Source: Eledone cirrhosa (lineage: Eukaryota). Taken from it: a stretch of 64,000 nucleotides of DNA. How positions within the stretch are numbered: the stretch's first letter is position 1; every line of letters starts with the position of its first letter. The translations under genes and the position numbers were made by a program. Location of the stretch: assembly GCA_964016885.1 (NCBI GenBank), contig OZ024744.1, positions 29,140,001 to 29,204,000 of the forward strand, written 5' to 3'. The notes beneath the pieces are model-generated. The model saw nothing but the letters and a program-made list of their open reading frames with translations, did no database searches and was not told the DNA's origin. This document shows positions 1 through 64,000 of this stretch, piece by piece.

Positions 1-1882
1 CGACACTCCTTTTGAATAGTGAAACAAAATCACTGGAAGCTGGAGAAGTTAATATTAATTGTGAAATGTTTCAGGATGACTCTTTATCACCGTTTTTATT
101 CTGCATCGCACTTATACCATTAAGTAAAATGCTCAATGAAACAAAACATGGATATAGAGTCTATGACAAAACCATTAATCACCTGTTCTACATGGAAGAC
201 CTGAAACTATTTGCAAAAAATGATGAACAATTGCAAGGGCTATTATCCACTGTGAAGCAGTTCAGTGATGACATTAAAATGGAGTTTGGACTGGATAAAT
301 GCGCCAAAGCAACGTTCACCAGAGGAAAGCTGCTGAAGAGTTCAGACATTAATCTTGATCGGGGGAACGTGATAAGAGAGCTTGATCAAGAAAAAACTTA
401 CAAATATCTAGGTGTTTGTGAAGGAGACGGAATCAAGCACTCGACAATGCGGGAAAGGATAAGGAAGGAATGTTACCGCAGAGTCAGAGTAATCTTAAGA
501 ACGGAATTGAATGCAAGGAATAGGATCGATGCCATAAACACGCTTGCCATACCAGTAGTAACCTACAGTTACAATGTCATCAACTGGTCAAGCACAGAGA
601 TCCGTAGGCTCGATACAAAAATCTGAAAATTCTTAACCATGCACAGAATGCATCACCCTAAGGCAGACATAGATAGAATATATCTCCCTAGGAAAGAAGG
701 AGGACGTGGGTTAATCCAGTTAGACATTGCGTTGAAAACTGCAACAATTGGATTATCCACATATCTAAGGGAATCACATGATTGGATGATCAAACTCGTT
801 TTGAAACACGAAAGCACCAAAAGATCATATTCCATTACAAAAGATGCACAAAGATACAGTAATGGACTACAAATTTCAGAAGTCCCATTTACTGCTGAAA
901 TGGAAAACACAGAAAAAGCAAAGCAGGTAAAAGTAACTGCAAAGAAAGAACTGCTACAGAAACTGGCTAAGAAATGGCAAGAAAAGCCTCTGTATGGAAA
1001 ATACCCAGAGCGAGCTAACAATCCTGATGTTGACAAAACTTTAACCCATCAATGGTTGGCATCCTCTGGACTGAAATCGGAGACTGAAGGACTGATTATA
1101 TCGGCACAAGATCAGTGTCTGCCAACAAAAAATTACCAAGCCAACATAATAAAAAATGGGTGCAGCCCATTATGCCGTGTATGCAAAAAACAACCAGAGA
1201 CCATTGACCATATAATTTCAATGTGCAATCCTATAGCTCCAACCGAATACCTAAACAGGCATGACAGAGCTGCACAATACATACATTGGATAATGTGTAA
1301 GCATTTTGACCTGCCCCATCAAAAGAATTGGTGGGAGCATCAACCACCTCCCATTCTTGAAAAAGATCACATCTCAATCTTGTGGAACTTTAGCATCCAA
1401 ACAGACCGAAAAATAGATGCAAATAGACCTGATATAATATTGAAGGACTTTCAAAGGAGGGTATGCCTGCTAATTGATATGTCTGTTCCAATAGACAAGA
1501 ATGTATCTATAAAAACATTTGAAAAATTGAGCAAGTATAAGGACCTGGAGATAGAAATTGGAAAAATGTGGAAATTGAGAACTAAAACAATACCAGTGGT
1601 TGTAGGCGCTCTGGGAATGATACCTAAGGGGTCTAATGATTACTTATCGCAGATCCCAGGAAACCCGCGTATAGGAGAAATACAAAAGATAGTACTAATG
1701 GGAACTGCCCATATACTAAGGAAGATTCTGTCAATATAAGTACATCACAAGTCTAAACACTAAAGATGCATGTGTGAGTATGTATGTTCTTCCTTGAACA
1801 TGGCGGACCTTGTTGTCTCTTGAGGTCACTGGTTGTGACTTGGTGATAACCCGTATGAACATAAAGCAAGATAAATGCAACT

Positions 1883-1884
<2 letters not shown>
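1..1884 (+). mobile_element. R4/Dong-like RLE non-LTR retrotransposon, family A copy A1 (5' part outside window)
   Basis: ORFs 12-626 and 639-1739 are in the same frame, split by a TGA. RT motifs (FQDDSLSP, FYMED), CCHC knuckle CRVCKKQPETIDHIISMC, RHD and RPDIILKD..IDMSVP..EK restriction-like endonuclease. The 3'UTR ends in an (AAT)n tail. Confidence 0.9.
12..1739 (+). pseudogene. RT-CCHC-RLE polyprotein of family A, premature stop at 624-626
   Basis: ORF track and motifs as above. Confidence 0.85.

Positions 1885-1965
<81 letters not shown>
1885..1965 (+). repeat. (AAT)27 microsatellite: tail of A1 and target of the Tx1-like element
   Basis: Directly visible. Confidence 0.98.
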
Positions 1966-1966
<1 letters not shown>

Positions 1967-2208
1967 TTTTCTTTATTAACCACAAGGGTTCACATAAAGT
2001 AGGCATTAAGGACAGTACAGGACAATACAGGACGGTACAAATGGGCATTTCTGCGTGTAAAAAAACAGAGGTTGAAATAAAATAACAAAGAAAAATTCCC
2101 CAATAGGGGGGTGACTTCCAAGGGACATTTGTGGAGAAAGCCCATTAAAAGACCACAGTGGCCCTGACCACCAGGGCAAGTGCCCTCTCCCAGTTTTCCA
2201 CCTTTAAT

Positions 2209-5200
2209 TTACAGACACATACTCAGAGAAGGCCCATTCATTCGGGCCATACTTGCTTCTCTCACCCATCTTTCAACAAAATGCTGGGAAGAGAGCACTT
2301 CCCTCTCTACCCTGACTTTCCTTTTCAAATGAAATTTGAAAAAGTTAATCAGGGCATCACCGAAGAGGTAAGTGCTCGTCTTCAGCCCTTTCAAACGTGT
2401 CCACCATACTATCTCTTTCGCCATAGCCACCAGACAGATAAAAACAGCCTTCCCTTCCAGGCTAAAGGGAGGGGGCGGGGCAATCCTCACGATGGACTCA
2501 GCTGATAGCTGGATAGGTCCTACACGTGACAGCAGGTGTTCGACATAAACCCACAAGTCAGCAATGCTCGGACACTGGACGAGTGCGTGCAGGACGGTTT
2601 CGTCGCCCTGCGCGCATCTCGGACACGCCCGGCTGACGGCACCACCATGCCTGTAGAGTTGATCCCGAACTGGCAAAGCTCCTCGGTAGCACTGCCAGGC
2701 CAGGGATTTCTGGAAGTTGTCCATAGACCCCGGCCCGAAAGTCCTTCCGAAGAGATTGGCTAGTTGATTTTCGTCGACGCCTAGAGTTTCTCCAAGTACG
2801 TCGTCGCTCTTCCCCTCCACTAATCCTCTATAGAACGCCAAGGTGGAGTTTCCACCGATCACATTGCCCGATTGGTCGAGGGCTGTGAGCGCCTGAAGAC
2901 ATTCCAGTCTCCAAGCGCTCCCTCTCCGTCTTCGCTTGACCCAGGACTGCAGCTCCGTCAAGGAGACGAGCTGGGGAAAAACGCGTCTTGCAAACGGCGA
3001 CCACACCTGATCACCGTCGAGGAAGAGGTGGAGATGTCGTAGCCTGAGCGCGTGCCTGCGCATCATCAGCCACGGCATGCCCAGCCCTCCACGTAGCGGG
3101 TGTTGACAGCAGATGGACCGCCTGACCATCGGAGCGCGTCCCTTCCACAAGAAGCGAAAGAGCAAACGCTCCAGCGCAGTCAGGCGGGGCTTAGGACAAG
3201 GTACGACGGTCAGGCGGTAGTAGATGACGGATGCGATGTACGCATTCGCCACCTCCGCTCGACCTTTCAGGGATAGCTTCCTCTCGGCCCATTTCTGGGT
3301 GAGAGAAGCCACCCTGCTCGTCACCTCGTCCCAGTTTTTGTCTGTCTGGAGGTCTGGACCGAACCAGACCCCTAGCAATTTAACCGGTCCGTCCGTCCAG
3401 CGCCCGACGACGCTGTTGGACGGCATGGACCTGCCTCTCCAGGTGCCGAGCTGCAGGCCCACTGACTTTTCCTGGTTGATCATTGCTCCTGTCACCGCTT
3501 CCTATTCTCTTAGTGTAGTGCAGATCGCCTCGATGTGTTTGGCGTTCGACACCACTACGGTGACATCGTCGGCATATGCTGACACGGATCTTCCGCATCC
3601 TAGTTCGCGCGGGACCCAACTCAACGTCTCCAGTTTGTGCAGTAATGGCACGAGAGTCAATACGTACAATAGGGACGAGAGGGGACATCCTTGGCGGACC
3701 GAGCGCATGATGTTGAACGGTTCCGAAAGGTGACCGTTCACTCTCACTACAGAGTAGATGTCGCTGTGCATGGCAGCGATCCAGCCTCTGAAGACGGGCC
3801 CAAAGCCAGCCGCCCTCAGGACTGCCGCCAGGTAACGATGGTCGACCCTATCGAAGGCTTTCGATTGATCTAAATTGATCAAAGACCCACCCTTGCCTGG
3901 TTCCCTAGCTACCCTCTCTACGATGTATTGCATGAGGTGGAGGTTGTCGTGGATGGATCTGTCGGGAATGGCGCATGTCTGTGCCTCTCCCACCAGACCA
4001 CCAACGAGAAGCGCCAACCTCTTTGCTAGCACCTTGGCCAAAATCTTGAACTCTGTGTTTAGCAGAGTTATGGGTCTAAAATTATCTATGTTATCCCCCT
4101 TGTTCGGATCCTTTCTCAGCAGCGCCACCGCTCCTCGGCTCACAGAGCTGAGAATTCTCCCGTTATGTTGCCAGTTGCAGTAGACGTCCGCCAAGAGGCC
4201 TCCGAACAAGTTTGGCATTTGTAAGTAAAGTTCATAGGGCAGACCATCCAAACCTGGCGATTTACCCCTTGTGCAACTAGTCATTGCATCCCGTACTTCA
4301 GCGGTTGTTATCGGCTTTTCGCAACACTCCGCCTCAGTGGTCGAAAGCCGCGGCAGTCCGTCGAGGTAGACACTAAAGTCCATCCCTCGATCCGGCCCGC
4401 CACTGCCCCCGAACAGCTGAGCGAAGTGTCGCTGAAAAGCTTCACACATTTGCCCGGGATCGAGTAGCATGCGCCCGTCGTGGTCCACCAAAGACCGGAT
4501 CGTGGCTTTGTTGCCACGACGCGCCTCCGCCACTCGGGCCCATTGAACGGCTTTCGTCCCCTCGTGTCTGAGAGCACGCACCCTAGCACTGACAACGCAG
4601 CCTTCGTGCTTTGCATTGAAGAATTGGTCAAGGGCCAATTTCGCCGCAAGCACGTCGGTCGCGATGCCTTTGCTAAGCGCCTCATCTAATTTTCTAACTA
4701 GTTCTCCCTCTGCTCTATTTTTCTCTATTGCTAAAGTCTTACTAAACCTAATGGACTCTATTCTAATTGCTCTTTTCAGAGCAAACCACCACTTGTTGTT
4801 GACGATGGCCCCCGTCAGCGCCCGCTTAACTAGTTCGCTAATCCGGTCTCTGTAGGCCTTGCGCGCTGGTAAGGACGCGTTTAGCTTCCAGTAGCCGGGT
4901 CCTCGCCTATGAAGCCTATCTAAGTCAAGCACACAGATCACGAATTTGTGGTCCGTGTAGCTGACTATCTTGAATTGTGGACAGCCTATGCTAGACTTAT
5001 CTATTTCCCTACAAAATACTCTATCTAGATATGATCTGGATGACCCTATGCGATTTGTCCAAGTCCACATTGGTACATTCGGGAAATCCATTCGGTACCT
5101 GTCAGACAGTTCAAAACGTCTGAGCAGGTTGGTGAGACTCTTGCACCCTCCTTCCCTATCCACTAATCCCACACAATCCCAGCGTGCATCTAAGATCCCG

Positions 5201-5628
5201 TTCCAGTCGCCCACTAACACTAAAGAGCGGGACGTTCCAAGAAAAGTCTCCAGACGCCGGAAGAAATCAGGCCGCCCTGCTCCTGTCGGGGCATAGACGG
5301 CCACTAACCTGAAAGCTTGCTCGTCTCCGCTGGTCACGTCCAGCACCACCAACTTACCTTCTGGGTCCAGGAAGATGGCCCGTATGGCAAGATCCAAACC
5401 TCTCCGAAAAAGCACAGCAACTCCTCCCCCCGATCCCGGACGGCTGGGAGATGCGTACACATCGTAGCCGCCGAAGATCGGTGCGAAAGCCTGTGCTTCG
5501 GAGATTCTGGTCTCGCTGATGGCCACTACATCTATGTTTAGTGACCTGAGGTCGTTGAGCAGGTGGCCCTGCTTCAATGACGACCCCAAGCCACGCGCAT
5601 TTATGCTGCCTATTCTGAGTGAGGTCAT
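2209..5628 (-). pseudogene. T1 ORF2: APE endonuclease + reverse transcriptase + C-terminal zinc finger, one premature TAG at 3502-3504
   Basis: APE motifs SINARGL, ISET, LVGDWN, YLDR, TDH. RT motifs QGCPLS, YADD. CPRC..ETVLHALVQC. Copy T2 has TAC at the stop position. Confidence 0.92.
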
Positions 5629-5662
5629 GTTGAAAAGGAGTGGAAAAGATGGGAAAGACCAC

Positions 5663-7656
5663 TTACCTTACTTCTCGTAGGGGAAGGACGGTTTTTCCAT
5701 CCTTTTCACTGCTTGTGGCCTCCTCAGGAAGGATGTCCTTATAAATCCTCCTGGAGAGTGCTTGTCGGAAGTCTCCGATGTCTTTGGGGAATTTTTGTTT
5801 TAGTGTCATGTACGTTTTCTGTGTGATGCGAGTGATTTGTATGTGTGGAGGTGGTGTGAATTTTGGGGTTGTTGTGTAGTCTTTTTCTGTGATGCTGGTG
5901 TTGTGTTGGATGTAGTGTAATAATTGCTTGTTGTTCAAATTTAATGCTGTGTAGTGTGTATCGTTTGGGTTGTTTTGTTTTGTTTGCGTTTGTTGTGGGT
6001 TTGTTTCTGTTTCGCATTTTGGTGACTTTTGTGGTGTAGGTGATGGTGGTGTTGGAGTTAATGATGGTGATGGTGTTGGTGTTTGGGTTGATGGGGTTGG
6101 TGATGCTGGTGTGGATGGTGGCATATCTGTCCTAACTTTTTTGTTTCTTAGTTTATTTGTTTCCCTCTATATTTTGTTTTTGGAGGAGGAAGGAAGAGAA
6201 TTTTTTCTTTTTTGGTTTCTTTTTTTTTTTCCGGATATCGTTTCCCACTCCTCGTCGTCACAATCTGTCTCCAGTTGTGATAGGCCGGGGAGTGGAAAAT
6301 CCTCCACAGCCGTTAGTTTTGGTTGTGGTGTGGTGGATGGTGTAGGCGCTGGTGCTAGTTCTGAAGCGTTGGGTGGTGGTGGTGTTGGTTTTGCTGGTGG
6401 TGGTAGTGGTGTTGGTTTTGCTACTGTTGCTGGGGTTGTTGCTGTTATAGTTGCTTCTGTTGTTGCTGCTACAGTTGTTGCTGCCATCTCTGCTACTGGT
6501 GGTGATGATGGTTGTGTCACTGGGGTGGGTAGGAGAGGTGGCCTCAACCTTTTAGCCTGAGGGCAGAAAGCCCTTAGGTGGGTTCCTTCACCACAAACGA
6601 CACACCTAGGTCTTCTGCCCTCGACAATTACCGTGAGGTGGCTGCCGTCAGTGAGGTCTATTACCTCTGGGATTTCCTCAATGCTTTTTTGGTCCGCTTG
6701 GATCAGGAGCTCCATCCCAGATCCGGACCAGTTTTCCTGCTTTTCTTTTGCTATTGTTATTATTTTCGTGTTGGCCTCGATGCCGGCGATGACCGCCGCT
6801 ATTAGCCAGGGAATTTCGATGGCCGGTGGAACGTGGGTCACCCTGATCTTTACGAGTCTCTGGCCACAATAGCTTGGGACGAGTGTGAAGTCGTCACTTT
6901 TTAATGGGGCCATGGAGTGTTCTCTAGCCTCCTCTGGTGTTTCAAAGAACACATCCACGGTTCCATACTTTTGCCCACGTTTGATGTGGGTTTTTCTTGC
7001 CCACACATGTCCCAAAGCTTTTTGGATTTGGGACTCGGATGCCCGTTCCACTCGGCGCGATTTTACATTTATTGTTCTATACGACACGGTGCATAGGCGC
7101 CGATGCTCCATTTTATTAGGTGGGGGGGTGAGGCTGACCCTGTACCCATCTTTCTTTACCATTTGTTTGGCATTTTCTAAATCCTCTTGAGTTACCGTGA
7201 ATGCTTCGAATTGTTTTGCCACTATGGCGAAACTGAGGGTCGGTTTTATAATGTCATTGTTGTTGTTGTTGCTATCGTTATTTGTGTTAATATGAATTTT
7301 AGTTTCAGTTGTGGTGGTGGTGACGTCAGTCGTCTTTGGTGCGGAAGAGTCCATTTTGCTTAATTTCATTTCGACATCACGAGTTAATTTATTTTTTTCT
7401 TCTTTTGTTTCTGTTGTCGCGGTGGTGGTGGGGGTGGTGGTTGTCGCATGGTGGTGGTGGTGGAGGCTTTAACACCTGCAGTCATTGGTAATGGCGGGAA
7501 ATGAATGTCTGCCTGAGACAAATTTAAAATATTGCTACTGCTTATATTTTTTTTTGTGTTGGCAAACGTAGTAACATTTACAATGGTGGTGTCGGTGTGA
7601 GGTGTTATTTTGTGAGGAAGGCTTTCAGCTGCTTCGTGCAGAGGGGAATTAGCCAT
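5663..7656 (-). pseudogene. T1 ORF1 (gag-like nucleic-acid-binding protein), broken into 7384-7656, 6167-7369 and 5663-6124
   Basis: CCHC knuckle CVVCGEGTHLRAFC, RRM-like region, Pro/Thr-rich and basic tracts. Ends PLREVR* just before ORF2. Confidence 0.75.
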
Positions 7657-8131
7657 TTTTTTTCAAAGAAATTTTTGGATAATAATAAAAGTTAAAATTT
7701 TGGGCACAAGGCCCCAATCTTTTTGGGTGTTCTTTTCGGAAAACAATGTATGTGTGCTTATAAACAGTTAACAATAAAATTTTCCATAAATGGCAATTTT
7801 TAACAAACGGAAATAACAAACCTTTGCGGAGCTCACGATGATACGATTTACTACGTAGGTCGCCAATAATAATAATAATAATGATTTCTTTATTAACCAC
7901 AAGGGTTTACATAAAGTAGACATTAAGGACAGTGCAGGACAATACAGGACGGTACAAATGGGCATTTCTACGTGTAAAAAACAAAAACAGAGGATGTAAC
8001 AAAAAATAACAATGAAAAATTCCCCAATGGGGGGAGACTTCGGAGGGACATTTGTGGAGAAAGCCCAGTAAAAGGCCACAATGACCCTGACCACCAAGGC
8101 AAGTGCCCTCTCCCAGTTTTCCACCTTTAAT

Positions 8132-11100
8132 TTACAGATATATACTCAGAGTAGGCCCATTCACTCGGTCGATTCTTGCTTCTCGCACCCATCTTTCAAC
8201 AAAATGCTGGGAAGAGAGCACTTCCCTCTCTACTCTGATTTTCGTTTTCAAATGAAATTTGAAAAAGTCAATCAGAGCATCACCGAAGAGGTAAGTGCTC
8301 GTCTTCAGCCCTTTCAAACGTGTCCACCATACTATCTCTTTCGCCATGGCCACCAGACAGATAAAAACTGCCTGCCCTTCCCGGCTAAAGGAGGAGGGCG
8401 GGGCAATCCTCACGATGGTCTCAGATGATAGCCGGATCCGTCCTAAACGCGACAGCAGGTGTTCGACATAAACCCACAAGTCAGCAATTTTCGGACACTG
8501 GACGAGTGCGTGCAGGACGGTTTCGTCGCCCTGCGCGCATCTCGGACAAGCCCGGCTGACGGCACCTCCATGCCTGTGGAGTTTATCCCGAACTGGCAAG
8601 TCTCCTCGGTAGCACTGCCAGGCCAGAGATTTCTGGAAGTTGTCCATAGGCCCCGGCCCGAAAGTTCTTCCGAAAAGATTGGCTAGTTGATGTTCGTCGA
8701 CGCCTAGTTTCCCCAAGTACGTCGTCGCTCTTCCCCTCCACTAATCCTCTTTAGAACGCCGAGGTGGAGTTTCCACCGATCACATTGCCCGATTGGTCGA
8801 GGGCAGTGAGCGCCTGAAGACATTCCAATCTCCAGGCGCTCCCTCTCGGTCTTCGTTTGACCCAGGACTGCAGCTCCGTCAAGGAAACGAGCTGGGGAAA
8901 TACGTGTCTAGCAAACGGCGACCACACCTGATCACCGTCGAGGAAGAGGTGGAGATGTCGTAGCCTGAGCGCGTGCCTGCGCATCATCAGCCACGGCATA
9001 CCCAGCCCTCCACGTAGCGGGTGTTGACAACAGATGGACCTCCTGACCATCGGAGCGCGTCCCTTCCACAAAAAGCGAAAGAGCAAACGCTCCAGCGCAG
9101 TCAGGCGAGGCTTAGGACAAGGTACGACGGTCAGGCGGTAGCAGATGACAGACGCGATGTACGCGTTAGCCACCTCCGCTCCACCTTTCAGGGATAGCTT
9201 CCTATCTGCCCATTTCTGGGTGAGAGAAGCCACCCTGCTCGTCACCTCGTCCCAGTTTTTGTCCGTCTGGAGGTCCGGACTTAACCAGACCCCTAGCAAT
9301 TTAACCGGTCCGTCCGTCCAGCGTCCGACGACGCTGTTGGACGGCATGGACCTGCCTCTCCAGGTGCCGAGCTGCAGGCCCACTGACTTTTCCTGGTTGA
9401 TCATTGATCCTGTCACCGCTTCGTATTCTCTTAGTGTAGTGCCGATCGCCTCGATGTGTTTGACGTTCGACACCACTACGGTGACATCGTCCGCATATGC
9501 TTACACGGATCTTCCGCATCCTAGTTCGCGCGGGACGCCCCTGAACGTCTCCAGTTTGTGCAGTAATGGCTCGAGAGTCAATACGTACAAGAGGGACGAG
9601 AGCGGACATCCTTGGAGGACCGAGCGCATGATGTTGAACGGTTCCGACAGGTGACCGTTCACTCTCACCACAGAGCAGATGTCGCTGTGCATGGCAGCTA
9701 TCCAGCCTCTGAAGACGGGCCCAAAGCCAGCCGTCCTCAGGACTGCCGCTAGGTAACGATGGTCGACCCTATCGAAAGCTTTCGACTGATCTAAATTGAT
9801 CAAGGACCCACCCGTGCCAGGTTCCCTAGCTACCCTCTCTACGATGTATCGCATGAGGTGGAGGTTGTCGTGGATGGATCTGTCGGGAATGGCGCATGTC
9901 TGCGCCTCTCCCACCAGACCACCAACGACAAGCGCCAACCTCTCTGCTAGCACCTTGGCCAAAATCTTGAACTCTGTGTTTAGCAGAGTTATGGGCCGGA
10001 AATTATCTATGTTATCCCCCTTGTTCAGATCCTTTCTCAGCAGTGCCACCGCTCCTCGGCTCACAGAACTGGGAATTCTCCCGTTCTGTTGCCAGTTGCA
10101 GTAGACGTCCGCCAAGAGGCCTCCGAACAAGTCTGGCATCTGTACCTAAAGTTCATAGGGCAGACCATCCAAACCAGGCGATTTACCCCTTGTGCAGCAA
10201 GTCATTGCCTCCCTTACTTCAGCGGTTGTTATCGGATTTTCGCAACACTTCGCCTCAGTGGCCGAGAGCCGCGGCAGTCCGTCGAGTGAGACACTAAAGT
10301 CCATCCCTCGACCCGGCCCACCGCTGCCCCCGAACAGCTGAGCGAAGTGTCGCTGAAAAGCTTCACACATTTGCCCGGGATCGAGTAGCATGCGCCCGTC
10401 GTGGTCCACCAAAGACCGGATCGTGGCTTTGTTGCCACGACGCGCCTCCGCCACTCGGGCCCATTGAACGGCTTTCGTCCCCTCGTGTCTGAGAGCACGC
10501 ACCCTAGGTCTGACAACGCAGCCTTCGTGCTTTGCATTGAAGAATTGGTCAAGGGCCAATTTCGCCGCAAGCACGTCGGTCGCAATGCCTTTGCTAAGCG
10601 CCTCGGCTAATTTTCTAACTAGTTCTCCCTCTGCTCTATTTTTCTCTATTGCTAAAGCCTTACTAAACCTAATGGATTCTATTCTAATCGCTCTTTTCAG
10701 AGCAAACCACTACTTGTTGTTGACGATGGCCCCCGTCAACGCCCGCTTAACTAGTTCGCTAATCCGGTCTCTGTAGGCATTGCGCGCTGGTAAGGACGCG
10801 TTTAGCTTCCAGTAGCCGGGTCCTCGTCTATGAAGCCTATCTAAGTCAAGCACACAGATCACGAATTTGTAGTCCGTGTAGCTGACTATCTTGAATTGTG
10901 GATAGCCTATGCTAGACCTATCTATTTCCCTACAAAATACTCTATCTAGATATGATCTGGATGACCCTATGCGATTTGTCCAAGTCCACATTGGCACATT
11001 CGGGAAATCCAATCGGTACCTGTCAGACAGTTCAAAACGCCTGAGCAGGTTGGTGAGGCTCTTGCACCCTCCACCCCTATCCGCTAATCCCACACAGTCC

Positions 11101-11548
11101 CAGCGTGCATCTAAGATCCCGTTCCAGTCGCCCACTAACACTAAAGAGCAGGACGTTCCAAGAAAGGTCTCCAGACGCCGGAAGAAATCAGGCCGCCCTG
11201 CTCCTGTCGGGGCATAGACGGCCACTAGCCTGAAAGCTTGCCCGTCTCCGCTGGTCACGTCCAGCACCACCAGCTTACCCTCTGGGTCCAGGAAGATGGC
11301 CCGTATGGCGAGATCCAAACCTCTCCGAAAAAGCACAGCAACTCCTCCCCCCGACCCGGACGGCTGGGAGATGCGTACACATCGTAGCCACCGAAGATCG
11401 GTGCGAAGGCCCGTGCTTCAGAGATTCTGGTCTCGCTGATGGCCACTACATCTATGTTTAGTGACCTGAGGTCGTTGAGCAGGTGACCCTGCTTCCATGA
11501 CGACCCCAAGCCACGCGCATTTATGCTGCCTATTCTGAGTGAGGTCAT
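8132..11548 (-). pseudogene. T2 ORF2 APE-RT, fragmented
   Basis: ORFs 11255-11548, 10710-11336, 10146-10574, 9501-10139, 8751-9476 and 8132-8716 tile the T1 ORF2 protein. Confidence 0.9.
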
Positions 11549-11583
11549 GTTTAAAATAGAGTGGAAAAGATGGGAAAGACCAC

Positions 11584-13688
11584 TTACCGTACTTTTCGTA
11601 GAGGAGGGATGGTTTTTACATCCCTTTTCACTTGATCGTCTGGTGAAGGGACCGTTGAATCGTCCCTTCGGCTGGTCGTCGGCTCTTCTAAGAGAATGTC
11701 TGAATATACTCTTTGATTGATAGTTCCTCCTAGGTCCCTGAAATCACCAACTGCATTGGGGAATTTCGTTTTAATATTTGTGTATTGTTTCTGTGCGATT
11801 TTTTTAGCAGTCTTATGTTAGTTGGCGTTTTGATTGGTGCTGGTATTATGTAGTCGTGTTGTGAAATGTCTGTGTTCAATTATGTAAGTCATTAGTTTCT
11901 TGTGTGTATTTATTGCCGTGCATTTGTTTTTCTGGGGGTGGGGTGTGGTTCTGCTATTTTCTTGTCGTTGTTGCTGGGTGTGTGTGTTTTGTTGTTGTGT
12001 TTGCGATGTTGGTGCTTGTGGTGGTGGTGTTGAAGGTGTTGTTGGCGGTGGGGTTTTCGCCGGTGGTGATGGTGGTGCTAGTGTGGGTGGTGATGGTGTT
12101 GCTGGTGTTGCTGCTGTGAGTCTCTTTGCAGTAGACTTTACCCTTTTCTCATTTCTTTCCTCCCTTTTCAAAGGCGACGATGCGCTGCTTCTGCGTTTGT
12201 GCCTTCTTACGACCTTTTGCCATCCCTCTCCCATCTCACACTCCATGTCTGAATCTGTGAGGTCGGGGAGGGGTACCAGCTCCACTCTTTCACTTGTTGT
12301 TGTTGGTGATGTTTGCACTGGAGTCTCTGTTGCAACTGCATTTGGTATTGCTGTTGTTGTTAATATTTCCACTGCTGCTGCTGTTTTTGATTTCCGTGGC
12401 GTGGGTATGGGTGCCACGGACCTATCGTTCCTGGTTGCCGCTTGTCCTGTTGCTGGTAGCCGTGGCGCCGGTTTCGGAAAGAGGGGGGTTTTCTCCTTTC
12501 TCAGGGTCTTCTCGTTGCAGAAGGCCCTGAGGTGAGTCTTCGATCCACTGCGAAAGCATTTCGGGCGTTTGCCCTCAACACTTATGGGCAGTTGAGTGCC
12601 GTTATCGAAGTCTATCACATCCGGGATAGCTTCGATGCACTCCTGGTTGGTTTGGATTAACATCTCAATGGAGGAGCCGACCCAATCTTCTCTTACTTTT
12701 TTCTGTACTTGCAGTACAGTTGTTTTGTCCTCGATTCCGACGAGGACAGACGCGGCCAGCCAAGAAGGGGCCATCCCGGGGGGGGGGGGGGGGACGTGGG
12801 TCAGTTTGACCCTCACAATTTTTTGCCCGCAGTAGGAGGGCACCAACACCATTTCCTCGCTCCTTAGGGTCACTACGGATTGAGCCTTTGCCTCGTGGGG
12901 TGTGGCAAAAAGTACGTCTACGGTGGCATATTTTTTGCCTCGGGTGATGTGCGTTTTCCGCTGCCACACAGACCCCAAGGCTTTTTTATTTGAGCCTCTG
13001 TGGCTCTTTCAACCCTACGGGATTTTGTACCTACTGTACGGTACGTGACCGTACAGTGCTGTTGGGTTTCGAAAAAATTTTCCGCTGCCTTGCAGATTGC
13101 TCGGTGTCCAGTCTTTGTCACCATCTTCTTCGCTTCCTCTAATTCCTCATTTGTTATGAGGATTGTTTCCAGGTTCTTCGCGATACCTGCAAACGAGATT
13201 GGTTTTTCTTTGCTGCTGTTGTTGTTGTTGTCGTCAGAGCTGCTGGTACTTTTGTTGTTGCTGCAGGTACTACGACTACTGCTTCCGCCGCTGTTGCTGT
13301 GGTTGTTGTTGGTGTTGCTGCTGCTAATGCTGTTGTTGTTTATGCTGCTGGTGATGCTGTTGCGGCTGCTACTGTTGTTTTCATTGTCACTGTTGCTGTT
13401 GTTATTACGGCTGCTACTGCTATTATTCCTGACGTCAGACGAATGAAATGGGTTTTCGTATTTCCCGCACACCTGTTTCGTCGTTGTCGTCGTCGTCGTG
13501 GAGAAATCTTGCACGCTTTGCACGAGACTTTTCTTTTCTGTCGTCGCTTGCGAAAGAGAAGGGAGGGAGAGAGACACATTTAAAGAAGGGAGGGAGAGAG
13601 ACAATCTTCTCTCTGCTGTAGTGATGATTGAGGAAGAAGAAGACGGAATGAGTGGGAGTGACCTATGAAAATTCTTTTTCGTAGCCAT
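11584..13688 (-). pseudogene. T2 ORF1, divergent from T1 ORF1
   Basis: SFAGIAK..KSRRVERATEAQIKK and CFRSGSKTHLRAFC are homologous to T1 ORF1. Long Ser/Asn low-complexity N-terminus. Confidence 0.78.
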
Positions 13689-13903
13689 GTTGTTTTTTTG
13701 TTTAAAATAGATATTGGGCAGAAAACCCCAATAAGCAGTTATTTAACCCCGAAGGGCCAAATAACGGGCAGAAAGACCCCTCTCACGAGGAGGAGGGTGT
13801 TTTTGTCTACAAGTTCGTTAAAGTTTTAAACAATTTACAATTGTTATAGCGTTCAAAATTTACAATACCTTACAGAGCCGAGCCTCCGTCAACCATAGCA
13901 TTC

Positions 13904-13936
<33 letters not shown>

Positions 13937-15636
13937 TTCATTTATTAGCCACAATGGCCGACATGTAGGGGACAATACAAAGACAGGGACAGTGGGGGTT
14001 TACAATAAGGTCGAGTAAAAGTGCACAATGGCAAGACTAATTTAACAATGAAAATATAAAAATATAAAATAAACTATGCATAAATATATAACAAAATAAA
14101 TTCCCCGATAGGGGGTGGACGACCCTGGGGTGATTCGGGTACCCCACCAATCCTGAACCACCCTGCGCTTCTAGGGCACCCAGGAGAGCACCCCTCTCCT
14201 CAAGTTAGGCAGCCTATAGGCGCATGGTCAGAGTAGGCTCATTCACACGAGCCATTCTCGCCACATTCACCCACCTTTTAGCAAATGTACTGGGGGGAAA
14301 CACTTCTCTCTCCACACTCACCCTCCTTTCCAGGTGAAACTTGAAGAAGTTGATGAGGGATTGGCCGAAGAGAAAAGTGTCTGTCTTTAGTCCTTTCAAC
14401 CTGGTCCACCATATAATCTCTTTCGCAACTGCCACCAGACAGAGGAAAATGTCCTGCTCTTCCTGACCTAAGGAAGGTGGCGGCTCGATCTTCACTATGG
14501 ACTCGGCCGATAGCCGGATTCGTTCCACACGTGACAGTAGCTGTTCGACATAACTCCACAAGTCAGTAATGCACGGACATTGGACAAGTGCGTGCAGAAC
14601 GGTTTCGTCGTTCTGTGCGCATCTTGGGCAGGTCCGTCTGACAGCACTTCCGTGCCTGTAGAGTTTATCCCGAACCGGCAGTGCCCCCCACCCCCCGGTA
14701 GCACTTCCAAGCGAGGGATTTCTGGAAATTGTCCATCGTCCCCGGCTCAAAAGTCCTCCGGTACAGACTGGTCAGTTCGACTTCGTCGAGGCCCAAAGCT
14801 TCTCCGAGTGAGTCATCGCACTTGCCCACCACTAATCCTCTATAGAACTCGAGAGTGGAAGTTCCACTGATCGCATTGCCCGCTTGGTAGAGGGCAGTGA
14901 GTGCCTGGCAACATTCCAGGTGCCAGTCACCCAGTCTCGGTCTCTTCTTGACCCAGGACTGCAGCTCATTCAAAGAAATGAGCTGCGGAAAGGCCCGTCT
15001 GATAAACGGCGACTACACCTGCTCACCATTGAGGCAGAATATCTGGAGATGTCGCAGCCTCAACGCATGTCTGCGCATCATTAGCCACGGCATGCCCAGC
15101 CCTCCGCGTAGAGGGTGCTGGCAGCAGATGAACCGCCTCACCAACAGAACTTGTCCCCTCCACAAGAATTTGAAGAGGAGCCGTTCCAACTTGACGAGGC
15201 GCGGACGGGGGAAAGGCACGACCGTTAGGCGGTAGTAGATGACGGACGCGATGTACGCATTCGCCACCTCCGCGCGACCTTTCAGTGATAGCTTCCTCCC
15301 AGCCCATTTTTGGGTGAGACTGGCTACTCTGCTCGTTACCTCGTTCCAATTCTTTTCCACCTGGAGGTCTGGTCCGAACCAAACCCCGAGCAACTTTAGT
15401 GGTCCGTCCGTCCAGTGCCTCACGACGCTGTTGGACGGCATGGGCTTGCCTCTCCAGGTTCCGAGCTGCAAGCCCACCGACTTTTCCGGGTTAAGTTTGG
15501 CTCCTGTCAACCTTTCATATTCCTTCAATAAGGTGCCGACCACCTCGATTTCTGAGGTGTCCGCATAAGCCGACACCGCCTTTCCACGTCCCGGTTCGAG
15601 CGGGATGCCCTGCAACAGCTCCAGCTTCCGCTGTAA
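13937..15636 (-). mobile_element. 5'-truncated Tx1-like LINE, different subfamily (T3)
   Basis: RT C-terminus and zinc finger in ORFs 15013-15699, 14665-14973 and 14214-14750. YADD region partly deleted. AATAAA+(ATT)n 3' end. Confidence 0.88.
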
Positions 15637-15656
15637 TATTAATAATAATAATGTAG

Positions 15657-16615
15657 TAAAACAACCTACAAAAATACGTGACTGATAGTAAGGAGCCAAT
15701 GCTCAGAGCTGTACTGAAGGAGGGGACAGTAGGCCAGGGGATGTCCAGGGAGGAAATAACATCAAGGAGGAAGAGCAGCCTTAAGGGAAAACCCCTTCAT
15801 AGTACCTTCTTTGAGAAAACTGAATTTAGAGATCCACAGACATGGAACTGGTTGAGAAGAGGAGACCTCAAAAAGGCTACAGAAGGAATGCTAATGGCTG
15901 CGCAGGAGCAGGCCCTCAAAACGAAGTGGTTGAAGCACCATATCTACAAAGAGGAGGCCAGCCCACTGTGCAGGATCTGTGGAGAGAGAGAGGAGACTGT
16001 GGCTCACATTGTGTCCGAGTGTAAACACCTAGCCCAGACCCACTATAATGGCTGGAGACACGATGTGATGGGCAGGGTGATCCACTGGCACCTGTGCAAA
16101 GTAAACAATCTACCACATTCTGAGAAATGGTATGAGCATAGGCCAGAGGCGGTGATGGAGAACAATCAGGTGAAGGTGCTGTGGGATTTTAGGATACAGA
16201 CGGACAAAAAACTGGAACACAATAGACCTGACCTGGTGGTTGTGGACAAAGAAAAAAGATCGTGCCTGATTGTGGATGTGGCCTGCCCGTTCGACACGAG
16301 AGTGCAAGAGAAGGAGAGGGAGAAAATTAACCGATACCAGGACCTAAAGTGGGAGGTGAAAAGGATTTGGAACTGCCATGAAGTCAAAGTGATCCCGATT
16401 GTCATAGGCGCACTGGGGACTATCTCCAAAAGTTTCCAGGGATGGTTAAAGAAATTCGGCCCCTTCACGCTTTTTGGAACGCTTCAAAAGGCATGCTTGC
16501 TTGGAACAGCAAGAACCCTCCGATACGTCCTGAATATCTGAGGCTGCAGGTAGTGGCTTGATATTCAATCCAACGGACTTTCCAGTTAACCAACATCAAT
16601 GACTGAGATTCAAGG
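15657..16615 (+). mobile_element. R4/Dong-like family B, 5'-truncated copy B1; tail (AAT)n 16616-16685
   Basis: ORF 15678-16541 equals the CCHC+RLE C-terminus of the 1130-aa protein. Confidence 0.92.
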
Positions 16616-16627
16616 AATAACAATAAC

Positions 16628-16685
<58 letters not shown>

Positions 16686-16686
<1 letters not shown>

Positions 16687-17666
16687 GAGGACTGTGTTCA
16701 GATGGAGAAAAACAACCTATACAAATACGTGACCTATAGTAAGGAGCCAATGCTCAGAACTGTACTGAAGGAGGGGACAGTAGGCCAGGGGATGTCCAAG
16801 GAGGAAATAACATCAAGGAGAAAGAGCAGCCTTAAGGGAAAATCCCTTCATAGTACCTTCTTTGAGAAAACTGAATTTAGAGATCCACAGACATGGAACT
16901 GGTTGAGAAGAGGAGACCTCAAAAAGGCTACAGAAGGAATGCTAATGGCTGCGCAGGAGCAGGCCCTCAAAACGAAGTGGTTGAAGCACCATATCTACAA
17001 GGAGGAGGCTAGCCCACTGTGCAGGATCTGTGGAGAGAGAGAGGAGACTGTGGCTCACATTGTGTCCGAGTGTAAACACCTAGCCCAGACCCACTATAAG
17101 GGCTGGAGACACGATGTGATGGGCAGGGTGATCCACTGGCACCTGTGCAAAGTAAACAATTTACCACATTCTGAGAAATGGTATGAGTATAAGCCAGAGG
17201 CGGTGATGGAGAACGATCAGGTGAAGGTGCTGTGGGATTTTAGGATACAGACGGACAAAAAACTGGAACACAATAGACCTGACCTGGTGGTTGTGGACAA
17301 AGAAAAAAGATCGTGCCTGATTGTGGATGTGGCCTGCCCGTTCGACACGAGAGTGCAAGAGAAGGAGAGGGAGAAAATTAACCGATACCAGGACCTAAAG
17401 TGGGAGGTGAAAAGGATTTGGAACTGCCATGAAGTCAAAGTGATCCCGATTGTCATAGGCGCACTGGGGACTATCTCCAAAAGTTTCCAGGGATGGTTAA
17501 AGGAAATCGGCCCCTTCACGCTTTTTGGAACGCTTCAAAAGGCATGCTTGCTTGGAACAGCAAGAACCCTCCGATACGTCCTGAATATCTGAGGCTGCAG
17601 GTAGTGGCTTGATATTCAATCCAACGGACTTTCCAGTTAACCAACATCAATGCCTGAGATTCAAGG
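16686..17666 (+). mobile_element. Family B 5'-truncated copy B2; tail 17667-17753
   Basis: ORF 16702-17592 is the C-terminus of the family B protein. Confidence 0.92.
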
Positions 17667-17678
17667 AATAACAACAAC

Positions 17679-17749
<71 letters not shown>

Positions 17750-17754
<5 letters not shown>

Positions 17755-18307
17755 GGGAATTGCAGGAGGAGACACACTGATCTTGCCATGGGATGGATAG
17801 ACTACAGAAAGGCATTTGACATGGTGCCTCATTCTTGGATCACCAAAAGCCTGGAGATCTTCAAGGTGGCAGATAACATCAGGCAGTTGTTGGGCAGGAG
17901 TATGGGGTCCTGGGAGACAGAGTTGACATCAACTGGAGAATCCTTGGGAAGCGTGAAGATCAAGAGAGGTATCTTCCAGGGAGATAGCCTGTCCCCTCTG
18001 TTGTTTGTCCTTGCCCTGATGCCCCTGACCAGTGTACTGCGAAAAGTGAGAGCAGGATACAGGTTGGGAAAGGGAGGGCTTACCATCAATCACTTCCTCT
18101 TCATGGACGATCTTAAGCTCTTCGGGAAGAGTGAGGAGTTGGATGTGCTTGTTGACACTGTCCATATTTTCAGCAGTGATATATGTATGCAGTTTGGTAT
18201 TAGTAAGTGTGGAGTCATTGTGATGAGGAGGGGTAGGTTGAGCAGAAGTAACGGAATCCAGATACCAACAGGTGAGATGATAAAGGAAATTGACTCTGAG
18301 GAAGGAT
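17750..18307 (+). mobile_element. Family B internal RT fragment B3 (5' truncated, 3' deleted)
   Basis: MGNCRRRH...FMDD...EIDSEEG, then an abrupt switch. Confidence 0.9.
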
Positions 18308-18724
18308 TTTGTCGCTGTGGTGGTGGTGGCGGTGGCGGCTTTAACACCTGAAGTCATTGGTAATGGCGGGTAATGAATGTCTGCCTGAGACAAATTTAAA
18401 ATATTGCTACTACTTATATTTTTAGTCTTGGCAAACGTAGTAATATTTACAATGGTGGTGTCGGTGTGCGGTGTTAGTTTGTGAGGAAGGTGTGAATCTG
18501 AGTCGTTCATGGTTTTTCAAAGAAATATCTTTGTTTGATAATTATAAAAGTTTAAATTTTGGGTTCAAGGCCCCAATCTTTTTGAGTGTCTTTTTCAGAA
18601 AACAATGTATGTACACTTATATACAGTTATAAATAAAAAATTTCCGTAAATAGCAATTTTAAACAACTGAAAATAACAAACCTTTGCGGAGCTCACGATA
18701 ATACGATTTACTACGTAGGTCGCC
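18308..18724 (-). mobile_element. Orphan 5' end (5'UTR + ORF1 start) of a T1-type element
   Basis: Aligns with 7410-7864. Ends at the same GGCGACC terminus next to (AAT)n 18725-18798. Confidence 0.9.
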
Positions 18725-18734
18725 AATAATAATA

Positions 18735-18798
<64 letters not shown>

Positions 18799-18802
<4 letters not shown>

Positions 18803-19358
18803 AGAATTGGTGGGAGCATCAACCACCTCCCATACTTGAAAAAGATCACATCTCAATCTTGTGGAACTTTAGCATCCAAACAGACCGAAAAATAGATGCA
18901 AATAGACCTGATATAATATTGAAGGACTTTCAAAGGAGGGTATGCCTGCTAATTGATATGTCTGTTCCAATAGACAAGAATGTATCTATAAAAACATTTG
19001 AAAAATTGAGCAAGTATAAGGACCTGGAGATAGAAATTGGAAAAATGTGGAAATTGAGAACTAAAACAATACCAGTGGTTGTAGGCGCTCTGGGAATGAT
19101 ACCTAAGGGGTCTAACGACTACTTATCGCAAATCCCAGGAAACCCGCGTATAGGAGAAATACAAAAGATAGTACTAATGGGAACTGCCCATATACTAAGG
19201 AAGATCCTGTCAATATAAGTACATCACAAGTCTAAACACTAAGGATGCATGTGTGAATATGTGTGTTCTTTCTTGAACATGGCGGACCTTGTTGTCTCTT
19301 GAGGTCACTGGTTGTGACTTGGTGATAACTCGTATAAACATAAAGCAAGATAAATGCA
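18799..19358 (+). mobile_element. Family A 5'-truncated copy A2; tail 19359-19444
   Basis: ORF 18859-19218 is identical in protein to the A1 C-terminus; same 3'UTR. Confidence 0.92.
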
Positions 19359-19444
<86 letters not shown>

Positions 19445-22400
19445 GGGAAGAAGACGCACGAGGTGACGGAGGTCATGAAATCGCTCCCGTAAGTTTTGAA
19501 TTTTTAACATATTTAAACCATTTGTGAAATAACAACTCTTAGTACAAATGCTACGTAAAGCACCCGGCTTGAGCCCCAAAAAATTCGGACCCAAAATATA
19601 TTGTTATAAGGCTCAAATATTCAAATATTCAACTTTGTATTGTACACTGTATATCCAAAAAAGAAAATGGCTATAAATGGAAGAAGAACCCCCCCCCCCC
19701 CTCCTCCTCTGTATACACTATATAGAACAGCCAAACTCACCAACACCAGAAACTAGATACACCACCCACCCTATCACCTGTGTACACTAAACCACCACCG
19801 ATCACTACGGCCATCATTACAACCATTATCCCATCACCGCCGCCACCACCCCTTCACTCCTTCACTGCTGCCACCGCTACAGCACCATCGCTACAGTAAT
19901 ACGGTCACATCACCGCCACCACTGTCTCGGTATCGACATCACCACCACCACTGTCTCAGTATCGCTACCGCCGCCAGTCTCCCACTTCTTCTTTTAGCTG
20001 GCTGCTGCCACCACATTATAGAATCCCTACTGCTAAAAAAGAGGAAGGCATCAAAATATATAGATAGACTCAAAAGAAAAAAGAAAAAATAAACAACAAA
20101 AGCAGCACAGCAACAACAGTAAAAAACGAGAAAAACAGAGAAAAACAAAAACAAAAAAAGAAACCCCCAAAACGTAAAGAAAATAAGAATGAAGAGAGAG
20201 GCAGGCGGACGGACAGAGAAGAGGGGGGAAAAAGTAAAACTTAAAAAACAAAAACTAAGTCAGACATTCGAATACTACATTACAATGAAACTTATGCTTA
20301 TTCATTTTTGGGGCCCTTTCTGCCCGTGTGTTTGTTTGTTTATGTGTGTCCGTATACAGCGTGGTGATAATGCCACACAAGGGCCAAGTGGGATGGCGGA
20401 TCCACAGATGGCTATGTAAACATACATTCGCCAATCCTCGATAAGAGTGTTTAAATATCGAACATAAACAGTTCGAATAACGGTGAAATGGAGACTAGAA
20501 CGTCATGTGACAGACTCTCACCCAACAGGTGCCCCCTGGCTCAGCAGCAGGAACCTGACTGTCAACGAAATACTGCTGATGTTGGAGGAAGAAGAAGAAG
20601 GAAAGGGGCCAGAACCAACTGGACGAAAGAATTGAATAGAACTGTTATGCAATGCTACCTGAAAAGTAACCCCAAGGAGAGGGGCTACAGGAGACGGATG
20701 CATAACATCTGGAACGAGATTGGTTTATTTAAATTAGATGAACAAAAATTGGCCGGGCAGGCTCGGGTAATAAGAACTAATGGGTGGATAAGCGAGCTGG
20801 AACTGGAGGAACTGAGCAGAGAGAATGGCTTGGAGATGGCGGGTGTAGTATGCCAGACAAGCGAGCCGGCGGGAAATGAAGGTGAGGAGGTCCTGAGAGC
20901 GGAGGAACCACCCGAAGCAGACAATGATCTGAATACTGAGATAAATAATACCTGGAACAGAGATACGGCCACTGAGGAGATGAATGCTGACGGGCTAGGA
21001 CAAGATTCGGTTGACATCCTAAATTTAGTGGTAGATGAGTTGAACAATGATAGTGGGAGACCTATGAACCTAAGATTTGTAGACAGGAAAAAGTTAAAAG
21101 AAACAACAGCTAAGGTAAACAAAGTCATCCCATACCTTGAGGCGAGGAGTCTTCACCAGTGCAACAATATCCTCAAAGCAACAGCAAATACGGTGAGGAA
21201 ACTACTTGGTATAAAAGCGAGAGGAAACAACAGACAAGAAAGAGCAGAGCCGTGGTGGAAGAAGCGACTGAGTGGGCAAATCGGGGAAATGAGAAATGAC
21301 ATAGGAAAGCTTGAGTCACTACTGAATGGGACACTAAAAAACATAGGCACTAAAAATAGACTGGAAATAAAATACAAAACTAGGAGTAAAAAGCTAAATA
21401 TTATCATAGAGGAATTGAAGCAACGCATTGTAGCAAAGAGTGCCAAAATCAGGCGATACGAGAACAGAGTCAGTCAGTATAAACAGAACCGCATGTTCGA
21501 CAACAACCAGAAGATGCTGTTTGGACAGCTTGAGGGGAAAGAAAGAGGCACCGACTTGATCCCTGGGGCGGAACAAGCTAAAACATTCTGGAGAGGAATA
21601 TGGGAGCAGGATGTTAGACACAATGCCCAGGCAGGGTGGATTGAGACAGTACAGAGGGAGATCGGTGAGCAGGCACAGCAACAGACTGATTTGAGTATCA
21701 CAGTTGAAACTCTTAAGGGGCAAGCCAAAAAACTAACCAACTGGAAATCACCAGGCCCAGATGGTGTGCAGGGGTATTGGATTAAACATTTAACATCCCT
21801 CCACCCGAAGCTGACGGCCATGTTCAATGACTGCTTGGTGTCGGGTGAGGTGCCAGAGTGGTTGACAAAAGGTACCACAGTTCTGATAATGAAAGACCGA
21901 ATCAAGGGTAATGATGTTACCAACTATAGACCTATCACATGTCTGCCCGTAATGTGGAAACTGTTGACGAGCATTGTGTCTGAGGAAATCTACCATCACC
22001 TCCACACAAACAACTTGTTGCCGGACGAACAGAAAGGATGCCGAAAGAAGTCACGTGGTACAAAGGACCAGTTGCTTATTGATAAGATGGTAATGGGGAA
22101 TTGCAGGAGGAGACACACTGATCTTGCCATGGGATGGATAGACTACAGAAAGGCATTTGACATGGTGCCTCATTCCTGGATCACCAAAAGCCTGGAGATC
22201 TTCGGGGTGGCAGATAACATCAGAGAGTTGCTGGGCAGGAGTATGGGGTCCTGGGAGACAGAGTTGACATCAACTGGAGTATCCTTGGGAAGCGTGAAGA
22301 TCAAGAGAGGTATCTTCCAGGGAGATAGCCTGTCCCCTCTGTTGTTTGTCCTTGCCCTGATGCCCTTGACCATTATGCTGCGAAAAGTGAGAGCAGGATA

Positions 22401-23954
22401 CAAGTTGGGAAGGGGAGAGCTTACCATCAATCACCTCCTCTTCATGGACGATCTTAAGCTCTTCGGGAAAAGTGAGAAGGAGTTGGATGTGCTTGTTGAC
22501 ACTGTCCGTATTTTCAGCAGTGATATATGTATGCAGTTTGGTATTGGTAAATGTGGAGTCATTGTGATGAGGAGGGGTAGGTTGAGCAGAAGTAACGGGA
22601 TCCAGATACCAACAGGTGAGATGATAAAGGAAATTGACTCTGAGGAAGGATACAAGTATTTGGGCGTTCTGGAGGCTGATGGCATAAAGAACAAAAAAAT
22701 GAAGGAATTGTTAAGAACTGAATACATTCGGAGAGTAAGGAGCGTATTGAAGTCACATCTGAACAGCAGAAATGCCATAAGCGCAGTAAATTCCCGAGCT
22801 GTGTCTATTATTAGGTACAGTGCGGGAATTCTGAGATGGAATGTTGCTGAACAAAAAGAAATGGATAGGAAGACTAGGAAGCTATTGACTATCTACAACA
22901 TGTTCCACAAGAGGAGTGATGTCGATAGACTCTACCTAAGGAGATCTGAGGGTGGAAGAGGTCTTATCAGCATAGAGGACTGTGTTCAGATGGAGAAAAA
23001 CAACCTATACAAATACGTGACCTATAGTAAGGAGCCAATGCTCAGAGCTGTACTGAAGGAGGGGAGAGTAGGCCAGGGGATACCCAAGGAGGAAATAACA
23101 TCAAGGAGGAAGAGCAGCCTTAAGGGAAAATCCCTTCATAGTACCTTCTTTGAGAAAACTGAATTTAGAGATCCACAGACATGGAACTGGTTGAGAAGAG
23201 GAGACCTCAAAAAGGCTACAGAAGGAATGCTAATGGCTGCGCAGGAGCAGGCCCTCAAAACGAAGTGGTTGAAGCACCATATCTACAAGGAGGAGGCTAG
23301 CCCACTGTGCAGGATCTGTGGAGAGAGAGAGGAGACTGTGGCTCACATTGTGTCCGAGTGTAAACACCTAGCCCAGACCCACTATAAGGGCTGGAGACAC
23401 GATGTGATGGGCAGGGTGATCCACTGGCACCTGTGCAAAGTAAACAATCTACCACATTCTGAGAAATGGTATGAGCATAGGCCAGAGGCGGTGATGGAGA
23501 ACAGTCAGGTGAAGGTGCTGTGGGATTTTAGGATACAGACGGACAAAAAACTGGAACACAATAGACCTGACCTGGTGGTTGTGGACAAAGAAAAAAGATC
23601 GTGCCTGATTGTGGATGTGGCCTGCCCGTTCGACACGAGAGTGCAAGAGAAGGAGAGGGAGAAAATTAACCGATACCAGGACCTAAAGTGGGAGGTGAAA
23701 AGGATTTGGAACTGCCATGAAGTCAAAGTGATCCCGATTGTCATAGGCGCACTGGGGACTATCTCCAAAGGTTTCCAGGGATGGTTAAAGAAAATCGGCC
23801 CCTTCACGCTTTTTGGAACGCTTCAAAAGGCATGCTTGCTTGGAACGGCAAGAACCCTCCGATACGTCCTGAATATCTGAGGCTGCAGGTAGTGGCTTGA
23901 TATTCAATCCAACGGACTTTCCAGTTAACCAACATCAATGACTGAGATTCAAGG
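19445..23954 (+). mobile_element. Full-length R4/Dong-like family B element B4; tail 23955-24007
   Basis: About 1.04-kb leader (also in B7 and B9), single long ORF, short 3'UTR, (AAT)n on both sides. Confidence 0.95.
20488..23880 (+). CDS. Intact 1130-aa RLE retrotransposon protein: N-terminal Myb-like domain, RT (FMDD), CCHC knuckle, PD-(D/E)xK endonuclease
   Basis: Uninterrupted ORF. Motifs [75 protein letters not shown]. Confidence 0.93.
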   Translation: METRTSCDRLSPNRCPLAQQQEPDCQRNTADVGGRRRRKGARTNWTKELNRTVMQCYLKSNPKERGYRRRMHNIWNEIGLFKLDEQKLAGQARVIRTNGWISELELEELSRENGLEMAGVVCQTSEPAGNEGEEVLRAEEPPEADNDLNTEINNTWNRDTATEEMNADGLGQDSVDILNLVVDELNNDSGRPMNLRFVDRKKLKETTAKVNKVIPYLEARSLHQCNNILKATANTVRKLLGIKARGNNRQERAEPWWKKRLSGQIGEMRNDIGKLESLLNGTLKNIGTKNRLEIKYKTRSKKLNIIIEELKQRIVAKSAKIRRYENRVSQYKQNRMFDNNQKMLFGQLEGKERGTDLIPGAEQAKTFWRGIWEQDVRHNAQAGWIETVQREIGEQAQQQTDLSITVETLKGQAKKLTNWKSPGPDGVQGYWIKHLTSLHPKLTAMFNDCLVSGEVPEWLTKGTTVLIMKDRIKGNDVTNYRPITCLPVMWKLLTSIVSEEIYHHLHTNNLLPDEQKGCRKKSRGTKDQLLIDKMVMGNCRRRHTDLAMGWIDYRKAFDMVPHSWITKSLEIFGVADNIRELLGRSMGSWETELTSTGVSLGSVKIKRGIFQGDSLSPLLFVLALMPLTIMLRKVRAGYKLGRGELTINHLLFMDDLKLFGKSEKELDVLVDTVRIFSSDICMQFGIGKCGVIVMRRGRLSRSNGIQIPTGEMIKEIDSEEGYKYLGVLEADGIKNKKMKELLRTEYIRRVRSVLKSHLNSRNAISAVNSRAVSIIRYSAGILRWNVAEQKEMDRKTRKLLTIYNMFHKRSDVDRLYLRRSEGGRGLISIEDCVQMEKNNLYKYVTYSKEPMLRAVLKEGRVGQGIPKEEITSRRKSSLKGKSLHSTFFEKTEFRDPQTWNWLRRGDLKKATEGMLMAAQEQALKTKWLKHHIYKEEASPLCRICGEREETVAHIVSECKHLAQTHYKGWRHDVMGRVIHWHLCKVNNLPHSEKWYEHRPEAVMENSQVKVLWDFRIQTDKKLEHNRPDLVVVDKEKRSCLIVDVACPFDTRVQEKEREKINRYQDLKWEVKRIWNCHEVKVIPIVIGALGTISKGFQGWLKKIGPFTLFGTLQKACLLGTARTLRYVLNI

Positions 23955-23966
23955 AATAACAATAAC

Positions 23967-24005
<39 letters not shown>

Positions 24006-24009
<4 letters not shown>

Positions 24010-27004
24010 GAGATATGGCCACTGAGGAGATGAATGCTGACGGGCTAGGACAAGATTCGGTTGACATCCTAAATTTAGTGGTAGATGAATTGAACAATGA
24101 TAGTGGGAGACCTATGAACCTAAGATTTGTAGACAGGAAAAAGTTAAAAGAAACAACAGCTAAGGTAAACAAAGTCATCCCATACCTTGAGGCGAGGAGC
24201 CTTCACCAGTGCAACAATATCCTCAAAGCAACAGCAAATACGGTGAGGAAACTACTTGGTATAAAAGCGAGAGGAAACAACAGACAAGAAAGAGCAGAGC
24301 CGTGGTGGAAGAAGCGACTGAGTGGGCAAATCGGGGAAATGAGAAATGACATAGGAAAGCTTGAGTCACTACTGAATGGGACACTAAAAAACATAGGCAC
24401 TAAAAATAGACTGGAAATAAAATACAAAACAAGGAAGAAAAAGCTAAATATTATCATAGAGGAACTGAAGCAACGCATTGTAGCAAAGAGTGCAAAAATC
24501 AGGCGATACGAGAACAGAGTCAGTCAGTATAAACAGAACCGCATGTTCGACAACAACCAGAAGATGCTGTTTGGACAGCTTGAGGGGAAAGAAAGAGGCA
24601 ACGACTTGATCCCTGGGGCGGAGCAAACTAAAACATTCTGGAGAGGAATATGGGAGCAGGATGTTAGACACAATGCTCAGGCAGGGTGGATTGAGACAGT
24701 ACAGAGGGAGATCGGTGAGCAGGCACAACAACAAACTGATTTGAGTATGACAGTTGAAACTCTTAAGGGGCAGGCCAAAAAACTAACCAACTGGAAATCA
24801 CCAGGCCCAGATGGTGTGCAGGGGTATTGGATTAAACATTTAACATCCCTCCACCCGAAGCTGACGGCCATGTTCAATGACTGCTTGGTGTCGGGTGAGG
24901 TGCTAGAGTGGTTGACAAAAGATACCACAGTTCTGATAATGAAAGACCGAATCAAGGGTAATGATGTTACCAACTATAGACCTATCACATGTCTGTCCGT
25001 AATGTGGAAACTGTTGACGAGCATTGTGTCTGAGGAAATCTACCATCACCTCCACACAAACAACTTGTTACCGGACGAACAGAAAGGATGCCGAAAGAAG
25101 TCACGTGGTACAAAGGACCAGTTACTTATTGATAAGATGGTAATGGGGAATTGCAGGAGGAGACACACTGATCTTGCCATGGGATGGATAGACTACAGAA
25201 AGGCATTTGACATGGTGCCTCATTCCTGGATCACCAAAAGCCTGGAGATCTTCAGGGTGGCAGATAACATCAGACAGTTGCTAGGCAGGAGTATGGGGTC
25301 CTGGGAGACAGAGTTGACATCAACTGGAGTATCCTTGGGAAACGTGAAGATCAAGAGAGGTATCTTCCAGGGAGATAGCCTGTCCCCTCTGTTGTTTGTC
25401 CTTGCCCTGATGCCCTTGACCATTATGCTGCGAAAAGCGAGAGCAGGATACAAGTTGGGAAGGGGAGAGCTTACCATCAATCACCTCCTCTTCTTGGACG
25501 ATCTTAAGCTCTTCGGGAAAAGTGAGAAGGAGTTGGATGTGCTTGTTGACACTGTCCGTATTTTCAGCAGTGATATATGTATGCAGTTTGGTATTGGTAA
25601 ATGTGGAGTCATTGTGATGAAGAGGGGTAGGTTGGGCAGAAGTAACGGGATCCAGATACCAACAGGTGAGATGATAAAGGAAATTGACTCTGAGGAAGGA
25701 TACAAGTATTTGGGCGTTCTGGAGGCTGATGGCATAAAGAACAAAAAAATGAAGGAATTGTTAAGAACTGAATACATTCGGAGAGTAAGGAGCGTATTGA
25801 AGTCACATCTGAACAGCAGAAATGCCATAAGCGCAGTAAATTCCCGACCTGTGTCTATTATTAGGTACAGTGCGGGAATTCTGAGATGGAATGTTGCTGA
25901 ACAAAAAGAAATGGATAGGAAGACTAGGAAGCTATTGACTATCTACAACATGTTCCACAAGAGGAGTGATGTCGATAGACTCTACCTAAGGAGATCTGAG
26001 GGTGGAAGAGGTCTTATCAGCATAGAGGACTGTGTTCAGATGGAGAAAAACAACCTATACAAATACGTGACCTATAGTAAGGAGCCAATGCTCAGAACTG
26101 TACTGAAGGAGGGGACAGTAGGCCAGGGGATGTCCAAGGAGGAAATAACATCAAGGAGGAAGAGCAGCCTTAAGGGAAAATCCCTTCATAGTACCTTCTT
26201 TGAGAAAACTGAATTTAGAGATCCACAGACATGGAACTGGTTGAGAAGAGGAGACCTCAAAAAGGCTACAGAAGGAATGCTAATGGCTGCGCAGGAGCAG
26301 GCCCTCAAAACGAAGTGGTTGAAGCACCATATCTACAAGGAGGAGGCTAGCCCACTGTGCAGGATCTGTGGAGAGAGAGAGGAGACTGTGGCTCACATTG
26401 TGTCCGAGTGTAAACACCTAGCCCAGACCCACTATAAAGGCTGGAGACACGATGTGATGGGCAGGGTGATCCACTGGCACCTGTGCAAAGTAAACAATTT
26501 ACCACATTCTGAGAAATGGTATGAGCATAGGCCAGAGGCGGTGATGGAGAACAATCAGGTGAAGGTGCTGTGGGATTTTAGGATACAGACGGACAAAAAA
26601 CTGGAACACAATAGACCTGACCTGGTGGTTGTGGACAAAGAAAAAAGATCGTGTCTGATTGTGGATGTGGCCTTCCCGTTCGACACGAGAGTGCAAGAGA
26701 AGGAGAGGGAGAAAATTAACCGATACCAGGACCTAAAGTGGGAGGTGAAAAGGATTTGGAACTGCCATGAAGTCAAAGTGATCCCGATTGTCATAGGCGC
26801 ACTGGGGACTATCTCCAAAAGTTTCCAGGGATGGTTAAAGGAAATCGGCCCCTTCACGCTTTTTGGAACGCTTCAAAAGGCATGCTTGCTTGGAACAGCA
26901 AGAACCCTCCGATACGTCCTGAATATCTGAGGCTGCAGGTAGTGGCTTGATATTCAATCCAACGGACTTTCCAGTTAACCAACATCAATGCCTGAGATTC
27001 AAGG
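24006..27004 (+). mobile_element. Family B 5'-truncated copy B5 with open 971-aa ORF (24015-26930); tail 27005-27091
   Basis: Starts inside the ORF right after the B4 tail. Confidence 0.93.
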
Positions 27005-27016
27005 AATAACAACAAC

Positions 27017-27087
<71 letters not shown>

Positions 27088-27092
<5 letters not shown>

Positions 27093-27645
27093 GGGAATTG
27101 CAGGAGGAGACACACTGATCTTGCCATGGGATGGATAGACTACAGAAAGGCATTTGACATGGTGCCTCATTCTTGGATCACCAAAAGCCTGGAGATCTTC
27201 AAGGTGGCAGATAACATCAGGCAGTTGTTGGGCAGGAGTATGGGGTCCTGGGAGACAGAGTTGACATCAACTGGAGAATCCTTGGGAAGCGTGAAGATCA
27301 AGAGAGGTATCTTCCAGGGAGATAGCCTGTCCCCTCTGTTGTTTGTCCTTGCCCTGATGCCCCTGACCAGTGTACTGCGAAAAGTGAGAGCAGGATACAG
27401 GTTGGGAAAGGGAGGGCTTACCATCAATCACTTCCTCTTCATGGACGATCTTAAGCTCTTCGGGAAGAGTGAGGAGTTGGATGTGCTTGTTGACACTGTC
27501 CATATTTTCAGCAGTGATATATGTATGCAGTTTGGTATTAGTAAGTGTGGAGTCATTGTGATGAGGAGGGGTAGGTTGAGCAGAAGTAACGGAATCCAGA
27601 TACCAACAGGTGAGATGATAAAGGAAATTGACTCTGAGGAAGGAT
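27088..27645 (+). mobile_element. Family B RT fragment B6 (duplicate of B3)
   Basis: Same as 17750-18307. Confidence 0.9.
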
Positions 27646-28062
27646 TTTGTCGCTGTGGTGGTGGTGGCGGTGGCGGCTTTAACACCTGAAGTCATTGGTA
27701 ATGGCGGGTAATGAATGTCTGCCTGAGACAAATTTAAAATATTGCTACTACTTATATTTTTAGTCTTGGCAAACGTAGTAATATTTACAATGGTGGTGTC
27801 GGTGTGCGGTGTTAGTTTGTGAGGAAGGTGTGAATCTGAGTCGTTCATGGTTTTTCAAAGAAATATCTTTGTTTGATAATTATAAAAGTTTAAATTTTGG
27901 GTTCAAGGCCCCAATCTTTTTGAGTGTCTTTTTCAGAAAACAATGTATGTACACTTATATACAGTTATAAATAAAAAATTTCCGTAAATAGCAATTTTAA
28001 ACAACTGAAAATAACAAACCTTTGCGGAGCTCACGATAATACGATTTACTACGTAGGTCGCC
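27646..28062 (-). mobile_element. Orphan T1-type 5' end (duplicate)
   Basis: Same as 18308-18724. Confidence 0.9.
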
Positions 28063-28072
28063 AATAATAATA

Positions 28073-28139
<67 letters not shown>

Positions 28140-28143
<4 letters not shown>

Positions 28144-28699
28144 AGAATTGGTGGGAGCATCAACCACCTCCCATACTTGAAAAAGATCACATCTCAATCT
28201 TGTGGAACTTTAGCATCCAAACAGACCGAAAAATAGATGCAAATAGACCTGATATAATATTGAAGGACTTTCAAAGGAGGGTATGCCTGCTAATTGATAT
28301 GTCTGTTCCAATAGACAAGAATGTATCTATAAAAACATTTGAAAAATTGAGCAAGTATAAGGACCTGGAGATAGAAATTGGAAAAATGTGGAAATTGAGA
28401 ACTAAAACAATACCAGTGGTTGTAGGCGCTCTGGGAATGATACCTAAGGGGTCTAACGACTACTTATCGCAAATCCCAGGAAACCCGCGTATAGGAGAAA
28501 TACAAAAGATAGTACTAATGGGAACTGCCCATATACTAAGGAAGATCCTGTCAATATAAGTACATCACAAGTCTAAACACTAAGGATGCATGTGTGAATA
28601 TGTGTGTTCTTTCTTGAACATGGCGGACCTTGTTGTCTCTTGAGGTCACTGGTTGTGACTTGGTGATAACTCGTATAAACATAAAGCAAGATAAATGCA
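28140..28699 (+). mobile_element. Family A truncated copy A3 (duplicate of A2); tail to 28785
   Basis: ORF 28200-28559. Confidence 0.92.
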
Positions 28700-28785
<86 letters not shown>

Positions 28786-31700
28786 GGGAAGAAGACGCAC
28801 GAGGTGACGGAGGTCATGAAATCGCTCCCGTAAGTTTTGAATTTTTAACATATTTAAACCATTTGTGAAATAACAACTCTTAGTACAAATGCTACGTAAA
28901 GCACCCGGCTTGAGCCCCAAAAAATTCGGACCCAAAATATATTGTTATAAGGCTCAAATATTCAAATATTCAACTTTGTATTGTACACTGTATATCCAAA
29001 AAAGAAAATGGCTATAAATGGAAGAAGAACCCCCCCCCCCCTCCTCCTCTGTATACACTATATAGAACAGCCAAACTCACCAACACCAGAAACTAGATAC
29101 ACCACCCACCCTATCACCTGTGTACACTAAACCACCACCGATCACTACGGCCATCATTACAACCATTATCCCATCACCGCCGCCACCACCCCTTCACTCC
29201 TTCACTGCTGCCACCGCTACAGCACCATCGCTACAGTAATACGGTCACATCACCGCCACCACTGTCTCGGTATCGACATCACCACCACCACTGTCTCAGT
29301 ATCGCTACCGCCGCCAGTCTCCCACTTCTTCTTTTAGCTGGCTGCTGCCACCACATTATAGAATCCCTACTGCTAAAAAAGAGGAAGGCATCAAAATATA
29401 TAGATAGACTCAAAAGAAAAAAGAAAAAATAAACAACAAAAGCAGCACAGCAACAACAGTAAAAAACGAGAAAAACAGAGAAAAACAAAAACAAAAAAAG
29501 AAACCCCCAAAACGTAAAGAAAATAAGAATGAAGAGAGAGGCAGGCGGACGGACAGAGAAGAGGGGGGAAAAAGTAAAACTTAAAAAACAAAAACTAAGT
29601 CAGACATTCGAATACTACATTACAATGAAACTTATGCTTATTCATTTTTGGGGCCCTTTCTGCCCGTGTGTTTGTTTGTTTATGTGTGTCCGTATACAGC
29701 GTGGTGATAATGCCACACAAGGGCCAAGTGGGATGGCGGATCCACAGATGGCTATGTAAACATACATTCGCCAATCCTCGATAAGAGTGTTTAAATATCG
29801 AACATAAACAGTTCGAATAACGGTGAAATGGAGACTAGAACGTCATGTGACAGACTCTCACCCAACAGGTGCCCCCTGGCTCAGCAGCAGGAACCTGACT
29901 GTCAACGAAATACTGCTGATGTTGGAGGAAGAAGAAGAAGGAAAGGGGCCAGAACCAACTGGACGAAAGAATTGAATAGAACTGTTATGCAATGCTACCT
30001 GAAAAGTAACCCCAAGGAGAGGGGCTACAGGAGACGGATGCATAACATCTGGAACGAGATTGGTTTATTTAAATTAGATGAACAAAAATTGGCCGGGCAG
30101 GCTCGGGTAATAAGAACTAATGGGTGGATAAGCGAGCTGGAACTGGAGGAACTGAGCAGAGAGAATGGCTTGGAGATGGCGGGTGTAGTATGCCAGACAA
30201 GCGAGCCGGCGGGAAATGAAGGTGAGGAGGTCCTGAGAGCGGAGGAACCACCCGAAGCAGACAATGATCTGAATACTGAGATAAATAATACCTGGAACAG
30301 AGATACGGCCACTGAGGAGATGAATGCTGACGGGCTAGGACAAGATTCGGTTGACATCCTAAATTTAGTGGTAGATGAGTTGAACAATGATAGTGGGAGA
30401 CCTATGAACCTAAGATTTGTAGACAGGAAAAAGTTAAAAGAAACAACAGCTAAGGTAAACAAAGTCATCCCATACCTTGAGGCGAGGAGTCTTCACCAGT
30501 GCAACAATATCCTCAAAGCAACAGCAAATACGGTGAGGAAACTACTTGGTATAAAAGCGAGAGGAAACAACAGACAAGAAAGAGCAGAGCCGTGGTGGAA
30601 GAAGCGACTGAGTGGGCAAATCGGGGAAATGAGAAATGACATAGGAAAGCTTGAGTCACTACTGAATGGGACACTAAAAAACATAGGCACTAAAAATAGA
30701 CTGGAAATAAAATACAAAACTAGGAGTAAAAAGCTAAATATTATCATAGAGGAATTGAAGCAACGCATTGTAGCAAAGAGTGCCAAAATCAGGCGATACG
30801 AGAACAGAGTCAGTCAGTATAAACAGAACCGCATGTTCGACAACAACCAGAAGATGCTGTTTGGACAGCTTGAGGGGAAAGAAAGAGGCACCGACTTGAT
30901 CCCTGGGGCGGAACAAGCTAAAACATTCTGGAGAGGAATATGGGAGCAGGATGTTAGACACAATGCCCAGGCAGGGTGGATTGAGACAGTACAGAGGGAG
31001 ATCGGTGAGCAGGCACAGCAACAGACTGATTTGAGTATCACAGTTGAAACTCTTAAGGGGCAAGCCAAAAAACTAACCAACTGGAAATCACCAGGCCCAG
31101 ATGGTGTGCAGGGGTATTGGATTAAACATTTAACATCCCTCCACCCGAAGCTGACGGCCATGTTCAATGACTGCTTGGTGTCGGGTGAGGTGCCAGAGTG
31201 GTTGACAAAAGGTACCACAGTTCTGATAATGAAAGACCGAATCAAGGGTAATGATGTTACCAACTATAGACCTATCACATGTCTGCCCGTAATGTGGAAA
31301 CTGTTGACGAGCATTGTGTCTGAGGAAATCTACCATCACCTCCACACAAACAACTTGTTGCCGGACGAACAGAAAGGATGCCGAAAGAAGTCACGTGGTA
31401 CAAAGGACCAGTTGCTTATTGATAAGATGGTAATGGGGAATTGCAGGAGGAGACACACTGATCTTGCCATGGGATGGATAGACTACAGAAAGGCATTTGA
31501 CATGGTGCCTCATTCCTGGATCACCAAAAGCCTGGAGATCTTCGGGGTGGCAGATAACATCAGAGAGTTGCTGGGCAGGAGTATGGGGTCCTGGGAGACA
31601 GAGTTGACATCAACTGGAGTATCCTTGGGAAGCGTGAAGATCAAGAGAGGTATCTTCCAGGGAGATAGCCTGTCCCCTCTGTTGTTTGTCCTTGCCCTGA

Positions 31701-33294
31701 TGCCCTTGACCATTATGCTGCGAAAAGTGAGAGCAGGATACAAGTTGGGAAGGGGAGAGCTTACCATCAATCACCTCCTCTTCATGGACGATCTTAAGCT
31801 CTTCGGGAAAAGTGAGAAGGAGTTGGATGTGCTTGTTGACACTGTCCGTATTTTCAGCAGTGATATATGTATGCAGTTTGGTATTGGTAAATGTGGAGTC
31901 ATTGTGATGAGGAGGGGTAGGTTGAGCAGAAGTAACGGGATCCAGATACCAACAGGTGAGATGATAAAGGAAATTGACTCTGAGGAAGGATACAAGTATT
32001 TGGGCGTTCTGGAGGCTGATGGCATAAAGAACAAAAAAATGAAGGAATTGTTAAGAACTGAATACATTCGGAGAGTAAGGAGCGTATTGAAGTCACATCT
32101 GAACAGCAGAAATGCCATAAGCGCAGTAAATTCCCGAGCTGTGTCTATTATTAGGTACAGTGCGGGAATTCTGAGATGGAATGTTGCTGAACAAAAAGAA
32201 ATGGATAGGAAGACTAGGAAGCTATTGACTATCTACAACATGTTCCACAAGAGGAGTGATGTCGATAGACTCTACCTAAGGAGATCTGAGGGTGGAAGAG
32301 GTCTTATCAGCATAGAGGACTGTGTTCAGATGGAGAAAAACAACCTATACAAATACGTGACCTATAGTAAGGAGCCAATGCTCAGAGCTGTACTGAAGGA
32401 GGGGAGAGTAGGCCAGGGGATACCCAAGGAGGAAATAACATCAAGGAGGAAGAGCAGCCTTAAGGGAAAATCCCTTCATAGTACCTTCTTTGAGAAAACT
32501 GAATTTAGAGATCCACAGACATGGAACTGGTTGAGAAGAGGAGACCTCAAAAAGGCTACAGAAGGAATGCTAATGGCTGCGCAGGAGCAGGCCCTCAAAA
32601 CGAAGTGGTTGAAGCACCATATCTACAAGGAGGAGGCTAGCCCACTGTGCAGGATCTGTGGAGAGAGAGAGGAGACTGTGGCTCACATTGTGTCCGAGTG
32701 TAAACACCTAGCCCAGACCCACTATAAGGGCTGGAGACACGATGTGATGGGCAGGGTGATCCACTGGCACCTGTGCAAAGTAAACAATCTACCACATTCT
32801 GAGAAATGGTATGAGCATAGGCCAGAGGCGGTGATGGAGAACAGTCAGGTGAAGGTGCTGTGGGATTTTAGGATACAGACGGACAAAAAACTGGAACACA
32901 ATAGACCTGACCTGGTGGTTGTGGACAAAGAAAAAAGATCGTGCCTGATTGTGGATGTGGCCTGCCCGTTCGACACGAGAGTGCAAGAGAAGGAGAGGGA
33001 GAAAATTAACCGATACCAGGACCTAAAGTGGGAGGTGAAAAGGATTTGGAACTGCCATGAAGTCAAAGTGATCCCGATTGTCATAGGCGCACTGGGGACT
33101 ATCTCCAAAGGTTTCCAGGGATGGTTAAAGAAAATCGGCCCCTTCACGCTTTTTGGAACGCTTCAAAAGGCATGCTTGCTTGGAACGGCAAGAACCCTCC
33201 GATACGTCCTGAATATCTGAGGCTGCAGGTAGTGGCTTGATATTCAATCCAACGGACTTTCCAGTTAACCAACATCAATGACTGAGATTCAAGG
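28786..33294 (+). mobile_element. Full-length family B element B7 (duplicate of B4)
   Basis: Same leader, ORF and 3'UTR. Confidence 0.95.
29828..33220 (+). CDS. Intact 1130-aa RT-RLE protein (identical to 20488-23880)
   Basis: ORF track. Confidence 0.93.
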   Translation: METRTSCDRLSPNRCPLAQQQEPDCQRNTADVGGRRRRKGARTNWTKELNRTVMQCYLKSNPKERGYRRRMHNIWNEIGLFKLDEQKLAGQARVIRTNGWISELELEELSRENGLEMAGVVCQTSEPAGNEGEEVLRAEEPPEADNDLNTEINNTWNRDTATEEMNADGLGQDSVDILNLVVDELNNDSGRPMNLRFVDRKKLKETTAKVNKVIPYLEARSLHQCNNILKATANTVRKLLGIKARGNNRQERAEPWWKKRLSGQIGEMRNDIGKLESLLNGTLKNIGTKNRLEIKYKTRSKKLNIIIEELKQRIVAKSAKIRRYENRVSQYKQNRMFDNNQKMLFGQLEGKERGTDLIPGAEQAKTFWRGIWEQDVRHNAQAGWIETVQREIGEQAQQQTDLSITVETLKGQAKKLTNWKSPGPDGVQGYWIKHLTSLHPKLTAMFNDCLVSGEVPEWLTKGTTVLIMKDRIKGNDVTNYRPITCLPVMWKLLTSIVSEEIYHHLHTNNLLPDEQKGCRKKSRGTKDQLLIDKMVMGNCRRRHTDLAMGWIDYRKAFDMVPHSWITKSLEIFGVADNIRELLGRSMGSWETELTSTGVSLGSVKIKRGIFQGDSLSPLLFVLALMPLTIMLRKVRAGYKLGRGELTINHLLFMDDLKLFGKSEKELDVLVDTVRIFSSDICMQFGIGKCGVIVMRRGRLSRSNGIQIPTGEMIKEIDSEEGYKYLGVLEADGIKNKKMKELLRTEYIRRVRSVLKSHLNSRNAISAVNSRAVSIIRYSAGILRWNVAEQKEMDRKTRKLLTIYNMFHKRSDVDRLYLRRSEGGRGLISIEDCVQMEKNNLYKYVTYSKEPMLRAVLKEGRVGQGIPKEEITSRRKSSLKGKSLHSTFFEKTEFRDPQTWNWLRRGDLKKATEGMLMAAQEQALKTKWLKHHIYKEEASPLCRICGEREETVAHIVSECKHLAQTHYKGWRHDVMGRVIHWHLCKVNNLPHSEKWYEHRPEAVMENSQVKVLWDFRIQTDKKLEHNRPDLVVVDKEKRSCLIVDVACPFDTRVQEKEREKINRYQDLKWEVKRIWNCHEVKVIPIVIGALGTISKGFQGWLKKIGPFTLFGTLQKACLLGTARTLRYVLNI

Positions 33295-33306
33295 AATAAC
33301 AATAAC

Positions 33307-33345
<39 letters not shown>

Positions 33346-33349
<4 letters not shown>

Positions 33350-36344
33350 GAGATATGGCCACTGAGGAGATGAATGCTGACGGGCTAGGACAAGATTCGG
33401 TTGACATCCTAAATTTAGTGGTAGATGAATTGAACAATGATAGTGGGAGACCTATGAACCTAAGATTTGTAGACAGGAAAAAGTTAAAAGAAACAACAGC
33501 TAAGGTAAACAAAGTCATCCCATACCTTGAGGCGAGGAGCCTTCACCAGTGCAACAATATCCTCAAAGCAACAGCAAATACGGTGAGGAAACTACTTGGT
33601 ATAAAAGCGAGAGGAAACAACAGACAAGAAAGAGCAGAGCCGTGGTGGAAGAAGCGACTGAGTGGGCAAATCGGGGAAATGAGAAATGACATAGGAAAGC
33701 TTGAGTCACTACTGAATGGGACACTAAAAAACATAGGCACTAAAAATAGACTGGAAATAAAATACAAAACAAGGAAGAAAAAGCTAAATATTATCATAGA
33801 GGAACTGAAGCAACGCATTGTAGCAAAGAGTGCAAAAATCAGGCGATACGAGAACAGAGTCAGTCAGTATAAACAGAACCGCATGTTCGACAACAACCAG
33901 AAGATGCTGTTTGGACAGCTTGAGGGGAAAGAAAGAGGCAACGACTTGATCCCTGGGGCGGAGCAAACTAAAACATTCTGGAGAGGAATATGGGAGCAGG
34001 ATGTTAGACACAATGCTCAGGCAGGGTGGATTGAGACAGTACAGAGGGAGATCGGTGAGCAGGCACAACAACAAACTGATTTGAGTATGACAGTTGAAAC
34101 TCTTAAGGGGCAGGCCAAAAAACTAACCAACTGGAAATCACCAGGCCCAGATGGTGTGCAGGGGTATTGGATTAAACATTTAACATCCCTCCACCCGAAG
34201 CTGACGGCCATGTTCAATGACTGCTTGGTGTCGGGTGAGGTGCTAGAGTGGTTGACAAAAGATACCACAGTTCTGATAATGAAAGACCGAATCAAGGGTA
34301 ATGATGTTACCAACTATAGACCTATCACATGTCTGTCCGTAATGTGGAAACTGTTGACGAGCATTGTGTCTGAGGAAATCTACCATCACCTCCACACAAA
34401 CAACTTGTTACCGGACGAACAGAAAGGATGCCGAAAGAAGTCACGTGGTACAAAGGACCAGTTACTTATTGATAAGATGGTAATGGGGAATTGCAGGAGG
34501 AGACACACTGATCTTGCCATGGGATGGATAGACTACAGAAAGGCATTTGACATGGTGCCTCATTCCTGGATCACCAAAAGCCTGGAGATCTTCAGGGTGG
34601 CAGATAACATCAGACAGTTGCTAGGCAGGAGTATGGGGTCCTGGGAGACAGAGTTGACATCAACTGGAGTATCCTTGGGAAACGTGAAGATCAAGAGAGG
34701 TATCTTCCAGGGAGATAGCCTGTCCCCTCTGTTGTTTGTCCTTGCCCTGATGCCCTTGACCATTATGCTGCGAAAAGCGAGAGCAGGATACAAGTTGGGA
34801 AGGGGAGAGCTTACCATCAATCACCTCCTCTTCTTGGACGATCTTAAGCTCTTCGGGAAAAGTGAGAAGGAGTTGGATGTGCTTGTTGACACTGTCCGTA
34901 TTTTCAGCAGTGATATATGTATGCAGTTTGGTATTGGTAAATGTGGAGTCATTGTGATGAAGAGGGGTAGGTTGGGCAGAAGTAACGGGATCCAGATACC
35001 AACAGGTGAGATGATAAAGGAAATTGACTCTGAGGAAGGATACAAGTATTTGGGCGTTCTGGAGGCTGATGGCATAAAGAACAAAAAAATGAAGGAATTG
35101 TTAAGAACTGAATACATTCGGAGAGTAAGGAGCGTATTGAAGTCACATCTGAACAGCAGAAATGCCATAAGCGCAGTAAATTCCCGACCTGTGTCTATTA
35201 TTAGGTACAGTGCGGGAATTCTGAGATGGAATGTTGCTGAACAAAAAGAAATGGATAGGAAGACTAGGAAGCTATTGACTATCTACAACATGTTCCACAA
35301 GAGGAGTGATGTCGATAGACTCTACCTAAGGAGATCTGAGGGTGGAAGAGGTCTTATCAGCATAGAGGACTGTGTTCAGATGGAGAAAAACAACCTATAC
35401 AAATACGTGACCTATAGTAAGGAGCCAATGCTCAGAACTGTACTGAAGGAGGGGACAGTAGGCCAGGGGATGTCCAAGGAGGAAATAACATCAAGGAGGA
35501 AGAGCAGCCTTAAGGGAAAATCCCTTCATAGTACCTTCTTTGAGAAAACTGAATTTAGAGATCCACAGACATGGAACTGGTTGAGAAGAGGAGACCTCAA
35601 AAAGGCTACAGAAGGAATGCTAATGGCTGCGCAGGAGCAGGCCCTCAAAACGAAGTGGTTGAAGCACCATATCTACAAGGAGGAGGCTAGCCCACTGTGC
35701 AGGATCTGTGGAGAGAGAGAGGAGACTGTGGCTCACATTGTGTCCGAGTGTAAACACCTAGCCCAGACCCACTATAAAGGCTGGAGACACGATGTGATGG
35801 GCAGGGTGATCCACTGGCACCTGTGCAAAGTAAACAATTTACCACATTCTGAGAAATGGTATGAGCATAGGCCAGAGGCGGTGATGGAGAACAATCAGGT
35901 GAAGGTGCTGTGGGATTTTAGGATACAGACGGACAAAAAACTGGAACACAATAGACCTGACCTGGTGGTTGTGGACAAAGAAAAAAGATCGTGTCTGATT
36001 GTGGATGTGGCCTTCCCGTTCGACACGAGAGTGCAAGAGAAGGAGAGGGAGAAAATTAACCGATACCAGGACCTAAAGTGGGAGGTGAAAAGGATTTGGA
36101 ACTGCCATGAACTCAAAGTGATCCCGATTGTCATAGGCGCACTGGGGACTATCTCCAAAAGTTTCCAGGGATGGTTAAAGAAAATCGGCCCCTTCACGCT
36201 TTTTGGAACGCTTCAAAAGGCATGCTTGCTTGGAACAGCAAGAACCCTCCGATACGTCCTGAATATCTGAGGCTGCAGGTAGTGGCTTGATATTCAATCC
36301 AACGGACTTTCCAGTTAACCAACATCAATGACTGAGATTCAAGG
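33346..36344 (+). mobile_element. Family B truncated copy B8 (971-aa ORF 33355-36270); tail 36345-36440
   Basis: ORF track; same truncation point as B5. Confidence 0.93.
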
Positions 36345-36353
36345 AATAACAAC

Positions 36354-36441
<88 letters not shown>

Positions 36442-36445
36442 TATA

Positions 36446-39400
36446 GGGAAGAAGACACACGAGGTGGTAGAAGGTCATGAAATCACTCCCGTAAGTTTTG
36501 AATTTTTAACATATTTAAATCATTTGTGAAATAACAACTCTTAGTACAAATGCTACGTAAAGCATCCGGCTTGAGCCCCAAAAAAATTCTGACCCAAAAT
36601 ATATTGTTATAAGGCTCAAATATTCAAATATTCAACTTTGTATTGTACATTGTATATTCAAAAAAGAAAATGGCTATAAATGGAAGAAGAAGAACCCCCC
36701 CCTCCTCTGTCTACACTATATAGAATAGCCAAACAACACCAATCTCACCAACACCAGAAACTAGATACACCACCTACCCCATCACCTCTCTGTGTACACT
36801 AAACACAGCAGCCAGATAACGGCCACTGCCATCATTACTACCAGTATCCCATCACCGCCGCCACCACTCCTTCATTGCTACCACCGCTACAACACCATCA
36901 CTACAGTAATACGATCACATCACCACCACCACTGCCTCAGTATCGACATCACCACCACCACTGTCTCAGTATCGCTACCGCCGCTATTCTCTCCCATTGC
37001 TTCCTGCTAGTTGCTGCCACCACATTATAGAATTCCAACTAAAAAAAAGGAAGGCATCAAAATATGTAGATAGACTCAAAAGGAAAAACAAACATTAAAA
37101 CCAAAGCGGCACAGCAACAACAACAAAAAAAAAGGGAAAAACAAACAGAGAAAAACAAAAACAAAAAAAAACGTAAAGAACATAAGAATGAAGAGAGAAA
37201 CAAGCGGACGGACAGAGAAGAGAGGGGATAAACTAAGTCAGACATTCGAACACTACATTACAATGAAACTTATGCTTATTCATTTTGGGGTTTTTTTCTG
37301 CCTGTTTGTTTGTTTGTTTATTTGTGTTCGCCTACAGCGTGGTGATAATGCCACACAAGAGCCAAGTGGAGCGGCGCAACCACCGGAGACGGTGAATCCA
37401 CAGATGATTATGTAACCATACATTCGCCAATCCTGTATAAGAGTGTTTAAATATCGAACCTAAACAGTTCGAATAACGGTGAAATGGAGATTAGAACGTC
37501 ATGTGACAGACTCTCACCCAACAGGTGCTCCCTGGCTCAGCAGCAGGAACCTGGCTGTCAACCAAATACTGCTGGTGTCGGAGGAAGAAGAAGAAGGAAA
37601 GGGACCAGAACCAACTGGACGAAAGAATTGAATAGAACTGTTATGCAATGTTACCTGAAAAGTAACCCCAAGGAGAGGGGCTATAGGAGACGAATGCATA
37701 ACATCTGGAACGAGATTGGTCTATTTAAATTAGATGAACAAAAATTGGCCGGCAGGCTCGGGTAATAAGAACTAATGGGTGGATAAGCGAGCTGGAACTG
37801 GAGGAACTGAGCAGAGAGATTAGCTTGGAGATGGAGGGTGGAGTATGCCAGGTAAACGAGCCAGTGGGAAATAAAGGTGAGGAGGTCGAGAGAACGGAGG
37901 AACCACCCGAAGCAGACAATGATCTGAATGCTGAGATAAATAATACCTGGAACAGAGATACGGCCACTGAGGAGATGAATGCTGACGGGCTAGGACATGA
38001 TTCGGTTGACATCCTAAATTTAGTGGTAGATGAATTGAACAATGATAGTGGGAGACCTATGAACCTAAGATTTGTAGACAGGAAAAAGTTAAAAAAACAA
38101 CAGCTAAGGTAAACAAAGTCATCCCATACCTTGAGGTGAGGAGCCTTCACCAGTGCAACAATATCCTCAAAGCGACAGCAAATACGGTGAGGAAACTACT
38201 TGGTATAAAAGCGAGAGGAAACAACAGACAAGAAAGAGCAGAGCCTTGGTGGAAGAAACGACTGAGTGGTAAAATCAGGGAAATGAGAAATGACATTGGA
38301 AAGCTTGAGTCACTACTGAATGGGACACTAAAAGACATAGGCACTAAAAATAGACTGGAAATAAAGTACAAAACTAGGAGGAAAAAGCTAAATATTATCA
38401 TAGAGGAACCGAAGCAACGCATTGTAGCAAAGAGTGCAAAAATCAGGCGATACGAGAACAGAGTCAGTCAGTATAAACAGAACCGCATGTTCGACAACAA
38501 CCAGAAGATGCTGTTTGGACAGCTTGAAGGGAAAGAAAGAGGCAACGACTTGATCCTTGAGGCGGAACAAACTAAAACATTCTGGAGAGAAATATGGGAG
38601 CAGGATGTTAGACATAATGACCAGGCAGGGTGGATTGAGACAATACAGAGGGAGATCGGTGAGCAGGCACACCAACAAACTGATTTGAGTATCACAGTTG
38701 AAACTCTTAAGGGGCAGGCCAAAAAGCTAACCAACTGGAAATCACCAAGCCCAGATGGTGTGCAGGGGTATTGGATTAAAAATATAACATCCCTCCACCC
38801 GAAACTGACAACCATGTTCAATGACTGCTTGATATCAGGTGAGGTACCAGAGTGGTTGAAAAAAGGTACCACAGTTCTGATAATGAAAGACCGAATCAAG
38901 GGTAATGATGTTACCAACTATAGACCTATCACATGTCTGTCCGTAATGTGGAATCTGTTGATGAGCATTGTGTCTGAGGAAATCTACCATCACCTCCACA
39001 CAAACAACTTGTTACCGGACGAACAGAAAGGATGCCGAAAGAAGTCACGTGGTACAAAGGACCAGTTACTTATTGATAAGATGGTAATGGGGAATTGCAG
39101 GAGGAGACACACTGATCTTGCCATGGGATGGATAGACTACAGAAAGGCATTTGACATGGTGCCTCATTCTTGGATCACCAAAAGCCTGGAGATCTTCAAG
39201 GTGGCAGATAACATCAGACAGTTGTTGGGCAAGAGTATGAGGTCCTGGGAAACAGAGTTGACTTCAACTGGAGAATCCTTGGGAAGCGTGAAGATCAAAA
39301 GAGGTATCTTCCAGGGAGATAGCCTGTCCCCTCTGTTGTTTGTCCTTGCCATGATGCCCCTGACCAGTGTACTGCGAAAAGTGAGAGCAGGAAACGGGTT

Positions 39401-41088
39401 GGGAAATGGAGGGATTACCATCAATCACCTCCTCTTCATGGACGATCTTAAGCTCTTCGGGAAGAGTGAGAAGGAGTTGGATGTGCTTGTTGACACTGTC
39501 CGTATTTTCAGCAGTGATATATGTATGCAGTTTGGTATTAGTAAGTGTGGAGTCATTGTGATGAGGAGGGGTAGGTTGAGCAGAAGTAACGGAATCCAGA
39601 TACCAACAGGTGAGATGATAAAGGAAATTGACTCTGAGGAAGGATACAAGTACTTGGGCGTTCTGGAGGCTGATGGCATAAAGAACAAAAGAATGAAGGA
39701 ATTGTTAAGAACTGAATACATTCGGAGAGTAAGGGGCGTATTGAAGTCACATCTGAACAGCAGAAATGCCATAAGCGCAGTAAATTCCCGAGCTGTATCT
39801 ATTATTAGGTACAGTGCGGGAATTCTGAGATGGAATGCTGCTGAACAAAAAGAAATGGATAGGAAGACTAGGAAGCTATTGACTATCTACAACATGTTCC
39901 ACAAGAGGAGTGATGTCGATAGACTCTACCTAAGGAGATCTGAGGGTGGAAGAGTTCTTATCAGCATAGAGGACTGTGTTCAGATGGAGAAAAACAACCT
40001 ACACAAATACGTGACTGATAGTAAGGAGCCAATGCTCAGAACTGTACTGAAGGAGGGGACAATAGGCCAGGGGATGTCCAAGGAGGAAATAACTGTTTCT
40101 ACATTAGGCACAAGGCCAGCAATTAGCCAGTGCATTACTGGTACTTTATTTTATCGACCCCGTAAGGATGAAAGGCAAAGTCAACCTCGGCGGGATTTGA
40201 ACTCAGATCGAAAAGGGACGTAACTATGCTGGAAAGCATGGCGTCCGACCCTCTACCGATACTGCCAATCCACCGTCCAAGGAGGAAATAACATCAAGGA
40301 GAAAGAGCAGCCTTCAGGAAAAATCCCTTCATAGTACCTTCTTTGAGAAAACTGAATTTAGAGATCCACAGACATGGAACTGGTTAAGAAGAGGAGACCT
40401 TAAAAAGGCTACAGAAGGAATGTTAATGGCTATGCAGGAGCAGGCCCTCAAAACGAAGTGGTTGAAACACCATATTTACAAGGAGGAGGCTAGCCCACTG
40501 TGCAGGATCTGTGGAGAGAGAGAGGAGACTGTGGCTCACATTGTATCCGAGTGTAAACACCTAGCCCAGACCCACTATAAGGGCTGGAGACATGATGTGA
40601 TGGGCAGGGTGATCCACTGGCACCTGTGCAAAGTAAACAATTTACCATATTCTGAGAAATGGTATGAGCATAAGCCAGAGGCGGTGATGGAGAACGATCA
40701 GGTGAAGGTGCTGTGCGATTTTAGGATACAGACGGACAAGAAACTGGAACACAATAGACCTGACCTGGTGGTTGTGGACAAAGAAAAAAGATCGTGTCTG
40801 ATTGTGGATGTGTCCTGCCCATTCGAAACGAGAGTGCAAGAGAAGGAGAGGGAGAAAATTAACCGATACCAGGACTTAAAGTGGGAGGTAAAAAGGATTT
40901 GGAACTGCCATGAAGTCAAAGTGATCCCGATTGTCATAGGCGCACTGGGGACTATCTCCAAAGGTTTCCAGGGATGGTTAAAGAAAATTGGCCCCTTCAC
41001 GCTTTTTGGAACGCTTCAAAAGGCATGCTTGCTGGGAACAGCAAGAACCCTCCGATACGTCCTGAATATCTGAGGCTGCAGGTAGTGG
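36446..41088 (+). mobile_element. Older full-length family B copy B9: frameshifted, SINE-interrupted, 3' tail lost
   Basis: Diverged version of the B4 leader. ORF pieces 37484-37765, 37825-38112, 38136-40093 and 40420-41073. Confidence 0.92.
40094..40274 (-). mobile_element. tRNA-derived SINE with Meta-type central core and 18-bp TSD (40076-40093 / 40275-40292)
   Basis: A box TGGCAGTATCGG, B box GAGTTCAAATCC, core GCCTTTCATCCTTACGGGGTCGATAAAATAAAGTACCAG. TSD GTCCAAGGAGGAAATAAC. Confidence 0.9.
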
Positions 41089-44000
41089 TCCATTTAAATT
41101 AGATGAACAAAAACTGGCCGGGCAGGCTCGGGTAATAAGAACTAATGGGTGGATAAGCGAGCTGGAACTGGAGGAACTGGGCAGAGAGATTAGCTTGGAG
41201 ATGGAGGGTGAAGTATGCCAGGCAAACGAGCCAGTGGGAAATGAAGGTGAAGAGGTCGAGAGAACGGAGGAACCACACGAAACAGACAATGATCTGAATG
41301 CTGAGATAAATAATACCTGGAACAGAGATACGGCCACTGAGGAGATGAATGCTGACGGGCTGGGACAAGATTTAGTAGATATCCTAAACTTAGTGGTAGA
41401 TGAATTGAACAATGATAGTGGGAGACCTATGAACCTAAGATTTGTAGACAGGAAAAAGTTAAAAGAAACAACAGCTAAGGTAAACAAAGTCATCCCATAC
41501 CTTGAGGCGAGGAGCCTTCGCCAGTGCAACAATAACCTCAAAGCAACAGCAAATACGGTGAGGAAACTACTTGGTATAAAAGCGAGAGGAAACAACAGAC
41601 AAGAAAGAGCAGAGCCTTGGTGGAAGGAACGACTGAATGGTCAAATCAGGGAAATGAGAAATGACATTGGAAAGCTTGAGTCCCTACTGAATGGGACACT
41701 AAAAAACATAGACACTAAAAATAGACTCGAAATAAAGTACAAAACTAGGAGGAAAAAGCTAAATATTATCATAGAGGAACTGAAGCAACGCATTGTAGCA
41801 AAAAGTGCAAAAATCAGGCGATACGAGAACAGAGTCAGCCAGTATAAACAGAACCGCATGTTCGACAACAACCAGAAGATGCTGTTTGGACAGCTTGAAG
41901 GGAAAGAAAGAGGCAACGACTTGATCCCTGAGGCGGAACAAACTAAAACATACTGGAGAGGAATATGGGAGCAGGATGTTAAACATAATGACCAGGCAGT
42001 GTGGATTGAGACAGTACAGAAGGAGATCAGTGAACAGGCACGCCAACAAACTGATTTGAGTATCACAGTTGAAACTCTTAAGGGGCAGGCCAAAAAACTA
42101 ACCAACTGGAAATCACCAGGCCCAGATGGTGTGCAGGGGTATTGGATTAAAAACATAACATCCCTCCACCCGAAACTGAGAACCATGTTCAATGACTGCT
42201 TGATGTCAGGTGAGTAGTTGACAAAAGGTACCACAGTTCTGATAATGAAAGACCGAATCAAGGGTAATGATGTTACCAACTATAGACCTATCCATGTCTG
42301 TCCGTAATGTGGAAACTATTGACAAGCATTATGTCTGAGGAAATCTACCATCACCTCCACACAAACAACTTGTTACCGGACGAACAGAAAGGATGCCGAA
42401 AGAAGTCACGTGGTACAAAGGACCAGTTACTTATTGATAAGATGGTAATGAGGAATTGCAGGAGGAGACACACTGGTCTTGCCATGGGATGGATAGACTA
42501 CAAAAAGACATTTGACATGGTGCCTCATTCTTGGATCACCAAAAGCCTGGAGATCTTCAAGGTGGCAGATAACATCAGGCAGTTGTTGGGCAAAAGTATG
42601 AAGTCCTGGGAAACAGAGTTAACATCAACTGGAGAATCCTTGGGAAGCATGAAGATCAAAAGAGGTATCTTCCAGGGAGATAGCCTGTTCCCTCTGTTGT
42701 TTGTCCTTGCCCTGATGCCCCTGACCAGTGTACTGCGAAAAGGATACGGGTTGGGAAAGGGAGGGCTTACCATCAATCACCTCCTCTTCTTGGACGATCT
42801 TAAGCTCTTCGGGAAGAGTGAGAGGGAGTTGGGTGTGCTTGTTGACACTGTCCGTATTTTCAGCAGTGATATATGTATGCAATTTGGTATTAGTAAGTGT
42901 GGAGTCATTGTGATGAGGAGGGGTAGGTTGAGCAGAAGTAACGGAATCCAGATACCAACAGGTGAGATGATAAAGGAAATTGACTCTGAGGAAGGATACA
43001 AGTACTTGGGCGTTCTGGAGGCTGATGGCATAAAGAACAAAAAAATGAAGGAATTGTTAAGAACTGAACACATTCGGAGAGTAAGGGGCGTATTGAAGTC
43101 ACATCTGAACAGCAGAAATGCCATAAGCGCAGTAAATTCCCGAGCTGTGTCTATTATTAGGTACAGTGCGGGAATTCTGAGATGGAATGTTGCTGAACAA
43201 AAAGAAATGGATAGGAAGACTAGGAAGCTATTGACTATCTACAACATGTTCCACAAGAGGAGTGATGTCGATAGACTCTACTTAAGGAGATCTGAGGGTG
43301 GAAGAGTTCTTATCAGCATAGAGGACTGTGTTCAGATGGAGAAAAACAACCTACACAAATACGTGACTGATAGTAAGGAGCCAATGCTCAGAACTGTACT
43401 GAAGGAGGGGACAATAGGCCAGGGGATGTCCAAGGAGGAAATAACATCAAGGAGAAAGAGCAGCCTTCAGCAAAAATCCCTTCATAGTACCTTCTTTGAG
43501 AAAACTGAATTTAGAGATCCACAGACATGGAACTGGTTAAAAAGAGGAGACCTTAAAAAGGCTACAGAAGGAATGTTAATGGCTGCGCAGGAGCAGGCCC
43601 TCAAAACGAAGTGGTTGAAACACCATATTTACAAGGAGGAGGCTAGCCCACTGTGCAGGATCTGTGGAGAGAGAGAGGAGACTGTGGCTCACATTGTATC
43701 CGAGTGTAAACACCTAGCCCAGACCCACTATAAGGGCTGGAGACATGATGTGATGGGCAGGGTGATCCACTGGCACCTGTGCAAAGTAAACAATTTACCA
43801 CATTCTGAGAAATGGTATGAGCATAAGCCAGAGGCAGTGATGGAGAACGATCAGGTGAAGGTGCTGTGCGATTTTAGGATACAGACGGACAAGAAACTGG
43901 AACACAATAGACCTGACCTGGTGGTTGTGGACAAAGAAAAAAGATCGTGTCTGATTGTGGATGTGGCCTGCCCATTCGAAACGAGAGTGCAAGAGAAGGA

Positions 44001-44300
44001 GAGGGAGAAAATTAACCGATACCTGGACTTAAAGTGGGAGGTAAAAAGGATTTGGAACTGCCATGAAGTCAAAGTGATCCCGATTGTCATAGGCGCACTA
44101 GGGACTATCTCCAAAAGTTTCCAGGGATGGTTAAAGAAAATTGGCCCCTTCACGCTTTTTGTAACGCTCCAAAAGGCATGCTTGCTGGGAACAGCAAGAA
44201 CCCTCCGATACGTCCTGAATATCTGAGGCTGCAGGTAGTGGCTTGATATTCATTTCAACAAACTTTCCAGTTAAATAACATCAATGACTGAGACTCAAAG
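41086..44300 (+). mobile_element. Degenerate family B copy B10; tail 44301-44321
   Basis: ORF pieces 41195-42217 and 42307-44226. Confidence 0.92.
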
Positions 44301-44321
44301 AACAATAATAATAATAATAAT

Positions 44322-45380
44322 GATTTCTTTATTGGCCACAATGGCTGACATCAAGAAAAACATTACAGACGGCACAGGACGGTACAGGACGGTACGATGT
44401 GTGTTTTGTGCGTGTAAATATTTTCATTATTCATATAATAAAAGAAAAAAAAGACATATAAACATATATATATATATAAACAATAAAAATGAAAATTGAA
44501 ACAATAAAAAATTCCCCAATAGGGGGGAAAACCTCCGAGGGTTACTCGTGGCGAAAACCACTCAAAGACCACGGCCATCCTGACCACCATGGCAAGCGCC
44601 CTCTCTCAATTTTTCCATTTCTTAAACTACAGGCGTATATTTAGAGCGGTCCCGTTCACTCGGACCATTCTCGCTACATTCACCCACCTTTCAACAAACT
44701 TGCTAGAAGGCAGCACTTGCCTCTCCACCCTGATTTTCCTCTTCAAGTGAAACTTGAAAAAGTTAATTAGGGATTCGCTGAAGAGGAAAGTGTCTGTCTT
44801 TAACCCTTTCAACCTTGTCCACCACACAATCTCTTTCGCCATGGCCACCAGGCAGATGAAAACCGCCTGCCCTTCCTCCTCAAAGGAAGACGGCGAGACC
44901 TCTGCACAATGGACTCAGTCGATAACCGGATCAGTCCTACACGCGACAGCAATTGTTCGACATAGCTCCACAAGTTAGCAATGCTCGGACACTGAACGAG
45001 TGCGTGCATGACGGTTTCGTCGCTCTGCGCGCATCTGGGACAGGCTCGGCTGACAGCACTTCCGTGCCTATAGAGCTTATCTCGAACCGGCAACGCTCCC
45101 CGGTAGCTCTGCCAGGCCAGGGATTTTTGGAAGTTATACATAGGCCCTGGGCTGAAAGTTCTCCGGAAGAGAGCAAAGAGCTGATCTTCTTCGACGCCCA
45201 GGATCTCTCCGAGAACGTCGTCGCTCTTCCCCTCCTTTAGTCCTCTATAGAACGCCGAGGTGGATGTTCCACCGATACTGGTGCCCAGCTGGCAGAGGGT
45301 AGTGAGCGGCTGGAGACATTCCAGTTTCCAAGCGCTATCCTCGGTCTTTTCCTGACCCAGGACTGCAGCTTTTGGAGCAA
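44322..45380 (-). mobile_element. 3' fragment of a further Tx1-like subfamily (T4)
   Basis: ORFs 44809-45141 and 44627-44848 match the ORF2 C-terminus. AATAAAGAAATC+(ATT)n end. Confidence 0.88.
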
Positions 45381-45630
45381 GGCCAGCAATTACCCAGTGT
45401 ATTACTGGTAATTTATTTTATTGACCCCGTAAGGATGAAAGGCAAAGTTGACCTCGGTGGGATTTGAACTCAGAATGGCAAGGGTCGCAACTCTATGCTT
45501 GAAAGCATGGCGTCCGACCCTCTACCTATACTGCCAATCCACTAATAATAATAATAATAATAATTGTTCCTACTTTAGGCACAAGGCCAGCAATTATCCC
45601 AGTGTATTACTGGTACTTTATTTTATCGAC
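45381..45630 (-). mobile_element. Two partial copies of the same SINE (45381-45542; 45564-45630) within (AAT)n
   Basis: Match to 40094-40274. Confidence 0.8.
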
Positions 45631-45863
45631 AATAATAATAATAATAAATGTTTAATAATAATAATTCACTTCTGCTAACCATTTTCTGTCAGTATTTCCA
45701 CAATACTTCATTCAACCGGGGTAAACCATAGTAAAATGTAACCAATCTAATCAATCATGTAAAGGAGGTGTGGTAGGATTGGGTGGGGGATTGGGGTGAC
45801 GGGGTTGGAGTGAATGGGAAGAAAGGAGAATGTTTGTGTACACAACTAGAAATCATTAGCAGA

Positions 45864-46616
45864 TATTGACAGACATACACATATACACACATATATACCA
45901 CACACACATATACACTCAATCACAAGTGCACACGTATACACGCACACATATTCACAGATATTCCACACACACATATAAACACATATACCACACACATATA
46001 TACGCATATATACCACACACACATATATATACACACATAAATACACAGATATATACCACACACACATATATACACTCATATATACCACACACGCATATAT
46101 ATACGCACATATATACCACACACATATATACACACAGATATTCCACACACATATAAAAACATATACACAGATATTCCACAGACACATATACACAAACACA
46201 CATACACACACACATACAAACTTATATACACGCATATATACACATACTTCACACCCTCATATATACATGCACATACACTACACGCGCACGCACACATACA
46301 CACATACTCCACACCAACATATACACACACATACACATATACACGCACATATGCACATACATACACATATACACGCACATGTGCATATACACACTCACAG
46401 AGAGATACACACATACGCATATTCACTCACACAGATGAGCACACAGACACACACCTACATATATACCCCCGTACACACATACTCACATACACACACATAC
46501 ACACACATGCACAAACACACACACGAAATTAACAGAAAGAGAGTAACATACATAAATTCATACATACATACATACATAAAAACATACATACATACATACA
46601 TACATACATACATACA

Positions 46617-46648
<32 letters not shown>

Positions 46649-46652
46649 CACA
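45864..46652. repeat. Degenerate (CA/TA)n tract ending in (CATA)n
   Basis: Directly visible. Confidence 0.95.
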
Positions 46653-49600
46653 CAGTCAACGCGATCAGTCGCATATTTTGGCGTGGGAGACTATTTATTA
46701 AATTTAAGATGAATACTATCTCCGACAGTAATGCCACAACTACAGTCATGTTGAATAACTGTTTATTCTTCTAACTATATCTACTGAAGACACCTTTTAT
46801 TCGAATTCGTAGAGATATCCGACTAAATACATAATTCATTTTACAAAGATTTTCTACAAACAGCATGGCTGAACACAACATCAACAAAAAAATTAAGGAA
46901 GTACCGAAGACAAATAACAAAGAAGGTAATCAAACTTTATTCAGTTGTAGCTACAGAAGAAACCGCAATTATAAATCGCATTTCTCTTGGAGTTGCGAAC
47001 TTAATAATGATTTATTTAATTGTTATAAAATGGCAAAAAACAATCCCTCCATTGGCTATATGAATAGAATGAAGCTACACTGGGACGAAATGCACCCAGA
47101 GCTAAATTATTTCACAGCGAAACAATTACGCCAACAAGCGACGTTTGTTGAACGTAAAAATAAGATAAATATTATTAATTGTAAGTCCCTCACAACAAAA
47201 ATGTTATCAATAACACGTGTTACATGTCGCCATGCTACTAGACTTCCTAGCAGCCAGGTCGAACAGCGCCTTGAAACAACTATGCCTGTAAGAAACTTGA
47301 CACCACATGTACCATCTAAGTCTACCTCGAATGCTGGGGAAAACACTATCGATAATAATAATAATCTAAGAAATTTGACACCACGTGTACCATCCGAGTC
47401 TACCTCGATTGTTGTGGAAAATACTTTCGATAATGATAATCAAAAGTATAAACAATTGAAAATTTCCCTCAACGAAATCTTCCAGAGAGAAATTAACTCA
47501 TGTATAAATATCTCTCTTGCTGAACGAAATAAAACAACAATATTTAATTTTAAAAAAACAAATAATGAAATATTACGTGTTATTAACGAGATAGGGGATG
47601 AATATTTACGACGGATAAAAACCCCAACATTTTGGCAAATCAACGCCTGTTTATATGCTTTAGCAACGGCAGTAAAGCATTATCTTGGTGATAGCAGAGA
47701 TATTAACAAGAACAAAACACCTCCAAAAATACCATCATATATAACTAAAATAGAAAAAAAGATTGCTGACCTACGAAAAAATATAGGACATGTGACAATG
47801 CTCCTTACAGGCAAACAAACACACAAAAAAACTCATTCCTCCCCAACAAAAGAAGGTAGATGAAAGAAAAGTGCTTAATAAAAGATTCAGACGAAACCAA
47901 ACATCAGTCCATAGAGATATGAAGGGCAAAATAATAAGTGTCACTGAAGCCCTATCCCAGAAAGACATTCCTTTTGGAGAAAAATATGGGGTGAAAAGAA
48001 GAATTTCAACCAAGGTGCAGTGTGGCTAAAAGAAATCCAAAAGAACTATTGCTCCTACACTACAACAAAAACATACGAAATAAGTGAGGGTACCCTTGAG
48101 ACTGTGATAGGAAAACTCCAAGATAAGAAAACACCAGGAAGAGACATGATTGTCGGCTACTGGTAAAAAAAACTGATATTCTATCGGAGGTATCTTACTG
48201 ACCTCTACCAATTAGTTCTTAAGGGAGATACACTTATACCAGAATGGTTAACATTAGCACAAACATTACTGGTCCCCAAGAACAAAGACACCCACTTGGC
48301 AAAAAGCTACCGACCCATTGCTTTCCAGAGCCTGATGTATAAGATGTATACAGCCTGCCTGAACCTATTCCTCCAAGATCACTGTGAAAATAATAACATC
48401 ATCACAGATGAACAAGCAGCTGGAAAGAAAGGTGTTTGGGGATGTGCTGAACAACTCCTAATCAACAAAACTGCTATTTCGGAGGTGCGACAACTTAGGA
48501 GGAATATGGCTACAGTCTGGCTGGACTACAGGATCGATTTCGATTCCGTTCCCCACTCTTGGATGATAGAGGCCCTCCAACTGGCTGAAGTCCCAGACAT
48601 TATTATCAGAGCCATAGAGAGGCTGTCTTCTTGGGCTACTATCTGAAAGTTAAAGAGAGAGAAGGAGGACTCTATTTTCACTGATAAAATAAAATATCGC
48701 AGGGGTATATTTCAGGGAGACAGTCTCTCTGTGATATTATTCATCCTGTCATTAAATCCCTTGTCCTTTCTGCTCAAGAAATGTGAAGAAAACATCATTG
48801 GCTCACAGGAGGACAGAAATACGAACCTAACTCATAATTTCTTTGTGGATGATCTGAAATTCTATGCCAAGAACATGGATGGGATGAAGAAAACTCTTGA
48901 CCTGGTTACAACGTTCTCAAAGGACATAGGAATGGAGTTTGACCAAGGTAAATGCTCATATATGACTATAAAGGGGAGAAAAACAACAACCCAATCTAGC
49001 AACATTGTCATCAATGGCCTAACTGTTTCACCGATATCTGATGAGGACTGATACAGATACCGGGGGATAGATGAGAACATATCCTATAATAGTATCTGTA
49101 ATAAGGAACGCGTAACCAAGGAATACTACACCCTATTAAGAAAGATATGGTCATCGGAACTCTCTGCGAAAAACAAAACAGTGGCTCACAATGTGTTTGC
49201 TGTGCCTGTCCTAACACCAACGTTTGGAATACTCAATTGGACGATAGACGAAATCCAAGCAGTTGATGTTAGAACTCGAAAAATACTAAACAACACCGGA
49301 AACCTCCACATGAACAGTGACATAGACCACCTTTACTTGAAACGTAAGCAGGGAGGCAGAGGCCTAACATCAGTCCAAACAGCATTTGAATGTGGCATTA
49401 TATCCCTCTGACATCTACGAACCTCGAAGCGTAGGAGCCCGTTTCTCGAGCAAGTCTATCTGCATGAAACAGATAAGATCATGAGAGTTGGGAAGGAACT
49501 CCCCGATAGATATTCCCTGTGTGATAATCAAAACTCACACCCAGGGATGTCGCTCAGCAGTATCGCAGTGAATCCATGGATGAAAAACTGCATGCTTATC

Positions 49601-50643
49601 AGCAAAAAATCATACATGGATATGTTGCGAGGAAGCTCCAGAGTGAGAGTAATATAGATAAGGAAAGTAGTCTATCTTGGACCAACAACCGCTATATTGG
49701 CTCCCACTTTGAAGGATACGCTTTTACAATCCAAGAACAGGAAATTAACACGAAATACTTGATTCACAAAAGAGATAGGGATGCAGGCAAAATGCCTAGA
49801 TGTGATAACAAGTGCAGACTCTGCAGAATTAACATCGAAGATGTCACACATGCATCAGCAGCTGTCGAAAGATGTCATCGCGGTACTATCTACCTATGAG
49901 GCATGATGTAGTGGCCCAAACACTGTACAATGCAACCTGTAGAAAAGATATCCCCGATAATAAACACATTAAAAACTACAGAAATGTGGAAGACATCCTT
50001 ATACATAATATGAAAGAGTACTGGTGGAATGTTCCAGTAAAAACCCCAATAAAATGCAGGCATAACAGACCAGATATTATGATATGGGACAGGGAGAAGA
50101 AAACATGCACAGTAGTGGAAGGTAGCTGCCCAGCAGATGTCAATATAATATCAAAGATTAGCGAAAAGGAGAATATTTTTGCAGAACTGATGAGAAATCT
50201 GCAGATACTACACCCTGATTACACCTTCAGATTTATGCCTGTGATTATTGGGGCCCTGGGGTATGTTAGTAACTGACTCAATGCAAATCTTGAGAAGCTA
50301 GGCTTCACAGGAACAGAAAGAACACAACTAGTTAGGAAATTAGAAGTACGATCCATTAATGGAACAGTAAAAATATGTAAAACATTCCAGAAATTTTGCA
50401 TCTAATAACTGCATATACACATGTACAAATACAAAGCATATACACATGCACACATACAACTCAAAACATACACATCCACACATACAATAACATCCATATC
50501 TACACATGCATGCATACATACATATCTACCTAGTTGATGTTGTGTAAATTCCAATGAGAGAGTCTTGTATCTCTGTTAGAAACCGACTCTCTCTCTATTG
50601 GTAAAACTTTGTGAAATTATAAAACCAGAAGAACATACATACA
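46653..50643 (+). mobile_element. Degenerate full-length RLE non-LTR element, family C (R4/Dong-like), at a (CATA)n array
   Basis: ORF pieces 46865-50405. Myb-like N-terminus (WSCELNNDLFNCY..GYMNRM..W), YRPIA, FQGDSLS, FVDD, CRLC, RHD, RPDIMIWD. Ends CATACATACA. Confidence 0.85.
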
Positions 50644-50699
50644 CGATGACTGCCTTCTCGTTATCAAGTATGGCCATTGCACGATATACCATTATTAAT

Positions 50700-52125
50700 A
50701 ATTATTAATTAATTCTATCGTGCAATGCCTGTGCGTGAAGATGTTTTTAAAGTGGCCTTTTCAAAGCTGACGTTTAGGTTTTTCATGATCAAGACGTCTC
50801 TCTTCAAACATTCTGCAGCCTTCCTTCAAATGTCCTCTCCATTTACCCCTCTTTAAAGCAAGCACTTCCCAGTTCTGTACTTCAAACTGTAGACTTTTAA
50901 GGTTGCTTTTTATGCAATCTTTATATCTTTTTTTTTTTTGTCTGTGCTGAGGGTGTTTCCTAGTGCACAATTGACTGTAAAATAGTTGTTTTGGGAGTCT
51001 TTCCTCATTTATGTGCACAACATGGCCCACCCAACACATTTCAGATGATATGATGGTCGATTCAATGTTCGTATCACCAGCATCTATAAGGATTTGTGTG
51101 TCAGGTATTTTTGTTGCCATTTGATATTTAGGATTCATCTTAAACACTTTTGTTTAAAGTGTTCAAGCAGTTAAGGTGTCTACGATGTACTGTCAACGTT
51201 TCCGAAGAGTAGATCAGAGCACTCAGAATGCAGGCGTTTTACTCACTAATCCACTAACCATGGTCTTGATATTGATGCCATGGTCTGCCCACACTCTCTT
51301 TTCAAGTTTTCCGAAGGCTAGAGAGGCCTTCTGAATGCGTAGGTGTATTTCTGCATCCAGTGAACCATTCCTTGATAATGCACTACCCAGGTAAACGAAA
51401 GTGTCAACAACACCCAACCTAGTTCCATGTATTATTATATTTGGCTCAATATGTTCTTCCCCTGGTGATGGGATGAACATTATCTTGGTCTTTTTAAAAT
51501 TAATTTTCATGCCAAAGGCATTACAATAAGCTGCAAAACAATCCTGATGTATTGCATGTCATCTTGAGAGTGAGCCAGAAAGTCAATATCGTCTGCATAC
51601 TGTTCTCTAATTAATATTTGGAACACCTTGGATTTGAAATTGAACTTTCTTAGGTCAAAGATTTTTCCTGTAATTGTAAGTTGCAATAAAACACCCTTTG
51701 CACAGTCCTTGAATGCATCACATCAAAAATATTGAAAACGGTGTAGGAGCTGGGATATCTTCCTGCTTCACGCCATTATCAACTGGGATTTCATTGTACA
51801 ATTCTCCATTCAAGACAACCCCAGCCTTCATATTCATGCGCAGTGGAACGAACATATCAATAAACTTTGATGGGTACCCTATTTTCCCTAATATTTTCCA
51901 CAGTGCACTTTTGTTCACCGTATCAGAGGCCTTCATCAGATCAACAAAAACCTGATACAGAGGAACCCGATGTTCAATACATTTCTCCTGAATCTGCCTT
52001 GCAGAGAAGATCATATCAATCGACCATCTGCCAGATCTAAAGCCACTTTGTGATTCAGGTATTACTGTAGGACAACAGTCTTCCATCAACCTGTTCAACA
52101 ATAATCTAGCAAGAACTTTGCTCAC
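50700..52125 (-). mobile_element. 5'-truncated degenerate RTE-clade LINE (RT and C-terminus)
   Basis: KVLARLLLNRL..PESQSGFRSGR..DMIFSARQIQEKC..FVDL, YADD near 51590, FVYLGS, WVGHV..RLPKQLFY. Confidence 0.8.
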
Positions 52126-52597
52126 AGACTCCACGGCACCACTCCTCCATCGCCATAGGACTTTCACCTGTAAAAATGACAGATGAGATCACAAAAGAAA
52201 CATCTGTACATCATTGGATTATAGTGACAAACGCTTGTGCTACACAGTGATTATAGTCAGGTGACAAGCCTATGCCAGATGAACAGTACACCACATCAAC
52301 CACTGGTTTTATTTCAAAGTTTCCCTCTTTAAGAAAGATACTGTAACACCAGCTCGGGTTCCTTCACTCCCAGTGGATTTTCTTTTTACCCATCTGCTAG
52401 CCATCACACATGTAAATGAGTTGCAATGATTCGCTGACTTTTTCATGAATGTTGACCAGGGACTCTATCCCATTTGAAATTTAAAAATGAATAAATAAAT
52501 AAAATAAAGATTTTTAAAGGTTTTTAGAAGTTTTAAAAGGGTTTAAAAGGGTTTAAAAGGTTTTTAATTTTTTTTTAAATAATGTTTTTATCAAATA

Positions 52598-55500
52598 CAA
52601 GCAGTATAGCCCGGCGTTGCTCGGGGCTGCTCAGTAGCTGTGCTAAAGTTACAATGTTAAATTCCTTTCTTGGTTTAAAAACTGTAGAGTCTACAGTGTA
52701 GACTTTCATGTGGTACTTTTGATTAATATTCCCCCAACCAACAGTATGCCTTATAAAGTTAAGAAAACATAACCATAACCCGAGTGTTAAAACAAAAGAG
52801 GATGCTGGGGATAAAAACTGCATTGGTAATCTGTTAACAAAAATCGAAAATGTAAACACTGCAACAATTGTCTCAGAGAAAAACATCAGCGTAACCAAAC
52901 TATCAGTTATTTTGAAACAAAGAAATTGGATAGACATGAGAAACAAAAGAAAAATGCGTTATCCGAAGTCGAGGGGGCAGGCAGCATAAAAGAGGTTCGC
53001 ACCTGTGATAAAACATATTGACAATGTAATAGCGTAGATGTTTAAGTATAAACTATGAAGAGCTCATAACATACCCATGGTGAGTTTGACGGGCAGATTA
53101 TAGACAGCCACAGCATGCAAAATGGACAGATGCAGCAAAAGCCATATTCACCAAAAAGAATCGCTGAAATCAATAAAACAGAAATGCTGCTTCCATTGCA
53201 TCTTCACATGCAATTGAGAATGATGATGAAAGTTTACTTCGATGCACCAGAAATGCTGTTGTTGCGTGTTGTCTAGGTCAGAATGCATATTGAAACAATG
53301 AAAGAAATGACGGGAACAATTTTTGTATGTATGCGCCAAGTTGTGTGTGTCTATGTATTAAACGCCTGACCTGACTTGTCAGCGACTGGAGGGCGTCCTT
53401 AACAATCGAAAGCATTGATTTCAGAGTCCGCTTTGATTTGCGAGCAATGCTGGTCCTTAGAGGCCTAGGTGTCAATAAAATGCACTGCATCGATGTTGAA
53501 TACAGGGTTCGTAGACGCTATATATTTAAGGCAGTCGGTGTAACATTGCCGTTTTGAACCAACAAAGCCTATAAAACCTCACGGTATACAATATTCTTTG
53601 TTTTTCCGTTTGGAGCAAAATCAAAGAGGTTGTTCCGGCTGCCAACTCGAGAACATCCAACGTAGAATTGTCCATGTGAAAAACATGGCTCCTCCAGGTG
53701 AAGTCCTGCTACAGATAAAGTCTGACCCTGGGACTTGTTGATGGACATAGCAAAGGCAGCACGAAGGGGAAATTGGGTTCTTTTAAAAGAATAGGGTGCA
53801 TCCACTCCTGATGTAGTAAGAGTTACTATAGGTATTAAAACATCTTCTCCTTTTCCACATCCCGACATAATCGTAGCATAAATAATGTGCTGTAACATCC
53901 TATTGACAACAAGGCATGTACCATTGCAAAGCTTGGGAGGGGTTATATTCCTAAGAAGTATAACTGGACATCCTTCCTTGAGAGACAAAATATGTTGAGG
54001 TAGACCGGGAATATCCAATGAATTGAGGAATGCAATGGGATAATTGACCGCATCATGTGCATCAACATTGGTATCAATAGACTTAAAAGTCTTATCATTT
54101 CCAGGAAGACTTTCAAGCATTTGGCGATTAATGGCGGAGATAGTGACATTTGTAGGAGCTAATATAGCCCTCTCACACAGCCATGTATGATTGCGGTAAT
54201 TATCTGCCAAGTTGGGAAAAACGGCTGCCATGAGATCTTCGACAGTGTTAACCAGACAGTATATATTGTCGAGTGCAATGTCACCATGCACACCTGAAGG
54301 TACTTTGCCGTTGCCAAGAATGAGAAGGTCTTCTGTAAATATTTCAGACACAGTATCACCATGCAGTTGAACACCCATGTTAGTGGTAAGACGAAGTGTT
54401 GTTACCTGTTGCCACAATGGAGAAGACTTCAGGCAAGTCCGAATTTGATCTGCTCTGGTGCCCTTTGGAATAACCGGCAAAGTTTGTCGAAAGTCTCCTG
54501 AAAGCAAAAGAGTTACACCCCCCATGGTCTCCTGACCGTCTCTAATGTCTTTCAGTGTTCTATCTAAGGCCTCAATAGCTCCTTTGTGAGCCATGGTACA
54601 TTCATCCCACACAATCAGTTGGCACCTTCGTAGCAGTTCTGCTCTCAGACTATCCTTGGTGATGTCACAGAGCAGTGTTTCAGCTGATACCAAGTTAATC
54701 GGTAGCTTAAAGGTAGAGTGTGCTGTCCTGCCGCCAGGAAATAGTGTTGCTGCAATACCGGATGATGCAACGGCTATTGCGATAACTTCATTCTGTCTAA
54801 CTTTGGCAAGAAGAAGTTTAGTAACAAAGGTTTTTCCAGTGCCTCCAGGGGCATCAAGAAAGAAGATACCACCCCATCGATGAAATACATAGTCGGTGAT
54901 AGTGTTGTATGCAAATTGCTGATCAGGAAGTAGTTTTGGTTCCATTTCAAACACATATCTAGCTAGAGTGTCGACATCATAAGATGTTTCTTGGATGATG
55001 AGAGTTGGGATTTTAATAGAATCAGTGCAGTGGGTTTGTGGCAGACCGTATGCTGGCAAGGCATTCCCACCCATAAGGAAAATCCTGTCCTCTATGTCTA
55101 TAAGCCCTTTATTGTATAAATCATCACTGAAATCTACTTCTATGTCAGGAAGTAGTAGTTGAGTCTGGTGCAGGAAGTCCTCAGACAGTTGGTTCCGAAA
55201 CTTCAACCATAATGTGTAGGGATCACAAATGTTACATAAGTGAAGAAGCTTTGCAAAGAGCTCTCGTAGGCTTCCAGCTCAGTGTGATGAAGCGATCTCC
55301 GCCAAGGTTGCATCTCATCGTGAGTCATCTTCAAGCATTCCACGAGCCAAACAGGCATCTCTCTATGTAGACCAAACAAGATTACCGTAAGTTCTGAGGT
55401 CCTGAAAACTGGTCGGTCCTTTGACCTCATGCAGTAGCATTCGAAGATAGAAGCACTCGTGTTGATTTGGAGGAACCGTATACACTTACCCCAAGCAATT

Positions 55501-58500
55501 AGTGAATTTGATCCCGGGAACTTCAATAACTGGTTGGCCAGTCTTTCTGCGACTCCATGTTTTTTTTATTTCATGTGTAGTATGACGGCACCTGAGGATA
55601 CAGCAATGATTGTGTACATGTCACATTGAACTGGTCCGAAAACCTCACCTATTTTGATAAGATCCATAAGCTTAAGTAACTTAAGACGGAATACTCTAGC
55701 CGCGAGATCATATCGGCGTGAGGCGTTCTGACCAGGAAGGAGTTCGCCCTCAATGTCCTTCCAATTGGGGTTACAAGTAAAAGTTATAAATAAGCCTGGC
55801 CTGCCGTAATGTCGTACAATGGTCATGCCGTCCTGAGTCCTTTCATGCATATATCGAGGGCTTCCCGTAAAGGTAGATGGCAGAATGCATGCTTTTCCAA
55901 GACTCTCAGGATCCGCATCATTGTTCATTCCATCACGAAGGTGTATGTAACTGTCACAACGCAACTTTTTTTTATTGAGTTTGATAAAACACAATCTCTC
56001 AGATTCCATTTTTGCACACGTGTCAGTTGCAGACTGGTTGAAAAGGTCTTGAGAGCGGTGGAGGTGATTAAAACAGTCATCTCGAATCATGAATCGGAAT
56101 GCATAGAAGTTCTTGCATGAAACTGTTTTGGTAGAATGAACCTCTGAATTGGTAGATTTACATTGTGGAATGCCAAAATGGTATCCGTCCTCTCCATATA
56201 CAAAAAGCAGCGGGTATTAGAGTGCGTCGTATGATCTGTGTGTTTCACTGATCCGTTGAAGTCCGTGGTCGCGATGCTTGATAACAATGTCACGTTTACT
56301 GTGCTGATCTCCAGCGAGAAGTATTGCAGCCTCATTGAAAGAAGGTGAATTATAGCGGCCTGCATGTTCTCCATATGGCCGGTTGTCAGCATCAATGACG
56401 ACATAGTAATTGTCTACAAGAGCTGTTTCTAACGCGTATTTGAAGCTCCGAACGTAGCTGCTATGAGTATGAAGTATAACCTGAAGTTCAAGAAGGAGCT
56501 CTAGTCTAGTGTCAGATGCAATTGAGTATTTCCTTGTTGCTTTTGGAGAGTCAATTGAGTTTTTCTTTTTTTTCTTTTTGGGAAGGCAAATGTATTTCGC
56601 CTTGTAGCTTGTTCAAGACAGTTGGGCATGAAGAAGACCTGAAGAAATTAGGGCTCTTTATTATCTACAGGCTCAAGCGATCCAATAAGATGATAAATCT
56701 GACCTTGAACTTTGAAAGTGGGCATAAATCCATCTTCATACTCATAACTCGATCCAAAAGAAGTCATTCGGAAGGCACAATTGTAATGTCGAATATCTTG
56801 AAGGAAGCCTCTTGAGAGTGAATGGGTGCCTGTAAGAAGAAGCCTCAATGGCTGTGGTGGATCCCTAGGAGGGTGCAAGTTGACCTTACCATTAGAGCAG
56901 CACATTCCGGCTGGTTCACCCGGCCACTTTTTGGCTTTGCAAAACTGGCAAATTTCAGACATGCCGCCGATTTGAATATGGGGGTGTGTAGCATAATTAT
57001 TAGCGGGGACATAATTGAAAGCCTTCAATGACCATTGTGATTTCGCAGCCCTCGAAGTACCCCGCTTATTGGCTATACTGCCCCCCCCCCTCCCAGTCGA
57101 ATAGTTCGGATAGCTGCTGTCTCCGCTTCTCGCGCAGCTGCCGTAGCAGCTGCGTCTCTGCTCTGACGAAGATCACGTTCAACATCATTCTCTGCAGCTC
57201 GCACAGCTGCTTTTGCCTTTGCATTTCTTGCAAGCCGAGTTTGACGTTCCTCGTTATTCACTGCAGCATGTGAGGATGCAGTTGAAGAAGCATTTCTGGT
57301 GTGTCGAAGTAAACACTCGTCATCATTCTCAGTTGCATGTGAAGATACAATGGAAGCAGAATTTCTGGCGTGTCGACTCAAGCAATGCTCATCGATAGAC
57401 AGAGCTGTCGCATTCACTGAACACCACACAATTTGAGACTGTCTAATGTTCGACGATGCCTCAGTCAGCCTCCTTCTTTTCGTTATCTGAGACCGCGTCA
57501 GTCCTAATAAGGGCATCTTCTTTTTAGGCATCAAGGTGGTGAGCACGATATGACAAAGGAATCTGACAAACGTATCTTAAATATAAAACAATGCGAAAAA
57601 ATAAGTTTTGCGAATCATTTAATTTTGCAAATCAATTCGTCTAATGAGAATGCACCCAAAATCCAAGAAAATGTCATCGATGCATTATTTACAAAGTCAT
57701 CTTTACATGAACATGCAAGGTAACCAATAATGTTGGCACAGCCGTTCTTTAACTTTGTTATATTCAGTGATAACAGTGATTCAAAGGAAATTTAAACTTT
57801 TTAGAGAAATCACAATTGCACATAAGGCATAACATCTATATAGCAATAAAATCGGTTATGGTAATCAGGAGTTACTTGAAGCCGAACATTAAAAACATGG
57901 CAGCTTAAAAAATTGCTCCATTTCTTTTTATGCAACTTTTTATCAGATTTTGAGTGCATTTCTTAACCAATTATAATTTTACTGAAAAAATGGATGCGAA
58001 ATAGTTACGGCTACGGTAAAAAATGTCTAAGTGTGAAAATCACTTGCATGGATACTGAGCTAAAGCTGATTAAAGAACCAGTAAGGGTTTTTAGGTCGCC
58101 CTGTATGTCGAGCCCCAATGCACAAAAATGGGGCATGGTGGAAATAATCTGACTTCTTATTTGCATTGAAATTACTCAGATTGACTTGAATTTGCTATTT
58201 TAGTTTGAGCAAAACTTTTGTGCTGGCCAAGCGTCAATAGTAATTAACTGCATGCCTACTTTTGCACCCCCAACCCGGTGTATACATGAATCCTAATACA
58301 AACAATCCGTCCATATTTCCTTCAAGATAAAAGGAAATTAAAGTAAATTTAACATTATAAGATCGCAAAATTAATTTAAGTAGAAGGCCTAACCGCCAAC
58401 GCCATAGCAAAATGAAACAACAATTGAAAACTGAAAATAATCCAAACGTTTAATAGGGAAGGTTTAACTTACCAAGTAATGAGGTCGCTGACTTTTTAAC

Positions 58501-58920
58501 GCTTTGTAGCATACAAAGGTAGTACAGTTAAAATGAAGCTACTAAACAAATCGAACCAACAATTGAAATTCAATTTGAATGGCATCTACTTATAGCATCT
58601 TCTTATTCTGACACGAATCTAAATATCTAATCGTCTGCAAGTGGTGGGAATTTTTTATCGTCTGCGCGTTCCATAAAAGGGAAATAACTCGTCTCTCATC
58701 TCTATTTATACATTTGAATTGAAAAATCAATACATTACAAATTCGATTTTTACACTTGGCGTGGGTCGATTTGAAAGATTTTTTGACCGATGTCTCTGCG
58801 GGACCTTCATCTATAAGTGTAGCAATTTCACCGAAATTTGAACGTACGGTTTAGGAGGAGATGTGTGCCGAAGATTTTAGTAGACAGACAGACAGACAGC
58901 CTCAGTTTTATATATATAGA
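52598..58920 (-). mobile_element. Helitron, internally deleted
   Basis: 5' terminus A|TCTATATATATAAAA followed by (CTGT)n. 3' hairpin CCCGAGCAACGCCGGG then CTTG|T (CTRR variant). RepHel remnants inside. Confidence 0.85.
53569..57546 (-). pseudogene. Helitron RepHel (Rep remnant + PIF1-family helicase)
   Basis: CQFCKAKKWPGEP..CC zinc motif, GSPRYM, FITFTCNP, DAPGGTGKT, WDE, GDFRQTLPV, AMSINKSQGQT, FSHGQFYVGCSRV. Several stops and frameshifts. Confidence 0.92.
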
Positions 58921-59233
58921 TATATATATGTACACAGACAAATGTGCAATCAATCGTACACACACCAACACAGTATATACATATCAACACATTATTGGGT
59001 GGCCGTTGACTCATGAGTTCTTCCGCCATTTGTCAGGTTTTGTTTTATGTCGAGCAGGGTGTCCAAAATCACCCTCACCAAGTAAACTTGGTGGGGTTGC
59101 CGGTTTAGTCGCCGACGACCCGACCATGCGACAGTTGTAGTGGGTTACATGTTACCAGTAGCACTCAAGAGCGACCTGATATACACACATACAAACATAC
59201 ATAAATTCATACACACATATATACGTACATAGG

Positions 59234-59285
<52 letters not shown>

Positions 59286-59572
59286 CACACACAAGGTAGG
59301 TACGCGCAAACCTTATCTCCCAAAGACAAGAAGCAACACTACCACCAACAACAATGACAACAGCAATGAAATAAATAAGAAAAATAAAGTAAAACAACGA
59401 TAAAACATAATAGAAAAATATCCCAAGAAAACGACAAAACAGTCAACAAAAATAACAAAAATCCGCAATCTTTGCCCTCATCTTGTCCCCACCCTCCGGG
59501 TTTCTACAGTTAATATTGATAATAAGGTAATAGACTAACAGAGACAATCAATTGACTTAAGATGTGATGTAA

Positions 59573-59612
<40 letters not shown>

Positions 59613-59903
59613 TTATATATATATACGCACACACATACACACATACAAATACACATACACACATATACACATATACATATAAAGATATATGTGTGGTGGT
59701 GGTGTATGTATCTTTGAGTGTGGTTGTGTGTGTGCATGTGTGTGTAGTGTGAGAGACAGACAGATACGCAGATATAAAAATAGATAGAACAATATAGAGA
59801 GAGGGGTGAGGTTATGACAGATATACTAAGTTGGGAATACAAACACACACATATATATATGTATATATATTATGTGTGTGTGTCTGTGTGTGTGTATATA
59901 TAC

Positions 59904-59937
<34 letters not shown>

Positions 59938-59989
59938 GGGGAGAGGGAGAGAGTGTGTGTATCTGTGTGTATATATATGGGTGTGTGTG

Positions 59990-60076
<87 letters not shown>

Positions 60077-60082
60077 TGTGTA

Positions 60083-60114
<32 letters not shown>

Positions 60115-60115
60115 A
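59573..60115. repeat. Mixed (CA)n/(TA)n/(GA)n microsatellites
   Basis: Directly visible. Confidence 0.95.
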
Positions 60116-60191
60116 CGAAGGAAATATGGTAAGGAACCAGATGGACCATAACGCACCAAAGTACTCAATACTTAGGGTAGTAGAGTGGGTA

Positions 60192-60307
60192 ATAGGAACA
60201 AGTATGACCCCGACGGCAGAGCTCAAGCCGTTTCGACGGCTAATTCTGGACTCAATTAGCCGTCGAGTCGGCTTGAGCTCTGCCGTCCGGGTCATACTTG
60301 TTCCTAT
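60192..60307. repeat. Near-perfect palindrome (54-bp arms, 8-nt loop) derived from a hammerhead-containing sequence
   Basis: Arms 60192-60245 and 60254-60307. Confidence 0.9.
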
Positions 60308-60335
60308 ATATATATATATTTATTTATATATATAG

Positions 60336-61477
60336 AAGTGGTTACACAACAGTTAGTTCACCATACCGAGAACAATTGTTTCACCTTAGCGGATCCTCAG
60401 CTCGGAATGGGCATGGTTATAGGAATAGGAAGGACAAGCGTACGAACGCGCATGCGTAGAAACCCGGTCACCTCACACAGGCAATACTAGACTGCGTGCG
60501 AGAGGTGTAAGGGAGATAACTGCGAAAGTCTGAAGTCTAAGTTTTTAGGTTGAAAATAAAATTACAAAGAATCAGTCCGGAGCCTTGTAGTTATGCAATA
60601 GATGTTTGGCGACGTGTGGACAACGTGTGAAAAATTCATATCTCGTGTTTAGGCAATCACTATTGCGTAATCTCTTTAGAATAGTTATTCGTTCATCAAT
60701 ACATAAGCCACACGTCGGATTTCCCCTTGCGTATGACTTGGACTTAGTGATGGCTTTCCATTGAATGGAGTAGTCTATACTTGAGTCCTTGAGGGACCAT
60801 ACGTGGCTCACGAGTTTCGTGGATGAACGTCTGTCCGGATACCTGAAGGTAGACCGGTGGTTCAGGAAACGTTCCTTAAATCGGCCCTCCGCCATGCCCA
60901 CATAGGATTTGACCTCCTGTGGTTCGTTTGGTCGGTTGGAAGTGACCACAGCTTCATAAATTACAGCTGGGGTGTTGCATTACTGTTGAAGGGGGCAAGC
61001 TTCATGCTTACGGCAAGAGCACCCTGGTGGGGTGTTGCTCCTAGGGCTGCTGGCGATGTGGGCCTTCGTGTTCTTAGCGCAGGAGTATCCTAGTTTTACT
61101 TTGTGTCGGTTAAAGATGGAGCGGTATCTATGACCTATGGGAAAGTGTCTATCTAGAGGGCTAGAAATTATTTTCCTACATTGGTTTTAACGTTGAGTGA
61201 GAAGGGAGGAGAGAACCAGATAGTTTGTCTATTGTTGCGCTTACTTTTCTTAATGGTGCTGTTGCTAGTGGGAGAGTAAGTGATAGGTTGTGAGAAGCCT
61301 CTATTAGCCAACGCCGTGTTATAGTAGGGTGCCGCCCTGTCAAAGATAGCCTTATTAGAGGAGAGGTTTCGTACGGTTGTCCTTCCTGTTCCTATAACCA
61401 TGTCCATTCCGAGCTGAGGATCCGCTAAGGTGGAGCAATTGTTCTCGGTATGGTGAACTAACTGTTGTGTAACCACT
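60336..61477 (-). mobile_element. 5'-truncated Penelope-like element (GIY-YIG end) with inverted pseudo-LTR copies
   Basis: IWFSPPFSLNVKTNVGK linker, then YVGMAEGRFKERFLNHR..CGLCIDER..LNTRYE..CPH GIY-YIG domain (60572-60949). About 110-bp inverted repeats at 60336-60448 and 61367-61477. Confidence 0.85.
60361..60410 (-). ncRNA. Type I minimal hammerhead ribozyme
   Basis: CCATTCCGAG-CTGAGGA-TCCGCTAAGGT-GAAA-CAATTG-TT-CTCGGTATGG: paired stem I and palindromic stem III. Confidence 0.8.
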
Positions 61478-61851
61478 TTTATCTAACTCGTCCCATGGAC
61501 TGAGTGCTCTACCACTACGGATATTACCTTCCAGTGTTCCACCACTATATATATATATATATCTTTAAGTCATTTGGAAGCCTCGACAATGCAAATGGGT
61601 AAATCTCCGGGTAACAAGGTCCGGTGGTGGAGAGAGAGATGTAAGTGGGTGTACGTTGAGAAGCGTGGTGTGTATAAGATGTGTGAGATGTGTAGAATGA
61701 AGGGAAGAGTATAAAGGATAAAATTAAAATAACAACACAAGAGAGAGTTACCTTGGGAGAGATTTAATAGTCCCTATATATTTCGGATTCACATCCATCA
61801 ACTGGGGGTTTTTTCCGGTGTGGGGAAAAGGTTGTCTGTCTAAATTTGACC

Positions 61852-61931
61852 TAACTCCTGAAGAGTCCGGTGCTCCAGATGTCCAATGTTATCGGATATC
61901 TTAAAATGCGGACGAAACCATGGTAGAGGTA
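61852..61931 (+). ncRNA. Type I hammerhead ribozyme
   Basis: TAACTC-CTGAAGA-GTCCG..CGGAC-GAAA-CCATGG-TA-GAGGTA. Confidence 0.8.
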
Positions 61932-62282
61932 ACTAAATATGTTCACTTTTCTCCTAGTTTATTTTACACCTAATTCTGTTTAGTTGACTGTATATCTGGT
62001 CGATTTATACACGCTATCGAAATACTCAATAAATATTCCGTCGCAACTGACAGGAAGGGCTGCTTTCGGTTATTTGTCGGAGATTTCTTCATAGAAGCCT
62101 TTATTCTTATAGCCTGGTCTAATTGATTTTTATATGGTTAATTATGGTAATTGGGAGAGGAAACGGTATATATATTTTATCTGGTGATTCTATAGACATG
62201 TTTTATGATATATAGCTCTGATTGTTTAATTTATTAACTCTTCATTGAGCCACAAAGTGACCCGTTGCAAAACACACAGACG

Positions 62283-62338
<56 letters not shown>

Positions 62339-62383
62339 TGAGATTCTACAGGACTAGAACTGTTTCATTCATTTGAAATTATC

Positions 62384-62434
62384 AGATTCCTGATGATTTC
62401 AAATGAATGAAACAGTTCTAGTCCTGTAGAATCT
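62384..62434 (+). ncRNA. Type I hammerhead ribozyme inside a 110-bp palindrome (62333-62442)
   Basis: AGATTC-CTGATGA-TTTCAAATGAAT-GAAA-CAG(TTCTAGTC)CTG-TA-GAATCT. Confidence 0.78.
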
Positions 62435-62516
62435 CATCTATATTAAAACTGTTATACTCTGCTATGTATTGAGTACCTTACTTACTGTGGTTACCTCCGA
62501 TTCAACCCGGAATAAC

Positions 62517-63400
<884 letters not shown>

Positions 63401-63645
63401 GGAAAACAGTGTAAAACTCTAGCAGAACCGTCCTCATTTCTTCAACCGAACCATCATCTATCATCCCTCACACCAACATCCCAACCCACCCATGCCAACT
63501 CCCCAAGACAACAAACTCCGTCAGTTATTAAGAACCACTTAACATTTCATCGACATCCAATTATCCTCCCTTATTTCATCTTAAATCATCATTTAGCAAT
63601 GGCATTAACATCACCGCCAAACTCTTTTAAACTATTCTTTCAACC

Positions 63646-63828
63646 GGTGGATTGACAGAATCGGTAGAGGGCCGGACACCATGCTTTGCAGAATAGAGTT
63701 ATGGCCGTATACGTTCTGAGTTCAAGTCCCGCCGAGGTTAGCATTGCCTTTCATCCTTACGGAATCGATAAAATAATGTACCAGTAATTCACTGGGGTAA
63801 TTGCTAGCCTTGTACCAAAAGTAGAAAC
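63646..63828 (+). mobile_element. Full-length copy of the tRNA-derived SINE with (ATT)n tail
   Basis: A and B boxes and core as in 40094-40274. Confidence 0.88.
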
Positions 63829-63930
63829 ATTATCATTATCATCATTATTATTATTTTATTATTATTATTATTGTTGTTGTTGTTGTTGTTTACACGCAAA
63901 ACCTCCACACCAACACACACACACACGCAC

Positions 63931-64000
63931 TCTGTGTTTTCATCCTGTACTGTCATAATGTTTTAGTTGATGTAAACCCTTTGTGGTTAATAAAGAAATC
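63931..64000 (+). mobile_element. Extreme 3' end of a T1/T2-type Tx1-like element
   Basis: CCTGTACTGTC..TGTAAACCCTTTGTGGTTAATAAAGAAATC matches the reverse complement of 7883-7940. Confidence 0.75.

Follow-up and report, generated by a model that had tools for sequence, protein, structure and literature searches.

The 5' end of an RLE element in the window (the whole 64,000-nt stretch of DNA analysed here) was very probably captured from a LINE of the Tx1 type. The ORF of this element, copy B4, is preceded by a 1,043-nt leader (19445-20487) containing several ATGs, and sequence comparison supports a Tx1 derivation for only its first ~305-365 nt. The sequence-only reading of this DNA had proposed that family B, represented by B4, acquired its promoter module from a co-resident Tx1-like LINE. 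The view that the RLE lineage captured a Tx1-type 5' module from another clade was upheld, on the strength of a donor-like family and a chain of intermediates. The donor is of the Tx1 type as proposed, but the closest donor-like family is an old, broken one (family H) and not T1 or T2. The proposed extent had to be narrowed as well, because the middle of the leader is a lineage-specific spacer and the last ~130 nt belong to the ancestral Dong UTR. We consider with fair confidence that, as the best joint explanation, a Tx1-type 5' end was inherited and is likely to serve as an internal RNA polymerase II promoter.

In the window, LINEs are nested within (AAT)n runs. The plus-strand copies contain one ORF of 1130 aa with RT, a CCHC knuckle and a PD-(D/E)xK motif, and the element is classed as a Dong/R4-like RLE element, a label resting on anatomy and target. 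Two features of the R4/Dong group were found, namely insertion in (TAA)n (30/30 fetched copies) and a single ORF with RT, CCHC and a C-terminal PD-(D/E)xK nuclease. The minus-strand elements T1 and T2 have an ORF1 and an APE-RT ORF2. In T1, Pfam matched Exo_endo_phos and RVT_1, and ORF1 followed by an APE-RT ORF2 is the order of the Tx1 clade. An ATT run was present 5' of 19 of 20 T1 copies, a sequence-specific target as in that clade. The ORF2 starts of T1 and T2 are nearly identical, and their ORF1s and leaders differ (window 5500-5690 and 11420-11610, minus strand). Part of the window, about 17590-36270, is a tandem duplication of ~9.34 kb that includes full RLE copies at 19445 and 28786; these are 99.9% identical and, lying in the duplication, are not independent. 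The features of the element and of the related leaders are shown in Table 1.

Table 1. Coordinates of the RLE element, its leader and the related leaders in the window, as assigned by sequence comparison.
Feature	Position	Strand	Evidence or remark
(AAT)n target run 5' of the RLE element	19359..19444	+	AAT-type run precedes 30/30 fetched copies
Tx1-derived head, homologous to the family H 5' UTR	19445..19676	+	Donor-only profile match 19481-19697, 50.3 bits, E 3e-15 (window); alignment
Best-retained block, splice-donor-like GTAAGT at 19489-19494	19480..19524	+	63-71% identity to five H copies, about the same as old RLE copies
Decayed Tx1 hairpin remnant 5' of the ATG, with 8-nt duplication	19595..19639	+	68% identity to H; local fold 0 kcal/mol vs -11.5 to -17.5 in H copies
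ATG of ATGGCTA, arisen within the RLE lineage	19667..19669	+	Older copies: TTTTTAC, then ATGTTTAC, ATGGTTAT, ATGGCTAT
Tx1 ORF1 start relic, ATG at 19677	19677..19810	+	Frame broken by C run 19689-19701; end point approximate
ACC-rich and A-rich spacer specific to this RLE lineage, with short remnants of older spacer	19811..20359	+	
3' part of the ancestral Dong-type UTR (~130 nt)	20360..20487	+	Aligns with older subfamilies and relatives from other species
Intact single ORF, 1130 aa: RT, CCHC knuckle, PD-(D/E)xK nuclease	20488..23880	+	Pfam RVT_1 E 7.5e-23; motifs from translation; 0 internal stops
3' UTR and (AAT)n tail	23881..24007	+	
Leader on the independent, diverged insertion B9	36446..37487	+	
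T1 leader, relative of the donor-like family, not nearest	7650..7864	-	32.6 bits with donor-only profile; same clade as H in tree
T2 leader, distant member of the same leader type	13682..13903	-	0 matches with donor-only profile

The leader is a fixed part of the RLE family, as the sequence-only reading had held. When its first 246 nt were used as a query against the 3.0-Gb genome, 1579 candidates were obtained, and the 40 that were scored were all 100% identical. All 30 fetched copies, one of them the window copy, ran from an AAT-type run through the leader into the ORF, colinear at 99.5-100%, and began at the identical base after the run across many contigs. The recurrence of the leader on B9 (36446) was confirmed at 83% over 1.1 kb. 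Moreover, B-type heads preceded by ATT runs were matched 11 times at 6 places, and each match led on into the RLE element. The chimera of captured head and RLE body has been amplified as a unit. The earlier statement that no long ORF follows the ATGs of B4 also agreed with these copies: the C run after the ATGs was 9-21 long and put 14, 9 and 7 of the 30 copies in the three frames, and no conserved short ORF was found after the leader ATGs among them. For the older subfamily B' (209 exact motif matches), 30 loci were fetched, some of them overlapping, and at least 22 carry this head, at 75-86% identity. Its leader has a unit of ~440 nt repeated up to three or more times (L064, L070, L080, L081). 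Extra depth in the middle of the leader, seen in contigs of three runs, was considered as another family and proved to be this tandem unit.

The similarity to Tx1 leaders was then weighed against chance. Pairwise comparison of B4 with T1 and T2 gave p = 0.03-0.26 under strict local scoring (500 dinucleotide shuffles) and z = 3.1-5.6 with lenient gaps. The similarity claimed for these leaders was therefore weak with T1 and T2 alone, but it went far beyond chance when more families were used. The ORF1 zinc knuckle pattern had 7754 matches (reversed control 0), and from knuckle matches and other loci a set of 14 Tx1 leaders in 7 groups, with 207-234 nt to the ATG, was collected. In many of them a donor-like GTAAG lies around +28 to +62; a stable fold 5' of the ATG is present in 10 of the 14 (z -3.3 to -6.9). 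A broad profile was built from the 14 leaders with 0 RLE rows and scored over 705 kb of fetched DNA. The B leaders ranked right after the Tx1 leaders, and the best unrelated match reached 7.0 bits. The best B' leader scored 14.3 bits (E 0.008) and B4 8.2 bits (E 0.58), a value at which the window copy alone is not significant genome-wide with this profile.

In a local-shuffle test, the donor site and ATG context were held fixed and the rest was shuffled in 15- or 30-nt windows. Four B leaders reached z 4.4-7.4, and for each of them 0 of 300 shuffles attained the score. Held-out Tx1 groups scored 5.5-49.5 bits in the same test, the B leaders 27-37, and the sister RLE family C -0.9. The held-out Tx1 group T8 failed to beat its shuffles, which indicates that the profile misses some true Tx1 leaders. 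An upstream slice of family C at 15.1 bits was rejected, since its score came from an adjacent T1 leader read on the reverse strand, and the clean C leader gave the negative score above. Furthermore, a donor-only profile was made from five H copies, four with ORF1 matches and L298 with no ORF1 match. B9 scored 54.0 bits with it, and the scores of B4, T1 and T2 are given in Table 1. The five copies came from an RLE-linked query, which favours similarity to the RLE heads and cannot create it.

Family H was reached from L280, an old RLE copy that scored 49.1 bits and has an intact hairpin. With its head as the query, 95 candidates were obtained, of which 40 were scored, at 69-83% identity. The search for ORF1/APE-RT elements headed by such a leader, suggested in the earlier reading, was productive: the H head precedes a Tx1-type ORF1 in 4 of 30 fetched loci (L301, L305, L308, L318), with ORF1 and APE in L305 and ORF1 and RT in L301, and ATT-like runs precede L305, L308 and L318. 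In 8 of the 30 loci the H head leads into Dong spacer or body (L293, L294, L295, L300, L302, L309, L319, L322), and in one, L315, into the ORF of family C. Every H copy seen was old and broken. Most joins are interrupted for this reason, and it was not possible to assign 17 of the 30 loci. In L315 (about 1460-1800), the start of the family C ORF (94.7% to C) directly follows an older B-type head, with an ACC/AAC tract at the join. Judged from this join, L315 is a head swap between two RLE families, of which one copy was seen.

The alignment runs unbroken from H through L280, L309/L283, L315, B' and B9 to B4. Identity to the Tx1 copies of H declines from 64-79% in L280 to 54-60% in B4. The hairpin energy was -17.5, -16.4 and -11.5 kcal/mol in H and -9.0, -6.6, -2.2, -0.6 and 0 along the RLE chain. 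Positions 81-150 fall from 77-78% to 53-54% identity to H along the series, and positions 36-80 have 60-71% in B4 and B' vs 62-78% in older copies. Positions 1-35, where the start site would lie, align poorly throughout the series (35% identity between H and the first 35 nt of the leader). These values are modest evidence that the GTAAGT block is the part of the head under constraint. This block (19480..19524) is a candidate promoter or U1 element. The decay series, in which the block near +45 was kept and the hairpin and ORF1 were dropped, points to a short candidate promoter element. The capture itself is old and lies four or more subfamilies back.

This chain also changed the reading of individual motifs. 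Those quoted in the sequence-only reading are present at the distances given: the 5' ends of B4, T1 and T2 lie at 19445, 7864 and 13903, and ATGGCTA at 19667, 7656 and 13688 (222, 208 and 215 nt). Two of them, the best two, are nevertheless late look-alikes and no sign of shared ancestry. TGACGGAGG occurs in the youngest subfamily only, older ones having TGGTAGAAGG, TGGATAGAAGG or TGGTGG(A/C)T, and the ATG of ATGGCTA arose inside the RLE lineage; the start of Tx1 ORF1 aligns with the ATG at 19677. A third anchor, the pairing of motifs between B4 and T1, likewise does not reflect shared ancestry, as B4 CCCAAAAT aligns to the left of the hairpin and T1 GCCCAAAAT aligns with B4 GCTCAAATAT. Downstream of the ATG at 19677, the ORF1 relic shows clear homology to ~19750, followed by an apparent internal repeat of the same piece. 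The spacer (19811..20359) had no match to T1 or T2 except low-complexity pieces. Beyond it, the former start codon is ATA at 20455-20457 in B4 and ATG in older subfamilies. The RLE start codon has moved, a new ATG having arisen 11 codons downstream of the 20455 site.

The sequence-only reading had named as part of a refutation the same leader in all related Dong elements with no Tx1 counterpart. By profile, the Tx1-type head is absent from the outgroups of the recipient, that is, from family C, the carriers of other heads (X and Y) and 28 relatives. Family C is a second RLE family in the same nests with 35% amino-acid identity and a GC-rich leader of ~170 nt. Relatives from metagenome contigs comprised 79 loci; the 28 matching within the first 45 residues scored ≤9.5 bits, two of them having no score, and many of these contigs are short and may lack the true 5' ends. 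Several relatives from other species carry the GC-rich leader of C, and older subfamilies in this genome keep its 3' end, to which the window copy aligns from 20360. By eye, three RLE relatives from other species (L192, L193, L226) have tRNA-like heads, and Rfam found none in L193 or L226. Older RLE subfamilies carry heads X (L183, L266) and Y (L282, L291), which are not Tx1-like by profile, as 25-128 of 200 shuffles reach their scores. On this same RLE lineage, head Y was also seen in L268 and L270, and its ATG lies ~235 nt from the start. The RLE body tree groups all H and B carriers together (support 91/90), apart from those X and Y carriers that were included. Since the tail of Y is still present in L319 and B', Y was most likely the head that H replaced.

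In the head tree, a clade with support 82/93 unites H, T1 and the RLE heads, the last of these split into two groups. Monophyly of the RLE heads was not rejected (p-AU 0.21), and the tree is unrooted and gives no direction. The direction from Tx1 to RLE is judged from the spread of the leader over deeply diverged Tx1 groups, with RLE only on a shallow branch, and from the position of the ATG upstream of ORF1 in Tx1. Transfer from the RLE lineage to Tx1 would be compatible with an unrooted tree, but it is extremely improbable: the leader spans at least 7 Tx1 groups whose ORF1 cores are down to 27-55% identical to that of T1, the RLE branch is far shallower (~72-93% nucleotide identity), only Tx1 has the ATG upstream of an ORF1, and the RLE outgroups are without the head. 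Equally hard to sustain is the idea that there was no descent at all and that the leaders converged on a general host promoter layout with a GC-rich start, a splice donor, a T-rich stretch and an AAAATGG context. The weak pairwise similarity of B4 to T1 and T2 and the two look-alike motifs would fit such convergence. The signal, however, remains when the donor site and ATG context are held fixed, the collinear 64-79% identity to H runs on ~135 nt into ORF1, and the hairpin arms persist as sequence after pairing is lost. Family H has already largely refuted this reading. As to the route of the capture, L302 loses its homology to H at an AAC/AAT tract ~135 nt beyond the ATG, and L319 and the B line lose theirs at an AAT tract ~95 nt beyond it; in B4 the join itself is deleted. 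The two different end points mean two captures, or one followed by deletions. As these tracts look like the Dong target, insertion of a truncated Dong into H ORF1 in sense orientation is the favoured route. By this route, a 5'-truncated Dong copy would have inserted in sense at an AAC/AAT tract ~95-135 nt inside H ORF1, the H promoter would have yielded a transcript ending in the Dong 3' tail, and the Dong protein would have copied the chimeric transcript whole. The parts for ORF1 translation would then have decayed, with the block from +36 to +80 retained. A rather unlikely other route, which gives the same capture and function and overlaps the best explanation, is a template switch of the Dong reverse transcriptase onto H RNA. 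Strand switching is among the routes proposed for L1 mosaics in the available part of that account (PMC3600994), and the two families normally lie in opposite orientation in these arrays. Young sense joins of T1 or T2 to Dong numbered 0 among the fetched loci (3 antisense rows, all from one duplicated event). A template switch, however, fits less well with both join types lying at AAC/AAT tracts like the Dong target, and with the B-type head of L315 joined at such a tract to the ORF of family C.

L1-like elements carry an internal promoter. Given the capture, the captured head quite probably acts as a promoter: its first base is fixed across contigs and it was retained through several subfamilies, which fits an internal promoter. 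It is unlikely, though conceivable, that the head is a passenger or has another job, such as RNA stability or U1 binding against early polyadenylation, with transcription by read-through or driven by the spacer. The retained block is centred on a splice-donor-like hexamer, and the 5' ribozyme of insect Dong and R4, in the part of the report available, fits co-transcription (PMC3774820). On the other hand, the first base is identical in the 30 copies, each following an AAT-type run, as expected of a defined start, and the head persisted over four or more subfamilies despite rearrangement of the spacer. An HDV-like fold was found in 0 of 13 leaders with our own descriptor, used without a positive control, and Rfam gave no relevant match; neither this element nor the outgroup leaders yielded a ribozyme. 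That the leader is an intron removed before translation, with its donor at 19489 and its acceptor at 20359, is less likely still. GTAAGT lies at +45 and a T-rich tract ends in TACAG at 20359, as an intron would have. The join of 19489 to 20359, however, occurred in 0 genomic copies; 7 places lack the T of GT, none of them a canonical splice (the search covered joins without T as the second base), and the AG is missing in the older L283 copy. With an internal promoter as the preferred function, a broader account can be offered tentatively. The RLE lineage may have abandoned the read-through strategy typical of its clade and gained a Pol II promoter with the head of a Tx1-type competitor in the same microsatellite. 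Heads would have been swapped serially (first GC-rich, X or Y next, and finally H, perhaps on two occasions from one donor), and the lineage may have outlived this donor as a highly amplified family. If true, nests in shared microsatellites would be places where promoters cross the deepest divide within LINEs.

A CR1 piece in BovB is a possible parallel. The nearest known systems, as far as the accessible parts of the cited papers describe them, agree with the present case in some respects and differ in others. The mouse L1 lineage had 11 replacements of the 5' UTR (PMC3600994), and as in mammalian L1, the coding part of a LINE lineage is retained here while its 5' end is exchanged, and fossils of earlier heads remain. 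The L1 exchanges, however, are described among L1 families, whereas here an RLE element took the head and a dead ORF1 piece of an APE-type two-ORF element. The transfer of ORF1 between CR1 and L2 is also a cross-clade gain of a 5' module, with the same route proposed, a 5'-truncated element inserted into another (PMC4120745). There, whole ORF1s moved within the Jockey group and the direction was not determinable; here ORF1 was cut and decayed, the endonuclease classes differ, and donor-like copies, intermediates and joins are visible. Dong of Bombyx mori and R4 share the (TAA)n context and the single ORF with RT and a restriction-like nuclease, but start with a self-cleaving HDV-like ribozyme in place of a Tx1-derived head and a 1,043-nt leader (PMC3774820). 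The microsatellite-targeting Tx1 elements Kibi and Koshi resemble the donor side, whose APE elements likewise occupy microsatellites, (ATT)n and (TATC)n in this genome; the target units differ, and the comparison is by description (PMC4494074). Dong-R4 and L1-Tx1 are given as recently active in Octopus vulgaris in the available part of that report (PMC13282606), and curated octopus repeat libraries such as this one may already contain these families. Our literature search, with subscription journals and Repbase outside its scope, returned no RLE element described as having a 5' end derived from Tx1.

This case bears on the sources of LINE promoters and on the mode of transcription of most RLE elements. 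A young, intact recipient occurs in one genome together with donor-like copies, intermediates and join sites, and the sister family C, which retained the old leader, provides a built-in comparison. The candidate promoter element near +45 is common to many Tx1-type families here. In addition, repeat libraries can mislabel such 5' ends. Module swapping looks common among the Tx1 families when their leaders and ORFs are compared.

Several further observations were made. A group of Tx1-type families in (TATC)n gave 1248 candidates (L112-L131, L134, L153), and L161 has a T5-type leader with a T7-like knuckle. A 416-nt 5' piece of T1 is fused to an antisense RLE RT fragment at 17754-18738 of the window and in its duplicate. 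A common short repeat of this genome presumably resembles an octopus SINE. An ORF for a PIF1-like helicase lies on the minus strand of the window at 53569-55278 (E 6e-61) and is possibly a piece of a Helitron.
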